Shown piece by piece: positions 1 through 64,000 of a stretch of 64,000 bases of DNA. The position numbers and the translations under genes were made by a program. Within the stretch, counting starts at the first letter, position 1, and each line of letters opens with the position of its first letter. Under the pieces are notes generated by a model. It saw nothing but the letters and a program-made list of their open reading frames with translations. It searched no databases and was not told the origin of the DNA. The stretch is from Deltaproteobacteria bacterium (GTDB lineage Bacteria; Desulfobacterota; Binatia; UBA12015): positions 32,006-96,005 of the forward strand of contig JAYGCM010000057.1 in assembly GCA_046583355.1 (NCBI GenBank), written 5' to 3'.

Positions 1-368
1 TCGGTGAGGCGGCGCGCCGCCGCCAGCAGCAGGAGCCAGGCCATATCGGCGGTCGGCTCGCGCACGGGATCGGGCGTATTGGTGACCAGCACGCCACGGC
101 GCCGTGCCTCGGCCAGGTCGATATTATCGACCCCGACCGCCGTATTCGCGACCACCCGCAGCCTCGGCCCGGCGGCCGCGAAGAATTCGGCATCGACACG
201 ATCGCCACCAAAGCTCAGCACGGCATCGACACCCACGACCATCGCCAGCAGATCCGCGCGCGTAAGCGGCCGACCGTGCGTGGTGCGGCGCAACTCCACG
301 CCGGGCAAGGCGTCCGCAAGGAGCGCGCCCGGGTCGACGATATACTCGGCCGTAAGAGCGACGATCAC
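1..368 (-). CDS. D-isomer-specific 2-hydroxyacid dehydrogenase, N-terminal part only; the gene continues beyond the window start
   Basis: Minus-strand translation reads [28 protein letters not shown]...[51 protein letters not shown]. This is the typical substrate-binding N-terminal domain with the VxNTPD motif. A GTG start at 368 overlaps the upstream stop (GTGA). Confidence 0.7.
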   Translation of the reverse strand, partial: [122 protein letters not shown]

Positions 369-1150
369 CAGAGTTGGTCGGCGTAGGTATCGGTGCCGGG
401 TACCGTCGGCAGCCAGGGGGAAGCAAAGACGACTTTTGCCAGGCCGCTCGCCTCGAGGTCAGCCGCGTAGCTGCGGAAGCGTTGCCACGAGTCGGCCGCC
501 GGCGTGTCGACGAAGAAGATCTGCATATCGAGGCAATCCGTTCGCTCGACCTTGGGGATCATCATCGGGGCCGAGGCCTGCTTGATCGGCGACCAGACCG
601 AACATTGGGCCACCGGCGAGCCCTCAAAGAAGCCGGGCAGATAATCCATCATCCATTTGTCGAGTTCGGCCTGCGCGACCCCATCATGGCGCTCGACTGC
701 GAGCGTCACCAACCCGGCGAAGCGATGGTCGAGGGCCAACTCGATCGGCACTGGGTCGTCATCGCGGTAGAAGGTCCAATCATGCGTGTAGAGCAAGGTA
801 TGGACGTGCGTGCGCTCGTTGAAGCCGCGGTTGTTCTCGTAGAGCGTGAAGGCCTGTTTATGGCTCCACGCATTCCACTCGTCATGCTTGCCGGCGGTAA
901 CCCAATACATCGCGAGGTAAGAGCCGTCGCGAACGCTGGGCTGTGCGAGAGTACTCGGCTCAGGGAAACGCAGATCTTTGATCGCGCCCGTGGAAACCCA
1001 GCGGCTGCCAGCGAGCAAATGCGGGCCCTGTAGGCAGCCGCCATAGAAATGATCGCGCTCGTACCAGCGATTGTACTCCACCTCTTTGCCCTTATGAGGG
1101 TCAACAACGGTGAAGAGCATGCTTCCAACGCGAACCGGGTATTCCTTCAT
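365..1150 (-). CDS. hypothetical protein (261 aa), translationally coupled to the downstream dehydrogenase
   Basis: ORF with high GC3. The likely start is the ATG of MKEYPVRVG at 1150, preceded by GGGAG at 8 nt. The stop overlaps the next gene start. I recognise no family. Confidence 0.55.
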   Translation of the reverse strand: MKEYPVRVGSMLFTVVDPHKGKEVEYNRWYERDHFYGGCLQGPHLLAGSRWVSTGAIKDLRFPEPSTLAQPSVRDGSYLAMYWVTAGKHDEWNAWSHKQAFTLYENNRGFNERTHVHTLLYTHDWTFYRDDDPVPIELALDHRFAGLVTLAVERHDGVAQAELDKWMMDYLPGFFEGSPVAQCSVWSPIKQASAPMMIPKVERTDCLDMQIFFVDTPAADSWQRFRSYAADLEASGLAKVVFASPWLPTVPGTDTYADQLW

Positions 1151-1266
1151 GACGGATAGTCTCCCTTGCGACAAAGTCTATGCGTACGGCCGCCCCTCTG
1201 CTTTGCACGACTGGCGGCGGAGGCCAAGTTGCGAAAAGCGGGCCCATCGGTCACCGCAAGGCTCGT

Positions 1267-1980
1267 TCAGGCAGAAGGTTCGTCGGCAACACCGGCCTCG
1301 GCGATGGCACGCGAAGCGAGGCGGGCCACGAAAATGGTTACGGCGAGCGTGGCCGCCGCACCGACGATATTGATCAGCGTGCGGGCCGAGTCGCCGCCGG
1401 TCGCAGCCCCGGCGGCGGCCATGCCGAGATAGACGTAGGCGAAAGTCCCCGGAATCATGCCAACGATAGAGGCCGCGACATATGGCAGCGTCGCCACGCC
1501 GGTCAGGCCAAAGGCATAATTCAGCCAGGTGAAGGGAAAGATCGGCGAGAGGCGAACGAGCAGGACGATCCGGGCGCCCTGCGCCGCGATGGCGCGGTCG
1601 AGCGCGAGAAAGCGCGCATTGCCAGCCGTCATCTCTTCGATACGCGAGCGCAAAAAAGTCCTGGCGAGCAGAAAGGAGAGCGTCGCGCCCAGGCTCGCCC
1701 CCACCAGCACCACGCCGACACCGACGCCGAGGCCGTAGACCGCACCTGCACCCAGCGTGAGAACGGAGGCCGGCACGAAGAAGACCACGCAGATGGCGTA
1801 GACCAGCGCGTAAACACCCCAGCCCAACGCACCGAGGCCACGCACCCATTGCTGGAAGGCGGCGAGCCACTCGGCCACCGGCAGTAGCCAGGAGGCCAAG
1901 ACCAGCGCCGCGACCACGGCCAGCGCGCCAAGCCAGAGTCCGATACGGGACGAAGATTGCGCGATTTTCGGCTCTTCCAT
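1267..1980 (-). CDS. DedA/TVP38/TMEM64 family membrane protein
   Basis: Polytopic hydrophobic protein carrying the LSPIFPFTWLNYAFGLT signature of the SNARE-associated/DedA family. Confidence 0.75.
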   Translation of the reverse strand: MEEPKIAQSSSRIGLWLGALAVVAALVLASWLLPVAEWLAAFQQWVRGLGALGWGVYALVYAICVVFFVPASVLTLGAGAVYGLGVGVGVVLVGASLGATLSFLLARTFLRSRIEEMTAGNARFLALDRAIAAQGARIVLLVRLSPIFPFTWLNYAFGLTGVATLPYVAASIVGMIPGTFAYVYLGMAAAGAATGGDSARTLINIVGAAATLAVTIFVARLASRAIAEAGVADEPSA

Positions 1981-2025
1981 CCGCCACCGCTACCACGGCC
2001 GACATCGGTCAGATAGGAATATGCC

Positions 2026-2952
2026 ATGGAGAAGATCCTGATCACGGGGATCGCGGGCGGCCTCGGCCGCCTGATCGCCGAGCGCCTCCTTGGCAGCGCC
2101 CGGCTGGTCGGCATCGACCACACCCCTTGGGTTGGCCATCCGCCGGAGATCAGCATCATCACGGCCGACCTGCGCAAACGGAAGGTCGAGGATGTTTTTC
2201 GCCGCGAACGCCCGGATGTAGTGGTTCATCTGGGCCTGGAGCGCCACAGTTTTGACGCCGGCTTGCGCCACGATGTGAACGTAATCGGCACCAAGCGATT
2301 GCTGGAATTCTGCGCTGCCTACGGCACCGCACGGGTCGTCATTCTCACCAGCTCCTACGTCTACGGTGCGCTCGCCGAGAATCCCTTTTATATGGACGAA
2401 GAAACCAGCCTCAATGTGAGCCGCCACTACCCGGAGATCCGCGACCTCGCCGAGGTCGACGCCCTCGCGACGAATTTCCTCTGGCGCTACCCCGAGATCG
2501 CCACCGCCGTCCTGCGCCCGGTCAGCACGCTCGGCCGTCATATGCGCAGCTCGCTAGCGACCTATCTCCGGCTCAGCGTCTCGCCCATGGTGATGGGCTT
2601 CGACCCGCTGATGCAATTCATCCACGAAGACGATCTCGCGGAGTCCATCATCCAGGCCATCGCGGCCGGCCTGCGCGGCGTGTTCAATATCGTCGGGCCG
2701 GGTGCCGTGCCGATCTCCACCGCAATCCGCGAAAGTGGCGGCACGGCCCTCGCCCTGCCCGAGACGGCCACTCGCTTCTTCCTCCAACGGCTCTTTGCTT
2801 GGGGGCTCTTTCCGCTACCGGCCGATGCCGTCGATTTCATCAAATTCCCCTGCACGATCGATGGTCGGCGCTTCCAGCATGCCACCGGCATGAGGCCCGC
2901 GCGCAGCCTCGACCAGGCTTTTGGCTGCGTGCGCCAACGGGACGCCGCCTAG
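2026..2952 (+). CDS. NAD-dependent epimerase/dehydratase family protein (extended SDR)
   Basis: N-terminal Rossmann motif ILITGIAGGLGRLIAERLL and an epimerase-like length of 308 aa. Confidence 0.75.
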   Translation: MEKILITGIAGGLGRLIAERLLGSARLVGIDHTPWVGHPPEISIITADLRKRKVEDVFRRERPDVVVHLGLERHSFDAGLRHDVNVIGTKRLLEFCAAYGTARVVILTSSYVYGALAENPFYMDEETSLNVSRHYPEIRDLAEVDALATNFLWRYPEIATAVLRPVSTLGRHMRSSLATYLRLSVSPMVMGFDPLMQFIHEDDLAESIIQAIAAGLRGVFNIVGPGAVPISTAIRESGGTALALPETATRFFLQRLFAWGLFPLPADAVDFIKFPCTIDGRRFQHATGMRPARSLDQAFGCVRQRDAA

Positions 2953-3940
2953 GGTGGCGCGTATCCACGGAATTCCTGCTGCGGGCAGGCGGCAGCGTCC
3001 GGGCGCCACCGGCACGCGGCAGCGGAGCGCCGGCCGCCGCCAGCGCCTGCCGCCACAGCCGCCGACCAGCCTGCTGGCCGGCCTGAGCGACCTCGGTTGG
3101 GATGTCAGCGCGGCAGCTTTCGATCGTCTGGCGCCGGCCGTCCTGCGCGAACTCGACGCCGAAATCGCCGAGCGCATCGGCGAGGCACCGCTCGCCACCA
3201 ACGATTACGGCTTCGACCCCTGGGGCTTCGAGGGCGATACGGCCCGGCGCTGCTTTCTCCTCTGCGGCCTGCTCTATCGCTACTACTTCCGGGTCCAGAC
3301 CCGCGGCATCGAGAACCTACCCGCCGGGCGTGTCCTGCTGATCGGCAACCACGCCGGCCAGATCGCGCTCGACGCGGCCATGATCGCCACCGCCGGATTG
3401 CTCGAAGCCCACCCGCCACGCATCATCCGCGGAATGGGCGAGTTCTGGCTCCCGCGCCTGCCCTGGATCAATATCCTCATGGTGCGCTTCGGCAGTGTCG
3501 TCGGCACGCGCAAGAATTGCGTCGATCTGCTCGAGCATGGCGAGGCCGTCATCGCCTTCCCCGAGGGCGTACGCGGCATGAATAAGGCCTTCGTCCAACG
3601 CTACCAATTGCAGGAATTCGGCCTCGGCTTCCTGCGCCTGGCGCTCCAAACAGGCACACCGATTGTCCCGGTGGCTACCGTTGGCTCGGAAGAACAGGTG
3701 CCCTCATTGGGCGATTTCAAGCCACTCGCCAACCTCCTGGGTATGCCGGCCTTCCCCCTGGTACTGGCGCCCCTGCCTCTGCCGGTGCGCTACCATGTCG
3801 AATTCGGCGAGCCGATGATCTTCGAGGGCGACCCCAACGACGAAGACCATATCATCCGCGCCAAGGTCGACACCGTAAAGGCGCGCCTCAACGCGATGCT
3901 CCGCGACGGTCTCGCGCGCCGCACCAGCATCTTCGGCTGA
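2921..3940 (+). CDS. lysophospholipid (1-acyl-sn-glycerol-3-phosphate) acyltransferase, PlsC family
   Basis: HX4D motif GNHAGQIALD and FPEG motif AFPEGVRG are present. The annotated 5' end is Gly/Arg-rich and overlaps the previous gene. The real start is probably between about 2954 (GTG) and 3065. Confidence 0.75.
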   Translation: MAACANGTPPRVARIHGIPAAGRRQRPGATGTRQRSAGRRQRLPPQPPTSLLAGLSDLGWDVSAAAFDRLAPAVLRELDAEIAERIGEAPLATNDYGFDPWGFEGDTARRCFLLCGLLYRYYFRVQTRGIENLPAGRVLLIGNHAGQIALDAAMIATAGLLEAHPPRIIRGMGEFWLPRLPWINILMVRFGSVVGTRKNCVDLLEHGEAVIAFPEGVRGMNKAFVQRYQLQEFGLGFLRLALQTGTPIVPVATVGSEEQVPSLGDFKPLANLLGMPAFPLVLAPLPLPVRYHVEFGEPMIFEGDPNDEDHIIRAKVDTVKARLNAMLRDGLARRTSIFG

Positions 3941-4104
3941 TCGACACCGCCCAGCCGCTTACCTTCCCCTATTTCGAATTTGCAACCACCGCCCGGCCTC
4001 GGTACTTTGCGGTGTCTCCTTCAGGCGAAGGATGACTCTGGTGGTGGGGACGCCACACAAGGCCGGCCAAAGGCCTGCTTGACGTCCCAAGTGGGGAGAA
4101 GAGG

Positions 4105-5565
4105 ATGGCAGGGCAACCAGGCTACGAGAGACTCTCAAGGCTCGACGCGGCGTTTCTTTCTTTTGAGACAGCGAATGCGCCGATGCATGTGGCGCTCACG
4201 CTCGTCTTTCAAAAGGGTCCGCTCGGGCGCGCCGGCGGCGGCGTCGATGTCGCCAGGATCCGTCGCCATGTGGGCGCGCGACTCTCGCGCGTACCGCGCT
4301 ACCGCCAGAAGATTCAGAAGGCGCGGCTCACCGGCGATTTCCTCTGGGTCGATGACCAGCATTTCGACCTCGACTACCACGTACGCCACACCTCCTTGCC
4401 GCAGCCGGGCAGCGATATCGAACTCAAAGAGCGCTGCGCGGAAATCCTCGAGCGACCGCTGAACCGGGCGCACCCACTCTGGGAAGCCTGGATCATCGAA
4501 GGTATAAGCGACGGCCGTTTTGCCCTGCTCTGCAAGGTGCACCATTGCATGGTCGACGGCGTCGGCGGCATGGCCCTGCTGCAGGCCCTGCTCTCGGTCG
4601 ACCCGGTGGAGCCCTCCGGCGTAATCGACGGCTGGCAGCCGCGCCCGGCACCCAGCGAAAGCGAATTGCTCGCCAGCGCGGTGAAACGCCGCCAGCGCCT
4701 GATCGCCGGAGCGCGCGACACGCTGATGGCCGCCGCGGCCGACCCGCAGAAGGCCCGCGAGTCCTTTGTAGAAGGCGCCACTGCCTTACTCGAATTCGCC
4801 CGTCGCGGCCTCAAGCTGCCCGAAACCGTCAGCTTCAACCAGCCCATCGGGCCCAACCGGCGCGTCGAGTGGCTTGCGCTCGATCTGGCACAGACCAAAT
4901 CCATCGGCACGCGCCTGGCAGCAACCGTCAACGACGTCGCCTTGGCGACCATCGCCGGCGGTTTCCGCCGTTTCCTCGAAGGGCGCGGGCAACTCGGCGG
5001 CGCCACCAGCCTGCGCACCGTGGTTCCCGTCAACCTGCGCCCCCCCGGCGAAGAGGCCAGCCTCGGCAATCAGGCCTCGTGCTGGATGATCGACCTCCCC
5101 GTTGACCAGATCGACCCACGCGAAACCCTGCGGCGCATCCACGCCCAGACCGTCGTGCATAAGAGCCAGCATTCCGCGCGCGGCGGCGAGCTCCTGACCA
5201 GCGCCGCCGAATGGGCCAATGCCGACATCATGCATACGGTGATCCGCGCACTCAGCTCGGCGCATCCCTACAATCTGATCATCACCAACGTGCCCGGCCC
5301 GCCAACACCGCTCTACCTCGCGGGCGCACCGATGCTGACCGCGCATCCGCACCTACCGCTCTTCGAATCGCAGGGCATCGGGTTGGCGATTTTCCGCTAT
5401 GTAGATCAGCTGCATATCGGGCTCGTGGGCGACCGCGACCAGATGCCCGATATCGGCGAGCTACGCTACGCGATCGACTACAGCTTCAAGGCATTGGTCG
5501 CAGCGGCCGAAGCCGCTGCTCCGGCAAAGAAGCAGGCCATGGCCGCGGGTAGCGGCGGCCACTGA
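4105..5565 (+). CDS. wax ester synthase/acyl-CoA:diacylglycerol acyltransferase (WS/DGAT family)
   Basis: HHxxxDG active-site motif HHCMVDGVGG, a family-typical length of 486 aa, and GGGGAGAAGAGG just upstream of the ATG. Confidence 0.85.
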   Translation: MAGQPGYERLSRLDAAFLSFETANAPMHVALTLVFQKGPLGRAGGGVDVARIRRHVGARLSRVPRYRQKIQKARLTGDFLWVDDQHFDLDYHVRHTSLPQPGSDIELKERCAEILERPLNRAHPLWEAWIIEGISDGRFALLCKVHHCMVDGVGGMALLQALLSVDPVEPSGVIDGWQPRPAPSESELLASAVKRRQRLIAGARDTLMAAAADPQKARESFVEGATALLEFARRGLKLPETVSFNQPIGPNRRVEWLALDLAQTKSIGTRLAATVNDVALATIAGGFRRFLEGRGQLGGATSLRTVVPVNLRPPGEEASLGNQASCWMIDLPVDQIDPRETLRRIHAQTVVHKSQHSARGGELLTSAAEWANADIMHTVIRALSSAHPYNLIITNVPGPPTPLYLAGAPMLTAHPHLPLFESQGIGLAIFRYVDQLHIGLVGDRDQMPDIGELRYAIDYSFKALVAAAEAAAPAKKQAMAAGSGGH

Positions 5566-5596
5566 CACAGGTGCCGCAACCAGCGCGGCGGCGCCG

Positions 5597-6568
5597 CTAA
5601 GCCGTCGCCAGAAGCCAGGTAATATAGCCCACGTACGCGGCAAGAAAGCCTATGCCTTCGCGGCGTGAGAGGCGGTGCCCCGACCAGAGAATCGGTAAAC
5701 AGGCCACCGAAGCGAGCAGGAGAATCGGCAGGTCGAAGACAAGAACCGGCGCCGGCATCATCAGGCCGCCGCTCGAAATCGCCGCCGTCAGACCCAGAAT
5801 CGCGAGCAGGTTCATGATATTCGAGCCGACCACATTGCCCACGGCGATATCGCTCTGGCCGCGCGAGGCGGCCACCAATGCCGTCACGAGCTCGGGCAGC
5901 GAGGTGCCGATGGCGACGATGGTGAGCGAGATCAGCAATTCGCTGACACCAAAGCTGCGCGCAATTCCCACAGCACCGTCGACGAAAATATCCGCGCCGA
6001 AGACGAGTAGAGCCAGGCCGAAGAGGATCGAGGCCGCCAGCCGGCCAAGCGAGGCCGAGTCGGCCTCAACGTCGCCGCCGAATTCTTCCTCGTATTCCTT
6101 CTGGACAGCCTCGCTCTCGCCGCCGCTCAGAACCACCGCGGCCACCAGGTAGACGACCACCAGGACCAGCAGAAGGATGCCGTCGAGCTGCGAGAGCCGC
6201 CCGTCCCAACCCAGGGCGAGGACCAGTGCCGTCGCACCGATCATAATCGGGATATCCCACCAGATCAGCCGCTGCGCCACGCGCAAGGGCATCAGAATCG
6301 CGGCCGCACCGAGCACCACCAAGAGGTTCAGCAGGTTCGAGCCTACGACATTGCCAACCGAGACGGCCTCTTGGCCCTGCATCGCCGCGTTCAAAGAAAC
6401 GGCCATCTCGGGGGCGCTGGTCCCGACGGCGACGACCGTTACGCCTACAATCAGAGGCGTGAGGCCGAGCAACCGGGCCAGCCGTGAGGCACCGCGGACC
6501 AGCGCCTCGCCGCCCACACCAAGCAAAACCAGGCCTGCGAGCAGCATAAACCAATCCCAGGCGTTCAT
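5597..6568 (-). CDS. Ca2+/Na+ antiporter (CaCA family, YrbG-like)
   Basis: Two alpha-repeat signatures, GTSAPEMAVS and GTSLPELVTA, inside a roughly 10-TM protein. Confidence 0.85.
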   Translation of the reverse strand: MNAWDWFMLLAGLVLLGVGGEALVRGASRLARLLGLTPLIVGVTVVAVGTSAPEMAVSLNAAMQGQEAVSVGNVVGSNLLNLLVVLGAAAILMPLRVAQRLIWWDIPIMIGATALVLALGWDGRLSQLDGILLLVLVVVYLVAAVVLSGGESEAVQKEYEEEFGGDVEADSASLGRLAASILFGLALLVFGADIFVDGAVGIARSFGVSELLISLTIVAIGTSLPELVTALVAASRGQSDIAVGNVVGSNIMNLLAILGLTAAISSGGLMMPAPVLVFDLPILLLASVACLPILWSGHRLSRREGIGFLAAYVGYITWLLATA

Positions 6569-6642
6569 TTGGCGACTTTCTCCATCGGGGCACGGCGCAG
6601 GGCCATAAGGTTGCTACGCAAGCAGATGCCCGCTGTCGAGAT

Positions 6643-8535
6643 TTGCGGGAGGATTCCCCGTCTGGCATCGATCTTCTTATGTCACCGCGTCCCGTTTGGC
6701 TCCTCAGCATGGACACCGAGCAATTCCATGCCCCCCCTATGACGACCGGCGCGCTGAAGGCTTTCTTCGAGCGCGACGGCCAGACTGCGCCCGAGACCGA
6801 AGTCGAACTGGTGCATTTCCTCGAGCGCGAATACGCCGAGACCTGGCTGCGGGAGACCTGGCCTGAGGAAATCCGCGCGCGTGCACAGGCGGCCGTCCAG
6901 GAAGGACACGCCCCGGTCATCGGCCTGAGTTGCTACACCTGGAACGCCGCGGAGTTCCTCGACATCGCTCGCCGCGTGAAACAGGACGTGCCCGGCGCGT
7001 TGGTGGTCGCCGGCGGACCGCATGTCCAGCGTGCGGCCGATTTCCTCTTCGACGAGGCGATTGATGTCGTCATTCTGGGCGAAGGCGAGATCACCTTCAC
7101 CGAGATGCTTGACCGCCCGCGTGCCGATTGGGGCACCATCGAAGGCATGGCCTGGCTCGAGGACGGCGTGCAGCGTGAGACGCCCACCCGCCCGCGCCGC
7201 GAGCAGTTGGATTTCTTCCCCTCCGCGCTCGACGTGATCGAGCTGCGCGACGACAAGGGCCAGCCCATCTACGGCCAGATCTCGTATGAGACCACCCGCG
7301 GCTGTCCCTACCGCTGCGCCTTTTGCGAATGGGGCACCGGTGCCATCGGCACCAAGATGTACCAATTCTCGCTGGCGCGTATCGAGAGCGACCTGCGCCG
7401 CGCCACCGAAGGAGGCATCAAGGATATCTGGCTGGCCGACTCGAATTTTGGTGCGCTACGCGAAGACGCCGAGAAGACCGAAATCGTCATCCGCCTGCGC
7501 AAGGAAACCGGCCTTCCCCAGACCTTTGCGACCTCGTGGTCGAAGAACCACAACAAGCGCGTGCAGGCCATCGTGCGCCGCCTGCACAAAGAAGGCCTGC
7601 TCTCGCATTACCACCTCGCGCTACAAACCTTGACGCCACTCGCGCTCGAGTTGAGCAATAGAAAAAATATGCGCGACAACGATTTCGAACATGTCGTGCG
7701 TGCGTGCGCCAACGAAGGCATCCCGATTGCCGCCGAGCTGATCTGGGGCCTGCCCGGCGACACCCTGGGCGAGTTCGAAACCAACCTCGACCGCCTGCTG
7801 CGAGTTTTCCCGAATATCAATATTTTCGGCTACACGCTGCTACCGGGCACGGAATTCTTCACGCGTAGGGAAGAGTACAAGCTCCAGACCATTCCGATAG
7901 CCGGCTACGGCAAGGCCAAGGGCGAATACGTCGTGGGCTGTCATACCTTCGATACCGACGAGGGCCAGGAAGGCTACTTCCTGATCTCGTCTTATATCGT
8001 GCTGGCACGCGGCCAGATCCTGCCTCTGACGGCGCAATTCCTCGCACTCGGCCAGCAGGTTCCGGTAGCGCCCCTGCTGCGCGCGACGATGCGTGCCTTG
8101 CTTGCGGAATTCCGCACGGAACTCGGCGAAGAAATCGCCAGCGATCGCATGATGGCCTATGAGCGCCGCTCGGAGATCTACCTGCGCTTGCTGGCGGAGC
8201 CGAAGCGGACCTATGCCGTGATCGCGCGGGTTTTCGGCGAGTGGCTGCGCGAGCATGGCGCCGCCGAACTCGCGCCGCGGGTCGAGCGGATCCTCGCGCT
8301 GGACCGGGCGCTCTGCCCGCGCTCAGGCAAAGCGCATAATGAAAAGCACGAATTCGACTTCGACGCGGCGGCGGCCCTCGCCGTCCTGGAGCGCATGGAG
8401 CACCCGGCCGACGCGCTGATCGATACGGCGCCTCTGGTCGAACTCGAGATCGCCTACCCCGGTGGCGTGGGTGAAGTCCTACATGACCCCGACGGCGGCT
8501 CCTGGGTACGCGGCAAGCTACGGGCCGGCGCATGA
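6643..8535 (+). CDS. B12-binding domain-containing radical SAM protein
   Basis: N-terminal cobalamin-binding region GLSCYTWNAAEFLDIARRV...VVAGGPHV followed by a CxxxCxxC radical SAM motif (CPYRCAFC). The start is ambiguous; the ATG at 6679 (MSPRPVWLL) is in frame and the most plausible. Confidence 0.8.
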   Translation: MREDSPSGIDLLMSPRPVWLLSMDTEQFHAPPMTTGALKAFFERDGQTAPETEVELVHFLEREYAETWLRETWPEEIRARAQAAVQEGHAPVIGLSCYTWNAAEFLDIARRVKQDVPGALVVAGGPHVQRAADFLFDEAIDVVILGEGEITFTEMLDRPRADWGTIEGMAWLEDGVQRETPTRPRREQLDFFPSALDVIELRDDKGQPIYGQISYETTRGCPYRCAFCEWGTGAIGTKMYQFSLARIESDLRRATEGGIKDIWLADSNFGALREDAEKTEIVIRLRKETGLPQTFATSWSKNHNKRVQAIVRRLHKEGLLSHYHLALQTLTPLALELSNRKNMRDNDFEHVVRACANEGIPIAAELIWGLPGDTLGEFETNLDRLLRVFPNINIFGYTLLPGTEFFTRREEYKLQTIPIAGYGKAKGEYVVGCHTFDTDEGQEGYFLISSYIVLARGQILPLTAQFLALGQQVPVAPLLRATMRALLAEFRTELGEEIASDRMMAYERRSEIYLRLLAEPKRTYAVIARVFGEWLREHGAAELAPRVERILALDRALCPRSGKAHNEKHEFDFDAAAALAVLERMEHPADALIDTAPLVELEIAYPGGVGEVLHDPDGGSWVRGKLRAGA

Positions 8536-9230
8536 GCCACGGCGAAGGCCCGTCAGCAACGAGCCTCGACGAGGTCTTCCCCTGGGGGCGTTGCTTCGAG
8601 GAATATTGCGAGATGTTCGCACTCAGCGAGGACGATCTGAACAAGAAGATCCTTGGCTGCGGCGACGGCCCGGCCAGCTTCAACCGCACGCTTACCGAAC
8701 GCGGCGGCAAGATCGTCTCCTTCGACCCGATCTACGAAGTCAGCGAAGAAGACCTGCACGCGCGGATCGACGCGACCTTCACGACCCTCATAGAGCAGGT
8801 CCGCGAGAACAAAGACCGCTTCGTGTGGCGGAACCTCGGCGACGTCGAGAACCTCGGGCGCATCCGCAACCAGGCGATGCATGATTTCCTCGAAGATTTC
8901 GAGCAGGGCAAAGCCGAAGGCCGTTATCTCGCCGAAGAGCTGCCCGAGACGCCCTTTCCCGACAAGAGCTTCGACCTCGCCATCTGCTCGCATTTCCTCT
9001 TCCACTACGGCGAGCATCTCTCCCTGGATTTCCACCGCGCCTCGATCGAAGAGATGTGCCGCGTGGCCAAAGAGGTGCGGATCTTCCCCCTACAAGAACT
9101 CTCCGGAGCCCCCTCGCCACACGTACCCGCGATTCGCGATGAGTTCACGAACCGAGGCTACGAGGTCGAAATCCGCGAAGTCGAATACGAGCTCCACCCC
9201 GGCGGCAACCGCCTATTGACGATCCGCTGA
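8532..9230 (+). CDS. class I SAM-dependent methyltransferase
   Basis: SAM-binding motif I ILGCGDGPASF. The start overlaps the upstream stop (ATGA). Confidence 0.65.
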   Translation: MSHGEGPSATSLDEVFPWGRCFEEYCEMFALSEDDLNKKILGCGDGPASFNRTLTERGGKIVSFDPIYEVSEEDLHARIDATFTTLIEQVRENKDRFVWRNLGDVENLGRIRNQAMHDFLEDFEQGKAEGRYLAEELPETPFPDKSFDLAICSHFLFHYGEHLSLDFHRASIEEMCRVAKEVRIFPLQELSGAPSPHVPAIRDEFTNRGYEVEIREVEYELHPGGNRLLTIR

Positions 9231-9253
9231 ACTGCGCCTGGGCGGCGCGGGCG

Positions 9254-9538
9254 TCAAGCCGGAATGAACTGAATATCCGGGGCGCCGGCGATCAGCGGCA
9301 TGAATTCCTTGCCAGCGGCACGGAAATAATCGGTCTTGCCGTGAGCGTCGAGAGACTCCTTGTCAGTATAGAGTTCGACAATGACATAATGGTCGGGGCG
9401 GTCGAGCGATTTGCAGACCTCGTAGCGTTGGCAGCCCTCTTCGTTGGCGCGCACTTTCTCGCCGAGCGCTTTGAAAATGGCTTCAAATTCTTCTGCCTTG
9501 CCCTCTTGGACCGGGATCGTAGCGATGACATGAATCAT
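9254..9538 (-). CDS. antibiotic-biosynthesis-monooxygenase (ABM) domain protein, YgiN-like (94 aa)
   Basis: MIHVIATIPVQEGKAEEFEAIF...YVIVELYTDKESLDAHGKTDYF matches the ABM ferredoxin-like fold. AAGGAGAG sits 6 nt before the ATG. The longer 183-aa ORF on this strand is a spurious 5' extension. Confidence 0.7.
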   Translation of the reverse strand: MIHVIATIPVQEGKAEEFEAIFKALGEKVRANEEGCQRYEVCKSLDRPDHYVIVELYTDKESLDAHGKTDYFRAAGKEFMPLIAGAPDIQFIPA

Positions 9539-9633
9539 ATGACTCTCCTTTGCTGCGGGATGTACCAGAGAGGGAAGCGACAGACACCACCTCTCCGGGT
9601 TGACCCGCGAGCGCTCGCGCGCAAAGAAACCCC

Positions 9634-10047
9634 ATGCTGACCACTGCCGAGAAGGTTCTCGCCTTCCTGCACCCGTTGATCGGATTGGTCGCGCTGGTGC
9701 TGCTCTTCCGCGCTGCCAGCCTCGGGCTGCGCTCGCGCGAACGGCGCGGAGCGCCCCTGCGCGCGCAGCACGCCAAGGCCGCGCCGCGTGCACTCGCGGC
9801 GACACTTCTCGCCTTCGTCATGGGCCTGGTCTCGACGATCCTTTGGCGTCCGGACCTGGAACTCGCCGGCGGCTGGCATTTCCGCATCGGCGCCGCGATT
9901 GTCCTGCTGCTCGGCGCCGGCGCTCTGCTCTCGCGCCATATTCACGACAGCCAGCGGGCGCGCCGCATCCACCCCCTGCTCGGCGCCACCGCATTGCTGC
10001 TGGCCGCCGTGCAGGTCTTCCTCGGCCTCCCGCTCCTGCGTTTCTAG
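9634..10047 (+). CDS. small integral membrane protein (DUF4079-like, 4 predicted TM helices)
   Basis: Four hydrophobic segments and high GC3. The family call rests on weak memory of the DUF. Confidence 0.5.
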   Translation: MLTTAEKVLAFLHPLIGLVALVLLFRAASLGLRSRERRGAPLRAQHAKAAPRALAATLLAFVMGLVSTILWRPDLELAGGWHFRIGAAIVLLLGAGALLSRHIHDSQRARRIHPLLGATALLLAAVQVFLGLPLLRF

Positions 10048-10051
10048 AGGC

Positions 10052-10492
10052 TTATTCCGGCGATTGGCGGGCGGCGGCCGCCGTCGCCAATGCGTCGGCG
10101 CGTTCGTTGTAGGGGTGGCCGGTGTGGCCGCGCACCCATGTCCACCGGACCTGATGACGGCCGACCTCATGGTCCAGGGCCTGCCAGAATTCGATGTTCT
10201 TGACTGGTTGTTTATTCGAGGTCTTCCAGCCGCGTTTCTTCCAGCCGTGGATCCAGGACTTCATCCCATCCATCACATATTTGGAATCGGTGACGACCTT
10301 GACCGCGCAAGGCTCCTTGAGCGCGCGCAGCCCTTCGATGACGGCCTGTAGCTCCATCTGGTTATTGGTGGTCGCCTCCAGGCCGCCCGAGAGCTCACGC
10401 TCCCGGCCTTCCCATGCGAGGATCGCCCCCCAGCCACCGGGACCCGGATTCCCCAGACAAGAGCCATCGGTATAAAGACAGATCTGTTTCAA
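10052..10492 (-). CDS. rnhA: ribonuclease HI
   Basis: [22 protein letters not shown] and [14 protein letters not shown] are the canonical RNase H catalytic motifs, in a protein of 146 aa. Confidence 0.95.
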
Positions 10493-10498
10493 AACGCG

Positions 10499-11338
10499 TC
10501 AGAGGTGCAGGGCTTGCGGGATGTCGAGCGGCGCAATGCGCACACCCACATAGAACTCGCCGAAGAGACCATAAAGCGTGCTGCCCTCGTCGTAGCGCAG
10601 CTCGTAGACGATATCGCGGACCGATTTCAGATTGTCCGCGAAGAGCGTCACGCCCCATTCCCAATCGTCTATGCCGGTAGCGGTGGTGATGAGTTGCTGG
10701 ATGCGGCCCGCATAGCGGCGCCCGGAGATCGCATGCGCGCCCATCAGCCGCTTGCGCTCCTCAAGCGAGAGAGCGTACCAGTTGTGGTTCTCGCCGCGCT
10801 GCTTGCTCATCGGGTAGAAGCAGATCACCGGCTTGTCGGGCCCGGGCAGCTGGGGGTAGATCCGCGCCCCGGCGTAATGATTCATACGCTCGGTGAAGGC
10901 GTCGAGTTTTTCCGTGAATTCCGCGGTGCCCGGCACCAGCCCCTCGTCGTCAATCAATTTGCGAGCCTGATCGCCGGTGCTCGACTGGTATTCGCTTACC
11001 TCCGAGAGCGAGAGAAAGGAATAAGTCGTGTCGAAACACGCGCCCAAAGTAGTGGCGATCACCTCCTGGGTGAAGCGCTGCACGCGCTCGAGCGAGGGGT
11101 GCACGACGATCAGCCCGATATCGGCCTTGCCGATGACTCCCTGCACGACCACCTGAAGGTCTTTCTCGTCCTCGGCCGCGACGATCATGGCCATGAACTC
11201 TTCGAGCCCGTCTTCCTGCTCCTTGTCGTCGAGACTCGACCAGAGCGCGCGATCGATGCGGTAATAAATATGCAGAACCGGCCAGCCCTCGGTGTGGACA
11301 TTGACGGGCGTTTTTGGGGAATCGGCGTTCTCTGACAT
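10499..11338 (-). CDS. chlorite-dismutase family protein (coproheme decarboxylase HemQ/ChdC-like)
   Basis: Cld/HemQ C-terminal signature WYALSLEERKRLMGAHAISGRRYAG. GGAGG lies 6 nt upstream of the ATG. Confidence 0.75.
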   Translation of the reverse strand: MSENADSPKTPVNVHTEGWPVLHIYYRIDRALWSSLDDKEQEDGLEEFMAMIVAAEDEKDLQVVVQGVIGKADIGLIVVHPSLERVQRFTQEVIATTLGACFDTTYSFLSLSEVSEYQSSTGDQARKLIDDEGLVPGTAEFTEKLDAFTERMNHYAGARIYPQLPGPDKPVICFYPMSKQRGENHNWYALSLEERKRLMGAHAISGRRYAGRIQQLITTATGIDDWEWGVTLFADNLKSVRDIVYELRYDEGSTLYGLFGEFYVGVRIAPLDIPQALHL

Positions 11339-11412
11339 CGGAGCCTCCTTGGCGACCGGTCGCGGCCGCCCTACGCTCCTCCGTAGACGCGCCCCGCCCC
11401 CCTCGCAAGCCG

Positions 11413-12489
11413 ATGCGAGTCACGCGGGGTTCCGATAGAAGCTGGGGAGCCATGCTACCTGCGGACAACCCTTTATTGCTGAGTGCGGCGGCCGACGTCA
11501 CGCCGCAGGAGCAGGCGGCCAGCGAGCGCGCGCTGCTGGCCGCGGCTGGCCTCGGCGCCCTGCACCTGCATATCTCCACGCTCAGTGGCGAGCGCCTCGG
11601 CCTGGGAGCGTTCCACGCAGCCCTGCCCGAGGCCGGCGAGCGGGTCTGGCGGCGCCATACCGGTGGCCGGGCGATTGCCGTAGGCGAGGGCTTTTTGCTG
11701 GTCTCGCTTTTTCTGCCCCATCGCAGCGCGCTGGTTGCCGCCGAGCGCTACGCGCTGCGCCCTGAGCAGGTGCTCAACCGCGGCGTGCGCGGCATTCTCG
11801 CCTGGCTGCGCACACTCGGACTCGACCCGGTGTACCCGGGGCTCGATTTTCTCACCGTCGGTGGCCGCCGACTCGCCCACCTGAGCTTCTGCGAATACCT
11901 TGCCGGGCCGACTCTGGTGCAGGCCGTGATCGCGCGGGAGACCAGCTTGGCCGAAACCATGTTGCGGCTGGACCGCTTCGACCCCACGGGAGTGATTCCG
12001 GCGCTTGCTTGGAGTCCAGACGAGTCCACCACGCTCGCGCGCCTGGGGCAAAGAGACGCGGCCACGCTCAGCCCCGGCGCGACGCTGGGCCCGCTGGCTG
12101 AAGGTTTCCGTTCCACCTTCGGGCTCGGTGTCGGACTGGCCGAGTTGCATCGCCTACAGGCCGCGAATGCCTCGCCGGCTATCTCCGCCATCCCAGCCGC
12201 GGCCCACGGCGCACAACAGGTACAGGTCGAGGGGCGACTCGGGCCTATCCTTGCTTGGATCGAAGAGAAAGAAGGCATCGTCAATCACGTATCCCTCGGT
12301 GGCGATCTCATCGCCCCGGAGGGGATGGCCGAGGCACTCCAAGCGGCACTCTGCGGCTCGCCTGCCGACCCAGCGCGGATCAAGGCGGCCGTAGAGAAAG
12401 TGTTTGATGGACAGCGTGGTTACGCGCTCGGTCTGGATCGTGCGGGACTCGAAGATCTCCTCGGGCGCGCCTGGCAGGCATGCCGATGA
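11413..12489 (+). CDS. lipoate-protein ligase-like protein (BPL/LPL catalytic domain)
   Basis: RRHTGGRAIAVGEGFLLVSLFLP matches the LplA RRxSGGGAVxHD motif region. The start is uncertain; the two in-frame candidates are 11413 and 11452. Confidence 0.6.
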   Translation: MRVTRGSDRSWGAMLPADNPLLLSAAADVTPQEQAASERALLAAAGLGALHLHISTLSGERLGLGAFHAALPEAGERVWRRHTGGRAIAVGEGFLLVSLFLPHRSALVAAERYALRPEQVLNRGVRGILAWLRTLGLDPVYPGLDFLTVGGRRLAHLSFCEYLAGPTLVQAVIARETSLAETMLRLDRFDPTGVIPALAWSPDESTTLARLGQRDAATLSPGATLGPLAEGFRSTFGLGVGLAELHRLQAANASPAISAIPAAAHGAQQVQVEGRLGPILAWIEEKEGIVNHVSLGGDLIAPEGMAEALQAALCGSPADPARIKAAVEKVFDGQRGYALGLDRAGLEDLLGRAWQACR

Positions 12490-13316
12490 GTCCCCTCCCG
12501 GAAGCCACCCGGCACGCCCTCCTCGAGTGCGCCAAAGGCGACCGAGCCGCCCGCGCCTCGGTCAGCACGAAAATTATCGAACTCGTCGAGGCGGGTGAGG
12601 CGGCCGCCGTCGATGCGGAACTCGCCACGGCCCTGGTCGCCCTCTTCGAGCAACCCGGCCGCACCCAGCAGCGCCACCTCGCCGACGCCCTCCAGCCCTT
12701 GGCCCGGCAAAATACGGCCGTATACGAGGCCCTGAAAGACGCGCTTGCCGCAAGCAATGATTCGCTGCGCTGGGGTGCTGCCTTCACCCTCGGCCACGCC
12801 TTTGGCCCCTCCCCAGCGATCGCAAGGACCATCCTGCAGGTACTCGGCCAGGAAGACGGCGACAGCCGCTGGGCGGCCGCCGAACTGGCCTGCGGGCTGG
12901 CGCGCCTCTCGGAGGATTTCACAAACGAGTTGCGCGCTGCCACGCGCGCCCAGACCGCGACCCTACGACGCATGGCCCTCTATTGCCTGCGCGATCTGAA
13001 GGTCCCGGATTTATGCGCACTCGCCCGCGAGGGCCTGAACGACCCCACTTCACACGGCCGCATGGCCGCGCTCTCTGCGCTGGTGGCTGCGGCCCCCGAT
13101 GCGATGGCGAACGAGGCCCTGGTTGGGCCCATCGGCCGGTTGATCGAGGACGACCCCGATCCCGGTGTGCGCCGCGCGGCCGCTGCCACCCTCGGGCGCC
13201 TCGGCGCCCCGGCGGCCCGCCGGATTCTCGAGCAAGCCTCTGCTTCCGCCGACCCGAGCCTGGCCCGCGCCGCAGCGGGCGCGCTGCGCAAGCTACCCTC
13301 GCTGCCGCCGCACTGA
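12486..13316 (+). CDS. HEAT/PBS-lyase repeat protein
   Basis: Repeated roughly 30-aa Ala/Leu-rich helical units with recurring RxAAAxALG patterns. The start overlaps the upstream stop (ATGA). Confidence 0.6.
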   Translation: MSPLPEATRHALLECAKGDRAARASVSTKIIELVEAGEAAAVDAELATALVALFEQPGRTQQRHLADALQPLARQNTAVYEALKDALAASNDSLRWGAAFTLGHAFGPSPAIARTILQVLGQEDGDSRWAAAELACGLARLSEDFTNELRAATRAQTATLRRMALYCLRDLKVPDLCALAREGLNDPTSHGRMAALSALVAAAPDAMANEALVGPIGRLIEDDPDPGVRRAAAATLGRLGAPAARRILEQASASADPSLARAAAGALRKLPSLPPH

Positions 13317-13352
13317 CTAGAGGCCCGGCCGAAAAGCAGGCCGGGCCTCTAG
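13317..13352. terminator. perfect 14-bp-stem palindrome (CTAGAGGCCCGGCC, 8-nt loop, GGCCGGGCCTCTAG) directly after the HEAT gene stop; possible terminator or repeat element
   Basis: The inverted repeat is seen directly in the sequence. No T-tract follows it. The arms share sequence with the promoter-like motif reported at 37146. Confidence 0.4.
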
Positions 13353-13389
13353 CGCAACTTGCCTGGGCTCTGGTAACCATGGAGGCATC

Positions 13390-14424
13390 ATGGAAACCAC
13401 GGAGACCTTGCCGACCGCGCCAACCGAGACCAACGCGGGCCGATTCCACGCCATCGCCGACCGGGTACTGGAAGGTACCGCTCCGACACGAGAGGAAGCA
13501 CACGCCATCCTGGGTGCGCCGGAGCCCGAGTTCGAAGAGCTTCTGGCCGCCGCCCTGCGCATCCGTGAGCGCCGTTGGGGCCGCGGCGTGAAGCTCTGCA
13601 TGCTGCAGAACGCACGCTCGGGACTCTGCCCCGAAGATTGCAGCTATTGCTCGCAATCCAAGGTCTCCAGCGCCGAGATCGACACCTACACGCTGCTCGC
13701 GCGCGGCCGGCTCATCGAGGGTGCCAAACAAGCGCAGCTGCGTGGTGCGCGGCGCTATTGCATGGTGACCAGCGGGCGCGGACCCAGCGACCGCGATATT
13801 GACGAATTCTGCGCCACCACCCGCGCGATCAAAAGCGAATACCCTGACCTGGAGATCTGCGTCTCCCTCGGCCTGATGGACGACGCAAAAGCCGTCAAGC
13901 TCAAGGAGTCCGGGGTCGGCTGGATCAACCACAACCTGAATACCAGCGAGCGCCACCACGACGCGATCTGCAGCACACATACCTACGCCGACCGCGTGGC
14001 AACCGTGCAGGCGGCCCAACGCGCGGGGATGAACACCTGCTGCGGCGGCATCATCGGCATGGGCGAGAACGACGAAGATATCGTCCAGCTCGGCTTCGCG
14101 TTGCGCGAGCTCAAGGTGGACTCTCTGCCGGTGAATTTTCTCCACGCCATCGACGGCACGCCGCTGGAAGGTGAGCCGAAGGTCAGCGCGGGACGCGCCT
14201 TGCGCGCACTCTGCCTGATGCGTTTTCTCAACCCCGATGCAGATATTCGCGCGGCCGGTGGCAGCGAACGCGCGCTCGGCGAGGACGAGCATCTGGCACT
14301 CAATGCCGCCAACTCAATTTTTGTTGCCGGCTACCTCACGACCTCCGGGCGCACTGCCGAAGCGGCGCATCGCATGATCGAAGAGCGCGGCTTCCACGTC
14401 GACGGAACGGAACTGGGCCTCTAG
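13390..14424 (+). CDS. bioB: biotin synthase
   Basis: Radical SAM motif CPEDCSYCSQS, the BioB NHNLNTS motif, the auxiliary-cluster Cys residues, and a C-terminal IRAAGGSE. GGAGG lies 5 nt before the ATG. Confidence 0.85.
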   Translation: METTETLPTAPTETNAGRFHAIADRVLEGTAPTREEAHAILGAPEPEFEELLAAALRIRERRWGRGVKLCMLQNARSGLCPEDCSYCSQSKVSSAEIDTYTLLARGRLIEGAKQAQLRGARRYCMVTSGRGPSDRDIDEFCATTRAIKSEYPDLEICVSLGLMDDAKAVKLKESGVGWINHNLNTSERHHDAICSTHTYADRVATVQAAQRAGMNTCCGGIIGMGENDEDIVQLGFALRELKVDSLPVNFLHAIDGTPLEGEPKVSAGRALRALCLMRFLNPDADIRAAGGSERALGEDEHLALNAANSIFVAGYLTTSGRTAEAAHRMIEERGFHVDGTELGL

Positions 14425-14435
14425 AGATCCGACAG

Positions 14436-15373
14436 TCAATCCCGGAGATGCCAGATCCACACCTGGTTGCGGAAACGCCCGCCCTGCAATGAGACCTCCA
14501 GGAAGGCCTCGCCGCGACCACCGAGGCGGGCGCCGACCGGGAAATGCCAATGATCGACGCCGCGCGCCACCACCTGGCCGCCGATCCGCCAGACCAGTGC
14601 GCGGCGGTCGCGGCGCTGCGCACTGCCAAGGTGGACGCGGAAGAAGCGCCCCTGCCCGTCGCCGACGCGAAGCATTGCGTCACGTGGCGAGGCCGCGGCA
14701 ATACCGGCATGCGGGCTCGGCTGGCCGCGTGCGGCGAAATACAGCGGCGCGGGCAGAAGCGGCGCGGGGCTCGGTCCGGGAATGCCGGCAACGGCAAAAA
14801 GAAGCCCCGCCAGCAGCCCCGCCGCAACCGAGGGGAGCAGCTCTGCCGCGACCGGCTTGCCCGGGAGCGGCGTCTCCGGAAGAGCCGAAATCGACCGGCT
14901 CTCCCGTGATCCGCGATAGATCGCTCGCGAGCCGAGCCACGGCGCGCCAGCGAGAGGCCGAACTCGAAGATGCGGGACGGCCCCAAGGGGTCGGCCGAGC
15001 GCATGCGGCTGCCCAGCCCCGAGCCGGATACCAGGTCGGTCGCCAGCACCGTCCCCAGCGTTGCATCCTGCAGGCGCGCGCGAAATCCAGCGACCGCCGG
15101 ATGACGAATGCGCTCCAGAAGCTCCCCCTCCAAGACAAAAGCCGCGCACGCACGGGTATCGTGCCTTTGTGCAGCGCCGAGAAAACGAAGCGCACAGGGC
15201 TCATTGCGAAGCTCATCAACCGCCGACGCGAGCCGTTGCGTCGCACCCGCCTGGAGCAGGCGCACGATGCGGAACCGACCGCCGACTCGCCGACCGACAA
15301 GCTCGTCCTTGCGAGCAGAATATTCGACGCTTGGACATCGACCGAAAACGCCGCAACCTGAGCATTTTCCCAA
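14436..15373 (-). pseudogene. Ser/Thr protein kinase-like gene remnant (degenerate catalytic motifs, internally frameshifted)
   Basis: From about 15370 to 14900, frame A reads GGRFRIVRLLQAGATQR...ALRFL...RIRHPAVAGF...LGTVLATDLVSG...SIADHGRAGRF. This is collinear with the kinase N-lobe through the catalytic loop, but the Gly-loop, the VAIK Lys and the HRD Asp are all replaced, and it then runs into Arg-rich nonsense. A different frame ending at 14436 encodes a Pro-rich linker, a TM helix and an 85-aa tail with good GC3. Confidence 0.4.
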
Positions 15374-15394
15374 CTACCCTGGACGCCGGCAAAT

Positions 15395-16915
15395 ATGGTA
15401 GCGTTGCCCGTCTTCGCAGGGTTGCGGAGCAGCCTTGTCGTGGCACAACTTCTCATTCCCATCCGACCCCATAAAAGGGTCCGCCTGCCGGTGACATTAG
15501 CGACCATCCTGGTGCCGCTGGTGGGCCTTTTCATCATCCTGAACGTGGCTCCCGTGCGCAGTCCGCTGACCGAAGCCGAAGCACCCTTGGCGCTGGCCGC
15601 GCGCTACCCCGACCGTATGCTGCTGGATGCGAGCACCTTGCCGCCCACAACGGCTGCCAGCGTAGCGTTAGCCAGCATCGGGCCGAAGCTGATCGGCACG
15701 AGCGAGTTCCATCTGCGTATTCTGGGCCTGCTTGCTGGACTCGGCGCCCTCGCGCTGATGATCCGGCTCGGCGAGCGACTCTTCTCGACGCGGGTCGGCA
15801 TCGTTGCCGCCTTGTTGCTTGTCGCGACGCCGGCGGGCCGCGCCCTGCTCGGCACGCAGCTCTCGGCCGAGCCTTTCTATCTGATCGCCACCTTCGCCGC
15901 GCTCGGAGCGGCGCGCAGCCTCGCAGTCTCGCGCTCCTCGGGCCTATGGGCCGGTATCGCCATCGGGGTTGCCGTAGCCCTGGCCGGCCCGCGTGCGCTC
16001 TGGCTTGTCGGCGTCGTGGGTTTCTGGCTCTGGCGCCTGCGCGGCCTCAATCTCCGTAGCGCCCTGACCGTATGCTTCGTGGTCGCGCTCTCCGCCGGCA
16101 CTACGGCCCTTCTCAGTGGGGCACTTCTGGTCGTGCTCCGGCCCGGACCTTTGCCGCCCCTGCTGCTGCAACCCTTTGCCGACGGCATCGCCTGGAACCC
16201 CGCACTCTTCCTGCTCGGCTTGCTCTTCTTCGCTCCCGTCGTACCCCTGGCGGTACTCGGCACCCTGCACCGCCCGGCGCTCTGGCGCCTGCGCGGTTCA
16301 CCTCGTTTCCTCGCCATCTGGCTATCCTTTGCTCTTGTCGAATTCATCATCTCCGGTCATGGCGCGAACCTCTATATCGGCCTCAGCTTTGGCGTCGCCG
16401 TCCCTGCGGTCTGGGCAATTGAGAACGCACCGCGGCGCACGGCGATTTTCGCGCTCACGGCCTCAGCCGTGCTCGCCATGGCCTTGATCACCGTGGCTCC
16501 CGAGAACGCCGAGCTCCGCTCGCGCGAGCGCTGGGCGGCACGCGAAACCAGCCGCTTCGTGCGCCGCACGGTACCCGAGGGAGCCACCCTTCTCGCCACC
16601 GACAGGCTGCGCGGCCGGATCGCGTATTACGCACGGCGCACGACGCGTCCGAGCCACGACGGCATGGATAGCGCCGCCGTGCATTGGGAAATCATCCCGC
16701 GCCATATCCTCACCACGGCCGGAGCCGACCTGGCCCTGCCGCGCAACCTCCAGGTCGAAGGAGAAGATGCCCGTATCCTTGCCGAGATCGGCCCCTATGT
16801 ACTGAGCCGCGTTGGGACACCTCCGCCGACTCCTGCGCCGGCCACCGATCCCCAGGCGCGGACTGCCTTGATCGGGAACCGACATTCTGGCAACGCGGTA
16901 GCTGTCTATGAGTGA
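15395..16915 (+). CDS. GT-C type membrane glycosyltransferase (ArnT/PMT family, GT39/GT83-like)
   Basis: Roughly 12-TM polytopic protein of 506 aa with ArnT-like loop organisation. The family call comes from overall architecture only. Confidence 0.5.
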   Translation: MVALPVFAGLRSSLVVAQLLIPIRPHKRVRLPVTLATILVPLVGLFIILNVAPVRSPLTEAEAPLALAARYPDRMLLDASTLPPTTAASVALASIGPKLIGTSEFHLRILGLLAGLGALALMIRLGERLFSTRVGIVAALLLVATPAGRALLGTQLSAEPFYLIATFAALGAARSLAVSRSSGLWAGIAIGVAVALAGPRALWLVGVVGFWLWRLRGLNLRSALTVCFVVALSAGTTALLSGALLVVLRPGPLPPLLLQPFADGIAWNPALFLLGLLFFAPVVPLAVLGTLHRPALWRLRGSPRFLAIWLSFALVEFIISGHGANLYIGLSFGVAVPAVWAIENAPRRTAIFALTASAVLAMALITVAPENAELRSRERWAARETSRFVRRTVPEGATLLATDRLRGRIAYYARRTTRPSHDGMDSAAVHWEIIPRHILTTAGADLALPRNLQVEGEDARILAEIGPYVLSRVGTPPPTPAPATDPQARTALIGNRHSGNAVAVYE

Positions 16916-17471
16916 AATCAGCAGCGAAACTCCGAAGGAAGAAACAACTCCTGAGGAGCCCCAGGTCCGCTGGTGGATCGATACCGGCAAGACCGGCGGA
17001 CGTGGCCGGCGGGGAGCGGCGCCTGAGATTCCGGCCGAACGTGTCCTCGGGGAGTCGATCTTCGCGGTTGGCGCCGGCTTCGACGAAGACCGCGCTCGTA
17101 CCCAGCTGACGGGTTCCAATATGAACCTGATCCGCGAAGCCAACCCGACGCCGGGAGAGTGGGCCTACCTCGCGCCCGTCGAGTCGACTTCGACGCCAGA
17201 ACAAATCGAAAAAACCAAGAAATTCCTTCACCTTCCCCAATGGGCGCTAGGCGTCTTGGTGGATTCCGGCATCTCGATCCGCGCGATCGCCACCGGCGAC
17301 CCACCCGGCGCACAAATCGTCGAACTGCGGCTGGGCAAGGACTCTTCTTTCGATGCCTGGCATGAAGGCGAATGGGTGCGCGAGCAGGTCTTTCGCGACC
17401 GCCACCGTGCACTCCGCGAGGGCTCTGGATTCTTGGAGCGTAATCTCGCTCGGCGCGATCGCCTCGGGTGA
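16908..17471 (+). CDS. hypothetical protein (187 aa)
   Basis: ORF with good GC3. Its start overlaps the upstream stop (ATGAGTGA). I recognise no domain. Confidence 0.5.
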   Translation: MSEISSETPKEETTPEEPQVRWWIDTGKTGGRGRRGAAPEIPAERVLGESIFAVGAGFDEDRARTQLTGSNMNLIREANPTPGEWAYLAPVESTSTPEQIEKTKKFLHLPQWALGVLVDSGISIRAIATGDPPGAQIVELRLGKDSSFDAWHEGEWVREQVFRDRHRALREGSGFLERNLARRDRLG

Positions 17472-17502
17472 TTTCCCGCCGGCCATGGAGTATCCCTGCT
17501 GA

Positions 17503-17850
17503 ATGGGAGACGCGCCGGACAAAGAAGACCTCTACGATGAGGGCCTCGACCTTGCCTTCGACGGCAAATACCACGAGGCGATTGGCAAATACCGCGAGGC
17601 CGTCGCACTCGACGCCACCTACGCCGATGCGATTCTCGGCATCGCGATGGCGCATGCCGAACTCGACGAACTCGACGAGGCAATCGAGGCCGCCAAGCAA
17701 CTCTGCGCGATCGACCCCGACGATATCCTCGCCCATACCAGCCTCTCGACGTTCTATATGCGCAAGGAAATGGTCCCCGAGGCCGAGGCCGAATCGGCCA
17801 AGGCGCGTATGCTCGATTGGAAGCGTCAACTCAAGGAAGGCAACTCATAA
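17503..17850 (+). CDS. tetratricopeptide-repeat protein (115 aa)
   Basis: Two to three TPR-like helical pairs (AIGKYREAVALDATYADAILGIAMAH...). Confidence 0.55.
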   Translation: MGDAPDKEDLYDEGLDLAFDGKYHEAIGKYREAVALDATYADAILGIAMAHAELDELDEAIEAAKQLCAIDPDDILAHTSLSTFYMRKEMVPEAEAESAKARMLDWKRQLKEGNS

Positions 17851-18125
17851 TGAGTGACGGAGAGAGGCCAGATGCCTATTATGTCGGGCGCCTGCTCGGC
17901 AAGCTCAAACTCCTCATCGCCACCGACGACGAAGTTCCGATGGATACCAAACTCGACACCCAGGCGATGATCAAGGAGTTCGCGCGCCACCTCTCCGCCC
18001 CGCTAGACGAGCAGGATGTGCCGACCTTGCAAGCACAGCATAACCACCTGCTTGTCGAGCTTGAGGACTTCCCCAACTGCGAGTCGCTGCTGCTTGCGCT
18101 GCCGAACTTCGCGCCCAACCTCTAG
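17850..18125 (+). CDS. hypothetical protein (91 aa), coupled to the TPR gene by a TAATG overlap
   Basis: An in-frame ATG at 17850 overlaps the TAA of the TPR gene. The sequence is MSDGERPDAYYVGRLLGKLKLL... Confidence 0.45.
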   Translation: MSDGERPDAYYVGRLLGKLKLLIATDDEVPMDTKLDTQAMIKEFARHLSAPLDEQDVPTLQAQHNHLLVELEDFPNCESLLLALPNFAPNL

Positions 18126-18142
18126 ACGCCGCCGATTGCGCC

Positions 18143-19243
18143 ATGACGGCTCGCGAACTCAGCCAGCGCGTGCGCGCTGCCATCGGAGAGACAGCGGCAG
18201 ACCCGCAGGCCCCCTTTGCCTTCGACGCACTCGCCGAGGAGATTTTCGCTTTCCAATTTTCTCATTGCGAAATCTATCGTCGTTTTTGTGAGCGACGAGG
18301 TATCCGGCCGGGAGATACCACGACCTGGAAGGAAATCCCGGCGCTGCCCACCAGCGCCTTCAAGGCGCTGGACCTCGCCTGTGGCGATGCCGAGCAGGTT
18401 TTCCTCACCAGCGGGACGACGCAAGGCGAGGAACGGCGGGGCCGCCACCTGATGCCCGATGTCGCACTCTACCGCGAGTCCGCGGTGGCACATTTCCGCC
18501 GCATGGTGCTGCCCGATGGAGCCCGGCCACGCATCGTCGGCCTTCTCGCCGGGCCGGCCGAGACACCCCAATCCTCGCTTATGCAAATGGTCGAATGGCT
18601 CCGCATTGAACTCGGTGACGACGCCCCCGAATACCTGGTCGATGCCGCGGGTTTCAATGCCGCGGCCGCCACTTCTCGCCTGCGCATACTTGCCGCCGAG
18701 GCGCGTCCTCTGTGCCTGATCGGCGTGCGCACGGTCTTTACCGCGCTGCTGGACCACCTCCGCGCCGCCGGAGAAGAGATCGAGTTTCCGGCCGATACCC
18801 GTATCGTCGAGACCGGCGGACCCAAAGGCGGCCGCACCCTCTCCGACAACGGGCTGCGCCGCTCGGCCTGGGACCTGCTCGGCGTACCCGGATATTATTG
18901 CCTCGGCGAATACGGCATGACCGAGCTCTCTTCCCAATATTACGACGATGTCCTGGAGCGCCGCTTTGCCGGCTCCAACGCAAAACGGCGCAAGCTCGCA
19001 CCGCCGTGGCTGCGCTCGGTGGCCGTCGACCCCGAAACCCTCGCCCCGCTACCCGATGGCGAAAAAGGCCTGCTACGACACGTCGACCTCGCCAACGCGC
19101 TCTCCGTGCTGGCCGTACAAACCGAAGACCTCGGCATCGTCACGGGCCCCTACCTCGAATTACACGGCCGCCAACCGGGGGCCGAGCCACGCGGTTGCGC
19201 GCTGGCCCTGGCGCACCTGCTCGAAGGCGAGACACGCGGTTGA
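18143..19243 (+). CDS. LuxE-family acyl-protein synthetase (fatty acid adenylating/transferring enzyme)
   Basis: VFLTSGTTQGEERRGRHL matches the LuxE FxTSGTTG nucleotide-binding motif, in a 366-aa protein. Confidence 0.75.
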   Translation: MTARELSQRVRAAIGETAADPQAPFAFDALAEEIFAFQFSHCEIYRRFCERRGIRPGDTTTWKEIPALPTSAFKALDLACGDAEQVFLTSGTTQGEERRGRHLMPDVALYRESAVAHFRRMVLPDGARPRIVGLLAGPAETPQSSLMQMVEWLRIELGDDAPEYLVDAAGFNAAAATSRLRILAAEARPLCLIGVRTVFTALLDHLRAAGEEIEFPADTRIVETGGPKGGRTLSDNGLRRSAWDLLGVPGYYCLGEYGMTELSSQYYDDVLERRFAGSNAKRRKLAPPWLRSVAVDPETLAPLPDGEKGLLRHVDLANALSVLAVQTEDLGIVTGPYLELHGRQPGAEPRGCALALAHLLEGETRG

Positions 19244-21669
19244 GCGCCGATGAATTCACGCGCTCGCTTGCCGAACTCATCCAGGCTGGACGTGCGTTAC
19301 GCGAGCAACCCCGCAGCGCCCGCATCCGCCGGCTGGGCACGATCCTCGAGGGCTTGCTCGCACCCCAAAGCGACCTCATAGGCTGGGCAAGCGAAATCGC
19401 CGAAAGCACCGGCTACGCCACCCCAATGGTCGAAGTCTGCCTGCGACGAAGCCTTGCGGCCTGGAACGACCCGGCTCTGACGGAGAATATCGCCACGGCC
19501 GAGAGCGCGCCGGGTGAGCATGCGGCGCCCGACCTCATCGCCGCCATTCTCGCGCAGAATACACCGGGGCTGGCGATCGGACCGATCGTAACCGCGCTGG
19601 CTCTGGGCTCCGCTGTGGTGGTGAAAAGTGCGCGCGGCGAGCCGCATTTCGCCGAGCGTTTCGTCGCGGCAATTCGCGCCAAGGACCCGATTCTCGGAGC
19701 GGCCTGTGCAGCGTGGGTCTGGCAGGGCGGCGACCCGGATTTCGAAAACCCGCTGGCCGAGGCCGCCGACCGCATCCTCGTCTACGGCGACAGGGCGACG
19801 ATCGCCTCCTGGCGCGAGCGCGCCGGCGAGCGCGTCGTCGCACACGGGCCGCGCATCAGTCTCGCCTTGGTCGGGGACGGACTCGATGCCGCGGGCCTCA
19901 CAGCATTGGCCGAGGATATCGCCTTTCTCGACGGACGCGGCTGCCTCTCGCCGCAGGCGATCCTGACAACACCGGAGGTCGACGCCACGCGGCTCGGCGC
20001 CGGACTCGCCCGCGAATTGGAACTCATTGCCCGACAATGGCCGCGGCGCCGCTTGGCAGGCAGCGCGGCCGCAGGCTTCCGCCAGGCTGTCGCCAGCGCC
20101 GAGATGGCGCTGGCCGCCGGCGCTGCCGGGGCTCTCTTCGGCGGGCACGCGGCGGGCTTCGCGATCGAAGTCCGCGCCGAGGCCCGAACCCCGGCGCGGG
20201 AATCCGCCTCGGCCCTGGAGCCGTCTCCGTTGGATCGCTTCATCCGTATCTATCCGCTGGCGGGTGCCGAAGCCCTGGCCGCCGCGCTCCGGCCACTGCG
20301 CGAGAATCTCGAATGCATCGGCGTAGGCGGTGCGATCGGCGCGCCCTTCGAGGCGACGCTGCGCCGCGCCGGCGTGCCACGAATCTGCCAAATCGGTTCG
20401 ATGCAAGACCCGCCGGCCGCCTGGCAGCCGGCCGGCCCCTTCCTGCACACGCGCCACGATGAGCGGCCCGGCGCGCCCGGCGACCTGCCCGAGCGCTTCC
20501 GCCGCGTCGTCGCACAGACCTCGGAGGCACCGCGCGCGCTTGAGGTCGTCCGTGCGCGCGGCGCCCATATCTTCACCAGCGACGGCCAGGCCCACCTCGA
20601 CCTGCTGGCAGGAATCGGCGTCGCATCGGTCGGCCACGCGCACCCGCGGGTCGCCGCAGCCGTCGCGCGCCAGGCCCGCCTCTATACCCACGTGATGGTC
20701 TACGGCGAAGACGCGCTGGCACCGCAGGTCGAACTGGCCGAGCGCCTCACGGCACGCCTGCCCGCGCATCTCGAAGCCGTCTACTTCACCAATAGCGGCA
20801 CCGAAGCGATCGAAGGTGCGCTCAAGCTGGTGCGCAAGGCCACCGGACGCACGCGAGTGCTCTCCTTTGAAGGTGCCTTCCACGGCGACACCACCGGCTC
20901 GGTCGCGCTTGGCGGCAACCCGCTCTACCGCGAGCCCTTCCGCCCGCTGATCGAAGGCATCGAGCAGATCCCCTGGAATGATGTCGACGCGCTGGCGCGC
21001 ATCGACGAGACCACCGCTGCCGTCTTTGCCGAACCCGTGCAGGCTGAGGCCGGCGTGCGCCTTCCTGCGGCGGATTTCCTGCCGCGCCTACGCGCGCGCT
21101 GCACCGAGGTCGGCGCCCTGCTGGTCTTCGATGAGGTCGTGACCGCCTTCGGCCGTACCGGCCGCTTCTGGGGTTTCGAGCATTGGCCCGAGGCGGCCCC
21201 CGACGTATTGGTGCTGGCAAAATCTCTCGGCGGCGGGCTGCCGCTGGGAGCCTTTATCGCCTCCCACCAACTACTCGCATCCCTCTCAAGCGATCCGCCG
21301 CTGGGCCATGTGACAACCTTCGGCGGCAACCCGGTCTGCTGCGCCGCAGCACTTGCCGCCTTGGACGTTCTTGAAGAAGAAGCATTGGTCGAGCGCAGCG
21401 CGCGTGTCGGTGCCCTCTTCCTTGAAGAGCTGCGCGCGCTGGTCGGCCACGGCGGCCTGGTAGAGGTCCGCGGCCTCGGCATGCTGCTTGGGCTGGAGTT
21501 CGCAACGCCACAGGCGTGCCTGGCGTTTGCCGAAGCCTGCCGCGCCCGCCACCTGCTGCTCGGCTGGACCCTGCACGAAGACCGCGTGATCCGGCTCGCG
21601 CCGCCTCTGATCCTCAGCGACCCCGAACGCAGACACGCCGTGACCGAAATCCGCGCCGCCCTCGCCTGA
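19240..21669 (+). CDS. fusion protein: LuxC-family acyl-CoA/acyl-protein reductase (N-terminal) and class-III PLP aminotransferase (C-terminal)
   Basis: The N-terminal half carries LuxC signatures ILAQNTPGLAIGPIVTALALG, VAHGPRISLALV and FLDGRGCLSPQAIL (active-site Cys). The C-terminal half carries aminotransferase-III signatures including LVFDEVVTAFGRTGRFWGFEHW and LAKSLGGGLPLGA (PLP Lys). There is no stop codon between the two halves. The probable start is a TTG at 19240 overlapping the luxE-like TGA. Confidence 0.75.
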   Translation: MSADEFTRSLAELIQAGRALREQPRSARIRRLGTILEGLLAPQSDLIGWASEIAESTGYATPMVEVCLRRSLAAWNDPALTENIATAESAPGEHAAPDLIAAILAQNTPGLAIGPIVTALALGSAVVVKSARGEPHFAERFVAAIRAKDPILGAACAAWVWQGGDPDFENPLAEAADRILVYGDRATIASWRERAGERVVAHGPRISLALVGDGLDAAGLTALAEDIAFLDGRGCLSPQAILTTPEVDATRLGAGLARELELIARQWPRRRLAGSAAAGFRQAVASAEMALAAGAAGALFGGHAAGFAIEVRAEARTPARESASALEPSPLDRFIRIYPLAGAEALAAALRPLRENLECIGVGGAIGAPFEATLRRAGVPRICQIGSMQDPPAAWQPAGPFLHTRHDERPGAPGDLPERFRRVVAQTSEAPRALEVVRARGAHIFTSDGQAHLDLLAGIGVASVGHAHPRVAAAVARQARLYTHVMVYGEDALAPQVELAERLTARLPAHLEAVYFTNSGTEAIEGALKLVRKATGRTRVLSFEGAFHGDTTGSVALGGNPLYREPFRPLIEGIEQIPWNDVDALARIDETTAAVFAEPVQAEAGVRLPAADFLPRLRARCTEVGALLVFDEVVTAFGRTGRFWGFEHWPEAAPDVLVLAKSLGGGLPLGAFIASHQLLASLSSDPPLGHVTTFGGNPVCCAAALAALDVLEEEALVERSARVGALFLEELRALVGHGGLVEVRGLGMLLGLEFATPQACLAFAEACRARHLLLGWTLHEDRVIRLAPPLILSDPERRHAVTEIRAALA

Positions 21670-21843
21670 GCCCGGTGGGGACGGAGCCCAGTCCTGTGGG
21701 GACGTGTGTTACCTATACTCCTCAGCTGCTGGTGCAGGAGTTGTTGGCCGCGCCGTCGTCGAGTTCGTCGCAGATCAGCTCGAGCCCCATGGTACCGTTC
21801 AGAGTACGGCAGGCCCGGATCGGCGGCGGATTCGCACCCAGCC

Positions 21844-22948
<1,105 letters not shown>

Positions 22949-23026
22949 GCGCGCTTGGATAACGAAGCCCGACGCGGGACGCATCCCGGCCATGCACTTT
23001 CGCCGCGAAACCGTAAGAATACCCCG

Positions 23027-24076
23027 ATGCCAACCAGAACCGAGCGTCGAGGTGCCGTGGGCATCCTCGTCAATCCCTCTTCCGGGCGTGACGTACGACG
23101 CCTGGCGGCGCGCGCCCGCCAGCAGACGATCGAAGCCAAGCGCAATCAGGTGGCGCGCATCGCCGTCGGGATTGCGGCCGCTGGCGCCCGCACGGCCGTC
23201 GTGATGCAGGACCCGATGCGGGCTGCCACCGCTGCGCTCGAGCATATCGGCATCGATATCGAGGTTGAGATTCTCGACGTCGGCGCCAGCCTCAAGGCCG
23301 CCGATACCGCTGCCGCCACCGAGAAGATGCGCGCCTTCGGCTGTGGCGCGATCGTGGTGCTCGGTGGCGACGGCACCAACCGGGTGGTCGCCGGCGCCTG
23401 GCCGGACGCACCTCTGGTCCCTCTCTCGACCGGCACCAATAATGTCTTCCCGGTCCTCGCAGAAGCGACCATGGCAGGTGCCGCCGCAGGCCTGATCGCA
23501 GCCGGCCGGCTACCCCTCGATTCTGTCTCGACACAGGCCAAGATCGTGCATATCGAGAGTGCTGCCGGCGAGACCATCGCGCTGATCGACGCCGTGCGCC
23601 TGGAGGGCGACCACAAGGGCAACCTCATGCCCTTCGACCCGCCGATGCTCCGCGATATCATCCTGACCCGCGCCGAACCCGCGGCCATCGGCATGTCGCC
23701 GATTGGCGGCCTGCTCCTACCATGTTCCCTCGACGACGATTTCGGCGTGCATGTGCGCTGCACCGACCACGCAGGCGGCGGCCGGCCGCTGCTCGCGCCG
23801 ATCTCACCGGGACTCTACGGGACGGTTCATATCGCCGATGTGCGACGCGTCGAGCTCGGCGAGCGAATCGCCATCTCGGGGCCCGGCGTGCTTGCCTTTG
23901 ACGGCGACCGCGAGCTTGTCCTGCGCGCCGGCGAACAGGCCTTCGCCACCATTCGGCGTGACGGCCCGCGCGTCATCGACGTCGGGCGGGCCTTGCACGA
24001 AGCCGCGCGGCTGGGCCTCTACGTTGACCGCGGCCCGTTTCACGATTCGCACGGCGACGCCCCGGGCTGCTGCTGA
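23027..24076 (+). CDS. ATP-NAD kinase / diacylglycerol-kinase-like catalytic domain protein
   Basis: GGDG motif IVVLGGDGTNRVVAG. The ORF's upstream extension from 22850 overlaps prfB, so I take the in-frame ATG at 23027 (MPTRTERRG). Confidence 0.55.
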   Translation: MPTRTERRGAVGILVNPSSGRDVRRLAARARQQTIEAKRNQVARIAVGIAAAGARTAVVMQDPMRAATAALEHIGIDIEVEILDVGASLKAADTAAATEKMRAFGCGAIVVLGGDGTNRVVAGAWPDAPLVPLSTGTNNVFPVLAEATMAGAAAGLIAAGRLPLDSVSTQAKIVHIESAAGETIALIDAVRLEGDHKGNLMPFDPPMLRDIILTRAEPAAIGMSPIGGLLLPCSLDDDFGVHVRCTDHAGGGRPLLAPISPGLYGTVHIADVRRVELGERIAISGPGVLAFDGDRELVLRAGEQAFATIRRDGPRVIDVGRALHEAARLGLYVDRGPFHDSHGDAPGCC

Positions 24077-24106
24077 GTCCGCGCCGCCGGAGGCCCAGCC
24101 GGACGT

Positions 24107-25306
24107 CTAAAGCCCCAGCGACTCCTCGACCAGACCGAGATGGACCTCGGCGCAATCGAGCCAGACCTTCTCGCTGATGAAGGCATGCTGCGAGCCGGTA
24201 TGGAGGTCGCGGAAGCAGCGCTCCAGCACGCTGCCCTTGCGGATCGCCGCTGTCCCCGCATAGCGGTGCGCGAATTCTGCTGCCTCGATCGCGGCCTCGG
24301 TTGCCAGGTTGGTTGCCAGCCGCACGTCCGCACGCTGCGCCAGCGTCGGCTCGGCGCCGGCGTCCGCCACCTGCTGCAATTCATCGAAGGTCGCAAAGAC
24401 GAAGAGACGCGCGGCGCGCAATTTCGCCTCGTGTACCATCAGCCCCTTCTGGAAGGTCGGTTTCTGCGCGATCGGCGCGGGGTCGCCCATTCGGACGCGG
24501 TCCCTGGCCAATGCGGCCACCTCGTCGAGCGCGCGGCGGCCAACGCCCAGCGCCCAGGCGGCGTGCCCCGAGGAGGTAAAGGGCATCATGCCGAGGCGGA
24601 AATGGGGATTGCCGCGTAGCGGCGTGCGCGAGAAGAGCGGGAAGGTGAACTCTGTGGGGACGAAGACGTCGCTGAGTTCGTAATCGTAGCTGCCCGTGCC
24701 CGCGAGCCCCATAACGAACCAGCCATCTTTGAAATCAACCTTGTCACGCGGCACCACCGCGACCATCATCTCCGGCAACCCACCCTCGGCCATGATCGGC
24801 TGACCGTCGGCGTCGAGCGGCATGAAGCCGGATGCGATATAATTCGAATGCCCCGAGCCACTGCCGAACGAATAGCTGCCGCTGACCCGGTAGCCACCCT
24901 CTTCCATCGTCGCGGTACCCCGCGGAAAGAGCTGCCCACCGAGAGTCGCGGCCGGGTTACCGGCAAAAATAGTCTCAACCGCGGCATCGGGCAGAAAAGC
25001 CGCCACCGCCGCGGCGCCAGCGCCATTGGCCATGGCCGTCCACCCCGCCGAACCATCGGCGCGCGAGAGCTCCTCCCAGACCTCCAGCACCTCGCGAAAC
25101 CCGCAGGCCTCGCCACCGAGCTCTTCGGGCAGGACAAAAGAGAAAAGCCCGGCGTCGGCAAGCGCCGTAACGCTCTCGGCGGGCAGCGTCCGCGCCGCCT
25201 CCGCCGCGTCTGCATTCGCTTCCAATACCGGAGAAATTTCACGCGCCCGCGCAAGCGGCGTCTTGGTGGCCAGATTCGTCACACTCATGCTCGGCGACAT
25301 TATCAC
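24107..25306 (-). CDS. acyl-CoA dehydrogenase-fold flavin-dependent monooxygenase (DszC/HsaA-like)
   Basis: ACAD fold with the C-terminal pattern LERCFRDLHTGSQHAFIS, typical of ACAD-like oxygenase components. Starts with GTG. Confidence 0.65.
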   Translation of the reverse strand: MIMSPSMSVTNLATKTPLARAREISPVLEANADAAEAARTLPAESVTALADAGLFSFVLPEELGGEACGFREVLEVWEELSRADGSAGWTAMANGAGAAAVAAFLPDAAVETIFAGNPAATLGGQLFPRGTATMEEGGYRVSGSYSFGSGSGHSNYIASGFMPLDADGQPIMAEGGLPEMMVAVVPRDKVDFKDGWFVMGLAGTGSYDYELSDVFVPTEFTFPLFSRTPLRGNPHFRLGMMPFTSSGHAAWALGVGRRALDEVAALARDRVRMGDPAPIAQKPTFQKGLMVHEAKLRAARLFVFATFDELQQVADAGAEPTLAQRADVRLATNLATEAAIEAAEFAHRYAGTAAIRKGSVLERCFRDLHTGSQHAFISEKVWLDCAEVHLGLVEESLGL

Positions 25307-25334
25307 CCGCCCAGCCAGCCGCCAGCTACACTTA

Positions 25335-25436
25335 ACCGGAGATCAGCCGCTCAATCCGGATCAATGACCAATGGCGCGTTGTTTTCCGCTGGCTTTCCGG
25401 CAACGCGCTCGACGTCGAAGTAGTCGATTACGATTA
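25335..25436 (+). pseudogene. higB (plasmid-killer/HigB toxin family) remnant: only the C-terminal ~31 codons survive
   Basis: The remnant translates EISRSIRINDQWRVVFRWLSGNALDVEVVDYD*. This is the conserved HigB C-terminus (SIRINDQWRxxFxW...DVEIVDYH). It is preceded by an in-frame TAA and has no start codon. It lies 20 nt upstream of higA. Confidence 0.6.
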
Positions 25437-25456
25437 GCGCGGTTGGAGAAGAGACA

Positions 25457-25723
25457 ATGAAAAGACCCAAAAATCCGTTCCATCCCGGCGAGATGCTCCT
25501 CAAGGAGTTTCTCATACCGGCGCAGATGGCGCAGGCTGCATTCGCGAAGAACGTGGGCTGGACACGCGCCCGGCTCAATGAATTGATCCGGGGCAAGCGT
25601 GGAGTCACCGCCGAGTCGGCCCTCGATCTCGCAGACGCCCTGGGAACCTCGGCCAAACTCTGGATGAACCTGCAGGCGACCTGGGATCTCGAGCAGGCCC
25701 GCAAGCGGCGTGACGCCGCCTGA
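25457..25723 (+). CDS. higA: HigA-family antitoxin (XRE helix-turn-helix)
   Basis: FHPGEMLLKEFLIP...AKNVGWTRARLNELIRGKRGVTAESALDLADALGTSAKLWMNLQ is the canonical HigA antidote sequence. Confidence 0.85.
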   Translation: MKRPKNPFHPGEMLLKEFLIPAQMAQAAFAKNVGWTRARLNELIRGKRGVTAESALDLADALGTSAKLWMNLQATWDLEQARKRRDAA

Positions 25724-25740
25724 GTGTCGCGCGGGGTTCT

Positions 25741-26157
25741 TCAGAGCATTCCGAGCGCGGTCGAAATCACCAGAGCCGCCAGGACGATCGTCGAGATCGA
25801 GAACACCGTAAAACGCATCAGCACGTTGTTCACCGTGCACTGGATGAGCGAGTGCACGACGCGGAGCCCGACGTAGCCCCAAGCGAGGCCCACCGCGAGC
25901 CCGTCGGCCTGACCCGCCACCTGAGCCGCGAGAGCTGTCGCGTAGAAAATCGTCGGCTGCTCCATCAGGTGGTTGTAGTTGTCCGAGATCTGCATGATCT
26001 CCGGCGGTAGGTTCAACTCGCGCGTCCGTGCCGCCTCTTGCGGGTCGATCTTCGCTTTGCGCAACGCCGGGATACGGGTGGCGTACATCCATAGCCAGAT
26101 CACCAACGTCCACAGCACCAGCGCCAGAATCGGCGCGACAAGTCCAGCTTGCTCCAT
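25741..26157 (-). CDS. MAPEG-family membrane protein (138 aa)
   Basis: Four-TM small protein. GGGAGG lies 8 nt upstream of the ATG at 26157. The longer 215-aa ORF is a 5' artefact. Confidence 0.65.
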   Translation of the reverse strand: MEQAGLVAPILALVLWTLVIWLWMYATRIPALRKAKIDPQEAARTRELNLPPEIMQISDNYNHLMEQPTIFYATALAAQVAGQADGLAVGLAWGYVGLRVVHSLIQCTVNNVLMRFTVFSISTIVLAALVISTALGML

Positions 26158-26288
26158 ATCGATATCCTCCCGCCCGAACGATAGGCCGAAGGAAGACGCG
26201 GAGGCAAACCGGGCACGCGAGCCGCATTTCGGGTTGATCAGGCGAGGTCGGCTGCGGTGATTCTTGCCGCCGTGCGAAAGTAGCCCGC

Positions 26289-26819
26289 CTAGAGGAACTC
26301 TGCGATAGTGGTTTGTTCCAGTTGGCAATCCGCGGCTTGGTCGCCGTGGACCACATTCAGATATCCCTCGGAGAGCGTGACCGCCCATTGGTTCTGCTTG
26401 CCAATTCCTTCAGCTAGCGCTGCCAGGAAGGGCGGGTCGAGGAGTACCAACTCTATCGCTTCGGCGCGGTGGATACGCTGCGCACGCCATTCTTTGCGAA
26501 GACCGACGGCATGCTTTCCGGTGAATACCGAGACGCGGTCGACCTGCTTGCTGGCGCGATGCAGTCTTTGCGCCGACGGCGCGCCTACATCGATCCAATG
26601 CTTGATATTGCCCTGAAGGTCCTTGGCCCAGAGGGCCGGCTCGTCCACATTGGCCAGGCCACGGCCGAACTCCAGACCTTCTTCATGCGCCAGGACCCTG
26701 GCCAGAACACGGACCACCAGACGGTCGGCATTCTCGGACGGATGCTGCGCCACGCGGAACTGGAGGGTCTCGTAGATATGGCTGTCGATATGAGCCAGCT
26801 CCACTACAAAGCTGCGCAC
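26289..26819 (-). CDS. YaeQ-family protein
   Basis: The N-terminal section, around ELAHIDSHIYETLQFRVAQHPSENADRLVVRVLARVLAH, and the protein length of 176 aa match YaeQ. Confidence 0.75.
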   Translation of the reverse strand: MRSFVVELAHIDSHIYETLQFRVAQHPSENADRLVVRVLARVLAHEEGLEFGRGLANVDEPALWAKDLQGNIKHWIDVGAPSAQRLHRASKQVDRVSVFTGKHAVGLRKEWRAQRIHRAEAIELVLLDPPFLAALAEGIGKQNQWAVTLSEGYLNVVHGDQAADCQLEQTTIAEFL

Positions 26820-27466
26820 GGTGGCTGAGATCGCGATGATAGGCTCCCGTCGATCCTGACCTGTTTTCCGGAGCGAGAAATACCGGTGTCAGGCTCCGGT
26901 CATGAAAGCAGTTACCGTCCGGGAAATGAAGGCGTGGCGGAGGCGTGCCTAGTGCCGCGAGGCTGCGACGAAAAGGGTGCGAGCAGCCCGACGATCATCG
27001 GGCGCTTGCGCTTTCGGGGCAGCTGCCGTTCACCTCGCCGTCGTCGCATTCCTCGCCGGCCTCAACCTCGGCGTTGCCGTATCTGCCTGCCTTGATCCAT
27101 CCGTGTCCTCCCAAAAAGAACACGGTCTACTGGTCAGGCTCGGCTCAAAACCAGACGGGCTGCGGCTGACACGTACCCTTTTGTGGGGTCAGGACTCACA
27201 GGGGGCTTTCGGCATCCAAGGATCCGCGCAGTTTCTGTATCTGGTTGTGGGAGAAACCGGCGCGCGCTGGGAGAAAACCGGCGCCAGCCGGATTCCGTGT
27301 GGACTTTGGCCCATCGTCCGAGAGTGCGCCTGACCGTGAGGACAGTCGCGGGCGCAAGACAGCGGGAACTTCCGTTGACTCCCCAAACTCAACAGCGGAT
27401 ATTCGTCCGAGAAGCGATTTGATTGATCGGCTGACTTGACCCCTCGGTCAGGGGAGCGGAGGCAGA

Positions 27467-28675
27467 ATGGAAGAGGCGAGCGCAACCGCAATCGGGCGGA
27501 TGCCACGGAGTGCAAGCGAGCTTTTCGGCGGCGGCATGATGAGTCCGATGCGTGACGTGCATTGCGTTTATGCGCGTCTGCGGCGCGAGCATCCCGCAGA
27601 ATGCATCAAGAGCGAGGGCGCCGAAACCTGGCTCATTACTCGTTACGACGATGTAAACCGTATTCTGAGCGACGCGCAGACCTTCTCCTCGGCGGCGAAC
27701 GCGCGCGGTATCGGCCTCGTCATGGGGCGCACGCTGATCGAAATGGACGGCGCGGAACACCTGCGCCAACGCCGCCTGGTCACGCCTTCTTTCTCGCCGC
27801 GTGCCGTGCGCGAACGAGCAACTTCGGTCATCGATGAGGCCATCGATACACTCATCGACGATTTTGTCCGCGACGGCCAGGCCGATCTCGTCAGCCAATT
27901 CACCTTCACCTTCCCCATCCGCGTCATCGCGAACCTGATCGGCGTACCAATCGAAGATTTTCATCAATTTCATACATGGGCACTCCAGCTCCTCAGCGTC
28001 CACGACGACCCCAACGCCGGCTTTGCTGCGGCCCGGCATATCGTCGAGCATCTCAAACCGGTCATTGAAGAGCGACGCCGCAAGCCCTGTGGCGACCTCC
28101 TCTCAACGCTCGCGAGTGCCGAGATCGAAGACGAGAAATTGGTCGAAGAAGAGATCCTCAGCTTCCTGCGGCTCTTGCTGCCCGCTGGCGCCGAGACCAC
28201 CTACCGCTTCACCGGGACAATCCTGCACGCGCTGCTGACGCACAGCGACGCGCGGCAGGCCGTGCAAAGGGACTCCGACCGGCTCGATGATGTACTCGAA
28301 GAAGCTCTGCGCTGGGAGGCGCCCGTGCAATTCGTGAGCCGCGAGACGACCTGCACGGTCGAGATCGGCGGCCGGTCCATTCCGGCCGGGGCGATGCTGA
28401 TGACGGCCATCGGCTCAGCCAACCGCGACGAATCCCGCTTCGCCAACCCGGATTGCTTCGACATCGACCGGCCCAACAACCATGAACATCTCGCCTTCGG
28501 CTTCGGTGCGCATTATTGCCTCGGCACCCACCTCGCCCGCCAAGAAGCGCGGCGTGCGGTCGCGCGCCTCCTTGCCAGGCTGCCCAACCTGCGACTCGCC
28601 CCCGAGGCGCAATCCAATATCGTCGGTGTCGCCTTTCGCTCCCCGGACCAGTTGCCGGTCGTCTTCGACACCTGA
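27467..28675 (+). CDS. cytochrome P450
   Basis: Heme-binding loop FGFGAHYCLGTHLAR, the ExxR motif EEALRWE, and GGAGG 5 nt before the ATG. Confidence 0.9.
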   Translation: MEEASATAIGRMPRSASELFGGGMMSPMRDVHCVYARLRREHPAECIKSEGAETWLITRYDDVNRILSDAQTFSSAANARGIGLVMGRTLIEMDGAEHLRQRRLVTPSFSPRAVRERATSVIDEAIDTLIDDFVRDGQADLVSQFTFTFPIRVIANLIGVPIEDFHQFHTWALQLLSVHDDPNAGFAAARHIVEHLKPVIEERRRKPCGDLLSTLASAEIEDEKLVEEEILSFLRLLLPAGAETTYRFTGTILHALLTHSDARQAVQRDSDRLDDVLEEALRWEAPVQFVSRETTCTVEIGGRSIPAGAMLMTAIGSANRDESRFANPDCFDIDRPNNHEHLAFGFGAHYCLGTHLARQEARRAVARLLARLPNLRLAPEAQSNIVGVAFRSPDQLPVVFDT

Positions 28676-28699
28676 TCCGTACGACAGCTCGAGCGCTCT

Positions 28700-29137
28700 T
28701 CAGTCGGCCGGCAGCAGCGCAAGAAGCTCGCGCTGGCGGCCGAGGTGGCGGCGCTCTTCGGCCGCCGAGACCTCGTGGTCATAGCCCAGGAGGTGCAGGA
28801 GGCCGTGTGCCAGAAGCTCGAGGAGTTCGGCCGCAAGCGTATGGCCGCGCTCGCGGGCCTGTCGCTCGGCGGTCGGTACCGAGAGGATCACATCGCCAAG
28901 CAAGGCATCGTCGATGGCGCCCTCGCCCTCGCGTTGCGCAAAGGAGAGGACATCGGTCGGGCGGTCGCGATCGCGGTAGTCGCGGTTCAGGACATGGATC
29001 TCGGCATCGTCCGTGAGCACGATCGAGAGCTCGGCCCCACTCTCGCCCAATGCCTCAAGCCAGAGCGAAGCCGCCGCTTCCAGAGCAGGCGCAAAATCCG
29101 CGAAGCCCTCGCGAGCCGTCAAGCATATTTCGGACAT
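28700..29137 (-). CDS. ybeY: endoribonuclease YbeY (rRNA maturation factor)
   Basis: [11 protein letters not shown] zinc-binding motif in a 145-aa protein. Confidence 0.9.
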
Positions 29138-30105
29138 CAGCTGCGGTCGTAGGCCGTGATGATTTTCTGCACCAGCGGGTGGCGCACCACATCCCGTTCG
29201 CTGAAGCTGCAGAAGCCGATCCCCTCGACCGAGTGCAGAAGCTCTTGTGCCTCGATCAGGCCGGAGCGTTTACCCGGGCCCAGGTCGATCTGGGTCACAT
29301 CGCCCGTGATGACGGCCTTGGAACCGAAGCCGAGCCGCGTCAGGAACATTTTCATTTGTTCGGGCGTGGTATTCTGCGCTTCGTCGAGCACAACAAAAGC
29401 GTCGTTCAGGGTGCGGCCGCGCATGAAGGCGAGCGGTGCGACCTCGATCGTGCCCCGGTCCATATATTTCTGCGCTCGTGCTGGGTCGACCATATCGTTC
29501 AGGGCGTCGTAGAGAGGCCGCAGATAGGGGTTCACCTTGTCGGCGAGATCGCCGGGCAGGAAGCCGAGCCGCTCGCCGGCCTCGACGGCCGGACGTGCCA
29601 GAACAATGCGCGTGACCTCGTTGGCCGCGAGTGCGGCGACGGCCATCGCCATGGCGAGGTAGGTCTTGCCGGTTCCGGCAGGACCGATTCCGAAGACGAT
29701 ATCTTTCTTGCGGATTGTATCGATATAATATTTCTGCGCGACGGATTTGGGTGCGATCGTGCGATTATGGGCCGAGATGAAAATCGCGTCGAGGAAGATC
29801 TCATGCAGCCGCGCCTTGGAATCCGCCGAGAGAATGCGCACGGCATAGCCGACATCGGAGGCGTAGAGCGGGTAGCCGCGCGCGAGCAAATCCAGCAATT
29901 GCGTAAAGACACGACCCGCCAGTTCGCTTTGCAGATCGTCGCCACGGACCTCGATGGTCGAGCCATGCACGATGGCGCGCACGCCCGTGGCATCTTCGAT
30001 CATTTTCAGATGCTCGTCGTGCTGGCCGAGCAACCCGGTCAGCAAAGTGGGGTCGGGCACCTCGATATGAAGCGACCCGCCGGCCTGCGTTGTAGCTTGT
30101 GTCAT
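29137..30105 (-). CDS. PhoH-like ATPase (YbeZ)
   Basis: Walker A motif [11 protein letters not shown] and PhoH family conservation. It sits in the conserved ybeZ-ybeY arrangement, with start/stop overlaps on both sides. Confidence 0.9.
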
Positions 30106-32726
30106 TCCTTGATCAGATCGTAGACCCGCGCCAGAGCTGCGTCGAGCCCCGATGCATCCTTGCCACCTGCCTGGGCGAAGTCCGGACGACCGCCGCCTTT
30201 GCCACCCACCAGCGGCGCAAGCGCGCCCACCAGCTTGCCGGCATGCACGCGCCCGGTCAGATCCTTGGTCACAGCGGCAAGCAAAAGAACCTTGCCCTTG
30301 TCTTCGCCACCCAGAACAATCACGCCGGAGCCCAGACGGTCGCGCAATTTGTCGGCCAAATCGCGCATGACCTTGGCATTGCCGCCTTCGACCTTCTGCG
30401 CCAGCACCTGAATGCCGTCGATCTCGCGCACTTCATCGAGTAGGTCGCGCGAGGTGCCGGCAGCCAGCTTGGCCTGTGCCGCCTCGAGCTGGCTTGCCAG
30501 TTTCTTGTTATGCGCGAGCAGCTTCTCGACCCGCGTGCCGGCTTCTTTTTCGTCGGCGCGCAACAGCAGAGCGATCCCCGCGAGCGCCGCCTCACCCACC
30601 CGCACCGCTGCCAGCGCCCCTATGCCGGTGAGAGCCTCGATGCGGCGCACACCAGCACCCACGGCCGACTCGGCGCGAATCTTGAAGAGACCGATATCGC
30701 CCGTGCGACTCACATGCGTGCCACCGCAAAGCTCGACGGAGAACTCGCCCATCCGCAGAACGCGGACGCGGTCGCCGTATTTGTCGCCAAAGAAAGCCAG
30801 TGCGCCGGCAGCGGTGGCATCGTCGATCGCCATCTCGGTCGCCGTGACCTCGGCATTCTCACGAATTCGGTCGTTGACCCAATCCTCGATCTGCACGAGC
30901 ATTCCGGCATCGACACGGCCGTCGTTGGTGAAGTCGAAACGCAGGCGCTCGGCCGTGACCAGCGAACCGGCCTGATGCACATCGGCACCGAGGAAGGTGC
31001 GCAGGGCCGCATGCAGAATATGGGTCGCGGAATGGTTGAGGCGGGTTGCCTCACGGCGCGCCGGATCGACCACGAAGGTCGCGGCCGCACCGGCCGATAT
31101 GGACCCGCGCACGACCCGAGCGCGGTGCACGATGAGATCGGCGCGCGGCTTCTGGGTGTCGAGGACCTCGACCAGACTGCCATCGGCAAGCTCGATTATG
31201 CCGCCGTCGCCGGCCTGACCACCCGACTCGCCGTAGAAAGGAGTCTGCGCGGCGACCAACTCTACTTCTTCGCCCTCGCGCGCCTCGGCAATAGCCTCGC
31301 CGTCGCGCGCGAGCGCCGAGACCGTAGACTCGGCGCGCTCGTCCTCGTAGCCGACGAAGGCCGATGTCGCGTCGCCGAAGCCGCCGCCGGTCACGGTGGC
31401 AAAACGAGCCGCGTCGCGACCGCGCGCGCGCTGCGCGCCCATGGCCGCATCGAAGCCTGCGCGGTCGACCGCCAGGCCATCACCGCGCAGGATGTCTTCG
31501 GTGAGGTCGAAGGGAAAGCCGTAGGTATCGTAGAGCTTGAAGGCGACCGCGCCGGTGAGCGTCTTCTCGCCCCGAGTCGCCAGCTTCGCCTGCTCGTCCT
31601 GCAAGAGCCCGAGGCCCTTTTCCAGGGTCTCGCCGAAGCGTTCTTCTTCGCCCGTCACGGTTTGGCGGATTCGGTCGCGGTGCTCTTCGAGTTCGGGGTA
31701 GGCCGAGCCGAGAATATCGACCGTACGGTCCGTGATCTTGCCGAGAAAGGGTCCGTCAAGGCCGAGAAGATGGGCTTGGCGCGCGGCGCGGCGCAGCAGC
31801 CGACGCAACACATAGCCGCGGCCGTCGTTGGACGGCAGGATGCCGTCGGCGATCATCACGGCGACCGCACGCGCGTGGTCGGCGATCACGCGGAAGGCGA
31901 CATCGGTCGCCTCGAAGCTGCCTTTGTAGGCCGTGCCCGAGAGTTCTTCCGCCACCGTGATCAGGCCGCGCAGCTGGTCACCATCGTAATTGCCATTGCC
32001 GCCTTGCAAGACCGAAACCACACGCTCGAGGCCCAGCCCGGTATCGACATGCTTCTGCGCAAGGTCGCCCAGGCTGCCATCGGCACGCCGATCGTTCTGG
32101 ATGAAGACCAGATTCCAGAGTTCCATGTAGCGCGCGCAGCCGGAGTTCACGCCGCAGACGTGGCCGGCCGGCTGGTCACAGGTGCCCGGTCCGCGGTCAA
32201 TATGAATCTCGGAGCAAGGACCGCAGGGGCCCGTCTCGCCCATCTCCCAGAAATTGTCTTTCGCGCCACAACGCAGGACGCGCTCGGGGTGAATATCGGT
32301 CACCTTCGGCCAAAGCGCGGCGGCTTCGTCATCGGTCTCAAAGACGGTCGCGTAGAGTTTGTCCTTGGGCAGCTCCCAGACTCCGGTGAGAAGCTCCCAG
32401 GCCCACTCGATCGCTTCGGGTTTGTAATAGTCGCCGAACGACCAATTGCCGAGCATCTCGAAGAAAGTCTGGTGGTAGACGTCCCGGCCGACGTCGTCGA
32501 GATCGTTATGCTTGCCCGAGATCCGCAGGCATTTCTGCGAGTTCGCCACCCGCGGCGACACCGGCGTCTCGGTGCCGAGGAATACGTTCTTGAACGGAAC
32601 CATGCCGGCATTGGTGAAGAGCAACGAGGGGTCGCTCTGCGGCACGATCCGATCGCTCGGCACGATCAGGTGGTCGCGCGCGGCAAAGAAATCAAGGAAG
32701 GATTGTCGGACCTCAGTTCCGGTCAT
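30102..32726 (-). CDS. alaS: alanine--tRNA ligase
   Basis: 874 aa with the FTNAGMVPFKNVFLG class-II motif region, the editing domain and a C-terminal DHHA1-like region. Confidence 0.97.
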   Translation of the reverse strand: MTGTEVRQSFLDFFAARDHLIVPSDRIVPQSDPSLLFTNAGMVPFKNVFLGTETPVSPRVANSQKCLRISGKHNDLDDVGRDVYHQTFFEMLGNWSFGDYYKPEAIEWAWELLTGVWELPKDKLYATVFETDDEAAALWPKVTDIHPERVLRCGAKDNFWEMGETGPCGPCSEIHIDRGPGTCDQPAGHVCGVNSGCARYMELWNLVFIQNDRRADGSLGDLAQKHVDTGLGLERVVSVLQGGNGNYDGDQLRGLITVAEELSGTAYKGSFEATDVAFRVIADHARAVAVMIADGILPSNDGRGYVLRRLLRRAARQAHLLGLDGPFLGKITDRTVDILGSAYPELEEHRDRIRQTVTGEEERFGETLEKGLGLLQDEQAKLATRGEKTLTGAVAFKLYDTYGFPFDLTEDILRGDGLAVDRAGFDAAMGAQRARGRDAARFATVTGGGFGDATSAFVGYEDERAESTVSALARDGEAIAEAREGEEVELVAAQTPFYGESGGQAGDGGIIELADGSLVEVLDTQKPRADLIVHRARVVRGSISAGAAATFVVDPARREATRLNHSATHILHAALRTFLGADVHQAGSLVTAERLRFDFTNDGRVDAGMLVQIEDWVNDRIRENAEVTATEMAIDDATAAGALAFFGDKYGDRVRVLRMGEFSVELCGGTHVSRTGDIGLFKIRAESAVGAGVRRIEALTGIGALAAVRVGEAALAGIALLLRADEKEAGTRVEKLLAHNKKLASQLEAAQAKLAAGTSRDLLDEVREIDGIQVLAQKVEGGNAKVMRDLADKLRDRLGSGVIVLGGEDKGKVLLLAAVTKDLTGRVHAGKLVGALAPLVGGKGGGRPDFAQAGGKDASGLDAALARVYDLIKE

Positions 32727-32760
32727 TGCGGACCTCTAGAGGTCAGACGCGAAAGTGCAA
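32727..32760 (-). promoter_or_regulatory. promoter-like element TTGCAC-N16-TAGAGG-N6-ATG (leaderless alaS start)
   Basis: The minus strand reads TTGCAC tttcgcgtctgacctc TAGAGG tccgca ATG. The spacer and geometry match the elements at 37146 and 38491. Confidence 0.45.
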
Positions 32761-32798
32761 TGACGCAGGAGAGGCGCCGGCGGCGCGGCGGCGATGCC

Positions 32799-33809
32799 TT
32801 ATTCACGCAGAATCACGTCGAGAGTGAAGCGAAGCTTCTTGAGAATCCGGCCGAGAAAATTCCCGTGGATATTCCGGCGCAGACGGATCAGGGTCTTGCG
32901 CTCCAGCGAGTAGCGCAGGGGCTGGCGCCGCTTGGCCGGCTTCTCGCCGCTGCTGGCGGCCTCATCGAGGTCGGCCAGGATCTCGCTGCGCGGATAGCCG
33001 AGGATTTCCAGATCGGCGTCTTCGAGTCGCTGGAGAATCTGCATCACGACATCGAGCGTCTCGGGTTTCGAGGCGATCTCCACGGCCCAGCGCTTGATCG
33101 AAGAGGTAACCGGCCGGTCGTGCTGGCCGACGCCGATCGGGTCGCCCAGCCCTTGGAACTCGTCGGACTTTTCCTTGTAATTGATCGCGCCGGCCTCGAA
33201 GGGGAGAGCAAGGTGATCGCAAATGGCACGGAAGCCAGCCTCTGGATCCTCAACGAATTCCTCGTAGCGCACATGTGCGAAGGGAACCGGCTTGTCGCGC
33301 AGCATTTTCGCCAGCGCCGGTACGTAGCGCTCCAAGATGGGATTATGCTCCATCGCCACTTCATAATCGCCATCAAAAAAAGAGTTGACGTAGGAAGAGA
33401 GGATGGCAAGCGGGTGGCGCGTCAGAATAACGTAGCCGGCCTTGGGATAGAGCCGCGACAAAAAAGGCAGCACCAGAGAATAGGCTGGTGTTTTGTCGAG
33501 GAAATATTTCTTGCCCGGTGTCGTCTCGAGCATCTGCCCGTAGAGAGAATCGGTGCAAGCCCGCAGAGCGTCGAGGTAGCCTTCCTCGCCGCGCGGCAGA
33601 TCCGAAACCACCTCATGGATGGCCTGCTGCACGTTGAAAGGGTCGTAGGGCGCCTTCTGCACGCTGCCGAAATAGCCGAGGTGGGCCAGCGGCGTAATCA
33701 GGTGCGGCTCGGCGCGGCTGGCGACCTCGGAATGGGCGCTCAGAATGCGCGCAAGCAATGTGGTGCCGGAACGGGGGGCTCCAACGAGGAAAATCAGGCG
33801 GTCCTGCAC
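32799..33809 (-). CDS. sulfotransferase family protein
   Basis: 5'-PSB motif PRSGTTLL and 3'-PB region ILTRHPLAILSS. Starts with GTG. Confidence 0.75.
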   Translation of the reverse strand: MQDRLIFLVGAPRSGTTLLARILSAHSEVASRAEPHLITPLAHLGYFGSVQKAPYDPFNVQQAIHEVVSDLPRGEEGYLDALRACTDSLYGQMLETTPGKKYFLDKTPAYSLVLPFLSRLYPKAGYVILTRHPLAILSSYVNSFFDGDYEVAMEHNPILERYVPALAKMLRDKPVPFAHVRYEEFVEDPEAGFRAICDHLALPFEAGAINYKEKSDEFQGLGDPIGVGQHDRPVTSSIKRWAVEIASKPETLDVVMQILQRLEDADLEILGYPRSEILADLDEAASSGEKPAKRRQPLRYSLERKTLIRLRRNIHGNFLGRILKKLRFTLDVILRE

Positions 33810-33976
33810 CCAACGAGTTTAGCCAAACCGCAGGCTCTGGGCTAGTCAGTATCGCGCGACCAACGCCAGCGCCGCGGGGATTGCCGCCTGCTTGGCGCGA
33901 CCAGTGACCGGGGCGCGGAAGCCGCGGCCTGCACTGCCTCATTGACACGAGGGCATCGGCGACAGGAAGAAGGGGA

Positions 33977-35998
33977 ATGGCGGGGCGAAAGCGAAAGAGT
34001 AAGTCGCGCAGGTCGAGCGCAGCCACGCCGCCGGCAATGCCGCTGCCGCGCTGGATGCCCCTTGCCTGCCTCGCCTTACTCCTCGTGCTCGCGTTGCCCG
34101 CGTGGCGCGCTCCCGCCAGGCTGGTGATCACGGGCGGCACCCCGCCTGCGGCCGAGGCGCGCGCCTTGACTCTGCTCGCCCAGGCCAGCGCGCGCCTGCT
34201 CTCGCCACTGGCCCCGGTGCCGGCACAGCCCGGCTTTCCCGCGGAAACCACAACACCCGCCGACGCGCCGGGATTGCTCGCCGGATTGCTGGCGCTGCCA
34301 GCCGTGGCCGCGGGCGAGCCGATTCTCGCCTGGAACCTGACCACCTTGCTGCTTGCCTGGCTCGCCGCCCTCGCCATGCTGGTCCTCGTGCATGCCGCCA
34401 CCGGCAGCCCGGTGGCGGCATTTGTGGCAGCCATCGCCTGGGCCATCCCGCCGGATTCCCTCGCAGCACCGCTGGCCGTGCTGCTGCGGGTCACCCCGCT
34501 GCTGCCCATGGCCGTGCTCGCCGGCGCCCGCCTGGCCGCCCGGCCGCGCCGCGTCGAGGTGGTCGCCGCAGGCGGCACCATGATTCTCATCGCCGCAGCG
34601 CCACCCGCTCTCGCGCTGGCCGCATTCTGCGTGGCCGGCCTGAGTGCCGGATTGGCGGGACGCCAAGACCGCCACGCACCGCTGCGGCTTGTCCTCATAG
34701 CCAGCCTCGCGGCAATGACCTGGATCTTGGCCGGCCATGGTCCCAGCTTCGCGCCGGGCGAGTTGCCCTTCTTCTATGGAGCCCTTCCCCTGCGGAGCTT
34801 TCTGCCCGGCGCCAGCAGCTTCCCCGGCGGCGCTTTGCTGCTCCTAGCCCTGGTCGGTGCCTTCTACCGGCGCGGCGCCGTCCGCCCCCGCGGCGGCCAC
34901 GATCCACGGACGCACCTCGCCGTTTTGATTGTCTTGATCGTGCCGGCACTCAGCGACTCGCTGGCTCTGCCCGACGGTGGCACCCTGCGGCTTCCTCTTG
35001 GCTGGCTGCGTGTGGCAGCGCCCGAGGCCGCCGCGATGCTCTCGGGACTGCGCCTACTGCTGCCCTTCGCCCTGGTCCTGCTCGCCGGCTACGGCACCGC
35101 CGCTCTCGCACGCGCCATGGCACCCGGTGCGCCGCGCAATATCCTGCTTGGCATCCTGGTCGGTCTGCTCCTCCTTGAAAACCTCCATCCGTCTCTCACC
35201 CAGGTCTCCTTCGGCCGCAGCAACCCCCGCGACGCTCTGCGGCTTACGCCGCCGGCCGAGGAAGCCCTGCTACTGCGCGGGGCTGCACCCGGGGCGCTTG
35301 TCGATCTGCCCGGCGGCGTCTACGACCCCGGCGCGCATCGCCTGCGCGCCGCCGCCTGGCACCTGCGCGCAACACCCGAGGGTCTCGCTCGGCCTGCGCA
35401 CGCGGCTGCCGCGCTGGCAGGTCTGCTCGCCGCACCGACGGAGAGTGCCCGCGCCGAGGCATTGGCCGCGCTCGGTGTCGGCAACCTCCTGGTGCATAAA
35501 CATGATTTCGCGCCCGACGAGTTCGCCGGGCTGCTGCGCGCACTGGCCCGCAGCGGTGGCGGTGGCGGGCGCCTGCGCACGCTCGGCGAGAGCCCGGCAC
35601 ACCTCCTGCTCGGGCTCACGGGCCAGTCCAGCACGTCGGAATCCTTGGATGCCTTGGAGTCCAACCTCCCGACCGAAACACGCCTGCGGCTACGCGGCCC
35701 GCAAGACCTCATCGTCTTCGAGCTCCACGCCGGTGGCAGCCAGAACTTCCGCCACCCGGAGCCCGAAAAGAGAACCCGGCTCACGATCCGCTTCTTCGAT
35801 GCCCATGGCCACCTCGTCAGCACCGAAACCGCGCGCGCGCTACTGCCGCTGGTAGTCGGGCGTGGCGGACGCGCCTATGTCGCCTTGCAAGTGAATCTGC
35901 CGGAGACGCCAGGCCACCACACGGCCACGCTTGCGCCAAGCAACGACCCGGCACTCACCCTCGCGATCCAACCAGTCGATATACAACAACTAGATTGA
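33977..35998 (+). CDS. large polytopic membrane protein (about 12 TM helices plus a C-terminal soluble domain); possible GT-C glycosyltransferase or polymerase
   Basis: 673 aa, Ala/Leu-rich, many hydrophobic helices, very high GC3. The overlapping ORFs on both strands are spurious. The function is guessed from context only. Confidence 0.5.
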   Translation: MAGRKRKSKSRRSSAATPPAMPLPRWMPLACLALLLVLALPAWRAPARLVITGGTPPAAEARALTLLAQASARLLSPLAPVPAQPGFPAETTTPADAPGLLAGLLALPAVAAGEPILAWNLTTLLLAWLAALAMLVLVHAATGSPVAAFVAAIAWAIPPDSLAAPLAVLLRVTPLLPMAVLAGARLAARPRRVEVVAAGGTMILIAAAPPALALAAFCVAGLSAGLAGRQDRHAPLRLVLIASLAAMTWILAGHGPSFAPGELPFFYGALPLRSFLPGASSFPGGALLLLALVGAFYRRGAVRPRGGHDPRTHLAVLIVLIVPALSDSLALPDGGTLRLPLGWLRVAAPEAAAMLSGLRLLLPFALVLLAGYGTAALARAMAPGAPRNILLGILVGLLLLENLHPSLTQVSFGRSNPRDALRLTPPAEEALLLRGAAPGALVDLPGGVYDPGAHRLRAAAWHLRATPEGLARPAHAAAALAGLLAAPTESARAEALAALGVGNLLVHKHDFAPDEFAGLLRALARSGGGGGRLRTLGESPAHLLLGLTGQSSTSESLDALESNLPTETRLRLRGPQDLIVFELHAGGSQNFRHPEPEKRTRLTIRFFDAHGHLVSTETARALLPLVVGRGGRAYVALQVNLPETPGHHTATLAPSNDPALTLAIQPVDIQQLD

Positions 35999-36089
35999 CG
36001 ATAGGCGATCAATGCCTGCGCTACAAAAGGCCCCGCGCGACGAAGCACCGTGCCTGCGGACGATCCTGCGCACGAAACACCATGCGGGT

Positions 36090-37145
36090 TCAGCCTGCGG
36101 GCTGCGCTGCGGCGCCTGCCTGCAAGGCGGCCTCGACCTCGGCGAAAACCTCGGCAACGCCGATCTCTGTCATTGCTGCGGCGCCGCCTGTGGCCGCGGC
36201 GCGCAAAACGCGATGGTCGCGCCCATAAGGGCGGTAGATTGCCGGATCCTTCGGGCCGAAGAGAGCCACGCAACGCACACCCTTTGCGGCCGCCAAATGC
36301 ATCGGTCCGGTATCGGCCGAGACAAAGACTGCCGCGCTTTCAATCAAGGCGGCCAGATCGAGCAGCGAGGTCGGCTGCGGACCAAGCACAGCAGCACCCT
36401 TGGCGGCGCGCAGGACTTCGCGGGCCAGACCTTCCTCGCCCGGCCCCCAAGTGACCAGCACGCGGCACTCCGCCTCGGCCTCGATGCGCGCGGCGAGGGC
36501 GCCGAAACGCTCGGCGGGCCAACGCTTGTCAGCGCCCTTATCGCTGGTGCCGGGGTGCAGGACGACAAAACGCCCTTGGTCACACCCGGAAGCCTCGCGG
36601 CAGGCTGCCGCGCGCGCCACGGCCGCGGCCGAATGCGGCAGGATATATTCACGCTCCTGCGAGTCGATCCCAAGCGGTCCGAGCAAAGAGCAGAATTTGT
36701 CGACCCGATGCGGCGACAAGGGCGGCGGGACGACGGTCTCGGTGGCAAAAAAACGGCTACCCTCGAGCGAATGCCCTTGCGCAAAAGCGATGCGCCGCGA
36801 CGCGCCCGAGAAGGCGGCATGAAATGCGCCCTTGAGGTTGCCTTGAAAATCGAGCGTCACATCCGGCGCACCCGCACGGATCTCGGCGGCGTAGGCACGA
36901 AACTCGCGGCGCAGCGTACCCCACGCGCGCGGGCCGGCGCGCAGCAACTCGCGGAAACGACAGCGCTCGAAGACATATACATGGTCGATACAGGGGTGCC
37001 CAATCAGGAGTTCCGCAGCGCGGTCTTCTACGACGAACGAGATCCTCGCCTCCGGCCGTGCCCGGCGCAGCAGCGTCAGGGCGGGCAGCGTATTGATCAC
37101 ATCCCCGATGGCGCTCAGGCGGATCAGCAGGAAACGATCGGGCAC
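36090..37145 (-). CDS. glycosyltransferase family 9 (ADP-heptose:LPS heptosyltransferase-like)
   Basis: N-terminal FLLIRLSAIGDVINTLPAL motif. The start is a GTG at 37145. Confidence 0.85.
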   Translation of the reverse strand: MPDRFLLIRLSAIGDVINTLPALTLLRRARPEARISFVVEDRAAELLIGHPCIDHVYVFERCRFRELLRAGPRAWGTLRREFRAYAAEIRAGAPDVTLDFQGNLKGAFHAAFSGASRRIAFAQGHSLEGSRFFATETVVPPPLSPHRVDKFCSLLGPLGIDSQEREYILPHSAAAVARAAACREASGCDQGRFVVLHPGTSDKGADKRWPAERFGALAARIEAEAECRVLVTWGPGEEGLAREVLRAAKGAAVLGPQPTSLLDLAALIESAAVFVSADTGPMHLAAAKGVRCVALFGPKDPAIYRPYGRDHRVLRAAATGGAAAMTEIGVAEVFAEVEAALQAGAAAQPAG

Positions 37146-37179
37146 GAGGCTTTCCTAGAGGTCCGGCCGAAAAGTGCAA
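37146..37179 (-). promoter_or_regulatory. promoter-like element TTGCAC-N16-TAGGAA-N6-GTG (leaderless start of the GT9 gene)
   Basis: The minus strand reads TTGCAC ttttcggccggacctc TAGGAA agcctc GTG. Confidence 0.45.
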
Positions 37180-37325
37180 CGAAGCACAAAACCGCGGGGT
37201 CCAACCGGCGCAGGAACCCGACCGAGAGCACAACGCCTGGAGGCCCGAGGAAACGCGGCCGCTTCCGGGTTGCGGCCCGCGCTGATACGCTACCCACGAA
37301 GCTGCGGTTCGACTGCGGCGCGACG

Positions 37326-38414
37326 ATGCCAGGAGCGCCGACCTTGAAAGCCCAGATCGACAGCCCGCATTTCGCCTCGCTCGACGGACTCCGCGGAGCG
37401 GCGGCCCTCATCGTGGTCTTCACGCATTGTTGTGGGGCCATCGCGCGGACACCGGAGATGGACTTCTGGATCTACCAAACGCCGCTGCGCATTCTCGCGG
37501 CCCCGGCAGGCGCGGTGCAGGTCTTCTTCGCGCTCAGCGGCTGGGTGCTGGCCTATTCGCTCTCGCGCCGCAGCCGACCGAGCGATACGGCACGCTATTA
37601 CCTGCGTCGCGTGCTGCGCATCCATCCGCCCTATATCGCCGCCGTACTGCTGGCCTGGGGCCTGAGCTTCCTCTATGTGGCCCTGCCCGATGCCGTCGGA
37701 TTGAACGGCTGGTTCAAGTCCAACCTCAAGGTTCACCTCTTGCCCGAGCAGGTAGCCATGGCCCTGCGCTTTCCCGGCTCAGCCAGCGGCCAACTGCCGA
37801 TCGGCTGGTCGCTGGCCGTCGAGATGATCTTCTCGTTTCTGATGCCGATCTTCTGCCTCGTTGCCACGCGGCTGCATTGGGCCGTGTTGGTGCCGGTGCT
37901 TGTCTATTCCTTCTCGAGCTCAAGCGAGTTCCCGGTGCTGCGTTGGTCTTTCGATTTCATTTTCGGAATGACGCTCTTCCTGGAACGCGAGCGCATCGCG
38001 GCCTTGGCGCGGCGCGTGCCGTCCTGGGGCCACGCCCTCTTCTTTGCCCTGACACTGGCCCTCTTTACGTGGCCAACCCAGATCTTCAAATCACCGCCGG
38101 AAATCCTGCGTGTCGCCATCGGCTCGGTCTTCTTCGTCGCCTCCGTGCTCTATATCCCTTGGGTCAGGCGGTTCTTTGCCACCAAGCCGATGACCGAATT
38201 GGGGCGGATCTCCTACAGCCTCTATCTCGTCCACTTCCCGATCCTGCTGGTGCTGGCGCCGCATCTCGTAGTGCCGGGCTGGCCCTGGCTGAGTCTCCTG
38301 ACAGTGCTTGTCGGTGTCGTCACCACCAGCCTGATCGCCGGCGATCTGGCCTGGCGGGCCGTCGAGCGGCCCTCCATGCACCTCGGCCGCTGGCTAGCGA
38401 AACGAATTCCTTGA
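37326..38414 (+). CDS. acyltransferase family 3 (OafA-like membrane O-acyltransferase)
   Basis: LDGLRGAAALIVVFTHC N-terminal signature and 10 TM helices. The 800-aa ORF starting at 36012 is an antisense artefact of the GT9 gene. Confidence 0.8.
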   Translation: MPGAPTLKAQIDSPHFASLDGLRGAAALIVVFTHCCGAIARTPEMDFWIYQTPLRILAAPAGAVQVFFALSGWVLAYSLSRRSRPSDTARYYLRRVLRIHPPYIAAVLLAWGLSFLYVALPDAVGLNGWFKSNLKVHLLPEQVAMALRFPGSASGQLPIGWSLAVEMIFSFLMPIFCLVATRLHWAVLVPVLVYSFSSSSEFPVLRWSFDFIFGMTLFLERERIAALARRVPSWGHALFFALTLALFTWPTQIFKSPPEILRVAIGSVFFVASVLYIPWVRRFFATKPMTELGRISYSLYLVHFPILLVLAPHLVVPGWPWLSLLTVLVGVVTTSLIAGDLAWRAVERPSMHLGRWLAKRIP

Positions 38415-38490
38415 AGCCTCCGGGTCCCGCACACCTCTCCCGCGCCGCCACCTCTCACTCAATTTGAGCCGCCTGGCCGCAGCCCGGATG

Positions 38491-38524
38491 TTGCACTTTT
38501 CTGCCCGGCCTCTAGAAGTGGCCC
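38491..38524 (+). promoter_or_regulatory. promoter-like element TTGCAC-N16-TAGAAG-N6-ATG (leaderless start)
   Basis: The plus strand reads TTGCAC ttttctgcccggcctc TAGAAG tggccc ATG. Confidence 0.45.
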
Positions 38525-38998
38525 ATGGTACGCAGGGACTTCCTTCAATCAGCATCCTCACTCGGGCTCGGGGCCGCCTTGGCCTCTCTCTTCGGCATAG
38601 GCGACGCCGAAGCGATGGCGACGGCAGACAGCAGGGAGGCCCGCCTGCGCGAGGACGACCTGATCTATCTCTCGACCCGCCGCAAAAGCGGCGCTTGGAG
38701 TTCGCAGGCGCCGATCTGGTTCTGGTTCGATGATCAGACGATCTACTTCAGCTGCTCGCCCGAGAGCTGGAAGGCGAAACGCCTGGGCGAAGGCGGCCCT
38801 GTCCGCATTCGCGTCGGCAGCGACGATGGCCCGGAGGTCATCGGCCAGGCCACACGCATCCACGACCTCGGCCTCGTGGACCGTCTCGGCGACGCTTGGT
38901 CCAACAAATACTGGGTTGCCTGGTTGGGCTTCTTTCGCCCCCGCCGCGACCGCATCGAAAGCGGCAAGACCTACGCCTACCAGGTCAAGATCGACTAG
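38525..38998 (+). CDS. twin-arginine (Tat) signal peptide protein with a possible split-barrel flavin-binding (PPOX-like) domain
   Basis: MVRRDFLQSASSLGLGAALA is a Tat signal. The mature part (LIYLSTRRKSG...WFWFDDQTIYFSCS...) resembles pyridoxamine-phosphate-oxidase-like folds. Confidence 0.55.
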   Translation: MVRRDFLQSASSLGLGAALASLFGIGDAEAMATADSREARLREDDLIYLSTRRKSGAWSSQAPIWFWFDDQTIYFSCSPESWKAKRLGEGGPVRIRVGSDDGPEVIGQATRIHDLGLVDRLGDAWSNKYWVAWLGFFRPRRDRIESGKTYAYQVKID

Positions 38999-39004
38999 AA
39001 GTCC

Positions 39005-39032
39005 GGCCGGGAAGCAGCGCTGCTTCCCGGCC
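39005..39032. terminator. bidirectional hairpin GGCCGGGAAGCAGC/GCTGCTTCCCGGCC between convergent genes
   Basis: Perfect 14-bp inverted repeat 6 nt after the TAG of the Tat-protein gene and before the nitroreductase stop. No T-tract follows it. Confidence 0.45.
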
Positions 39033-39049
39033 AGACCGCTCGCGCTGTC

Positions 39050-39709
39050 TCAGCTGCGGTGCGTGCCCCATTGGTTCCAATGCGTCAACTGGCCGGCCGG
39101 AAGGCGCTTGGCCTCCTTGAAATCGTCACCGGTATAATAGGCAACGGGGAAGAGGACGGCTTGGGTCACGTCGGCCGGAAGGCCGAGTAATTCGGCGACC
39201 TTGGCCTCCTCGAAAAGGTGAATCGTCGTCCAGGCCATGCCCAACCCGCGCGCGCGCCCGGCCAGCATGAACGACCAGGCCGCCGGAAGGATCGATCCGT
39301 AGATCGAGGCCTGCGCGGCCAGAGGTCCGGTCTCGACGCGCCCCTCAATGCAAAAGATCACCAATGCCGGCGCCTCCTGCATATGCTCGGCGAGGTAGCT
39401 TGCCGAACTGACGACCCGATCCATCTGGCCGGTGCGCATATCATCGCTGGCGAAGGGGGCCGGCATCGACTCGCGCATGGCGGCATAGCCCGCGAAGCCT
39501 TGGCGGTAGACATCGGCGATGGCCGCCTTCTTGTCGGCATCGGTCACGACGACCACGCTCCAGCCCTGCATATTCGAACCCGTAGGTGCCTGGAAGGCGA
39601 CCTCGAGGCATTCTTCGATCAACTCGGGAGCAACCGGCTTGTTGAAATCCAGGCGTTTGCGCACCGAGCGGGTGGTGCGCAGCATCTTGTCAGCAGAAAT
39701 CGTCGTCAT
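39050..39709 (-). CDS. nitroreductase family protein
   Basis: RRSVRKRLDFNKPV...FQAPTGSNMQGWS matches the FMN nitroreductase fold. Confidence 0.8.
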   Translation of the reverse strand: MTTISADKMLRTTRSVRKRLDFNKPVAPELIEECLEVAFQAPTGSNMQGWSVVVVTDADKKAAIADVYRQGFAGYAAMRESMPAPFASDDMRTGQMDRVVSSASYLAEHMQEAPALVIFCIEGRVETGPLAAQASIYGSILPAAWSFMLAGRARGLGMAWTTIHLFEEAKVAELLGLPADVTQAVLFPVAYYTGDDFKEAKRLPAGQLTHWNQWGTHRS

Positions 39710-39736
39710 CGAAAAATACCCTTGGGTTAGAAGCGT

Positions 39737-40261
39737 TCAATCCTGATCGGCGGGATCGTCTTGGGTGAGAACGCCAGTAAAAAGAAGCAGCACGACGCCT
39801 ATGCTGATGAAGGAATCGGCGACATTGAAGGCCGGCCAATGCCAATCACCGATATAGACATCGAGGAAATCGATCACCGAGCCATAGGCGAGCCGGTCAA
39901 TCGTGTTGCCCAGCGCGCCCCCCAGCACGAAGGCACATGCGATCAGCGTGCGCTTGTCCTGCGGCGGCGTCACGCGCACGAAATAGCCGATCGCGCCGAC
40001 CGCGATCACGGCCACGCCGAGAAAGAAGGGCTCGCGAAAGCTCGCGGGCAGGTCCGAGAACATGCTGAAGGCGGCACCGGTATTGCGCACATAGGTAAGC
40101 GAGAAGAAGCCGTCGATCACCGGAATCGATTGATAGAGCCGCATATCGGCGTCGATCCAGAGTTTGGTCCATTGGTCGGCGACGATGATCGCCAACGCGA
40201 GGATGCCGACCAGCGCGTATTTGCCGCCGCTGCCAGCCGACTCGGTATCGTCAGCCGGCAT
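39737..40261 (-). CDS. lspA: lipoprotein signal peptidase (signal peptidase II)
   Basis: WTKLW, FSLTYVRNTGAAFS and the conserved Asp residues are present. The start at 40261 (MPADDTE) lies just after the ileS stop, giving the conserved ileS-lspA order. Confidence 0.9.
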   Translation of the reverse strand: MPADDTESAGSGGKYALVGILALAIIVADQWTKLWIDADMRLYQSIPVIDGFFSLTYVRNTGAAFSMFSDLPASFREPFFLGVAVIAVGAIGYFVRVTPPQDKRTLIACAFVLGGALGNTIDRLAYGSVIDFLDVYIGDWHWPAFNVADSFISIGVVLLLFTGVLTQDDPADQD

Positions 40262-43100
40262 CGGGCTCACCTTCGACCTCAGCCGGACGCTCGATACGCG
40301 AGAGCACATCCGCACAACGTCCGCAGACTTCGCTGAACGCGGCCTCCGCACCGACATCGTCGCGGTAGATCCAGCAGCGCTCGCATTTCTCACCGCTGGT
40401 GCGGCGCACCGCTACTCCGAGGCCGGCGCAAAGATCACTCTCGGGCAGCCCCGCCTCGAGGCTCACGCTGGAGACGATCAACAACTCCGGCAACTGCTCC
40501 TCATGTTCGCGCAGCAGATCGCCCAAGGCGCCGTCCGCGCTCAGGGCGACATGTGCCTCGAGCGAATGGCCGAGGTGGCCGGCCTGACGCTCGGTCTCGA
40601 TGGCCTTGGTGGCCGCCGCACGCACCTCCAGCAAGCGATCGAAGGTCGCCGCAAGCTGGTCGTCGCGCCAGGCCGCGGGCGGCACCGGGAAGTCGAGCAA
40701 TAAGGCACTCTCGGGATCACCCTCGCGGTGCACCAGGGAGGACCAGACATCGTCGGCGAGAAAGGAGAGAATCGGTGCGGCCATGCCGACCAGGCCGCGC
40801 ACGATTTCATACATGACGGTCTGCGCGGCGCGGCGCTCGGCATCGTCCGGCGCGCTGCAATAGAGCCGGTCTTTGACCACATCGAGATAACGCGCGCTCA
40901 GATCGGTCGCGCAATAATTATTCAGCAGGTGGTAGACCGTGTGGAACTCGTAGGCCTCATAGCCGTTGCGCGCGCGCTCCTGGGCCCGCGAGAGGCGGTC
41001 CAGAGCCCAGCGTTCCAGCTCGGGCAGATCGGCGTAGTCCACGGCGTGCAGGGCGGGGTCGAAATCACCAAGGTTGCCCAGCAGGAAACGCGAGGTATTG
41101 CGCAGGCGTCGGTAGGCCTCGACGAGGTGACTGAGAATCTCTTCAGAGAAACTCACATCACTACGGTAATCCTCGGCAGCCACCCAAAGACGCAGGATAT
41201 CGGCGCCGAATTTCTTGATGATCTTGTCGGGCGAGAGCGCGTTGCCGACAGATTTCGACATCTTGCGGCCCTTGCCGTCAAGAATGAAGCCGTGTGTGAG
41301 GCACGCCTTGTACGGCGCCCGGCCACGGTTCGCGACCGAGGTCAGCAGCGAGGTATGAAACCAGCCACGGTGCTGGTCGGAGCCCTCAAGGTAGAGATCC
41401 GCCGGCACGCGCAAGGAATCCTTTTTCTCCAACACCGAGGCATGGCTCACACCGGAGTCAAACCACACATCGAGGATATCATTCTCCTTGATGAGCTTCG
41501 TGCTCTGACACGAGGGACAGACAAAACCCGGCGGCAACAATTCCGCCAACGGCCGCGCCCACCAGGCATCCGAGCCTTCGGTCTCCACGATATCGGCCAC
41601 ATGATCGGCCATCGCGCCGTCGAGGTGCGACGCCCCGCAATCTTCGCAATGCACGGCGACAATCGGCACGCCCCAGGAACGCTGGCGCGAAATGCACCAA
41701 TCCGGGCGCCCTTCGATCATGCCGCGAATCCGCGCGCGTCCCCACTCGGGGATCCATTGAACCTCGTCGATCTCGGCCAGGGCCTTCTTGCGCAGGTCGG
41801 CGTGCTCCATCGACACGAACCATTGCTCGGTGGCGCGGAAGAAAAGCGGCTTCCGGCAGCGCCAACAATGCGGGAAACTATGCTCCAGCGTCGCATGGGC
41901 CACCAGCGTGCCGGCCTTGGCCAGCGTCTCGATGACCAGAGGGTCGGCATCGCGAATCTTCACGCCGACGAATTCGGGGACTTCGTCCGTGAAGCAGCCT
42001 AAGGAGTCGACCGGCGAGTAGGCGTCTATGCCGTAGCGCAGGCCGATTTCGTAATCTTCCTGGCCGTGACCGGGAGCCGTATGCACGACGCCCGTGCCAC
42101 TCTCGAGCGTCACATGGTCGCCCAAGAGGACCGGCACTTTGCGCTCGAGCCAAGGATGGTCGAGTTGCATTTTCTCGAGCTTGCGCGGGTCGACCGCGAT
42201 GCGCTCGCTGCCGGCGTTCTCCGTAAGCCCGGCCTCCTTGAGGAAGGTCTCGGCCAAACCGGCCGCGACTACCAGGAGTTCGTCGTCGACCGAGAGCGCC
42301 ACGTATTCAAGCGCCGGGTTGAGCGAGATCGCCAACGAGGCAGGCAGGGTCCAGGGCGTCGTGGTCCAAGCGACCAACGAGACCTTCTCGCATGCGGCGA
42401 GTATCTCCTGGCCCTTGCCCGTCGCGCTGCGCGCCACGGCTTCGCGGTCGTAGACGCGGTAGCGGATCCAGATGCTCGGCGAGCGCTTGTCCTGGTACTC
42501 AACCTCGGCCTCGGCCAGCGCTGTGGCACACGACGAGCACCAATAGACCGGCTTCTTCTTGCGATAGAGCGAACCGGAGGCGGCGAGTTTGCCGAGCTCG
42601 CGGATTTCCTGGGCCTCGTAGGCGGGCGTGAGCGTCAGGTAGGGGTCTTGGAAATCACCGACCACGCCGAGTCGCTCGATGCCCTCGCGCTGCAAGCCGA
42701 CGAATTTCATCGCGTAGTCGGCACAGAGCCGGCGCACCTCGACGGCCGAGAGCTCAGCCTTTTTCTTGCGGCCGATTTCTTTTTCGACCTGAAGTTCGAT
42801 CGGCAAGCCGTGGCAATCCCAGCCCGGCGTAAACGGCGCGCGGTAGCCGGCCATGGTCCGGTATTTAACGACCAGATCCTTGAGCACGCGGTTCATCACA
42901 TGGCCCAGATGCATCACGCCGTTGGCGTAGGGCGGGCCATCATGCAGGACGAAAAGTGGTGCCTCGGCACGGTTCTCGAGCATCCGCTCGTAGAGGCGGC
43001 CCTCGGCCCAGGTCGCCAGGCGCTCGGGCTCGCGCTTGGCGGCATTGGCGCGCATGGGAAAATCGGTCTGCGGCAGGTTCAGGGTCGCACGGTAGTCCAT
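40251..43100 (-). CDS. ileS: isoleucine--tRNA ligase
   Basis: HMGH-type motif PPYANGVMHLGHVMN and KMSKS in a 949-aa protein. Confidence 0.97.
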   Translation of the reverse strand: MDYRATLNLPQTDFPMRANAAKREPERLATWAEGRLYERMLENRAEAPLFVLHDGPPYANGVMHLGHVMNRVLKDLVVKYRTMAGYRAPFTPGWDCHGLPIELQVEKEIGRKKKAELSAVEVRRLCADYAMKFVGLQREGIERLGVVGDFQDPYLTLTPAYEAQEIRELGKLAASGSLYRKKKPVYWCSSCATALAEAEVEYQDKRSPSIWIRYRVYDREAVARSATGKGQEILAACEKVSLVAWTTTPWTLPASLAISLNPALEYVALSVDDELLVVAAGLAETFLKEAGLTENAGSERIAVDPRKLEKMQLDHPWLERKVPVLLGDHVTLESGTGVVHTAPGHGQEDYEIGLRYGIDAYSPVDSLGCFTDEVPEFVGVKIRDADPLVIETLAKAGTLVAHATLEHSFPHCWRCRKPLFFRATEQWFVSMEHADLRKKALAEIDEVQWIPEWGRARIRGMIEGRPDWCISRQRSWGVPIVAVHCEDCGASHLDGAMADHVADIVETEGSDAWWARPLAELLPPGFVCPSCQSTKLIKENDILDVWFDSGVSHASVLEKKDSLRVPADLYLEGSDQHRGWFHTSLLTSVANRGRAPYKACLTHGFILDGKGRKMSKSVGNALSPDKIIKKFGADILRLWVAAEDYRSDVSFSEEILSHLVEAYRRLRNTSRFLLGNLGDFDPALHAVDYADLPELERWALDRLSRAQERARNGYEAYEFHTVYHLLNNYCATDLSARYLDVVKDRLYCSAPDDAERRAAQTVMYEIVRGLVGMAAPILSFLADDVWSSLVHREGDPESALLLDFPVPPAAWRDDQLAATFDRLLEVRAAATKAIETERQAGHLGHSLEAHVALSADGALGDLLREHEEQLPELLIVSSVSLEAGLPESDLCAGLGVAVRRTSGEKCERCWIYRDDVGAEAAFSEVCGRCADVLSRIERPAEVEGEPDAG

Positions 43101-43261
43101 CAGGAACGTCTCACGCGCTGATAGGGACCTTCATTGAGGCTCGAATCTCCGATTTGCACAGCAAATTGGGTCGTCGTTGGCGACCTCGATGTCAACTCCG
43201 GCCGGGCCTGCGCTGAGCCCGGCTGGACTTCAGGGTCCCGTGCGGAGAAAGCTCCGGGTGG

Positions 43262-45304
43262 ATGTTCAGACCACACCCCTTCTGCGAACGAGGCTCGCAC
43301 CGGCGCCTGGCACCACTTCTCGCCGGCCTCACCCTTGTCCTGCTGGGTGCGTGCCAGGCTTCCGAGCCGCGGCTCGCGCCCCTCTATTTTCTGGAGCAAG
43401 AGCTGGCCGGCGGGCTGCGAGCCGACGAGGTGCCGATCTGCGAGGTACGCAGCGAGCTGCGCCCATCCATCGGCTGTGGCAAGGCGCTCACCCTCGGGCG
43501 CCAGAAGCTCGCCTGGCCCGAAGGCGATTCAGCTCAGGCCAGCCACACCCTGCGTGCCCCTCTCACCATCCCCCTGCTGATCGCAGCCAAGCTCGGCGCG
43601 GCGCCGCTCACAGGCTCAATTCCCGTGGCCCCCTTTCGTCTCCCGGCAGGTACCGGCAACTTCACGCTCAGCCTGCCCGTGACAGACCTGGCCCCGCACG
43701 CGACGTTGCGCCTCAACGTCATCGCCTACCCGATCCACCCACGCCCCCGGCGCAAGACGCACTCGCTTGCCATCCCGGCGCGAGCCAGCCTGACGGTCAG
43801 CCTCGGCGTTCGTGAAGAAGCCCGTCAGGCCAAGCTCGGCACGATCCGCTTTCACCTCAGCGCGCACGACGAAGACGGCAACCAAATCTCTCTGCTCGAC
43901 GAAACGCTCACGCCCGAAGCGCTCCGCAGCGGATGGAACGACCGCCGGATCGACCTCGCCCACCTCGGCGGCCGTAAGGTAAGCTTTCATTTTGCCACCG
44001 AGGCCACCGAGGAATTCGCCGGCATGCTGCCGCTCTGGGGGGCACCGCAGGTCCTCGCACCCGTTGCCGATGCGAACGTACCCAATCTGCTCTTGATCTC
44101 GCTCGATACCATGCGTGCAGACATGATCGGCATGCAACTCGCCGGGCGACCCGTGACACCCTTTCTCGAGAGCCTGATCGCCCAGGGCACGCTCTTTTCC
44201 TCCGCGATCACCACCTTCTCCTCGACCACTGCCGCCCATATGAGCCTTTTCACCGGCGTCTACCCGCGCGTCCATGGCGTGGACTTCCCGACCCGCGTTC
44301 TCCCGCCGCAGATTCCCACGCTTGCGCGCCTGCTCGCGCAGCATGGGTGGGAAACTGCTGCGGTTACCGAGAACGGAATGATCGGCGCGCGCAGCGGCTT
44401 TGCGCGCGGCTTCCGCTTTTATCGGGAGAACCGGGAGAGCACGAGCTCATGGGTCCAGGCGAGCCTGATACGCAAAACCTTCGCGGACGGGCTCTCCTGG
44501 ATGCGCTCGCATGCCCACGACCGCTTCTTCTTCTTCCTCCATACCTACGAGGTCCACGACCCCTACCAGCCACCGCCCGAGCATGACCTCTTCCCCGCCC
44601 ACGGCGGCCAACTGCAATTTGCGAAGCATGCCGGCGAGGCACATTTCGTCGATGCCGAACTCGCGAAACTCTTCGCCGCCCTGCGCGATGCAGGAATTCT
44701 GGACCAGACGATCGTGATCATCACCTCCGACCACGGCGAGAGTTTCGGGGAAGGCGGCCACGTCGGCCATAGTGGCGCCATGGTGGAGAGCGTGATGCGA
44801 GTCCCGCTTCTCGTCTGGGCACCCGGCCGGGTGCCCGCAGGCCGGCGCATCGACACGCAGATCTCGATTGTCGATCTCATGCCGACCATTCTCGACCTGC
44901 TCGGTGCAGCGCCGCCATCGGTCTCCAACGGATATAGCCTCGCCGGATTTCTGCGCGGCGAGAAGACACCGGCGTTGCCGACGTTGCGCTTCGCCGAGGC
45001 GCCCAACGGGAAGAACCGGACCACCCGGATCGTGGCACGAAGGGCAGACCGTAAATGGGTGATCGACCCGCTTGCGGGCGGCGCCGTGGAGGCCTTCGAC
45101 CTGGGCCCCGACGGCCGCGAAAAGATCCGCGCAGCCGCGCAGACGGACACCACCGAGGGGCGGCTGCTGCAAAAGGCCTTCGAGCGTGAGGTCGCCGACA
45201 CGCGCCGCCGCTTCTCGCTCGAGACCGCTGCTGCGACCGTGCTCGACACAGAGCTCGACTCGATCACGGCAAAAAAACTCAAGGCCTTAGGCTATATCGA
45301 CTGA
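43262..45304 (+). CDS. sulfatase-family lipoprotein with an N-terminal non-catalytic domain
   Basis: Lipobox LLGAC. Sulfatase signatures LLISLDTMRADM and ...SSTTAAHMSLFTG (the AAH triplet standing in for the Cys/Ser-X-Pro-X-Arg formylglycine region), and a C-terminal metal-binding DHGE. Confidence 0.8.
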   Translation: MFRPHPFCERGSHRRLAPLLAGLTLVLLGACQASEPRLAPLYFLEQELAGGLRADEVPICEVRSELRPSIGCGKALTLGRQKLAWPEGDSAQASHTLRAPLTIPLLIAAKLGAAPLTGSIPVAPFRLPAGTGNFTLSLPVTDLAPHATLRLNVIAYPIHPRPRRKTHSLAIPARASLTVSLGVREEARQAKLGTIRFHLSAHDEDGNQISLLDETLTPEALRSGWNDRRIDLAHLGGRKVSFHFATEATEEFAGMLPLWGAPQVLAPVADANVPNLLLISLDTMRADMIGMQLAGRPVTPFLESLIAQGTLFSSAITTFSSTTAAHMSLFTGVYPRVHGVDFPTRVLPPQIPTLARLLAQHGWETAAVTENGMIGARSGFARGFRFYRENRESTSSWVQASLIRKTFADGLSWMRSHAHDRFFFFLHTYEVHDPYQPPPEHDLFPAHGGQLQFAKHAGEAHFVDAELAKLFAALRDAGILDQTIVIITSDHGESFGEGGHVGHSGAMVESVMRVPLLVWAPGRVPAGRRIDTQISIVDLMPTILDLLGAAPPSVSNGYSLAGFLRGEKTPALPTLRFAEAPNGKNRTTRIVARRADRKWVIDPLAGGAVEAFDLGPDGREKIRAAAQTDTTEGRLLQKAFEREVADTRRRFSLETAAATVLDTELDSITAKKLKALGYID

Positions 45305-45418
45305 GCTGGCATGCCCAGGCCAAGCGCCCGGGCCGGCACGGGTGCGAAGCTGCCAAACGTTTGGTTAGAGGGGGGGAGGAATCAACTCGGGCGACTGGCC
45401 CGAAAGGAGCACAAGGCA

Positions 45419-46507
45419 ATGAAGGCAGTCGTCTTTCGCGGTGAAGGAAAATACGGAGTCGAAGAGGTCCAGCTGGATCCGCCCCAAGCGGGCGAAGTTC
45501 GCATCAAGATGGGCGCCACCGGCGTCTGTCACTCGGACCTCTCGGTCATCAATGGCGTGCTGCCTCTGGCGCCGCCGCTGATCCTCGGTCACGAAGGTGC
45601 CGGGACCATTGCCGAACTCGGCGACGGCGTCGCCGACCTCGCCGTCGGCGACGCGGTGATTCTCTCCTTCATTCCGCAATGCGGAACCTGCAAGGAATGC
45701 CGCAACGGCCGTTACGTCTATTGTGAGACCAACCAGCCGCATGGCAAAATGCTCGACGGCACCGCCCGCGCACATGATGCCGACGGCGAGGAACTCGGCG
45801 TGATGCAATTCCTCGGCTGCATGGCCGAAGAAGCCATCGTCCCGGCGAGCTCGTGCGTCAAGGTCGACGGCTCGGTCCCCATGGACCGCTGCGCCCTGGT
45901 CGGCTGCGGTGTGACCACCGGCGTCGGCGCCGTATTCAATACGGCCGGGGTGACGCCGGGCTCGACCGTCGCGGTCTTCGGTTGCGGCGGCATCGGCCTC
46001 TCGATCATCCAGGGCGCGAAGCTCGCGGGTGCCAAGCAAATCATTGCGATCGACCTTGCCGACAACAAGCTGGAGATGGCCAAGAGCTTCGGTGCGACCG
46101 ATACCATCAACGGCGAAGACGGCATGGCCGTCATGAAGATCCACGAGCTCACCGGTGGCGGTGCCGATTTCGCCTTCGAAGCCGTCGGCGTACCCGCCTT
46201 GATGTCGCAGACCTATGACTGCGTCCGCCGCGGCGGCACGGCCACCATCGTCGGTGTCGGCAGCCTGACGGATAGCTTCCCTATCAATGCGTTGATGGTG
46301 TCGATGTCCGGCAAGGTGCTCAAGGGCAGCATGTACGGCGATGCCAACCCGCATGTCGACTTCCCGATGCTCCTGGACCTCTACCGCCAGGGCAAGCTGA
46401 ACCTGGACGATATGATCAGCTCGACCTATTCGATCGACGAGGCCGTGAAGGCCTTCGAGGATATGGAATCGAACAAAAACGCTCGCGGCGTCATCGTCTA
46501 CGAGTAG
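45419..46507 (+). CDS. zinc-dependent alcohol dehydrogenase (class III / formaldehyde dehydrogenase-like)
   Basis: GATGVCHSDLSV, GHEGAGTI and the structural zinc Cys cluster CGTCKEC. AAGGAG lies 10 nt before the ATG. Confidence 0.9.
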   Translation: MKAVVFRGEGKYGVEEVQLDPPQAGEVRIKMGATGVCHSDLSVINGVLPLAPPLILGHEGAGTIAELGDGVADLAVGDAVILSFIPQCGTCKECRNGRYVYCETNQPHGKMLDGTARAHDADGEELGVMQFLGCMAEEAIVPASSCVKVDGSVPMDRCALVGCGVTTGVGAVFNTAGVTPGSTVAVFGCGGIGLSIIQGAKLAGAKQIIAIDLADNKLEMAKSFGATDTINGEDGMAVMKIHELTGGGADFAFEAVGVPALMSQTYDCVRRGGTATIVGVGSLTDSFPINALMVSMSGKVLKGSMYGDANPHVDFPMLLDLYRQGKLNLDDMISSTYSIDEAVKAFEDMESNKNARGVIVYE

Positions 46508-46537
46508 CCTTCCCGCAACGCCTCCGGGCCGAGCCGA

Positions 46538-46571
46538 AGAGCCGTCACCCTTGGGTGGCGGCTCTTTTTTT
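46538..46571. terminator. Rho-independent terminator (bidirectional, between convergent genes)
   Basis: AGAGCCG - 13-nt loop - CGGCTCT followed by TTTTTTT. Confidence 0.75.
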
Positions 46572-46589
46572 GGCGCTGCTGCCGGCCTC

Positions 46590-47432
46590 TTAGAGATTCA
46601 GGCCGAGGCCGAAGATAACCGCGAGCGCCATCGTGACCAGCACGAATAGGGGCAGTAAAACGGCGAAGATCACACGCGGGACCGAGGTCTCTTGTGCCGC
46701 CGAAAGGCCGATGATCTGGACGATCAGCCCACCCCAGACAAAGACCAGAATCGGTCCGAGAACGGGCAGCAGACCCAGAACCGAAGCCGCGCCGGAGCTG
46801 TAGCAGGAGACCCGAAAGGTCGTCTCGAAGGGGTGATTCGCGCCGCCCACGAGCAGCAAGCAGAGGTGCGTGATCCCCGCGCCGAGGAACTGCCCCGCGA
46901 CCACGAAGAAGGGATAGAAGAAAACATAACTCATCCCGAGAAGAGTCGTATTCATCCCCCCCTCAAAGCCGCCCATGCTTCCGCCGAGGTCGAAATTGCC
47001 GGCGAAATCGAGCTCCGCACCGCGGAAAAGAAGGGTCGAGACGATGACCACCGGCCATCCGACCACCAGCATGAAGAAGATCGGCGTGCCGAAGCCGCCA
47101 CTGCGGCGCATGGTCGCGAAGGTCTCACGCGGCCGCGTCAGGACGAGGCTGATGGTCGTAAAGAGGCCGATCAGGAAGCCAAGTTCGGCGCGTTCCTCAA
47201 AGGGCGGGCCGGATTCCGCCACCGGACCCGCCTGGCCAAGCGGAGGCGGCCCACCCGCCGCAGCCGGTGGCATGAATTCCGCCATCGACTCGAGCGGGCA
47301 CCAATCGGCCATGCCTTCGGCCCAGGCCAAATCCCCCGGAAGGAAGCGGCCGGTCAAGAGCCCTTCGCGAATCTCATGCTCGGGGAAAACGCCCAGCGCT
47401 TCCCCGTCTCGACCCAGATGAAAATCCGCCAT
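46590..47432 (-). CDS. DUF4339 (GYF-like) N-terminal domain fused to a Yip1-type membrane domain
   Basis: N-terminal MADFHLGRDGEALGVFPEHEIREGL...WCPL, then five hydrophobic helices. Confidence 0.55.
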   Translation of the reverse strand: MADFHLGRDGEALGVFPEHEIREGLLTGRFLPGDLAWAEGMADWCPLESMAEFMPPAAAGGPPPLGQAGPVAESGPPFEERAELGFLIGLFTTISLVLTRPRETFATMRRSGGFGTPIFFMLVVGWPVVIVSTLLFRGAELDFAGNFDLGGSMGGFEGGMNTTLLGMSYVFFYPFFVVAGQFLGAGITHLCLLLVGGANHPFETTFRVSCYSSGAASVLGLLPVLGPILVFVWGGLIVQIIGLSAAQETSVPRVIFAVLLPLFVLVTMALAVIFGLGLNL

Positions 47433-47704
47433 CAGAACTCCGTTCCGCCCTCAGGCGCGACCTCAACCACGGCACCGCGCACAAGAACCGGCACGATACT
47501 CTTCCCCTTGGTGAGCTTGAGAAACTCCGTCAAAGCCTGCGGCGTCACCAGCAGATCTACCTCTTCGACCAACACGCCCTCGGCCGCAAGCCGCGCCCGA
47601 AGACGCTGCGAATGCGGGCATCCCGTTCGCGTATAAAGAAGCGCTCTCCCCACCTTCCGACGACGATAGACCGCGACGCCCCAAGTCGCCAGCCTTATCC
47701 TCAT
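47432..47704 (-). CDS. glutaredoxin-like small redox protein
   Basis: LLYTRTGCPHSQRLRARL matches the Grx/NrdH CPxC region (here CPHS). The stop overlaps the downstream start (TGATG). The start is uncertain. Confidence 0.55.
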   Translation of the reverse strand: MRIRLATWGVAVYRRRKVGRALLYTRTGCPHSQRLRARLAAEGVLVEEVDLLVTPQALTEFLKLTKGKSIVPVLVRGAVVEVAPEGGTEF

Positions 47705-47746
47705 TTCGGCGCCGCGCGGCAGCCATCCCTGGCCCCGGAACAAAGA

Positions 47747-48310
47747 TCAGCGATAGCCTCGCCACCGGCCGCGCAAGCGCAGCCAGCCGTTCGAGACCAG
47801 CAGAACCGCCAATGCCGCCACTGACACCAGAGGCATCCGAAGAACCTTGGCGGCGAAACGACGCAGCGAACCAAGAGACGAATTCCCGGCCCCGAAGATC
47901 CCCAGATGACTCGCGATGGCGGGCAGCCGCAGGAGAGTAACCGCACGGGCCTGCCCCTGATCGTCGAAGGCGACGATCGATCGGGTGCGCAGGAGAAAAG
48001 GCAATAGGCGCAATTCGCTGGTCGCGCCGCCCACCCGAATCGCGACGACATCATAAAGCTCCCGGCGCAGCTCGGGAAGCAAGGCGTAGCGCTCCTCCCA
48101 GCGAGCTACTCGCACGCGGGCGACATCGAGCGTCTCGCGCAGGTCCGCATCGGACTCGCGGAGCAGAATATCAATCCGCGCCTCGCCGAAAAGCCCGCGC
48201 ACCCGCTCGGTCAGATCCGCCATGGAGCTACCCTCGCCGGTCTGCACGATCAGCACCCGCGCCACCCCCAAGAGCGGAATCGGGCGCAGGAAGGTGAGCA
48301 GATTACTCAT
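47747..48310 (-). CDS. hypothetical protein (187 aa), last gene of the giant-GT operon
   Basis: ATG at 48310 (MSNLLTFLRP), 8 nt inside the upstream gene end, with GGAGGAGGG immediately upstream. The longer ORF to 48514 is an extension. Confidence 0.5.
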   Translation of the reverse strand: MSNLLTFLRPIPLLGVARVLIVQTGEGSSMADLTERVRGLFGEARIDILLRESDADLRETLDVARVRVARWEERYALLPELRRELYDVVAIRVGGATSELRLLPFLLRTRSIVAFDDQGQARAVTLLRLPAIASHLGIFGAGNSSLGSLRRFAAKVLRMPLVSVAALAVLLVSNGWLRLRGRWRGYR

Positions 48311-51300
48311 GGCCCTCCTCCCAGCCATAGGCGTTGAAGAGCCGCTGGCCGAGCAGCGGCCAATCATAATTGGCGGCAACAAAGCGCCGCGCCGCCTCGA
48401 CCTGCGCCCGCCGCCGGACCGGGTCGCGCAATAACCCGACGACCGCGTCCGCAAAGGCCTGCGCATCGTCGGCCAGCGCCACCGCCGAGGCGTCAGCGCC
48501 GAGGCCCTCGGCACCGATCGTCGTCGAGACGACAGCCGTACCGCTCGCCATGGCCTCGAGAATTTTCAACCGCGTGCCGGAGCCGCGCAATACCGGAGCG
48601 ACAAAGACCGGCGCGGCGCGATATTCCGGCCCCGTCTCTGGCACCCGCCCGCTCACCTCCACATGCGGATCGGCCGCAGCCAGATCGAGGATCGGTGCCG
48701 GTGGATACGCGCCGACAATCCGGAATTTCGCCTCCGGAATCTCTTCGCGCACCCGCGGCAGAACCTCCTGGGCGAAATACAGCGCTGCTTCGACATTCGG
48801 CTCATGGCGGTAGAAGCCGACGAAGAGAATGCAGGGCTCGGGTGTCTCCGCGGGCGCAAAGAAAAATGACTCGCAATCGACCCCATTGGGCACGACATGG
48901 AGCCGGCTGCGGTCGACATAGTTCGCCAATACATCACGGTCGATATCGCTCATCAGGATTGTGCGATCAGCGGCTTCGACGGCATGGATCTCGTGGCGAA
49001 AAGTCCGCAGCCCGTCCATCCAGAGGCCGAGCCAACGCAGCCAGGAGCCCGGCAGGCCGCGCGCGCGCGCCAGCGCCACAAAGCTCACATCATGTTCGAC
49101 CAGCACGCGCCGCACACCGTCGGTCGCCGGCGGCAGAAAATGCGCCATATGGGTGTACTCGACCTGCACGATATCGAAGGAGCGGCGCTCCATCCATTCA
49201 AAAATCTCGTCAGTGAGGCGCGGCGAGTGGAAACCACGCAACTTGCCCGGAGCGAGCCAGCCGCCACCGCGGCTATCCGGATCGCGCCGGATCAGCACGA
49301 CGTCGCGGCAGAGGAGGCCGAGCTCGCGCAGGCTCTCGGCGTCGGTCTCGGCATCCGTATCGGCCAGTGAGAGGAGCGTGATATCGGCCCGTTTTACCGT
49401 CTCCCGCAGAAGGTTCGAGATCCGCACGGCGCCACCATGCAGCGCCGGCACCGGACTCCAGGGCGAAATCACCAGAACCTGCGGACGCTCGGGCAGAGCG
49501 GGCTTGGGATGGAAGCGGCCCCGGTAGGCCGCGCGCGAACGCGAGAGCCGGAAGATATCGGCATCGGTCAGCGCGCGCTCGACATTGCGTTCGCGTCGGC
49601 GCGCGGCGAGCACCGCCGGCAGCTGGCGAAAAAGTCCGCGCAGAGTCGCAAACCCAGCAGCTGGGCCGATCTCGCCCAACACTCGCGTCGGCAGAATCGC
49701 CAGTCCAGCCAGATGCGGTAGCAGCAACCGCCAGGAGGAGACGTTTTTCCACACCAGCGCTGCCAGGTTCGTGACGAAAAAAGAGTGGATCGTCGCCTCG
49801 CTCCAGCGCCGCAGAGTCGTCCCACGATGTTTATGATGGACACGCGAGCGCGGCGCGAGCACGGAGGGCCAGCCGCGGCGCCAGGCGCGGTAGCCGAGGT
49901 CCGTATCCTCGATATAAACCGGCGAGAAAACCGCCTCGTCGAAACCACCGAGCGCGAGAAAACGGGCCCGATCATAGAGCGAGGCGCCGCCGCCGGCGAA
50001 GAAGACAGGGTAGAGAAGGTCGTCTTCAAAACGATCGAGGTGGAAGAGCCGCAGCGTGCCCCACTCGAAACGCGCGTGTACCTTGCCGGTCTCCCAGCGA
50101 GGCTTGTTCCGGTCGATGAAATCGATCTGGGCGGAGACGCCAAAGAGGTCGGGCTCTTCCCCGAAGGCGTCGAGCAGAGGCTGAAGGAAATCTGGCTCGA
50201 CGACCATATCGTTATTGAGCAGCAATAAGGCCGGGTTGCGCGCCTCCTGCGCGCCTCGATTGGTCGCACCGGCAAAGCCTTCGTTGCGCTCCATGCGCAA
50301 GCAACGCAACCAGGGCATCTCGCCCTGCAGCAAGTCGAGGTAGGCGATCGTATCGTCGTTGCTCGCATTGTCGACGACAATCACCTCGTCGTCGGGGTGG
50401 CCGTGGGCGCGGATGGCCGCGGCCAGAGGCGGCAGGCTCATTTCGAGCAGATCGCGGCCATTCCAGGTCGGGATGACAATCGAGACCGGATCCGAGGGCG
50501 CGACCCCGGCATCCGGCAAGGCTGCGGAGACCGCCGCGCCGCGGCGCGGCAGAAGGTCCACCACAAGGAGTCCGAGTGCGACGATCAGCGCCAGCGGCAG
50601 GCCGGCGAGAGCCAGCATCGCCAGCAGCATTCCCTGCACCAAGGCGCGTCCCGCATGCCGACTGAGTCGGCCCGCTCGCAGGACTTCCGAATAGAGCGAA
50701 AATGGCAGGCGACGGTGGTGCACGTCCGTGGGCGCGCTTTTCTGCACGGCCTCGCCAAGCCGCGCCTCCAGCTCGTCAATGCGTCTCTCGGTGGTGAGCA
50801 ATCGCCCCGTGGCGGTCGCGAGCGCTACACGCAGGCCGTCGGCGTCCGCGATCGGATCCCCATCAAGCACCGCGAGAGTCGGCGAGTCGGTGTCGCCGGG
50901 CAAAACCGGCAAGGTCGTATTATGCAGAAAGAGGAAGTCGTCCGGATCGGCCGCCGTCTCCTCCATCACGCCCGCGACCAGATAGCGGGCGATGAACGCC
51001 GGATGGCAACCGGCGTGGTCGTCGCCTGTGGCGTAGCTTGTATGGCGCGTATGGACGCGAGGCCCGACTGCGGCGGCCGTGTCGTGCGTCACACGCAGGG
51101 AAATCTGGAAATCACGGCCGCGCGATGCGAGGATCGGGCGGAACTCGAAGCGCTGCCAGCCCTCGCGAATGACCTGCCCCAGCGGTGCCGTCACACGGGC
51201 AATCCGCTTGCCGCCGTGGCGCAACTCGAAACAAAGATTGCCGGCACCGGCGACATTCTCCGTGCGCAGCCAGATATCGATTTGGGCGAGGCCATTGAAG

Positions 51301-52634
51301 GCGGCGCAGAAGCTCTGCCGGCACGCATGCCCTTCGCCCAGGCTCGGCGAGAACGCGGCCACCTGGCTGAAGAATTCATCGGCCACCAGCGCATCTTCCT
51401 TGGCCGGCGCATCCGCACGCGAGACGCCCGCGACCCAGGCCGAACGCCCGGCATCGCACGCCGGATGAGGGTCCGCACAGAAGTCGGCCAGCGGTTCCAC
51501 GACGCGATCCCAGGCCAGTTCCTGGCGCATCGTCGCGAAGGCCTCTCGGCGAGCGGTGGTTTCGCCCTCATCGAGCAACGACGCGATGGCCGACGCAATG
51601 GCGGCGCTCTCGCCCGGAGCAACGATCCGGCCGAGCCCGGCGGCGGCCACCCGCGCTGCCAGTTCGTCGCCTTCGGTGAGGACCATCGGGCGGCCGCACC
51701 AGATGTAGTCGAGAACACGGGTACGGAAAGCGAATTCCGACTCGACACCGGGCCGATGCAGGCTCACCCCCACATCACATTCAGCAAGGTAGAGATGGCG
51801 CTGTTCGTAGGGCACCCAATCGAGAAAGAAGAAGGCTTCGCCTGCCGGGTCGAGGCGCGAGGCGAGCTCACGCGCTTCGCGTGCCACCTGCATCTCGCCG
51901 ATCTCGGCATTGGGATGCCGCGCGCCCAGGAATACAGCCTTGACCTCCGGGCGTGTCTCGCGCAATTTCGCAACCGCGTGCACCAGGGTGATCGGGTCGA
52001 CCCAATTCCACATCCCACCCGCCCAGAGAACGATCTTGTCGGCAGCCCCGATACCCGCCGTTTCGCCGCGCAACACAGCCCGGCCGGGCGCGGGAGGCTC
52101 CTGCGGCAGGCCAAAGGGCACGATTCGCAAAAGGCGGCGCAACTCAGGGTCGTCGCGATAATTCGCGCGGTTCAGGCGCCCGGCCGAGGCCAGCATGCCG
52201 AGCCAGAAGCGACGCTGGATCGCGTTGGCGGCAAGAAAACAATCGCCGTTGGCGAGATGGTGCTGCAACCAGCGCAATGCCAGCAGCGCACGCGCGCCAC
52301 CGCGGTCGAAGCGCTCGCCGAAAAAATCGAGGTTCGAGAGGATGAAAGGGTCGTAGAGGTCGACGACCAGCGGCTTATGCAGCGCCGTCATCAGCTCCAT
52401 ACCGCCGGGCAGAAAGACGGAATCCGTGGCTGCGGCCGCCGACCGCGGCACGCCACCCTCTTCCAAGGCGATCAGCTCGACACCGGAGTTCTCCGGCAAT
52501 TCACTGCCCGCGGGCGCGGCGATCGTGACCTCGATGCCACGGCGCGCCACGGCGCGGGCCAACTCGAGCGAGCGGATGGCCGAGCCGGCCATCGAAGGAC
52601 CGATACGATCCCAGCTGAGAAACAAGCTCCTCAT
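48303..52634 (-). CDS. 1443-aa three-domain glycosyltransferase (GT4-like / GT2 / GT4)
   Basis: The N-terminal part is a GT1-fold domain. The central domain is VSIVIPTWNGRDLLE...VVDNASNDDT...LLNNDMVV (GT2 DxD). The C-terminal part is GT4 (VPNGVD, ...LEAMASGTAVVST). Confidence 0.85.
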   Translation of the reverse strand: MRSLFLSWDRIGPSMAGSAIRSLELARAVARRGIEVTIAAPAGSELPENSGVELIALEEGGVPRSAAAATDSVFLPGGMELMTALHKPLVVDLYDPFILSNLDFFGERFDRGGARALLALRWLQHHLANGDCFLAANAIQRRFWLGMLASAGRLNRANYRDDPELRRLLRIVPFGLPQEPPAPGRAVLRGETAGIGAADKIVLWAGGMWNWVDPITLVHAVAKLRETRPEVKAVFLGARHPNAEIGEMQVAREARELASRLDPAGEAFFFLDWVPYEQRHLYLAECDVGVSLHRPGVESEFAFRTRVLDYIWCGRPMVLTEGDELAARVAAAGLGRIVAPGESAAIASAIASLLDEGETTARREAFATMRQELAWDRVVEPLADFCADPHPACDAGRSAWVAGVSRADAPAKEDALVADEFFSQVAAFSPSLGEGHACRQSFCAAFNGLAQIDIWLRTENVAGAGNLCFELRHGGKRIARVTAPLGQVIREGWQRFEFRPILASRGRDFQISLRVTHDTAAAVGPRVHTRHTSYATGDDHAGCHPAFIARYLVAGVMEETAADPDDFLFLHNTTLPVLPGDTDSPTLAVLDGDPIADADGLRVALATATGRLLTTERRIDELEARLGEAVQKSAPTDVHHRRLPFSLYSEVLRAGRLSRHAGRALVQGMLLAMLALAGLPLALIVALGLLVVDLLPRRGAAVSAALPDAGVAPSDPVSIVIPTWNGRDLLEMSLPPLAAAIRAHGHPDDEVIVVDNASNDDTIAYLDLLQGEMPWLRCLRMERNEGFAGATNRGAQEARNPALLLLNNDMVVEPDFLQPLLDAFGEEPDLFGVSAQIDFIDRNKPRWETGKVHARFEWGTLRLFHLDRFEDDLLYPVFFAGGGASLYDRARFLALGGFDEAVFSPVYIEDTDLGYRAWRRGWPSVLAPRSRVHHKHRGTTLRRWSEATIHSFFVTNLAALVWKNVSSWRLLLPHLAGLAILPTRVLGEIGPAAGFATLRGLFRQLPAVLAARRRERNVERALTDADIFRLSRSRAAYRGRFHPKPALPERPQVLVISPWSPVPALHGGAVRISNLLRETVKRADITLLSLADTDAETDAESLRELGLLCRDVVLIRRDPDSRGGGWLAPGKLRGFHSPRLTDEIFEWMERRSFDIVQVEYTHMAHFLPPATDGVRRVLVEHDVSFVALARARGLPGSWLRWLGLWMDGLRTFRHEIHAVEAADRTILMSDIDRDVLANYVDRSRLHVVPNGVDCESFFFAPAETPEPCILFVGFYRHEPNVEAALYFAQEVLPRVREEIPEAKFRIVGAYPPAPILDLAAADPHVEVSGRVPETGPEYRAAPVFVAPVLRGSGTRLKILEAMASGTAVVSTTIGAEGLGADASAVALADDAQAFADAVVGLLRDPVRRRAQVEAARRFVAANYDWPLLGQRLFNAYGWEEGHE

Positions 52635-55429
52635 CGCGGCGACTCGGCAAAGGTTCGCAAAGAGAGCATCTCGCCTTCACAACTCTGCTGGCCGATCTTC
52701 AGTCCGCCGCGTCTATCCGGCGCGCGCCAGAGCAAGACCTCGTTGCCGGGCGCGGCGCCGCGGCTGCGCACGCAGATGGTCAACTCCTCGGGCGCCGTGC
52801 CGTCTGCCGACGCGGCAAGCTCGACACCGACAAAGGCGCGGTCGACCAACTCCTCGGCGCGAATCTCGCGCCCGCCGCGCAATTGCCCGGTGCGGTCGCG
52901 GACCTCGACCTCGATGATATGCTGGTTGCGGCGCGCGTAGGTGCCGAAACGTAAATCCACCCGGCGCAACTCGTTGCCGCGACAGAGAATCTCTTGGCGA
53001 AAAGGCGCGTCGTCGCGCAATGGCTCGCCGCTTTGCGCACGCAATTGGCAGGCGTCATAGAAAAGATCGGCCGGCTCCAGAGCCACATCGGCCGCAGCGC
53101 CAGCCTCCATCGCAATCGCTTCAGGCACGACGGCCTCCGAGGCGGGTACGCGGATAAGAATCTCCTCGAGAACATCGCCCCATAGCGGCGCTACAGCAAG
53201 CGTATCGTAGCTGCGGCGCACCATCGCGCCGGCGGCCGCGCCAAGCGCACGACAGCGCTCCTGATCTCCGCCCAAATGCACCAGAGCTTCCTCCCATGCC
53301 ACGCTGCCATCCGCCAGCCGCGCCAGACGTCCGTCGTCGCTAGCGGCGACAAGGGCGGGAAAGGGACTGCCAAGAGTCGGTACGCCAACCAAGGATGCCT
53401 CGAGAAATTTCACCGCGCTTTTGGCGCAGTTGAAATGGTTCTCCGTGACCAGAGGGGCCAGGTTCAGATCCACGCCGGCCAGCAGCGCCGGCAGGTCACT
53501 CCAGCCGACCAACTCGTGGCGTAGGATGCGCTCGGCAAAGCCCACCAACTCCGCCGGCAGGGCGACCGGGCCGCCCAGCACCAGTGTAAGTTCCGGAATC
53601 GCTGCCAGCGTACCCGCCAATGCCTTGGCTATCCGCTGGAGGTCGGCGTCATGCGTAGCGGTCCCCGTGAAGAACCCCAGCACTGGTGCGCTACGCGGCA
53701 ATGCGACGACCTGATCGGCGCAAGCCAGCTGCGCCTTGCCCACCACATTGGCAATGGTGAAGGCCGGCAGGCCGAGCGATTCGGCCGCATCTGCCAGCTC
53801 CGGCGTCGAGCCGATGAAGGCATCGCAGAGCGCTGCGCAGCGCGCATAGGCTCGATTGATGGCAGAGAACCCGCGCGCCATGACCGGATCGCCAGCAGCC
53901 AGCGCCGGTGCGTCACTCCCCAAATCCGGATGGAAAATCAGATCATCCACAGCAAAGACGACACGCAGGCCGCGACGGCGCGCCGCCGCCACCGCTTGCG
54001 CCACGCTCTGGCTGAAGGGCGTGCGAAAGAGAATCAGCAGGTCGGCCTGCTCGACTTCGGCCACCGCCCGCGGGTCGGCATGAAAAAGAACACGGCTATG
54101 GACGCCGAGCGCGGCCAGCGATTCCGCAGCGTGATGGACGCGGTAGCGCAGCGGCGCCAGGTCGCAGCCACAAAGAAAGAGTACCCGCGTTCCGTGCAGA
54201 ACCGGCCGCGCACGCGGCAGGCGTCGCCGAACCGCCGTGCGAACCACATCACGATAGATCTCCAATGTCTCGGCGCTCTGCTCCGCGAGCGAGCGGAACT
54301 CCCGCGCGCTTGCTCGCGCGGCTGTCGCAAACGAGGCCAGCTGGCCGCGGTCCGATGCCAAGCCCCGCAGCACCGCGGCTAGCGCGGCGGCGTCGCCCGC
54401 CTCTACAATCCGCCCGTTACGGCCATCCTCGATGACCTCCTGCGGGCCACCGCAATCGGTGGCGACAACCGCGACGCCATGCGCCATCGCCTCACGCGTG
54501 ACCAGCGAGAAAGACTCTCGCATGCGCGAGGGAACGACCAGGACATCGGCCGCGGCAAGCCGCGCACCGAGTTCCGCGCCACCAAAAGCAGGTGCCCGAT
54601 GAAGGTCGCGCCGCGCCGGCACGGATTCGTCCAGCGTCGCATGCAATATAAAATCACAAATGCCTTCGGGAATCGTCTCGACCGCCGCCAGCAAATCGCC
54701 GAGTCCCTTCGCACGATTTCCCGCACCGCCGAAGAACGCAACTCGCAGGGGCTGCTCGGGCGACAAAACGCCCGGGCGCTCGGCTATGAATTCGGGAAAA
54801 TCGATGCCATTGGGCGAGACAAGGATTCCATCGACCGGCCAGCCGCTGCGTTGCAGGTCGTCGCGAAGGAAGGCCGAGGGAACGAGCACTCGGTCGGCGA
54901 GAGACCATGCGGCGCGCAGCACCTCCTGGCGGCGTGCGAAATCAACCTCCGGGCAGGCCGCACATCCGGTGGCCGGAAGCGGCGACGGGCAGATCGCCAA
55001 GCTCGGTGTGAGACGAAAGAGGCACGGACAAAGCCACCACCAATCGTGCAGCGTGAGCACGACAGGAACCTTGCGCTCGGCAGCCGCTTCGAGCGGCCCC
55101 ACGCCGAGCCCCTGCAAGCCGTGCAAATGCAAAACGTCCGGGCGAAACGCATCGAGAAAGGCGGCGCAACCGGCACGCGCCGCCTCATTGCGGTAGCCTT
55201 CGGCCGAGAAAGGAGCGAGAGCGCCGCCGACATTCACCCGCCACAACGGCCCGCCGTCGACCTCCTCTTTGGCGATCTCCCCAAGCGGCACCTCCGCGCT
55301 GGCACGGCCGGCGAAGATCGAAACCGAATGCCCCGCGCGCCTTGCGGAGGCCGCAAGCCGGCGGCATACCTGGATAGCGCCGCCATAGAAATCGGGCGCG
55401 TAGAGCGGAGCTGCCATCGCAATATGCAT
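52631..55429 (-). CDS. 932-aa two-domain glycosyltransferase (tandem GT4/GT1-fold)
   Basis: N-terminal GT4 domain (LTLHDWWWLCP, SPNGID, ...TREAMAHGVAVVATD) and a second GT1-like Rossmann half. ATGA overlap with the downstream 1443-aa gene. Confidence 0.8.
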   Translation of the reverse strand: MHIAMAAPLYAPDFYGGAIQVCRRLAASARRAGHSVSIFAGRASAEVPLGEIAKEEVDGGPLWRVNVGGALAPFSAEGYRNEAARAGCAAFLDAFRPDVLHLHGLQGLGVGPLEAAAERKVPVVLTLHDWWWLCPCLFRLTPSLAICPSPLPATGCAACPEVDFARRQEVLRAAWSLADRVLVPSAFLRDDLQRSGWPVDGILVSPNGIDFPEFIAERPGVLSPEQPLRVAFFGGAGNRAKGLGDLLAAVETIPEGICDFILHATLDESVPARRDLHRAPAFGGAELGARLAAADVLVVPSRMRESFSLVTREAMAHGVAVVATDCGGPQEVIEDGRNGRIVEAGDAAALAAVLRGLASDRGQLASFATAARASAREFRSLAEQSAETLEIYRDVVRTAVRRRLPRARPVLHGTRVLFLCGCDLAPLRYRVHHAAESLAALGVHSRVLFHADPRAVAEVEQADLLILFRTPFSQSVAQAVAAARRRGLRVVFAVDDLIFHPDLGSDAPALAAGDPVMARGFSAINRAYARCAALCDAFIGSTPELADAAESLGLPAFTIANVVGKAQLACADQVVALPRSAPVLGFFTGTATHDADLQRIAKALAGTLAAIPELTLVLGGPVALPAELVGFAERILRHELVGWSDLPALLAGVDLNLAPLVTENHFNCAKSAVKFLEASLVGVPTLGSPFPALVAASDDGRLARLADGSVAWEEALVHLGGDQERCRALGAAAGAMVRRSYDTLAVAPLWGDVLEEILIRVPASEAVVPEAIAMEAGAAADVALEPADLFYDACQLRAQSGEPLRDDAPFRQEILCRGNELRRVDLRFGTYARRNQHIIEVEVRDRTGQLRGGREIRAEELVDRAFVGVELAASADGTAPEELTICVRSRGAAPGNEVLLWRAPDRRGGLKIGQQSCEGEMLSLRTFAESPR

Positions 55430-55538
55430 GAGAGGAGAAATGAGTCTTACGATTCGAATCTTGCCGACTCAACCTGGGCGGCGCCTCTGCGAGTGGCATA
55501 GCGTGGGCGCGGCCCATCCCATAGGATTCCGCACTGAG

Positions 55539-56123
55539 ATGAGCGGAATCTATTCCGGAAGTGGCCGACTCGGCCGCTGGCAACGGCTAGGATCCGAAAC
55601 CATCGCCAAAACGCGCGTCTTCGACGTGCACAAAGAGACCAAACGCTCACCGCGAACCGGCCAGAACCACGATTTCTTCGTGATTGAGGCCTCCGATTGG
55701 GTGAATATCGTGCCCCTCACGGCCTCGGGCGAGGTCGTGCTGATCCGCCAATACCGTCATGGCATAGCGGACTTCACCCTGGAGATTCCCGGCGGCATGA
55801 TCGACCCCGAGGATGCCTCGCCCGCCGCCGCCGCGCGACGCGAGATGCAGGAAGAGACTGGCTACGACTCCGAGGACATTCGCCCGCTTGGTTGGGTCCA
55901 TCCCAACCCCGCGATCCAGGGCAACCGCACTTTCATGTTCGCCGCCTATGGGGCCGAGCGCCGGATGGAGACCCATTTCGATACGACCGAGGAAATCGAG
56001 GTTATATGCGCCCCGCTCGGCAAAATTCCGCAGCTGATCCTGGAGGAGAAAATCTCGCATGCGCTGGTCATCAGCGCATTTCATCGCCTCGGTCTGCCGC
56101 CACAGCAAAGTGGCGGTTCATGA
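55539..56123 (+). CDS. NUDIX hydrolase (ADP-ribose pyrophosphatase-like)
   Basis: Nudix box IPGGMIDPEDASPAAAARREMQEETG. The start is uncertain (55440 or 55539). The stop overlaps the next start (ATGA). Confidence 0.8.
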   Translation: MSGIYSGSGRLGRWQRLGSETIAKTRVFDVHKETKRSPRTGQNHDFFVIEASDWVNIVPLTASGEVVLIRQYRHGIADFTLEIPGGMIDPEDASPAAAARREMQEETGYDSEDIRPLGWVHPNPAIQGNRTFMFAAYGAERRMETHFDTTEEIEVICAPLGKIPQLILEEKISHALVISAFHRLGLPPQQSGGS

Positions 56124-57730
56124 CCACGACGCATCCGTATGCCGATGCCGTCCTCGACTCGCTGACCGAAGCGGTCGCCGTGCTTGACGGAAAAGGATGC
56201 ATCCTTTCCACCAACGAAGCATGGCGCCGACTCGACGCGCTGGCCGGCCCGCAGGCCGCCGGAAGCGGAGACCTCGGCGACGATTATCTGGCGAGTTGGA
56301 GGAGCCACACGGACAACCTCCGCCAGGCCGAACTCGTCGTCAAGATACTGGAACAAGTGCTCGGCGGCGGCGCCTCGCATATGCATATCGAGTACCGCTG
56401 CCCTACCCCGCACGGGATCCGACATCTGCAAGTGCGCGTGTCTCCGCTCGATGCCGCCCCCGCTCGTGCCGTCGTGTCACGCGTCGACATTACCGAACAC
56501 CGACACACCGAAATTCGTGCACAGGCTCTGCTTGCCCTAGATGAAGCCGCTACCAGTGCCGAGACCCCGGAGGATATTTTCGCCATCGCGCTCCATGAAC
56601 TGCACTCCGCAGCCGAGGTCGATCTCGCCGTCGCCTTTTTCTGGAACGACACCGAGAGCGCCTACCTCGCGGAGACGATCGTCGGCGGAAGCGAAGAACA
56701 GCGGCGCCTGATCCATGCGACTCGTTTCAACAAGGGCCAGCCCTTCGATTCGATTGTGCAAAAGGGCAAGACGCTGGTGCTCCACGAGATGAAGGAACAG
56801 GGGTGGCTGCCACCCGCATTCTATCAGAAACTCAGCATCCAGCAGATGATCGTCACACCGATTGAGGCAGAAGGGCACCATGTCGGCAGCCTCGTTGTCG
56901 CTCATACCCGAAAAGAGGCGCCCTTTGACGCCTATCAGCTCGATCTCTGCCGCGCTGTCGCGCAGCGGGTCGCTTTCGCTGTCGAAAATTTGCGCCTGAT
57001 CCGCAAGCTCGAACAGGCCAATCGACTGAAGAGCGAGTTCGTCGCCACCATGTCGCACGAGTTGCGCACGCCGCTGCATGTGATGCTCGGCTACTCGGGC
57101 CTGCTGCTCGATGAGGCCTTCGGCGGCTTGACCGACGGGCAGCGCGATGGTCTGGAGCGCATCGAGCGTAACGGCTCCGCATTGCTTGAACTCATCAACG
57201 AGACACTCAGCCTCAGCCGCCTCGAGGCCGGCGAGTTACCCGTCAATATCGAAACGGTCGATCTGAAAGCGCTCTTCGAACAGGTCGCCAGCGAGGGGGC
57301 GGTGCCGATCGACACCCATGGCGTGACCTACCAAACCGAAATCGCAGAGAACCTCACGGCGGTCGAATCCGACCGGGGTAAATTGCAGATCGTCGTGCGC
57401 AACCTCCTCTCCAATGCCTTCAAGTTCACCAGTTCGGGGAGCGTAATGCTGCGCGCGTGCAACGTACCCGAAGGAGTCGAATTCTCCGTCACCGATACCG
57501 GCTCCGGGATCGAACCCGATATACAAAAGTTTGTCTTCGAGCCCTTCCGCCAAGGCGCCGATCCGCTGACGCGATTGGTCGGCGGCGTTGGCCTCGGCCT
57601 GCATTTAGTCAGGCGCTATCTTGAAATGCTTGGCGGAAGCGTGGCTCTCCAAAGCGTGCCCGATGTCGGCACCACCTTCACCGTTCGGCTGCCGACGTCC
57701 GGCCCGACACTTTCTTCTACGGAGCGTTAG
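56120..57730 (+). CDS. sensor histidine kinase (PAS - GAF - HisKA - HATPase_c), cytoplasmic
   Basis: H-box ATMSHELRTPLH, N-box LLSNAFKFT, and the DxGxG/GxGxG motifs VTDTGSGI...GGVGLGL. There is no TM segment. Confidence 0.85.
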   Translation: MTTTHPYADAVLDSLTEAVAVLDGKGCILSTNEAWRRLDALAGPQAAGSGDLGDDYLASWRSHTDNLRQAELVVKILEQVLGGGASHMHIEYRCPTPHGIRHLQVRVSPLDAAPARAVVSRVDITEHRHTEIRAQALLALDEAATSAETPEDIFAIALHELHSAAEVDLAVAFFWNDTESAYLAETIVGGSEEQRRLIHATRFNKGQPFDSIVQKGKTLVLHEMKEQGWLPPAFYQKLSIQQMIVTPIEAEGHHVGSLVVAHTRKEAPFDAYQLDLCRAVAQRVAFAVENLRLIRKLEQANRLKSEFVATMSHELRTPLHVMLGYSGLLLDEAFGGLTDGQRDGLERIERNGSALLELINETLSLSRLEAGELPVNIETVDLKALFEQVASEGAVPIDTHGVTYQTEIAENLTAVESDRGKLQIVVRNLLSNAFKFTSSGSVMLRACNVPEGVEFSVTDTGSGIEPDIQKFVFEPFRQGADPLTRLVGGVGLGLHLVRRYLEMLGGSVALQSVPDVGTTFTVRLPTSGPTLSSTER

Positions 57731-57733
57731 CCC

Positions 57734-58534
57734 ATGCCTCGCCGCCTCCTTTCGTTTCGCGACAAACGGGTTCTGATCACCGGGGCCTCGAGCGGGATTG
57801 GCCGTGCCTTGGCGCTCGATCTGGCCGGTCGCGGCGCTCGGCTGGGGCTGATCGCACGGCGGCGCGAAGAATTGGAAGTGCTTGCAACCGAGATCCGCGA
57901 TAGCGGCGGCGAGGCGTGTGTGGCCGTCGCCGATATCGCCGAACGTGCCGAGACTTTCGCCGCCTGCGCCGCGCTCAGTGAAGCTCTCGGCGGTATCGAC
58001 CTTCTGATCAACAATGCCGGCTACGGCCATCATCGACGCTTCCTCGACTGGGAGGTCGAAGATATCCAGCGCATGATGCAGGTCAATTATATGGGTGCCG
58101 TCCATGCCACCAAGGCCGTGCTGCCCGGCATGGTCGAGCGCGGCGAGGGCTTTCTCGTCTTCATTGCCTCGGTGGCTGGCAAGATCGCGCCACCAGACGA
58201 ATCGGCTTACGCGGCAAGCAAATTCGCCATGGTCGGCCTTGCGGAGTCCCTCTCGCTGGAAGTGGAGGAGCACGGCATCCACGTTCTTACGGTTTGCCCT
58301 GGTGCGATCCGTACCCCTTTCTTCGATGCGGAAGCGCTCACGCGCATGCCCGCGGTGGCGAAGAATACGATGGTGCCCGTGCAGGGACTCGTCGATGCCA
58401 TCGTGCGGGGCCTGCAGCGCGGCGCGCATGAGATCACCCACCCCCGCTTCATTCGCGCTGGCTACGTAGTCCGCGCCTTGGCCCCGAGCTTCATGCGCAC
58501 GCAGGTGCGGCGCACCACCAAGCGCCCCGACTGA
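57734..58534 (+). CDS. short-chain dehydrogenase/reductase (classical SDR)
   Basis: TGASSGIGRA, NNAG and YAASK catalytic motifs. Confidence 0.9.
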   Translation: MPRRLLSFRDKRVLITGASSGIGRALALDLAGRGARLGLIARRREELEVLATEIRDSGGEACVAVADIAERAETFAACAALSEALGGIDLLINNAGYGHHRRFLDWEVEDIQRMMQVNYMGAVHATKAVLPGMVERGEGFLVFIASVAGKIAPPDESAYAASKFAMVGLAESLSLEVEEHGIHVLTVCPGAIRTPFFDAEALTRMPAVAKNTMVPVQGLVDAIVRGLQRGAHEITHPRFIRAGYVVRALAPSFMRTQVRRTTKRPD

Positions 58535-58563
58535 GCGCTCGACCTGTTTTTTCTGCCGGAAGT

Positions 58564-59337
58564 TCAGCGGCCCCAGACGGCGGGGTCCTGCTTGTAGTAG
58601 AGCTGCAGCTCTTCGTAGAGTTCCGGGTGTTTGCGCCGCAGCTTCTTGGGCTTCTCGAAGAAGGCCTCGGTGATGACGGCGAAAAACTCGGCCGCATTGG
58701 TCGCGCCATAGGAATCGATATCGGTCCGGCGTCCGGCCTCGGCGTTCTCGCGCAACTCCTCGAACTCATGCCCGAGCACCCGTGCCCAGGCCACATATTG
58801 GCTGCGCTGGTCGAGGATCGGTGCGCCGTCGGAGGTGCCATCTTCCTGGTCGAGCTGATGCGCAAATTCATGCAGGACAACATTATGCCCGTCATTCGCA
58901 CACGAGGCGCCGGCCCGTGCATCGTCCCACGAGAGGACCACCACACCATCGACCCAGGACTCCCCCAACCGTGCCGAGGGCGTCTCCAGGACCAGGCCGC
59001 CGGCGATCACCTGACGCTGCGTGGCCACGTAGGCATGCGGGTAGACGAGAATGGCGTGCAAGCGCGGGTAGAAATGCGGCTCTTCCTGGTGCAGCATCAA
59101 GAGGCAGGCCTGGGCAGCGATGGTGACGCGAATCTCATCATTGAGCTCGAGGCCCCCGCAGCCTTCGAATTTCTTCTCGCCGAGGAAAACCTTCATCAAA
59201 TCAAAAAGATGCTCGCGGTCTGTAGGGTCGAGGTGCTCATAGAGGCCGAAATTTCGCTCCACGATCGCGCGAAACTCGTCCGGAAATGGCTGCTCGCGCA
59301 GCTTGCGACGCCGGCGTTTGCGCAGGAAGCCGAACAT
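58564..59337 (-). CDS. M90-family zinc peptidase (MtfA-like)
   Basis: HEFAHQLD HExxH motif with MtfA-like flanks, in a 257-aa protein. Confidence 0.75.
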   Translation of the reverse strand: MFGFLRKRRRRKLREQPFPDEFRAIVERNFGLYEHLDPTDREHLFDLMKVFLGEKKFEGCGGLELNDEIRVTIAAQACLLMLHQEEPHFYPRLHAILVYPHAYVATQRQVIAGGLVLETPSARLGESWVDGVVVLSWDDARAGASCANDGHNVVLHEFAHQLDQEDGTSDGAPILDQRSQYVAWARVLGHEFEELRENAEAGRRTDIDSYGATNAAEFFAVITEAFFEKPKKLRRKHPELYEELQLYYKQDPAVWGR

Positions 59338-59446
59338 CAGAGAAGGCCGCCGCGCGGCAACAGGCCAGACGCCCTCTGCTGCACCGCGTACAATCTATTT
59401 GCCCTCCTCATCGACAGAACCCGTCCCGGAAGAATAAACTATCAAG

Positions 59447-60835
59447 ATGAATTGCGAAAGACATAGCTACAAGGAAACGCGATGGCTTCCGTTGACGGGA
59501 GTCCTTGTGCTCGGTCTGCTTGCCGCCGCCTGTGGTGGCGGCTCTGGCGAGGCCAACGACACCAGCGATTGCCCGGAGGCCAGCGCCAAGGCCGACGTTC
59601 TCGGCATCATGGAGTCGGTCTATTTCTGGAACGACGAGCCGCTGCAGATAGAAAAATACCGCACGGTCGAACTGGCGCGCTTCACCGACGATAAAGAATT
59701 GCTCGACCCCCTGCGCTGGATCCCGGACAATTTCGACCGCGGCTTCACCTACATCACCTCGCCCGCGGCCGAGGCGCGGCAGAATGCCGGCCGCACCTTC
59801 AGCTACGGCTTTTTGCTCACGCGGATCGGCGCGAGCGACGAGATCCGCGTTCGCCAGACAATCGAAGGCGGTCCGGTCCACGCCGCCGGCGTACGCCGCG
59901 GCTGGCGTCTCCTCTCCATCGGTGGCCGCAGCATCGCCACCATCGACGCCAGCGACGGCATCAGCGCCGCACTCGGCTACCCCTACTCCGACTCCGGCAC
60001 CACACGCACGATGGAATTCCTCGACCGGGCCGGAGTGCATCGAGGGCCCTTTACGCTCACGGTCAGCGAATTCGATGTCGACCCGGTGCCGCTGGTGCGC
60101 GTCTTCGAGCGCGGCGGCCAAAAAATCGGCTACGTGCTGATGCGCTCCTTCGTCCCGCCCGCTGTCGCCGGCTTCGAGGCCGCAATCCGCGACTTCGACC
60201 GTGAAGGTGTACGACATCTGGTGGTTGACTTTCGCTACAACCTCGGCGGCGCCGTGCCGGTAGCCGAGGCGATCGGCGGCATGCTCGGCGGCGACGCTCT
60301 GGCCGGCGAGACCCTCTATCGGCTCGCCTTCAACAGCGCGAATTCCGGCCGCAACCAAACCGGGGCCTTCGATGCCCGCTACGAGGGCAACACGCTGAGC
60401 TCGGGTGCGTTTGACTCGATCGTCTTCCTGACAAGTTCGCTAACCGCGTCGGCCAGCGAATTGGTGATCCATGCTTTCGCACCCTTTGCCGACCGCATCG
60501 GCACGACTTCCATTGGCAGCCGGACCTACGGCAAACCAGTCGGCCAGATCGCCACCGATTATTGCTCCAACAAGCGCCGTTTACGTATCGTCGCCTTCGA
60601 GGTGCAGAACGCCGCCGGTGGCGGTGGCTATTTTGCCGGATTGCCGGTCGATTGCCCGGCCGCCGATGAGCTCGATACCGACCTCGGCGACCCGAGCGAG
60701 GCTTCGCTCGAAGCCGCCCTGGAATTCCATGCGACGGGACAATGCCCAAGCGCTACGGCTACCGCAGCAGCCGCGACATCTGCGCCGCCGCACCGCTCAC
60801 TCGGGATCACCCACCGCTTTGACGGCATTCTTTGA
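59447..60835 (+). CDS. S41-family peptidase lipoprotein (C-terminal processing protease-like) with a PDZ domain
   Basis: Lipobox LLAAAC. PDZ-like segment IRVRQTIEGGPVHAAGVRRGWRLLSIGG. S41 core VDFRYNLGG and the catalytic-Ser region FLTSSLTASASE. Confidence 0.75.
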   Translation: MNCERHSYKETRWLPLTGVLVLGLLAAACGGGSGEANDTSDCPEASAKADVLGIMESVYFWNDEPLQIEKYRTVELARFTDDKELLDPLRWIPDNFDRGFTYITSPAAEARQNAGRTFSYGFLLTRIGASDEIRVRQTIEGGPVHAAGVRRGWRLLSIGGRSIATIDASDGISAALGYPYSDSGTTRTMEFLDRAGVHRGPFTLTVSEFDVDPVPLVRVFERGGQKIGYVLMRSFVPPAVAGFEAAIRDFDREGVRHLVVDFRYNLGGAVPVAEAIGGMLGGDALAGETLYRLAFNSANSGRNQTGAFDARYEGNTLSSGAFDSIVFLTSSLTASASELVIHAFAPFADRIGTTSIGSRTYGKPVGQIATDYCSNKRRLRIVAFEVQNAAGGGGYFAGLPVDCPAADELDTDLGDPSEASLEAALEFHATGQCPSATATAAAATSAPPHRSLGITHRFDGIL

Positions 60836-62443
60836 AGACGCACCGACGGTAGCCGGCGCGGCAGACTCGAGGCCGCCGTATCCACCGCCGCCCGGTGTGC
60901 GGAGGACGAGCTGTGTCCCGGCCGGCAGCTGCTGCGTCGAGAGCGGCTGCCAGACGCGCTCCACACCCTCGGGTGTTCGGATACGATCCTCGCCCGGAGC
61001 ACCGGCTGCGCCCCCCGCCAGACCACGCGGCCCCATCGCCCGCCGCCCGGCGAGCAGGGTCACCTGGCTGTCTTCGAGCAAGCGCACGATGCGCTCGATT
61101 CCCTCACCGCCAGGATGCTCGCCGGCGCCGCCGCTGCCGGAGCGCAGCCGGTAGGCCTCGACGCGCAGCGGGTAGGCATGCTCGAGCGCCTCGATTGGCG
61201 TGTTCGCGGTATTGGTCATTCCGGTATGAATGCCGCTTTGTCCGGCCTGCCCGGGCCGGCCGCCCTGCCCGCCGCCAATCGTTTCGTAATAGACGAAAGG
61301 CTGGCCCGGACCCGGCACCGAACCGATCAGAAGATTGTTCATCGTGCCCTGCGAAGCCGCGCCGATCCGGGTGGGGAACGCGGGCGCCAGCGCGGCCAGC
61401 AGAACGTCGGCGATCCGCTGCGATGCCTCGACGTTGCCGGCACCGACGGGAACGGGTGCACGTGCATCGACTACGCTGCCCGGCTCGGTGCGCAGCCGCA
61501 GCACACGCGCCGCGCCGCCGTTGCGCGGGATATCGCCGGAAGTGATGGAACGCGCGGCGAACTCCAGGCAGGCCTGGGTTACGGCGCGCACGCCGCTCGG
61601 CACGCCGGGGCGAGCCCGTCCCGTGCCGCGGAAATCCGCTTCCATACCACCTTCGTCAATCCGCACGACGACCCGGATCGGAACCAGGCTACCGTCGGCG
61701 GCCTCGAGGAAATCCTCGCAGCTGAGCTCAGCCGCAAGCCCCTTCGATGCCGCGTGAAGCTCGACCCGCATGGCTTGCTCGGCATAATCACAAACCAGCC
61801 GCATGGCCCAGGCGAGGCTCTCCCGGCCGTGCTTGGCGGCAAGCTCGCCAAGCCGCCGCGCGCCCAACCGATTGGCACCCCATTGCGCATCGAGATCGCC
61901 CGCCCGCTCCTCCGGGGTACGCGTATTGGCGAGCAGCAGCGCTCGAATATCGCCATCCCAAGCGCCACCGCGCACCGCACGGATCGGCGGCAGGCAGAGC
62001 CCCTCGGCCACCGAATCCACCGCCGTCGCGCTCAGACTACCGGGCACCGAGCCACCCACATCGGCATGGTGTGCCCGATTGGCCACATAGCCCAGCAGCG
62101 CGCCGTCCTGCCCGCGCACGGCGGCGACGAAGGTGATGTCATTGAGATGCGTACCCCCGCAAAAAGGGTCGTTGACTAAAACCTGATCCCCTTCGGCCAG
62201 ATCTCCGAAGGCCTCGATCGCCGAGCGCACAGACGCGGCCATCGAACCCAGGTGCACCGGGATATGCTCGGCCTGGCCGATCAACTCGCCATCAGCGGCA
62301 AAGAGCGCGCAAGAATAATCTTCGCGCTCCTTCACATTCGGCGAGTAGGCGGCGCGCCGCAGGGCCGCGCCCATCTCGTCGCAAACGCCCGAGAAGCGAC
62401 TCTGCCAGATGCCGATTGCGGCCGCGGCGCGAGCATCATGCAT
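60797..62443 (-). CDS. hydantoinase B / 5-oxoprolinase subunit
   Basis: VLVNDPFCGGTHLND and overall conservation with HyuB-type enzymes. Confidence 0.9.
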   Translation of the reverse strand: MHDARAAAAIGIWQSRFSGVCDEMGAALRRAAYSPNVKEREDYSCALFAADGELIGQAEHIPVHLGSMAASVRSAIEAFGDLAEGDQVLVNDPFCGGTHLNDITFVAAVRGQDGALLGYVANRAHHADVGGSVPGSLSATAVDSVAEGLCLPPIRAVRGGAWDGDIRALLLANTRTPEERAGDLDAQWGANRLGARRLGELAAKHGRESLAWAMRLVCDYAEQAMRVELHAASKGLAAELSCEDFLEAADGSLVPIRVVVRIDEGGMEADFRGTGRARPGVPSGVRAVTQACLEFAARSITSGDIPRNGGAARVLRLRTEPGSVVDARAPVPVGAGNVEASQRIADVLLAALAPAFPTRIGAASQGTMNNLLIGSVPGPGQPFVYYETIGGGQGGRPGQAGQSGIHTGMTNTANTPIEALEHAYPLRVEAYRLRSGSGGAGEHPGGEGIERIVRLLEDSQVTLLAGRRAMGPRGLAGGAAGAPGEDRIRTPEGVERVWQPLSTQQLPAGTQLVLRTPGGGGYGGLESAAPATVGASSKNAVKAVGDPE

Positions 62444-64000
62444 GGCCGGACCTCGGCTGCTCCAAAATCAGATTCCGTGCTGCATCGAGGCGTACCGAGA
62501 AGCCCTCCGGCACCCAGGTCGTCGCCTCATCCTCGGGAAGCAGCAACGGCCCCTGGCGCGTCTCGCCGACCCGGAGTCCCGCGCGCCCCGATCCGGGCAA
62601 CGCCTGCAAGACGTCCTCCACCGCGATATCCGAGGCGACCTCGGCGCTCACCCGCAGCGTCACCACCTCGATGGCGGCCTCCGGGCGGCGGTAGCCATTG
62701 CGCTCTTCGTGAGCCTGATGGAAACGCGCCTGAAGGATCTCTGCGCCCTCGCCCTCATCGAGCGCAACGGCGAGCTCGTGGCTCTGCCCGACATAGCGGC
62801 AATCCGCCACCCGCCCGAGCCTCGCCGGCCCCGCCCAGGCTATACTCTCGCGTGCTTCGGCCACCAATCCGGTAAAGCAGGAGGGGTCGAAATATTTGCC
62901 TGCATTGATCTGCGTATGCGCGCGATCGACGCGGATGGGCGCGGCCAACAGGCCGACGGCCGAGAGCAAACCGGCGAGCGGCGGCACGATCACGCAGCGT
63001 GCACCAATGTTGCGGCAAAGCCGCGCGGCATGCAGCGCCCCGGCACCCCCGAAGGCGACAATCGCAACATCGGCCGGGTCCACTCCGCGCTCCACTGTCA
63101 CCTCGCGCAAGGCGCGCTCCATATTCGCTTCGACCACTGCCAGGATCGCCTCGGCCGCGCCGCGCCCGAGGCCGACTACGGCCGCGGCAGCAGCCACGTG
63201 ATCCACCGCCATGCGCCCACCCACGAGCTGCCGCACACGCCCCAGGGCCACATTCGCGTCCGTCACCGTCGGCTGCGTCCCGCCACGCCCGTAGGCGACC
63301 GGACCGGGCAGCGCGCCGGCCGACTCCGGACCGACCCGTAGCGCTCCGCCCGCATCGAGACGCGCCAGGCTGCCGCCGCCCGCACCGACAGTATGAATGG
63401 CGAGTGCCGGCGTGAGGCACGGCAATTCGTCAATCAACGTAAGCGGACGCAGCTCGGGTCGGCCATCGCGAATCAGCACGACATCGGTTGAGGTGCCGCC
63501 CATATCGAAACCAACGGCTGTCGGAAATCCGGCGCTCTGCGCCACGGCGGCCGCGGCAAGCGCACCGGCCGCCGGCCCTGAGAGGAGTGCGTCCGCAGGA
63601 CGCCGTGCGAGGTCGCGCACAGCGCCCAGCCCGCCCGAGGAGCGCATGACCAACAAAGCTTCGGGCAACTCCGGCACCGCCGCGAGACGCTCGAAGTAGC
63701 GCGCCGTGCCCGGACCGAGCCAAGCATGCATCACGGCCGTCGAAGTCCGCTCATATTCGCGGAATTCGCCGGCCACCTCGCTGGAACGAACCACCAGATA
63801 TTTCGCACCAAGCCGCGCGGCAACCGCTTCTTCATGCTGCGGATTCGCGTAGGAATGCAGCAGCGAGATGGCGACGGCCTCGGGCGCGCATGCGTCCAGA
63901 CGCGCTTCCAGATCGCCCAGATCGAGCGGTGCAAGCTCGGCGCCGTCGGGGCCGATGCGCCCACCGACCTCAAAGCGCCGCGCACGCGGCACGAGCGGCT
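62436..64000 (-). CDS. hydantoinase A / 5-oxoprolinase subunit (partial; the N-terminus lies beyond the window end)
   Basis: VGFDMGGTSTDV and conservation with HyuA-type enzymes. It is coupled to the B subunit by an 8-nt overlap. Confidence 0.85.
   Translation of the reverse strand, partial: PLVPRARRFEVGGRIGPDGAELAPLDLGDLEARLDACAPEAVAISLLHSYANPQHEEAVAARLGAKYLVVRSSEVAGEFREYERTSTAVMHAWLGPGTARYFERLAAVPELPEALLVMRSSGGLGAVRDLARRPADALLSGPAAGALAAAAVAQSAGFPTAVGFDMGGTSTDVVLIRDGRPELRPLTLIDELPCLTPALAIHTVGAGGGSLARLDAGGALRVGPESAGALPGPVAYGRGGTQPTVTDANVALGRVRQLVGGRMAVDHVAAAAAVVGLGRGAAEAILAVVEANMERALREVTVERGVDPADVAIVAFGGAGALHAARLCRNIGARCVIVPPLAGLLSAVGLLAAPIRVDRAHTQINAGKYFDPSCFTGLVAEARESIAWAGPARLGRVADCRYVGQSHELAVALDEGEGAEILQARFHQAHEERNGYRRPEAAIEVVTLRVSAEVASDIAVEDVLQALPGSGRAGLRVGETRQGPLLLPEDEATTWVPEGFSVRLDAARNLILEQPRSGHA

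Follow-up and report, generated by a model that had tools for sequence, protein, structure and literature searches.

What does a bacterial genome encode between a bioB gene and a GT-C glycosyltransferase gene when the interval holds no gene-like open reading frame (ORF)? We have examined such an interval in a 64-kb stretch of DNA, referred to here as the window, from a MAG that NCBI labels 'Deltaproteobacteria bacterium'. The flanking genes, bioB (13390-14424) and a PMT_2/GT39-like glycosyltransferase gene of the GT-C type (from 15395), are both on the plus strand. The window is GC-rich, with GC fractions of 0.72, 0.50 and 0.76 at the three codon positions of its 24 long ORFs. NCBI lists a hypothetical protein of 79 aa, VCC00_09450, at 14436-14675. 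On the matching contig of the Logan collection (L001) the gene caller gave the same 79-aa ORF, together with a 258-aa ORF in another frame (14680-15456). The protein of NCBI entry VCC00_09455 was matched by none of 10 candidate ORFs.

Reading frames of the interval and their likeness to kinases

An earlier note on this DNA had found no single ORF credible between the two flanking genes, and our analysis agrees with it: three minus-strand frames stand open, none of them gene-like. Frame A (14336-15373, minus strand) has a protein-like beginning, reading ...GGRFRIVRLLQAGATQRLASAVDELRNEPCALRFL...IRHPAVAG...DLVSGSGLGSRM..., and is Arg-rich thereafter, as had been described. Frame B ends at 14436 on the same strand and reads ISALPETPLPGKPVAAELLPSVAAGLLAGLLFAVAGIPG...WIWHLRD*. 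It consists of a Pro-rich stretch, one hydrophobic segment of 19-20 residues (best 19-residue hydropathy window, 2.1) and a tail whose score under a codon model of the 24 long ORFs equals that of real genes. The linker, TM helix and tail of good codon bias in the earlier description had been correctly located. Frame C (14680-15537, minus strand) is Trp/Arg/Cys-rich for most of its length. No intact minus-strand ORF spans both the 15373-14945 part of frame A and the 14891-14436 part of frame B. Near 14890-14920 the codon model, which is blind to the difference between a frame and the antisense frame sharing its second codon position, changes its preferred phase: the frame-B/antisense pair gives way to the frame-A/antisense pair. 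Two plus-strand ORFs (14544-14909 and 14489-15361) have codon scores that tie with those of the minus frames, yet we rejected them because the substitutions that distinguish a related contig (L082, described below) hit minus-frame third positions and because the homology is on the minus strand.

Occupants other than a protein-coding gene were also considered. No RNA gene was returned by Rfam scans of the whole window at the gathering threshold, by Rfam scans of the region at E<=1 or by tRNA scans, and these empty scans rule out a large non-coding RNA in the region. An inserted mobile element was ruled out in the same manner, as scans for repeats, inverted repeats, promoters and terminators found no element ends and no further copies in the window.

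Frame A had been compared in the earlier note with the N-lobe of a Hanks-type Ser/Thr kinase. The Pfam Pkinase model (PF00069) did not match any frame or trimmed piece of the region at E<=10, and NCBIfam gave PknB-type matches only, far below threshold. Compared with PDB sequences using phmmer, frame A matched PknA at E 0.019, and 22 of the 27 matches were kinases, aligned in register from the domain start. As an unbiased test we built a profile of PknB and three kinases from unrelated loci (four sequences), chosen independently of frame A, and scanned with it all ORFs of 40 aa or more in the six frames of the 64-kb window; only frame A matched (E 0.0024, residues 32-138), with the next at E 5.7. 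An exhaustive HMMER comparison with 1.84 billion representative proteins gave 293 matches at E<=1e-3. Among ten of them that were checked by Pfam, eight further proteins, of one or of several domains, and one fragment carry PF00069 beginning where the frame-A match begins. Identity between frame A and the library kinases is 30-40%. On these sequence comparisons we regard the kinase N-lobe homology of frame A as established above the level of chance.

The region was not matched by tblastn with two unrelated planctomycete kinases, single sequences being too weak; tblastn with the N-lobe of PknA did match it, a circular result since PknA had been picked using frame A. Word-indexed protein searches returned nothing for either frame A or P0002, the product of the related contig, and the orthologue described in the next section (P0011) surfaced in the exhaustive HMMER search only. 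AlphaFold2 predictions, whether of frame A alone from a single sequence (mean pLDDT 36) or of P0011 with a four-row alignment (mean pLDDT 42.5), were too low in confidence to establish a kinase fold or to serve for a fold search.

Intact relatives and the lesions of the window copy

The best library match to frame A is P0011, a protein of 426 aa (E 6.5e-14, 46% identity) in which zero Pfam families are found. In tblastn against the window, its residues 1-102 align to 15265-14960 in frame A (45% identity, E 2e-19) and its residues 303-426 to 14840-14439 in frame B (39% identity, E 8e-16), the latter match taking in the TM core, the motif ALVWR..G.VVARGVD.W and the C-terminal WHL.D. Since both halves are collinear with this one protein, they are parts of a single ancestral gene.

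The gene for P0011 sits on two TARA Oceans contigs (L086 and L087) of marine relatives, where it is divergent from (head-to-head with) a PMT_2 gene. Downstream of the GT-C gene, these contigs encode a 225-aa protein, a TPR protein, a 93-aa protein and LuxE, as do the window's relatives, across which the block runs as a protein of ~190-225 aa, TPR, ~91 aa and LuxE. On the other side of P0011 in L086 are bioB and a HEAT-repeat gene, lying beyond two extra genes, HupE_UreJ_2 and DUF3604. Identity between the neighbours in the window and those in L086 is 80% for bioB, 74% for a 187-aa protein (p187) and 56% for the GT-C protein. A second intact homologue, P0161 (444 aa), is 56% identical to P0011 and has the same GT-C and DUF3604 neighbours. 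Judged by similarity and gene order, P0011 and P0161 are positional orthologues of the window gene, in the case of P0011 because it stands head-to-head with the same GT-C gene in the marine relatives. Only three intact or partial relatives are present in the collections, namely P0011, P0161 and L082. A bioB-based scan of genome contigs had a best match of 67% identity with no downstream synteny, and two metagenome scans, one with the GT-C protein and one with a HEAT alignment, gave no matches.

Aligned with these orthologues, the region can be divided into the parts of one remnant gene. The frame A segment (14945-15373, minus strand) opens at a putative TTG start at 15373 with a short N-terminal lead and continues as a degenerate kinase N-lobe, which takes in helix alphaD and reaches the beginning of alphaE (about 15298-14960 is kinase-like). 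DEL.GRR..GRFRIVR is conserved in-frame upstream of the orthologues' called starts. The motifs of the segment are LQAGATQR at the Gly-loop, ALRFL at beta3 (Lys to Arg), FVLEGE with the alphaC Glu kept, and DLVSGSGL at the hinge. A shift from frame A to frame C, approximately placed at 14935-14950 on the minus strand with a net effect of +1, is present in the window and in L082. Frame C then carries the end of alphaE and the catalytic-loop position in the segment (AVA)RLASDLSRITGEPVDFG (14884-14943, minus strand). Within it, the protein truly continues in RLASDLSRITGEPVDFG at 14934-14884, which aligns ungapped with the orthologues, and upstream of the shift site the same frame is Trp/Arg/Cys-rich nonsense. 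The PVDF of this segment aligns with GVTF or PVTF in the orthologues, with Phe in place of the HRD Asp, and the family profile puts its position at THRD of PknE. The earlier equation of ADHGRAGRF with HRDLKPxN was a reading of frame A past the frameshift; the residues actually at this position are TGEPVDF, in frame C.

The remaining parts are in frame B. A deletion scar at 14884-14892 (minus strand), where the window has one copy of the 9-nt repeat GATTTCGGC and L082 has two, is followed by the Pro-rich juxtamembrane linker ISALPETPLPGKPVAAE (14841-14891, minus strand), collinear with RLAKRTGPQPGSTGGWRG of P0011, and by the single TM helix LLPSVAAGLLAGLLFAVAGI (14781-14840, minus strand), which holds the 19-residue hydropathy maximum of 2.1. 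The TM core AGLLAGL(L/V)FA(V/L)AGIP is kept in both orthologues. An extracytoplasmic tail of about 113 residues (14436-14780, minus strand; stop codon 14438-14436) completes the remnant, and shares with the orthologues both ALVWR(I/L).G.VVARGVD.W and the C-terminus (I/L)WHL.D*. VCC00_09450 is the last 79 codons of the orthologue tail, without the TM helix.

The nature of the second frame break became apparent from L082, a 758-bp ENA contig (ERZ23491066) from another sample. VCC00_09450 clusters with P0002, a 186-aa ORF on this contig, and L082 is 98.6% identical to the window over 15110-14409 once a single gap of 56 nt in the window is set aside. GATTTCGGC occurs in L082 at positions 219-227 and 275-283, 56 nt apart, and in the window at 14892-14884 alone. 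The 47 nt between the L082 repeats encode KVVGELEDLKAEMEKQ, through which frame C, reading ARLASDLSRITGEPVDFG, continues into frame B to give the one 186-aa ORF. With one repeat and the spacer lost (56 nt), frame C shifts to frame B. The window has thus suffered a frameshifting deletion between direct repeats, for which slipped-strand mispairing between the 9-nt copies would be the simplest account.

At the A-to-C site the orthologues are uninterrupted (FAFVDTVADALETAAEHAGHGVTF), and the window needs FEFGLSLA from frame A and then RLASDLSRITGEPVDF from frame C, the latter aligning gaplessly to EALEDASGKNGLPVTF and DALETAAEHAGHGVTF of the orthologues. The window and L082 do not differ in sequence here; the shift therefore arose before the two strains separated and is no assembly error. 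Its placement is approximate, there being 82 nt between the flanking Phe codons in the window and 72 nt in the orthologues. In place of the single -1 shift near 14905 that had been proposed, two events are needed: A to C near 14945 and C to B at 14892-14884.

After PVDF, the window copy has about 150 residues fewer than the orthologues, corresponding to the vestigial catalytic loop, the DFG strand and most of the helical linker. We infer a loss of ~150 residues in the window copy from this alignment to orthologues of ~45% identity, and with so few relatives (n=3) the direction of the difference depends on the collinear, kinase-like sequence being ancestral. Inactivation was probably recent, because the codon scores are gene-like and because six of the 10 substitutions that separate the window from L082 are synonymous, at third positions of frames A and B (P = 0.08); in the frame-B tail, four of six are synonymous. 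This excess could also reflect some selection still acting on the halves.

The same locus has followed a further course in a sister lineage, represented by three contigs (L083, L084 and L085) that have about 82% DNA identity to the window, with bioB at 94%. The segment 14482-15310 is absent from all three (blastn breakpoints 14481/15311). In its place are 23 unrelated nt, with ~15 codons from the end of the tail on one side and ~21 codons from the beginning of frame A on the other, such that 829 nt are replaced by 23 nt and the remnant reads ...GRCLGVEHSGRLAAPCRDPARYRKQVWIWHLRD*. This lineage has lost the gene almost wholly.

Explanations for the broken frames

We interpret 14436-15373 (minus strand) as a pseudogene in which a lineage-specific gene, coding for a single-pass membrane pseudokinase, is decaying, and give this reading a probability of about 0.88. 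The parent protein would have had an N-terminal cytoplasmic Hanks-derived pseudokinase domain, made up of the N-lobe, alphaD and alphaE and a vestigial catalytic core, and, C-terminal to it, a helical linker, a single TM helix and ~100 residues of extracytoplasmic domain. Its gene, head-to-head with the GT-C gene, is intact (426-444+ codons) in the marine relatives. Decay has involved the net +1 shift near 14945 and the 56-nt repeat deletion and, by the alignment with the orthologues, probably the loss of ~150 residues. Because the 56-nt deletion shifts the frame again, translation that begins in the N-terminal part no longer reads the TM helix and tail in frame, and no functional full-length product would be expected from the window copy. 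The earlier proposal of a pseudogenised and partly deleted receptor kinase or pseudokinase is upheld by the collinearity of the halves with P0011, the synteny, the two frame breaks and the missing ~150 residues, with the addition that the parent was already a pseudokinase.

The earlier note had also allowed for a sequencing-induced frameshift, and a more general form of this view would make the frame breaks artefacts of sequencing or assembly, the organism itself having an intact gene for a short membrane-anchored pseudokinase. Indel errors are possible in MAG assemblies, and L001, although produced by a second assembler and 100% identical to the window over 8661 bp, possibly derives from the same reads as the MAG, in which case the agreement over 8.7 kb tests the assembler and not the library. 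The A-to-C shift, however, is also found in the ENA assembly of another sample, at a site that is not a homopolymer, and the other lesion, being a deletion flanked by repeats, does not have the form of a homopolymer slip. Assembler k-mers are far longer than a 9-nt repeat, which therefore cannot collapse 56 nt, and the sister lineage has lost the same gene independently in three assemblies. We consider an artefact very improbable. That the public gene calls are right, with the 258-aa (14680-15456, frame C) and 79-aa (14436-14675) ORFs being real, unrelated genes and the kinase likeness coincidental, seems to us scarcely credible. Both ORFs were indeed predicted on the Logan contig, and NCBI lists the shorter one. 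Against this, the longer frame is Trp/Arg/Cys-rich and out of the orthologue frame except for about 20 codons, its protein is alone in its own 90%-identity cluster, the 79-aa ORF coincides with the end of the orthologue tail, and the kinase similarity is statistically solid.

A bolder sub-reading holds that the split gene of the L082 type still works as two polypeptides, an N-lobe-only cytoplasmic polypeptide of ~165-170 aa (ORF1) cooperating with a second one from a GTG at 14940 (ORF2, the 186 aa of L082), and that the window strain alone has lost ORF2, through the 56-nt deletion. In L082, the 56-nt segment contains the TGA that ends frame A, and the caller starts ORF2 at the GTG, leaving two overlapping ORFs; the A-to-C arrangement is found in two strains, and six changes of 10 in frames A and B are synonymous. 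The two ORFs would nevertheless share about 68 nt, read in different frames; the GTG at 14940 has nothing like a Shine-Dalgarno sequence before it; the orthologues encode one continuous protein; and an N-lobe that breaks off inside helix alphaE would probably not fold by itself. The excess of synonymous changes falls short of significance and would also be expected if the frameshift were recent, and the window strain has lost the frame of ORF2 in any case. We therefore consider a working split gene unlikely and retain the pseudogene as our reading of the window copy.

For annotation, this means that VCC00_09450 and the 258-aa Logan ORF are fragments of one dead gene, and that a single pseudogene feature should replace both. 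The kinase-like residues found here are no evidence for an active or recently active kinase. What the locus offers is gene loss sampled at three stages among closely related uncultured bacteria (the gene intact, frameshifted with part of it deleted, or absent), one lesion with a clear mechanism in the deletion between 9-nt direct repeats, and a pointer to a pseudokinase family of small size that seems to be undescribed and is linked to a GT-C glycosyltransferase. It has no bearing on any long-standing open question and is of low general interest.

The parent family among kinases, pseudokinases and pseudogenes

The earlier note had found every catalytic residue substituted. The substitutions in LQAGATQR and ALRFL are at the real motif positions, but their origin in decay is contradicted by the intact orthologues, which have the same ones. 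A profile of the family, compared with PDB sequences, matched PknE (E 8.8e-5) and PknI (E 9e-5), with alignments extending from the N-lobe to the DFG position. In a profile alignment, the Gly-loop llgsGgmgrVy stands against LLQAGATQRLA, and the beta3 motif vAlKvl against CALRFL, with Arg. P0011 and P0161 likewise have the beta3 Arg and a degenerate Gly-loop, with the alphaC Glu kept. In the HRD region the orthologues read GVTFAAEDVCIR against ATHRDVKPENILV, with Phe at the position of the HRD Asp, and at the DFG position they read LRLR or LRLQ against VDFG (that is, RLQ or RLR). In the window, PVDF is all that is left at the HRD position, the later catalytic core being deleted, and the DFG tripeptide that it contains lies at the HRD position and not at that of DFG. 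Because the substitutions are common to the intact orthologues, they are ancestral traits of the family and not products of decay.

A similar correction applies to the C-lobe. It is indeed absent with its DFG and APE motifs, as had been noted, but this is mostly a family trait, the orthologues keeping only a vestigial catalytic loop and the DFG position. Neither APE nor helices alphaF-alphaI could be detected in the window copy or in either orthologue, the profile alignments ending at alphaE/DFG, and the region after the DFG position is low-complexity or helical. We also considered LASDLSRITGEPV as the C-terminal DL.R.L.GEP motif of bacterial Ser/Thr kinases, which would have placed a C-lobe deletion at the A/C junction, and rejected it on the orthologue alignment, which gives the segment the alphaE/HRD position.

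We suggest, tentatively and at slightly less than even odds, that P0011 and P0161 define a very small, undescribed family of 'minimal' membrane-anchored pseudokinases that is GT-C-linked and dispensable, with the window as a snapshot of its loss. The members may be built of an N-lobe and vestigial core, a long helical linker, a TM helix and a beta-rich periplasmic domain of ~100 residues. Independent losses in at least two sublineages make the gene appear dispensable, although it is otherwise conserved in its head-to-head place beside the GT-C gene. The proposed family, which belongs to an uncultured 'Deltaproteobacteria' lineage, is invisible to Pfam and NCBIfam.

A close architectural parallel is with the Hanks-type receptor kinases PknA, PknB, PknE and PknI of Mycobacterium tuberculosis, which have the same order of kinase-type domain, juxtamembrane linker, TM helix and extracytoplasmic domain. 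The N-lobe is collinear with that of Hanks-type receptor kinases, and the family still has both its alphaC Glu and the RHP turn. Unlike these kinases, the family has Arg at beta3, one Gly left in the Gly-loop, Phe for the HRD Asp, RLQ or RLR at DFG and no detectable APE or alphaF-alphaI, and falls below the PF00069 and NCBIfam cut-offs; the window copy differs additionally in its deleted DFG region, its two frameshifts and its shortened length. Of the marks of an active Hanks-type kinase, N-lobe similarity is present, and a PF00069 score, the Gly-loop and beta3 Lys, HRD and DFG, and the C-lobe are missing. P0011 and P0161 do have the marks of a membrane-anchored pseudokinase, with degraded motifs and a gene that is intact in some genomes.

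Bacterial pseudokinase families that have been described include ActPs1-3, GLW, CP1, DYD and DLHK, as well as the TM pseudokinases EssB/YukC and MviN, and having the three catalytic motifs all degraded together with the Gly-loop is common in prokaryotes (PMC12599244). The P0011 family is likewise degraded in all three catalytic motifs and the Gly-loop. In GLW, ActPs2 and ActPs3, as here, the pseudokinase domain is followed on its C-terminal side by a TM segment (14840-14781 in the window, kept in the orthologues), and GLW also has a proteobacterial-type source, as here. In the GLW family, the GLW motif replaces HRD, and Leu or Trp replaces the beta3 Lys (PMC12599244). The P0011 family has no GLW motif, with VTF or VDF at HRD, and its beta3 residue is Arg, not Leu or Trp; it is therefore not GLW, being set apart by the published description of that family. 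The COG3899, helicase, MviN and T7SS contexts of described pseudokinases are missing here, and the kinase-like part is much shorter than theirs, ending near the DFG position.

With ordinary bacterial pseudogenes, finally, the window copy shares all the usual signs: an intact positional orthologue, a frame broken twice, a deletion bounded by direct repeats and full loss in relatives. Nothing essential distinguishes it from them, and its sole oddity is that three stages of the process have been sampled at one locus.

Contraction of the interval between bioB and the GT-C gene

When the TARA contigs, the window and the three sister-lineage contigs (L083, L084 and L085) are compared, the interval from bioB to the GT-C gene is seen to shrink stepwise. 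It spans about 5.7 kb in the TARA contigs (L086 5811-11542), where the intact pseudokinase-like gene is accompanied by HupE_UreJ_2 and DUF3604 (1012 aa). In the window it measures 0.97 kb (14425-15394) and contains the remnant only, and a tblastn search across the whole 64-kb window returned no trace of DUF3604 or HupE. The sister-lineage contigs retain 163 nt (L083 7018-7180). There, on the minus strand, a deletion has fused in frame what were the lost gene's first ~21 and last ~15 codons ('...GRCLGVEHSGRLAAPCRDPARYRKQVWIWHLRD*'). The start codon of this fused remnant is gone, and conservation over its last 45 nt is about 90%, above that of the surrounding spacer.

Open reading frames and public gene calls

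The genome in the window is GC-rich, and long spurious ORFs are numerous; one of 457 aa (12919-14292, minus strand) lies antisense to bioB. Because several ORFs longer than 350 aa overlap real genes, the length of an ORF cannot by itself serve as a guide in this genome. The public calls within the remnant region, 14436-14675 and 14680-15456 (both on the minus strand), are artefacts of the broken gene. The NCBI hypothetical protein VCC00_09450 (79 aa) corresponds to the final 79 codons of what was the periplasmic tail, and the 258-aa ORF called on the Logan contig follows frame C of the remnant, a reading frame that differs from that of the orthologue almost throughout. The NCBI numbering implies one further protein in the region, VCC00_09455, which matched none of the ten candidate ORFs compared with it.

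Start codons of the pseudokinase-like and GT-C genes

In both intact orthologues, gene callers placed the start at a GTG within strand beta1/beta2 ('IV-RTLRRGG'). Upstream of these called starts, the motif 'G(K/R)..S...GV(D/E)T..SRDELAGRRIAGRFRIV' is conserved in frame (L086 5794-6003, L088 464-610 and window 15265-15373), and this extended conservation shows that the true starts lie 5' of the called GTG. Candidate starts are GTG 464 in L088 and TTG 15373 in the window; in L086, none of the canonical kind was found outside the GT-C gene.

The GT-C (PMT_2/GT39) gene itself (15395-16915, plus strand) carries three differing start calls on that strand: ATG 15395 (506 aa), GTG 15440 (NCBI MFP6664414.1, 491 aa) and 15491 (Logan, 474 aa). 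We favour 15395 as the probable start, since the L083 call is 508 aa long and sequence conservation reaches this ATG.

The block downstream of the GT-C gene

A conserved block lies 3' of the GT-C gene in all relatives (L083 8700-11589 and L086 1-4321); the corresponding stretch of the window would be ~16908-22000. As read in the relatives' contigs, the block encodes an unannotated protein of some 187-225 aa, a small TPR protein and another of about 91 aa, followed by LuxE-like and LuxC/aminotransferase-like genes of the acyl-protein synthetase/reductase type.

Follow-up and report, generated by a model that had tools for sequence, protein, structure and literature searches.

The DNA analysed here is a window of 64,000 nucleotides from an uncultured Binatia bacterium, in which the gene for a LuxE-type acid-activating enzyme adjoins a gene that encodes a LuxC-type reductase and a PLP-dependent aminotransferase (AT) as a single protein. 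The first gene encodes a LuxE-like acyl-protein synthetase of 366 aa (18143 to 19243, + strand) that matches PF04443 in a Pfam profile search (E 2.2e-14; 53.6 bits, cut-off 24.9). Its TGA stop codon (19241 to 19243) overlaps the TTG start codon of the second gene at 19240, reading gcggTTGAgc, and this 4-nt overlap also occurs in relatives. The second gene (19240 to 21669, + strand) is an 809-codon frame without interruption and has its stop codon at 21667 to 21669.

The fusion protein begins with a LuxC-type acyl-thioester reductase domain of the ALDH superfamily (aa 1 to ~397; 19240 to 20430), delimited with PF05893 and an alignment to 7XC6 and predicted by AF2 with pLDDT mostly 85-96. An interdomain linker (~aa 398-430; 20431 to 20529), recognised from the alignment conservation profile and a pLDDT of 67-77, leads to a class-III PLP aminotransferase domain (aa 431-809; 20530 to 21669) assigned from PF00202, PDB alignments and Foldseek. 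Profile searches placed both halves far above threshold: residues 94-390 match LuxC (PF05893; E 6.5e-33, 114.6 bits, cut-off 21), with the match ending at 382 of 401 profile positions, and residues 431-808 match Aminotran_3 (PF00202; E 1.2e-90). The active-site cysteine in GRGCLSPQ is Cys235 (codon 19942-19944) and the Schiff-base lysine in LAKSLGGG is Lys661 (codon 21220-21222); both motifs are invariant across 40 aligned homologues. The gene pair, its TTGA overlap, the single frame, the two domain families and both catalytic residues had been proposed in an initial annotation of the locus, and all were borne out.

A database entry identical to the 809-aa protein exists at NCBI (P0001), and 53 full-length database proteins combine LuxC and Aminotran_3 domains (51-87% identity). 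A survey of genomes for LuxE and LuxC-AT neighbourhoods, as the initial annotation had suggested, found LuxE followed by LuxC::AT in one frame with no stop in 18 independent GTDB species loci, separate LuxE, LuxC and AT genes in 24 loci, and the order AT-LuxE-LuxC in 33 loci from uncultured Myxococcota. The three activities adjoin in 75 loci and three gene arrangements, and all homologues come from uncultured MAGs. Unfused LuxC and AT genes are separated by gaps of only 14-145 nt, so that one lost stop codon or indel could mimic a fusion of two ordinary genes; this reading as an assembly or sequencing artefact is refuted for practical purposes, because the 18 loci and 53 proteins keep one frame across different samples and assemblers, a neighbour-joining tree dominated by unfused loci groups the fused proteins in a single clade, and the linker differs in length and sequence among family members (805-916 aa) yet both domains remain in frame. 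The fusion is real and of single origin, and it is a derived variant of a more widespread and previously undescribed module of three genes, LuxE-LuxC-AT.

Upstream of luxE on the same strand, an integral membrane protein of 506 aa (15395 to 16915, + strand) has about ten hydrophobic segments and a weak match to PMT_2 (ArnT/PMT-like GT-C; PF13231, E 8.7e-6, 26.5 bits, cut-off 26.1); its gene is found upstream in 16 of the 18 fused loci. It is followed by a conserved hypothetical protein of 187 aa (16908 to 17471, + strand), in which ~60 disordered N-terminal residues precede an alpha+beta domain. The start of this gene overlaps the stop of the membrane protein gene by 8 nt (ATGAGTGA), which was missed earlier and which makes the co-directional, tightly packed block one of six genes, the membrane protein gene probably being the first. 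Next come a TPR protein of 115 aa (17503 to 17850, + strand; TPR_11 E 1.9e-10, TPR_19 E 6.5e-10) and a conserved hypothetical protein of 91 aa (17850 to 18125, + strand) that starts in a TAATG overlap with the TPR gene; the initial description of the TPR gene, its two small hypothetical companions and this coupling was confirmed in the sequence. The 91-aa protein has no match in a Pfam profile search and is conserved in six aligned loci, its C-terminal F-x-P-x-L included. By tblastn its gene is present in 16 of the 18 fused loci and in 7 unfused loci, and was not found in the Myxococcota loci. In Binatia loci, whether fused or unfused, the TPR and 91-aa genes stay together beside luxE, facing either way. 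The membrane protein, the TPR protein and the two small proteins are conserved neighbours of the module. The WS/DGAT (4105-5565) and PlsC-like acyltransferase (2921-3940) genes previously connected with unusual lipid chemistry are indeed in the window, but they lie more than 11 kb away and outside the conserved block, and their link to the module is conjectural. Across the loci compared, the module has no conserved companion gene for a thioesterase (LuxD), an ACP or lipid metabolism; its surroundings are housekeeping genes, bioB, prfB, GroEL and ribA among them.

The LuxE-like protein is a truncated ANL adenylating enzyme that lacks the ANL C-terminal subdomain. It matches the LuxE of 7XC6 with E 1.6e-17 (phmmer) and scores 76 bits against the NCBIfam LuxE equivalog, far below the cut-off of 550. 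Its tail, GRQPGAEPRGCALAL, carries a putative acyl-carrying cysteine, Cys352 (codon 19196-19198), with Arg343 at -9. The tail motif GRxxGAxxRGC[AS]L is invariant in all ~80 loci read and agrees with the published LuxE motif TRxxKGCxLS, in which Cys364 is preceded by Arg355 at -9 (PMC9157457).

In the LuxC domain, Cys235 and Asn107 (codon 19558-19560) align with the catalytic cysteine and oxyanion Asn162 of Photobacterium phosphoreum LuxC (7XC6), although direct comparison by phmmer is weak (E 1e-3). All of the 40 fusion proteins compared have Cys235, and Asn107 is nearly invariant in them. The LuxC cleft residues S166, T169, P264, Y291 and F297 (PMC9157457) correspond by alignment to L111, G114, P204, L230 and L236, so that the positions beside Cys235 are apolar throughout.

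In the aminotransferase domain, column counts and PDB alignments (1VEF, 8HT2, 7NN1, 4UOX) show that Lys661, the PLP-binding Asp631, Glu603 and Arg785 are invariant; in OAT and PatA the equivalent Glu/Arg pair forms the 2-oxoglutarate/glutamate site (PMC4244111). Asp550 (codon 20887-20889) sits where ArgD, OAT and GabT have an arginine that binds the substrate carboxylate and where putrescine aminotransferase has a lysine. This replacement speaks against a substrate of the ornithine or lysine type. All 17 fused proteins compared have Asp at position 550, as do 20 of 22 unfused ones; the 30 Myxococcota proteins all have Leu. The Myxococcota enzymes also have a rearranged Glu/Arg pair, and the groups may therefore differ in substrate or donor. 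Asp550 is also no obvious choice for a fatty-aldehyde pocket.

Taken with the adjacency of the activities in 75 loci, the LuxE cysteine motif and the LuxC Cys and Asn fit the previously proposed sequence of LuxE, LuxC and transaminase chemistry. Judged from sequence, LuxE and the fusion protein probably constitute a self-contained system for turning a carboxylic acid into a primary amine with no carrier protein. The LuxE-like enzyme would adenylate a free carboxylic acid with ATP and shift the acyl group from acyl-AMP onto its own Cys352, whose flexible tail would then swing to hand it to Cys235 of the LuxC domain. NAD(P)H would reduce the resulting acyl-S-LuxC thioester to an aldehyde, which the fused aminotransferase in its PMP form would convert to a primary amine. 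We infer that flux runs in this direction; the amino donor is probably glutamate, bound via the Glu603/Arg785 pair, and the reactive aldehyde may be channelled without leaving the protein. Neither acyl carrier protein nor CoA would be required. The initial annotation had named a route from fatty acid to fatty amine: its acid-to-amine logic stands, whereas a long-chain fatty acid is a plausible but unproven substrate. If the chemistry is right, conversion of a hydrophobic (fatty) acid to an alkylamine is the leading guess, with roughly even chances, favoured by the apolar cleft positions beside Cys235.

The same chemistry might instead act on a positively charged omega-amino or guanidino acid, yielding a diamine through an amino-aldehyde (GABA to putrescine or 5-aminovalerate to cadaverine, for example), which would represent an unrecognised polyamine route. 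Asp550 in place of the Arg of AcOAT, OAT and GabT or the Lys of putrescine aminotransferase would suit such a substrate. So would the invariant Glu490 and Asp491 of the fused family, in a loop aligned with Gln119 of PatA, a residue in contact with putrescine's distal amine. Among solved structures PatA is one of the nearest to this half (E 1.5e-69), and the module, set among housekeeping genes, looks vertically inherited, as would be expected for a core metabolite. However, the cleft beside Cys235 is apolar, Asp491 is not kept in unfused relatives, the Myxococcota module has Leu at residue 550, and the alignment of loop 484-493 to PatA is uncertain by one or two residues. We know of no LuxE or LuxC relative that acts on amino acids, which also counts against this reading, and we consider it unlikely.

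In amine catabolism an aldehyde dehydrogenase commonly acts after a class-III aminotransferase, and the N-terminal half does belong to the ALDH superfamily. The fusion could accordingly run in reverse, from amine to aldehyde to acid as PatA and PatD do with putrescine, with LuxE unrelated or serving another purpose. This is very improbable. By its scores the domain belongs to LuxC. Of the ALDH catalytic set this reductive branch has retained the Cys alone, and it is without the general-base Glu on which thioester hydrolysis depends; the LuxC stretch KFGPKKS is AHGPRIS in the fusion, again without Glu. Moreover, an ATP-consuming LuxE with an acyl-carrying Cys, translationally coupled and co-occurring in every arrangement, would be senseless for oxidation.

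More doubtful still is a pathway like ArgB/ArgC/ArgD or LysZ/LysY/LysJ, in which LuxE and LuxC would replace kinase and reductase on N-acyl-glutamate or carrier-bound aminoadipate and the aminotransferase half would be an acetylornithine/LysJ transaminase. The best NCBIfam and PDB matches are such enzymes (NF002874, 352 bits; 1VEF, E 3e-80, 41% identity, Foldseek TM 0.89), and the 91-aa protein superficially recalls the carrier LysW. We disfavour this pathway because every ArgD and LysJ model scores below its cut-off (352 against 457, 300 against 700), the substrate-carboxylate Arg (PMC4244111) is replaced as described above, and the 91-aa protein ends in F-x-P-x-L, with no acidic C-terminus, and is missing from Myxococcota loci. 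1VEF is nonetheless the closest solved relative of this half: the Lys, PLP Asp and 2-oxoglutarate Glu/Arg pair are kept, whereas the Gln of DEVQTG is Val634 and the domain is joined to a reductase.

Returning to the acid-to-amine system, its activating and reducing steps resemble LuxC-LuxE of P. phosphoreum (7XC6): genes of both families adjoin, LuxE is without the ANL C-terminal subdomain and has a C-terminal xGCxL Cys preceded at -9 by an Arg, LuxC has the catalytic Cys and oxyanion Asn, and CoA or ACP is not needed. The relationship is distant, as the scores above indicate, and luxD, luxAB and luxG do not accompany the Binatia genes. The LuxC domain is ~400 aa and leads into the linker and aminotransferase where P. 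phosphoreum LuxC has a C-terminal oligomerisation element, and the predicted fate of the aldehyde is amination, not use by luciferase.

Three systems resemble the reductase-transaminase design. PigE, from the prodigiosin MAP pathway of Serratia, is a natural fusion in which, as in the Binatia protein, a thioester reductase precedes a class-III aminotransferase (PMC8341465; PDB 4PPM), with a homologous aminotransferase half (E 1.5e-55) and a proposed thioester-aldehyde-amine logic with channelling. Its reductase is akin to cyanobacterial acyl-ACP reductase/GluTR and neither to LuxC nor to the ALDH superfamily; the LuxC half had no match to full-length 4PPM at E<=1, and the NCBIfam PigE model reached 271 against a cut-off of 850, on the aminotransferase half only. 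The substrate of PigE, moreover, is a CoA or ACP thioester supplied by PigD, and the pigE gene lies in a pigment gene cluster. TamA and TamH (tambjamine YP1, Pseudoalteromonas tunicata) form a demonstrated two-protein cascade from fatty acid to fatty amine, in which ATP-dependent activation precedes the action of a reductase-transaminase fusion, with glutamate as donor (PMC9594044). TamH, however, has the reversed order, with an N-terminal transaminase and a C-terminal AAR-like reductase, and TamA is an adenylation-ACP didomain; acyl-ACP is obligatory, and the system belongs to a secondary-metabolite gene cluster. TabE and TabA (tambjamine BE-18591, Streptomyces albus), compared by description only, make dodecylamine with an ALDH-superfamily thioester reductase and a class-III omega-transaminase, and a sequence similarity network places TabE in a cluster with LuxC (bioRxiv 10.1101/2025.08.11.669332). 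These are discrete proteins whose substrate is held on an ACP (TabQ), without LuxE, and TabE is NADH-specific and keeps the Glu general base. Given these precedents, the novelty first claimed for the fusion was overstated and is narrower: its design resembles known enzymes but is built from different parts, and what is new is the LuxC-type reductase in the fusion, the LuxE partner that takes the place of an ACP, and the triad's lineage-wide occurrence.

The LuxC::AT fusion gene closes a block of six co-directional, tightly packed genes on the plus strand (window 15395-21669). The first encodes a 506-aa multi-pass membrane protein with a borderline match to PMT_2 (GT-C, ArnT-like; 15395-16915), and its stop overlaps the next start by 8 nt. 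The gene for a 187-aa hypothetical protein follows (16908-17471) and, after a 31-nt gap, that for a 115-aa TPR protein (17503-17850), which is joined by a TAATG overlap to the gene for a 91-aa hypothetical protein (17850-18125). Beyond a 17-nt gap lies the gene for the 366-aa LuxE-like protein (18143-19243), whose last 4 nt, TGA stop included, it shares with one uninterrupted 809-codon ORF that starts at a TTG (19240-21669). The initial annotation had described this coupling and the upstream TPR and small hypothetical genes with their TAATG overlap, and we confirmed both in the sequence; the motifs quoted there are also present in the 809-aa protein, with Cys235 in GRGCLSPQ and Lys661 in LAKSLGGG. 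Counts in a promoter and terminator scan of window 14300-22000 were at background level, and an Rfam search of window 13000-23500 returned nothing above the gathering score and no riboswitch or RNA clue.

Pfam searches placed both halves of the fusion in the families proposed for them. The N-terminal half matched LuxC (PF05893) over residues 94-390 with 114.6 bits against a cut-off of 21 (E 6.5e-33), and the C-terminal half matched PF00202 over residues 431-808 (304.5 bits, E 1.2e-90). In a HMMER alignment to LuxC of the Photobacterium phosphoreum LuxC-LuxE structure (7XC6_A), GRGCLSPQ lies under QQACFSTQ and AQNTP under AGNVP, with the catalytic cysteine (Cys296) and the oxyanion asparagine (Asn162) in register; among 40 fusion proteins Cys235 is invariant and Asn107 nearly invariant. 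Hydrophobic-cleft positions near the cysteine, numbered as in the LuxCE paper (PMC9157457), are S166, T169, P264, Y291 and F297 in LuxC and L111, G114, P204, L230 and L236 in the fusion, the latter all apolar. The LuxC family has lost the general-base Glu of ALDHs and is reductive, not hydrolytic (PMC12041015); in our alignment of the fusion with LuxC, the segment under KFGPKKS reads AHGPRIS and contains no Glu. In P. phosphoreum LuxC a C-terminal oligomerization element (P460-P488) closes the L-shaped cleft, whereas in the fusion the PF05893 match stops at profile position 382 of 401 (residue 390), a variable linker follows, and no alignment reached that element.

The LuxE-like protein scored 53.6 bits with PF04443 (gathering score 24.9, E 2.2e-14; profile positions 45-388 of 391 aligned), and phmmer matched it to the LuxE chain 7XC6_E (E 1.6e-17). 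Because it failed the NCBIfam LuxE equivalog NF052244, with 76.4 bits against a cut-off of 550, it is a distant family member and not a lux-operon orthologue. Its 366 residues do not include the C-terminal subdomain of ordinary (ANL) adenylating enzymes. Cryo-EM of LuxCE places the acylated Cys364 of LuxE in the tail motif 358-TRxxKGCxLS-367, with the catalytic Arg355 nine residues before it (PMC9157457). The tail of the LuxE-like protein, GRQPGAEPRGCALAL, carries Cys352 with Arg343 exactly at -9, and RGC[AS]L occurs without exception in the loci read, across all three gene arrangements of the module.

In the aminotransferase half, alignment to 1VEF, 8HT2, 7NN1 and 4UOX pairs Lys661 with the lysine of LAKALGGG and Asp631 with the aspartate of DE(V/I); Lys661 and Asp631 are both invariant. 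The closest relatives are acetylornithine/LysJ aminotransferases (1VEF, E 3e-80, 41% identity, Foldseek TM 0.89), together with putrescine aminotransferase (PatA). A Foldseek search of the whole fusion model against the PDB gave a list filled by aminotransferase matches, which speaks for this half and not for the N-terminal domain. The Glu603/Arg785 pair is kept; in OAT and PatA the same pair handles 2-oxoglutarate and glutamate (PMC4244111). At the position of the carboxylate-binding Arg, occupied by Arg in three AcOAT structures and by Lys in PatA, the fusion has Asp550 (FHGDT); the equivalent Arg180 of OAT salt-bridges the substrate carboxylate (PMC4244111). NCBIfam models for ArgD, LysJ, PatA, BioA and PigE all scored below their own cut-offs. 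An ArgD/LysJ identity is disfavored by the scores of NF002874 (352.5 against 457), TIGR00707 (325.7 against 410) and NF042418 (300.4 against 700), and by the replacement of the substrate-carboxylate Arg by Asp550. A link to biotin synthesis, considered since bioB is nearby and BioA is a class-III aminotransferase, was rejected: the BioA model scored 230 against a cut-off of 405, and the KAPA-to-DAPA step needs no reductase.

An identical 809-aa protein is present at NCBI from a 'Deltaproteobacteria' MAG, and 53 full-length proteins with both Pfam domains (51-87% identity) come from Binatia, 'Deltaproteobacteria' and 'Thermodesulfobacteriota' MAGs of several metagenome sources. Using the aligned LuxC halves as query, we scanned a single genome for each GTDB species and obtained 80 loci, and 85 loci were examined altogether; in 18 of the 85, LuxC and aminotransferase (AT) lie in one frame with no stop between the halves. 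Linkers (about residues 398-430) differ between members in both length and sequence, and total protein size runs from 805 to 916 aa, while both domains stay conserved. A phmmer search of 1.84 billion cluster representatives found 1497 relatives of the LuxC half, almost all of them stand-alone proteins of 380-470 aa; among the matches listed, only one other representative was fusion-sized (852 aa). Because 53 proteins and 18 loci keep the frame and the relatives are almost all stand-alone, the fusion is a genuine single gene, as first proposed, but is confined to one narrow clade. Binatia-type fused loci L012, L014 and L017 come from GTDB representative MAGs whose records are titled 'Klebsiella pneumoniae', 'Alphaproteobacteria' or 'Enterobacteriaceae'; since locus content and synteny are Binatia-like, the titles seem to reflect mis-binning or mislabeling.

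The survey for LuxE plus LuxC-AT neighborhoods, a check suggested in the initial annotation, recovered unfused triads in addition to the 18 loci in which LuxE is followed by LuxC::AT. LuxE, LuxC and AT occur in that order as separate genes at 24 loci, mostly Binatia with some labeled Myxococcales and others, and with gaps of 14-145 nt in most; the order AT, LuxE, LuxC is found at 33 loci from uncultured Polyangiales, Sandaracinaceae and 'Myxococcales'. Six of the remaining 10 of the 85 loci end at or just past the LuxC match. LuxE adjoins LuxC in nearly all loci complete on that side, and at least 75 species-level genomes, from two poorly known lineages, carry the triad. No other genomic evidence speaks as strongly for joint action of the three enzymes as this adjacency under different gene orders. 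In a neighbor-joining tree of LuxC cores, the fused proteins form a single clade inside the branch of unfused LuxE-LuxC-AT loci, and the Myxococcota AT-LuxE-LuxC loci make up the second branch. This is most simply explained if a stop codon was lost once, fusing two genes of an older three-gene module.

All 17 fused proteins compared have Asp at residue 550, as do 20 of 22 unfused ones, and all 30 Myxococcota proteins have Leu. In the Myxococcota loci (L036-L084; for example L055, 5873-11059) the Glu/Arg pair of the AT is rearranged, with Glu603 replaced by Arg and Arg785 by Gln, and a proline-rich SseB-like protein of ~480 aa precedes the AT-LuxE-LuxC operon. The amino donor or the substrate of the Myxococcota module may differ from that of the Binatia module. 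With a Myxococcota LuxC as query, every protein recovered came from a MAG and bore the name 'acyl-CoA reductase' or 'hypothetical'; the homologues of the fusion are likewise all MAG proteins.

The TPR and 91-aa pair adjoins luxE in fused and unfused Binatia loci, in either orientation. The fused form comes with the PMT_2-like membrane protein and with the 187-aa protein, which is found with some unfused forms too (L025, L049). Neither the 187-aa nor the 91-aa protein has a Pfam match; the fold predicted for the 187-aa protein is an alpha+beta domain, for which no structural neighbor was informative. Because they recur beside luxE or with the fused form, these four upstream genes are plausible members of the unit, and the proposal that the TPR and small genes belong to it stands at that strength.

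The domain identities, the conserved residues for each step and the co-occurrence of three activities provide the basis for a mechanism. The LuxE-like enzyme would adenylate a free acid and form a thioester on its own tail at Cys352; the tail, we infer, would then bring the acyl group to Cys235 of the fusion. NAD(P)H would release the aldehyde at the LuxC domain, and the fused PLP domain would aminate it, presumably after channeling, with glutamate as the probable donor. Flux would run from acid to amine, and at the level of chemistry this idea is well supported.

Two alternatives bear on the substrate and the direction. The main rival to a fatty acid is a cationic substrate, with an omega-amino acid converted to a diamine; Asp550 would suit it, as would Glu490-Asp491, a pair invariant in the fused family. 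Asp550 also disfavors an ornithine- or lysine-type substrate. A hydrophobic (fatty) acid is favored, although unproven, because of the apolar LuxC cleft positions, because residue 550 is Leu in the Myxococcota module, and because of precedents of the TamH, PigE and TabE type. An oxidative, catabolic direction is unlikely, because the N-terminal half belongs to the reductive LuxC branch without the ALDH general base, a family property (PMC12041015), and because the ATP-consuming LuxE is translationally coupled to the fusion.

As in PigE and TamH, a reductase and a class-III aminotransferase are joined in a single chain. The two domains are ordered as in PigE (PMC8341465) and are swapped in TamH, which works with the A-ACP protein TamA to turn a C12 acid into dodecylamine in vitro (PMC9594044). 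The reductase domains of both are of the acyl-ACP-reductase/GluTR type (PMC8341465, PMC9594044), whereas the N-terminal half of the fusion is PF05893, of the ALDH superfamily. The LuxC half had no match at E<=1 to full-length PigE (4PPM_A), the AT half matched its residues 422-744, and the NCBIfam PigE model scored 271 against a cut-off of 850, on the AT half only. PigE and TamH also use a substrate held on ACP or as a CoA thioester and lie in a pigment gene cluster, unlike the fusion locus; no ACP, PKS, NRPS or pyrrole genes were found in the window or in any locus surveyed. In a 2025 preprint (bioRxiv 10.1101/2025.08.11.669332), a discrete ALDH-like protein, TabE, which clusters with LuxC, and the transaminase TabA convert acyl-ACP to dodecylamine. 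Our literature search for a LuxC-aminotransferase fusion or a LuxE-LuxC-aminotransferase module found only these analogues, PigE, TamH and TabE/TabA. The claim that the fusion was undescribed holds for LuxC-AT but not for reductase-transaminase fusions in general, so that its novelty is real but narrower than the initial annotation held. The fusion arrives convergently at the PigE/TamH architecture with an unrelated (ALDH-type, LuxC-like) reductase, and LuxE's own cysteine tail would replace the carrier protein. If the chemistry holds, two proteins would turn a free acid into a primary amine with ATP, NAD(P)H and an amino donor only, with no phosphopantetheinylated carrier and no CoA. The design would then be attractive for biocatalysis because TamA/TamH and engineered CAR-plus-transaminase routes are more complex.

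We clustered all predicted proteins of the 85 loci and ran Pfam on the conserved neighbors, which comprise bioB, release-factor genes (RF1/RF2, among them prfB), GroEL, ribA, a metallophosphoesterase, an SseB-like protein and a lipid A acyltransferase. These are housekeeping or uninformative genes, and gene context was set aside as a guide to the substrate; among the conserved neighbors no LuxD, ACP, PKS or lipid-synthesis gene travels with the module. The shared release-factor neighbor was likewise discounted, being RF2 in Binatia and RF1 in Myxococcota, and convergent to the fusion gene in the window and the Binatia loci inspected. In the window, the stretch upstream of the listed prfB ORF (21844-22863, minus strand), at 22860-22900, holds the classic programmed +1 frameshift site of RF2 genes, CTT TGA C, preceded by a Shine-Dalgarno-like GGGAGG; because of this site, the listed 339-aa RF2 ORF is the post-frameshift part only. 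In several fused loci an SDR and an AMP-binding acyl-CoA synthetase lie between bioB and the membrane-protein gene, and in some related genomes the block itself includes genes for a 176-aa HExxH protein and a 106-aa coiled-coil protein. Near the cluster in the window none of the four was detectable; the ORFs there in the ~1 kb from bioB to the membrane-protein gene (14424-15395) are all Arg/Pro-rich, as is typical of noise in high-GC DNA, and none is a credible gene.

The presence of the triad among housekeeping genes in at least 75 genomes points to an overlooked amine metabolite, lipid or polyamine, not yet sought in Binatia or uncultured Myxococcota. A bolder reading, which we regard as rather unlikely, is that the triad, whose most integrated form is the fusion, is an unrecognized pathway that Binatia and uncultured Myxococcota of sea and soil inherit vertically, and that makes a primary amine for core physiology and not a secondary metabolite. 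Were this so, the product could be an alkylamine that goes into an envelope lipid, with the GT-C-like membrane protein of the same transcript and the small partners processing it; alternatively the acidic Asp550 pocket could serve to turn an omega-amino acid into a diamine. In either case the pathway would be the first natural acid-to-amine route needing neither CoA nor a carrier protein.

The WS/DGAT and PlsC genes that the initial annotation had taken as a sign of unusual lipid chemistry are both present, but lie more than 11 kb away and outside the conserved block. They belong to a neutral-lipid gene trio (window 2026-5565). Its first gene (2026-2952), for an NAD-dependent epimerase/reductase that weakly matches the 'male sterility' family NAD_binding_4, is overlapped by the PlsC-type acyltransferase gene (2921-3940), and WS/DGAT follows (4105-5565); the trio is possibly a wax ester or TAG unit, separate from the fusion module. 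Elsewhere in the window, positions 6643-9230 hold two genes that share 4 nt, one for a 630-aa B12-binding radical SAM enzyme and one for a 232-aa SAM methyltransferase-like protein, and the same radical SAM gene lies ~8 kb upstream of luxE on the contig of L001, one of the surveyed loci. On the minus strand, positions 48303-52634 encode one 1443-aa protein with GT2, GT4 and GT1 glycosyltransferase domains.

Follow-up and report, generated by a model that had tools for sequence, protein, structure and literature searches.

The analysed window is a 64-kb stretch of DNA from an uncultured soil bacterium of the Candidatus Binatia, in which three unrelated neighbouring genes are preceded by nearly the same short element. 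The first, alaS (30102-32726, minus strand), encodes an alanine-tRNA ligase of 874 aa with the Pfam domains tRNA-synt_2c, tRNA_SAD, and DHHA1; its start codon is supported by the tRNA-synt_2c profile, position 1 of which aligns at residue 5. The second (36090-37145, minus strand) begins with GTG and encodes a heptosyltransferase-like member of glycosyltransferase family 9 (GT9; Pfam PF01075) of 351 aa, equal in length and 100% identical to an NCBI-annotated protein (P0121). The third (38525-38998, plus strand) encodes a 157-aa protein with a twin-arginine (Tat) signal, MVRRDFLQ, and a weak PNPOx_N match, which is identical to NCBI MFP6664434.1 and is called PNPOx-like below. No common function of the three genes is evident. 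Co-oriented genes lie 72 nt before alaS and 110 nt before the PNPOx-like gene, while the GT9 gene is the first after a divergent 180-nt intergenic region, so that its promoter must lie within that region.

The pattern TTGCAC-N16-TAGRRR has exactly three matches in the window (32733-32760 and 37152-37179 on the minus strand, 38491-38518 on the plus strand), compared with 0.03 expected, and none of 100 dinucleotide-preserving shuffles gave three. A previous sequence-only reading had placed one element before alaS, the GT9 gene, and the Tat-signal gene, exactly 6 nt from ATG or GTG, and this description is borne out by all three matches (3/3, exact). The putative alaS core promoter (32724-32760, minus strand) comprises a -35 box TTGCAC (32755-32760), the spacer TTTCGCGTCTGACCTC (32739-32754), and a -10 box TAGAGG (32733-32738), followed by TCCGCA and the ATG (32724-32726). 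That of the GT9 gene (37143-37179, minus strand) has TTGCAC at 37174-37179, the spacer TTTTCGGCCGGACCTC at 37158-37173, and TAGGAA at 37152-37157, then AGCCTC and the GTG (37143-37145). In the PNPOx-like gene (38491-38527, plus strand), TTGCAC (38491-38496), the spacer TTTTCTGCCCGGCCTC, and TAGAAG (38513-38518) precede TGGCCC and the ATG (38525-38527). The elements are not assembly artefacts, since an independent assembly (Logan SRR27277810, L093) is 100% identical to the window over 37100-38560. As had also been remarked, the tetranucleotide CTAG contained in the elements is rare in the window, with 24 occurrences against 204 expected (0.12 of expectation); TTAA occurs twice against 58 expected.

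The earlier suggestion that the 16-nt spacer is itself conserved holds in part. Its pattern, TTTTC.GCC.G.CCTC, is matched exactly by the GT9 and PNPOx-like copies, but the alaS copy has three mismatches to the 25-nt pattern TTGCACTTTTCNGCCNGNCCTCTAG, every one inside the spacer, and across six copies from three species the invariant columns reduce to TTGCACTTT.....C.G.C.TCTAG. The conserved part of the spacer is thus its two ends and not its middle, and the extended core common to the three promoters is TTGCACTTT-N9-C(C/A)TCTAG, which is lineage-specific. Spacer length is 16 nt in 7/7 copies, and the similarity among the three window copies spans 25-28 nt, with unrelated flanks on both sides. 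All three lie inside 5.8 kb of the 64-kb window, an arrangement with P ~0.025 for three random points by our own calculation. The shared motif has no further sites in the remaining 58 kb or in the newly covered parts of the corresponding loci of two sister species (L001 and L091), ~95 kb of the clade being covered in total. Scanning for the pattern TTGCACTTTNNNGNCNGNCCTCTAG gave no match in 596 Gb of GTDB species representatives, among which the source MAG is not included, and one match in the JGI metagenomes, on a contig of an unrelated organism (L003; 60.5% GC). There, TTGCAC-N16-TAGCTT-N6-ATG precedes a hisA-like gene whose Pfam alignment begins at residue 4; this contig was retrieved with a pattern that fixes most of the motif bases and is therefore not independent evidence for them. 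Other repeated motifs were sought with a k-mer census, which yielded mainly GC-rich coding repeats and was not informative.

Comparison with relatives separates what is old in these elements from what is new. Among the three species compared at alaS (the window organism, L091, and L001), which differ by 0.33-0.41 at 4-fold sites, TTGCACTTT, C.TCTAG, and the N6 distance are invariant, with 3-5/9 mid-spacer positions changed; upstream of the -35 box no similarity is evident by eye on the unaligned sequences. The -10 box of this same alaS element reads TAGCCT in both sister species. The element of the PNPOx-like gene is also present in L089 and L091, with the spacer TTTCCCCCCCGGCCTC, and in L091 the PNPOx-like and GT9 genes keep TAGAAG and TAGGAA, each without a T at position -7. 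Deeper alaS orthologues carry TGcTAGATC-N7 (L002), TGcTAGTCT-N6 (L084 and L087), TGtTAGCCT-N7 (L088), or TCGAAw-N17-TGcTAGCGT-N7/8 (L004, L005, and L006), and the PNPOx-like gene of L084 and L087 carries TGcTAGGAT-N7. Judged by their sequences, they are sigma-70 promoters of the textbook extended -10 kind, set in a leaderless register. A TAG lies 6-8 nt before the start of alaS in eight further Binatia lineages or loci and before that of the PNPOx-like gene in three; across Candidatus Binatia the orthologous -10 boxes are mostly TAGnnT, often with TGn ahead. The TAG at -12 in sister lineages predates the sequence shared by the three window promoters.

With only 6 nt between the -10 hexamer and the start codon, initiation is expected at the start codon or within 1-2 nt of it, and the geometry of the three promoters supports leaderless or near-leaderless transcripts, as the sequence-only reading had predicted. 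The orthologous TAG boxes agree with this prediction, as does a census of 88 called genes in the Binatia loci, 16 of which have TA at -12, where other offsets average ~1.7. Called genes were used in place of an earlier ORF-based spacing histogram, which was confounded by the fact that an in-frame TAG at -12 also bounds the ORF. The window itself contains other leaderless-type promoters, before the starts at 1980, 2026, 25288, 33809, and 59447. They include TAAACT-N6-GTG of a sulfotransferase gene (33807-33821, minus strand; start 33809), kept as TAAACC in L091, L001, L002, and L084; a divergent pair of starts 45 nt apart (1978-2028), with TGgTAGCGG-N6-ATG for a VTT/DedA-like gene (minus strand, 1980) and TAGGAA-N6-ATG for an NAD-epimerase gene (plus strand, 2026); and TCGACA-N18-TAAACT-N6-ATG of a peptidase S41 gene (59435-59449, plus strand; start 59447). 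Four or five of these lack the shared sequence, the sulfotransferase promoter being one. The leaderless layout is thus common in this Binatia lineage and not special to the three genes.

Leaderless genes are recognised in the literature by a TA-led signal ~12 bp ahead of the start codon (Zheng et al, 2011; PMC3160421), and such genes, with a TANNNT -10 box at that distance, are known from high-GC Actinobacteria and Deinococcus-Thermus (PMC3160421; Deinococcus deserti, PMC4007540). The Binatia promoters resemble them in the TA at -12, the lack of a strong Shine-Dalgarno sequence, ATG or GTG starts, a GC-rich genome, and the sizeable share of genes with this layout (16/88). They differ in that the host is an uncultured lineage of Gram-negative type, that the third base is almost always G (TAG), and that the final T of TANNNT is often missing in this genome; the layout is read here from sequence geometry. 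No study of promoters in Candidatus Binatia was found in a limited search of the literature.

The purine-rich TAGRRR could instead be a Shine-Dalgarno-like tract in the 5' UTR of transcripts from promoters farther upstream (RNA polymerase might, for instance, run on from the sulfotransferase gene into alaS and out of an acyltransferase gene into the PNPOx-like gene), in which case the genes would not be leaderless. In its favour, the distance to the start codon is 6 nt for both AGAGG at alaS and AGGAA at the GT9 gene (7 nt for the AGGA core of the latter), the GT9 orthologue of L088 has a true Shine-Dalgarno layout (AGGAG-N4-ATG), and both alaS and the PNPOx-like gene follow co-oriented genes. 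However, the AGAAG of the PNPOx-like copy has no Shine-Dalgarno match, and the alaS GAGG (spacing 6) and GT9 AGGA (spacing 7) are weaker and more distant than the GGAGG at 4-5 nt found at genuine Shine-Dalgarno-led genes of the window (13390, 11338, and 27467). Orthologous alaS boxes (TAGCCT, TAGCGT, TAGTCT, TAGATC) contain no purine tract, and for the GT9 gene a promoter must lie in the divergent intergenic region. We consider this explanation improbable, although AGAGG and AGGAA could serve as weak Shine-Dalgarno sequences if alaS and the GT9 gene are also read from upstream promoters.

With respect to the sigma factor, we infer that all three elements work as housekeeping (sigma-70/RpoD) core promoters. 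All copies have a TTGACA-like -35 box with the TTG core (TTGCAC), and their spacer falls within the usual 16-18 nt. TTGCAC is a documented variant in high-GC bacteria, serving as -35 at the mapped RpoD promoters of thrS, rpmE, and icdA in Cupriavidus metallidurans (TSS map; PMC9045368) and at hsp60 of BCG among strong mycobacterial promoters (PMC1616969). In the -10 box the TA is invariant; the T at -7 is absent from the three window hexamers and present in TAGCCT of the alaS element in both sister species, in TAGCTT of L003, and in TAGCGT, TAGTCT, and TAGGAT of sister lineages. This T is one of the two most important positions of a sigma-70 -10 box, and the Streptomyces-type -10 is reportedly TAGRRT (Strohl, 1992). 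A strict E. coli-type consensus scan of 32500-39300 found no promoter, a result that is uninformative here since such a scan demands T at -7. The elements are unlike other high-GC sigma-70 promoters in having nine fixed bases, TTGCACTTT, rather than TTG only, C.TC in place of TGn, and no T at -7 in the window copies. A plain sigma-70 model does not account for the TTT after the -35 box or the C.TC before the -10 box, which would fit a more specific recognition protein.

The poor fit of the -10 boxes had earlier been taken to point to a dedicated sigma factor or regulator. In its fuller form, this idea is that alaS, the GT9 gene, and the gene of the Tat-exported protein form a small regulon, controlled through a bipartite TTGCACTTT-N9-CCTCTAG that is recognised by an alternative sigma factor or by a transcription factor whose site overlaps the core promoter. 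Two invariant blocks of 9 and 7 nt at fixed spacing around a drifting GC-rich middle do have the look of sigma or activator motifs, 3/3 window hexamers lack T at -7, other leaderless promoters of the same genome have neither TTT nor CCTC, and the motif recurs, in identical register, before the hisA-like gene of the unrelated contig, with the dependence on the search pattern noted above. Against a regulon, the alaS element carries a canonical TAGCCT in L091 and L001 and is orthologous to ordinary TGnTAGnnT promoters (TGcTAGCGT, TGcTAGTCT; for the PNPOx-like gene, TGcTAGGAT) in sister lineages, TTGCAC is an ordinary RpoD variant, and alaS is an essential gene that is unlikely to need a special sigma factor. 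Leaderless-type promoters elsewhere in the window do without the shared sequence, only three sites were found in the regions searched, all within 5.8 kb, and the genes have no evident common function. Nor do known alternative classes match. Sigma-54 promoters have GG at -24 and GC at -12 (TGGCAC-N5-TTGCW), whereas the elements read TTGCAC-TTTTC-GGCC, -TGCC, or -CGTC, with GG missing at -24 and TTGC not conserved at -12; the AAC-containing -35 and CGT-containing -10 of ECF sigma factors occur in no copy; and RpoH and sporulation-sigma consensus sequences do not fit by eye. We therefore regard a dedicated regulator as unlikely.

Sequence related to the spacer also occurs outside the promoters, in two strong intergenic hairpins. 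A perfect hairpin, CTAGAGGCCCGGCC-GAAAAGCA-GGCCGGGCCTCTAG, lies between a HEAT-repeat gene and bioB (13317-13352; dG -35.2 kcal/mol, z -5.2), and its loop and arm on the minus strand, TGCTTTTCGGCCGGGCCTCTAG, closely match the promoter spacer. The other (38995-39042; z -3.2) lies between the convergent PNPOx-like and nitroreductase genes and starts at the TAG stop codon; a likeness to the spacer is seen in the reverse complement of its left arm, TTCCCGGCCGGACTTCTAG. It had been pointed out that palindromes at 13317 and 39005 share a portion of the spacer, and indeed GCCGGGCCTCTAG is found on both arms of the first and GCCGGACTTCTAG on one arm of the second. Of the 19-mer TTTTCGGCCGGACCTCTAG, the window has four occurrences and L001 one; the 1.7 Mb of loci compared contain no other.

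These matches raise the question of a REP-like dispersed repeat, in which the shared sequence would represent singleton half-copies of the hairpins that lie by chance upstream of three genes and have no promoter role. REP elements combine GTAG with a palindrome. Both hairpins are similarly GC-rich palindromes that begin with CTAG and follow stop codons, the 19-mer matches one arm of each with at most three mismatches, and in L091 a left arm, CTAGAGGTCCGGG, is found 38 nt upstream of the PNPOx-like promoter arm, CCCGGCCTCTAG. Unlike REP or REPIN sequences, each promoter copy consists of one arm and forms no stable hairpin: compared with shuffles the three elements fold no better (z -1.8, +1.1, and +0.6). 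The hairpins, in turn, lack the TTGCAC box, number only two in 64 kb, and differ in their stems. Every singleton, including the alaS and PNPOx-like orthologues in L091 and L001, keeps N16 after TTGCAC and N6 to the start, a strict register unexpected for passive repeats, and the TAG at -12 in sister lineages is older than the shared sequence. This makes a passive repeat a very improbable source of the elements. Since they fold no better than shuffles, the elements are not structured RNAs, and the window contains no Rfam matches (riboswitches included) or tRNAs. An intrinsic terminator ending in the spacer TTTT was likewise discarded, its stems being just 4-5 bp and not conserved. In E. coli, AlaRS autoregulates through a palindrome at its own promoter; a perfect palindrome of 14 nt, GACCTCTAGAGGTC, and an inverted repeat of 8 nt, GTCATTGC / GCAATGAC, occur around the alaS promoter of the window, and since neither is conserved in L091 or L001, a conserved operator was rejected.

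The unusual part of the locus is that three neighbouring promoters look like copies of each other. The eight nucleotides CGGACCTC of the GT9 promoter (37158-37165) are absent from the nearest relative. L091, L089, L090, and the outgroup L002 lack them and use an upstream -35 box at N17-18. Together with two substitutions that turn TTGGGC into TTGCAC, this 8-nt insertion distinguishes the window copy from the nearest relative and puts the -35 box in a new register. The spacer of the window copy is now identical to that of alaS in L001 at 15/16 positions, and the mid-spacer at 8/9, although orthologues differ more among themselves. The mid-spacers of the alaS and PNPOx-like elements agree at 3-5/9 positions, barely above the level of ~3/9 for random GC-rich sequence, so shared constraint explains that pair as well as copying does.

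Taken together, we think it probable, from these sequence comparisons, that the three elements are leaderless promoters of housekeeping type which local sequence exchange has made alike. TTGCAC would act as -35 box across a spacer of usual length, TAG would supply T-12 and A-11 of the -10 box, and RNA polymerase would initiate at or within 1-2 nt of the A or G of the start codon, giving leaderless mRNAs translated without a Shine-Dalgarno sequence. The likeness of the promoters may have arisen by ectopic, gene-conversion-like copying between neighbours, with the GT9 copy as its most recent product, in which CGGACCTC and the two substitutions would have transferred the -35 function from TTGTGC, the older box, to TTGCAC. 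[quoted passage not shown] Unlike them, the present copies share 25-28 nt, the core promoter alone and far below that length, and they lie close together instead of being scattered; no IS or MITE was observed with them, and neither transposon-like terminal inverted repeats nor target duplications were found around the 25-mer.

A bolder and, in our view, doubtful interpretation is that TTGCACTTT-N9-CCTCTAG is a lineage-specific promoter cassette carrying more information than a sigma-70 core, either read by a dedicated sigma factor or activator that drives leaderless genes, or forming a minimal 25-nt module that spreads between genes by templated short-patch copying and rewires them with the leaderless register kept. 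If the module version were true, the GT9 event would be an example caught in the act, and a shared core acting as a regulon signal or copyable module would be of wider interest; as it stands, an ordinary mechanism appears with a curious local twist. Under the favoured reading of local exchange, the locus offers a small, datable case of promoter turnover, in which extended -10 promoters were replaced by -35-dependent ones and an 8-nt insertion, dating from after the divergence from a species whose AlaS is 93.5% identical, re-registered one promoter that is now almost identical to that of a neighbouring gene. More generally, our analysis provides evidence at the sequence level that in Candidatus Binatia, an uncultured, globally distributed lineage of soils and sediments, leaderless transcription is common, driven by -10 boxes that lie 6-7 nt ahead of the start codon, and this evidence may be used for start-codon choice and promoter models in Binatia MAGs.

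A pattern scan of the 64-kb window returned three exact matches to TTGCAC-N16-TAGRRR, located before alaS (32733-32760, minus strand), the GT9 glycosyltransferase gene (37152-37179, minus strand) and the Tat-signal PNPOx-like gene (38491-38518, plus strand). The chance level is 0.03 matches, and none of 100 dinucleotide-preserving shuffles gave three. In all three cases exactly six bases separate the match from the start codon, bearing out the arrangement described in the sequence-only reading. All three are genuine genes with well-supported starts: residue 5 of AlaS corresponds to position 1 of the Pfam class-II synthetase profile alignment; the GT9 protein (351 aa) has the same sequence and length as the NCBI-annotated P0121; and the third product (157 aa), which begins MVRRDFLQSASSLGLGAALA and combines a twin-arginine motif with a weak match to PNPOx_N, has the same sequence as NCBI MFP6664434.1. 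Since an independent assembly (L093; Logan SRR27277810) is identical to the window across the GT9-PNPOx region, the sequence does not stem from an assembly error.

Among named relatives, those closest in AlaS are MAGs of Candidatus Binatia. We define the window clade as three species, namely that of the window, a second one represented by L089, L090 and L091 (93.5% AlaS identity to the window) and that of L001 (91%), which differ by 0.33-0.41 at four-fold-degenerate sites. The L091 and L001 loci come from JGI 3300046467 and JGI 3300060026, respectively. Increasingly distant loci are L002 (83%), L084-L087 (76%), L088 (72%) and L004-L006 (about 69%). The L006 record (CAMBZJ010000005.1), a MAG contig titled 'Klebsiella pneumoniae', appears to be mislabelled; its GC content is 71%, its AlaS is Binatia-like (68% identity), and its alaS gene carries the Binatia promoter TCGAAT-N17-TGcTAGCGT. 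Two further loci titled 'Bordetella parapertussis' (L042 and L051) apparently belong to the same MAG series.

Upstream of alaS, the TAG position is kept in every lineage examined, down to about 68% AlaS identity. The promoter reads TTGCAC-N16-TAGCCT-N6-ATG in L091 and L001, TGcTAGATC-N7 in L002, TGcTAGTCT-N6 in L084/L087, TCGAAC-N17-(TGt)TAGCCT-N7 in L088 and TCGAAw-N17-(TGc)TAGCGT-N7/8 in L004, L005 and L006; that of the PNPOx-like gene reads TTGCAC-N16-TAGAAG-N6 in L091 and TGcTAGGAT-N7 in L084/L087. Judged by sequence, the relatives' boxes are sigma-70-type -10 elements (TANNNT), most with an extended -10 (TGn). A dedicated sigma factor, previously proposed on the grounds that TAGRRR departs from TANNNT, is probably not needed, and three points weaken the argument for it. 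The alaS element reads TAGCCT in both sister species, so that TAGAGG in the window is derived. At mapped RpoD/SigA promoters of high-GC bacteria, TTGCAC occurs as an ordinary form of the -35, as in Cupriavidus thrS, rpmE and icdA (PMC9045368) and BCG hsp60 (PMC1616969). Among the fetched loci, an unrelated bacterium (L070) carries TTGCAC-N17-TATACT-N6-ATG, and the single match in a metagenome scan (L003) is TTGCAC-N16-TAGCTT-N6-ATG before a hisA-like gene. On this unrelated, peat-type contig (60.5% GC), the -35 box (3453-3500, minus strand) lies within a triple direct repeat, TTGCACTTTGCACTTTGCAC, upstream of the leaderless-type hisA-like gene. By inspection, none of the sigma-54, ECF and RpoH consensus sequences matches the motif. 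Reading TAGRRR as a Shine-Dalgarno sequence, which AGAGG and AGGAA fit weakly but AGAAG and the TAGCCT/TAGCGT orthologues do not, is very improbable.

The spacer between the boxes had been described as conserved. Its two ends are indeed invariant in six clade copies (invariant columns TTGCACTTT.....C.G.C.TCTAG), but its middle changes at roughly the neutral rate, with 4-6 of nine positions shared between orthologues and 3-6 between paralogues, against a random level of about three of nine in this C/G-rich stretch. What had been called a conserved spacer is therefore conserved at its two ends only. These ends are absent from every other leaderless promoter in the clade, and sister lineages carry TGn at the position of C.TC. 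The three copies span 5.8 kb, and no further copies of the core were found elsewhere in the window (58 kb) or in the non-overlapping stretches of L001 and L091. A regulon or alternative sigma factor, in which a common protein reads TTGCACTTT and CCTCTAG, is favoured by the invariant bipartite motif in the 95 kb of clade sequence examined; however, the elements are orthologous to ordinary promoters, alaS is essential and the copies are locally clustered, and we regard this explanation as unlikely. Promoter sharing at three genes resembles promoter propagation (PMC3488235), although the shared block falls short of the criterion of at least 50 nt used in that study.

The GT9 copy may point to an origin of the shared core. 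In L089, L090 and L091, the GT9 promoter reads TTGTGCattgTTGGGCttttcggc followed by TAGGAAaacctcGTG; in the window it reads TTGTGCttcgTTGCACttttcggc, CGGACCTC and TAGGAAagcctcGTG in succession, with 8 extra bases and two substitutions. Both L091 and the outgroup L002 (TTCCGC-N17-TACGGA-N6-GTG) have their usable GT9 -35 in an upstream box at N17-18, which in the window is displaced to N26, with TTGCAC at N16 taking over. The GT9 spacer of the window agrees with that of L001 alaS at 15 of 16 positions, alaS orthologues being less alike, and the family consensus looks chimeric, its left part (TTGsrCTTTTCGGC) being ancestral at GT9 and its right part (CCGG.ACCTCT..TAG) at alaS, as L005 and L088 show. 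From the GT9 indel and spacer match together with this chimeric consensus, we infer that ectopic exchange of short patches between promoters that are neighbours and co-oriented gave rise to the shared core. It seems doubtful that the core is a motif for specific recognition or a 25-nt promoter module that can be copied.

The alaS promoter (32727-32768, minus strand) also reads TAGAGGT in the window where L091 and L001 have TAGCCTG, a change of four adjacent bases that creates a perfect 14-nt palindrome, GACCTCTAGAGGTC, and resembles the outcome of template switching (quasi-palindrome correction). The promoter and start codon are flanked by an 8-nt inverted repeat (GTCATTGC / GCAATGAC), which, like the palindrome, is not conserved.

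Two strong, GC-rich hairpins open with CTAG at or beside stop codons. The first (13317-13352), between a HEAT-repeat gene and bioB, has a perfect 14-bp stem and an 8-nt loop (dG about -35 kcal/mol, z -5.2), and the second (38999-39038, within 38995-39042; z -3.2) occupies the gap between the PNPOx-like and nitroreductase genes, which are convergent. Both are without a TTGCAC box and without a T-tract, and they may represent terminators, possibly factor-dependent, or REP-like sequences. In agreement with the sequence-only reading, their arms match the promoter spacer, TTTTCGGCCGGGCCTCTAG fitting the pattern exactly; the relation between hairpins and promoter spacers is real. That the promoter elements are merely passive REP-like repeats is contradicted by the strict register of every copy and is most improbable. 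In L091 (4714-4790; equivalent in L089), an arm of the PNPOx promoter, CCCGGCCTCTAG, is complementary to a left arm, CTAGAGGTCCGGG, which lies 38 nt upstream of it and overlaps the stop codon of the acyltransferase gene. If the two arms paired, the -35 box would sit in the hairpin loop of a potential terminator. In the window, the CTAGAGGTCCGGG arm has decayed and the loop region is 45 nt longer.

CTAG is rare in the window, as had been remarked (24 versus 204 expected), and TTAA is still rarer (2 versus 58); GTAC and ACGT are depleted, and GATC and TCGA are 2-3 times over-represented. Avoidance of CTAG and TTAA extends to the relatives and is weaker in the L084 lineage (76% AlaS identity), where L084 has 15 CTAG and 13 TTAA in 22.6 kb. 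Between the sulfotransferase and GT9 genes lies a 673-aa ORF without a Pfam match (33977-35998, plus strand). All relatives have an ORF of 645-679 aa at this position. The window ORF has a Shine-Dalgarno sequence before its start (AGGAAGAAGGGGA-ATG) and is probably part of the cell-envelope gene cluster.

Box placement predicts that initiation at the three genes would occur on the start codon. A TA signal about 12 bp 5' of the start codon is a signature of leaderless genes (PMC3160421), and TA occurs at -12 in 16 of 88 called genes from six Binatia loci, other offsets averaging 1.7 with a maximum of 6. This peak and the conserved TAG register uphold the leaderless geometry, and suggest that the layout is general beyond the three genes. 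The VTT/DedA-like (TGgTAGCGG-N6-ATG at 1980, minus strand) and NAD-epimerase (TAGGAA-N6-ATG at 2026, plus strand) genes, only 45 nt apart, would form a back-to-back leaderless promoter pair (1978-2028); the epimerase Pfam profile begins at residue 4. Further examples precede the sulfotransferase (TAAACT-N6-GTG, conserved in four relatives), peptidase (TCGACA-N18-TAAACT-N6-ATG) and acyl-CoA dehydrogenase (TGaTAATGT-N8-ATG) genes, and the shared core is absent from all these promoters in the window. Shine-Dalgarno-led genes also occur there, with GGAGG at 4-5 nt (e.g. 13390, 11338, 27467). At 18113-18145 (plus strand), another CCTCTAG stands 17 nt before the ATG of a LuxE-like acyl-protein synthetase gene (TAGACG-N14-ATG), with neither a Shine-Dalgarno sequence nor a TTGCAC box; it may be a promoter with a similar -10 that gives a short leader. 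Several leaderless-type -10 boxes in the window lack T-7, the last T of TANNNT (TAGAGG, TAGGAA twice, TAGAAG, TAGCGG), and TAGAAG and TAGGAA are kept in L091; either the polymerase of this organism is less dependent on T-7 or a good -35 compensates. A limited full-text literature search found no promoter study of Binatia, although published work may exist. Functionally, the three genes resemble, in Binatia, the leaderless, TA-led genes with sigma-70-type promoters of Actinobacteria and Deinococcus-Thermus.
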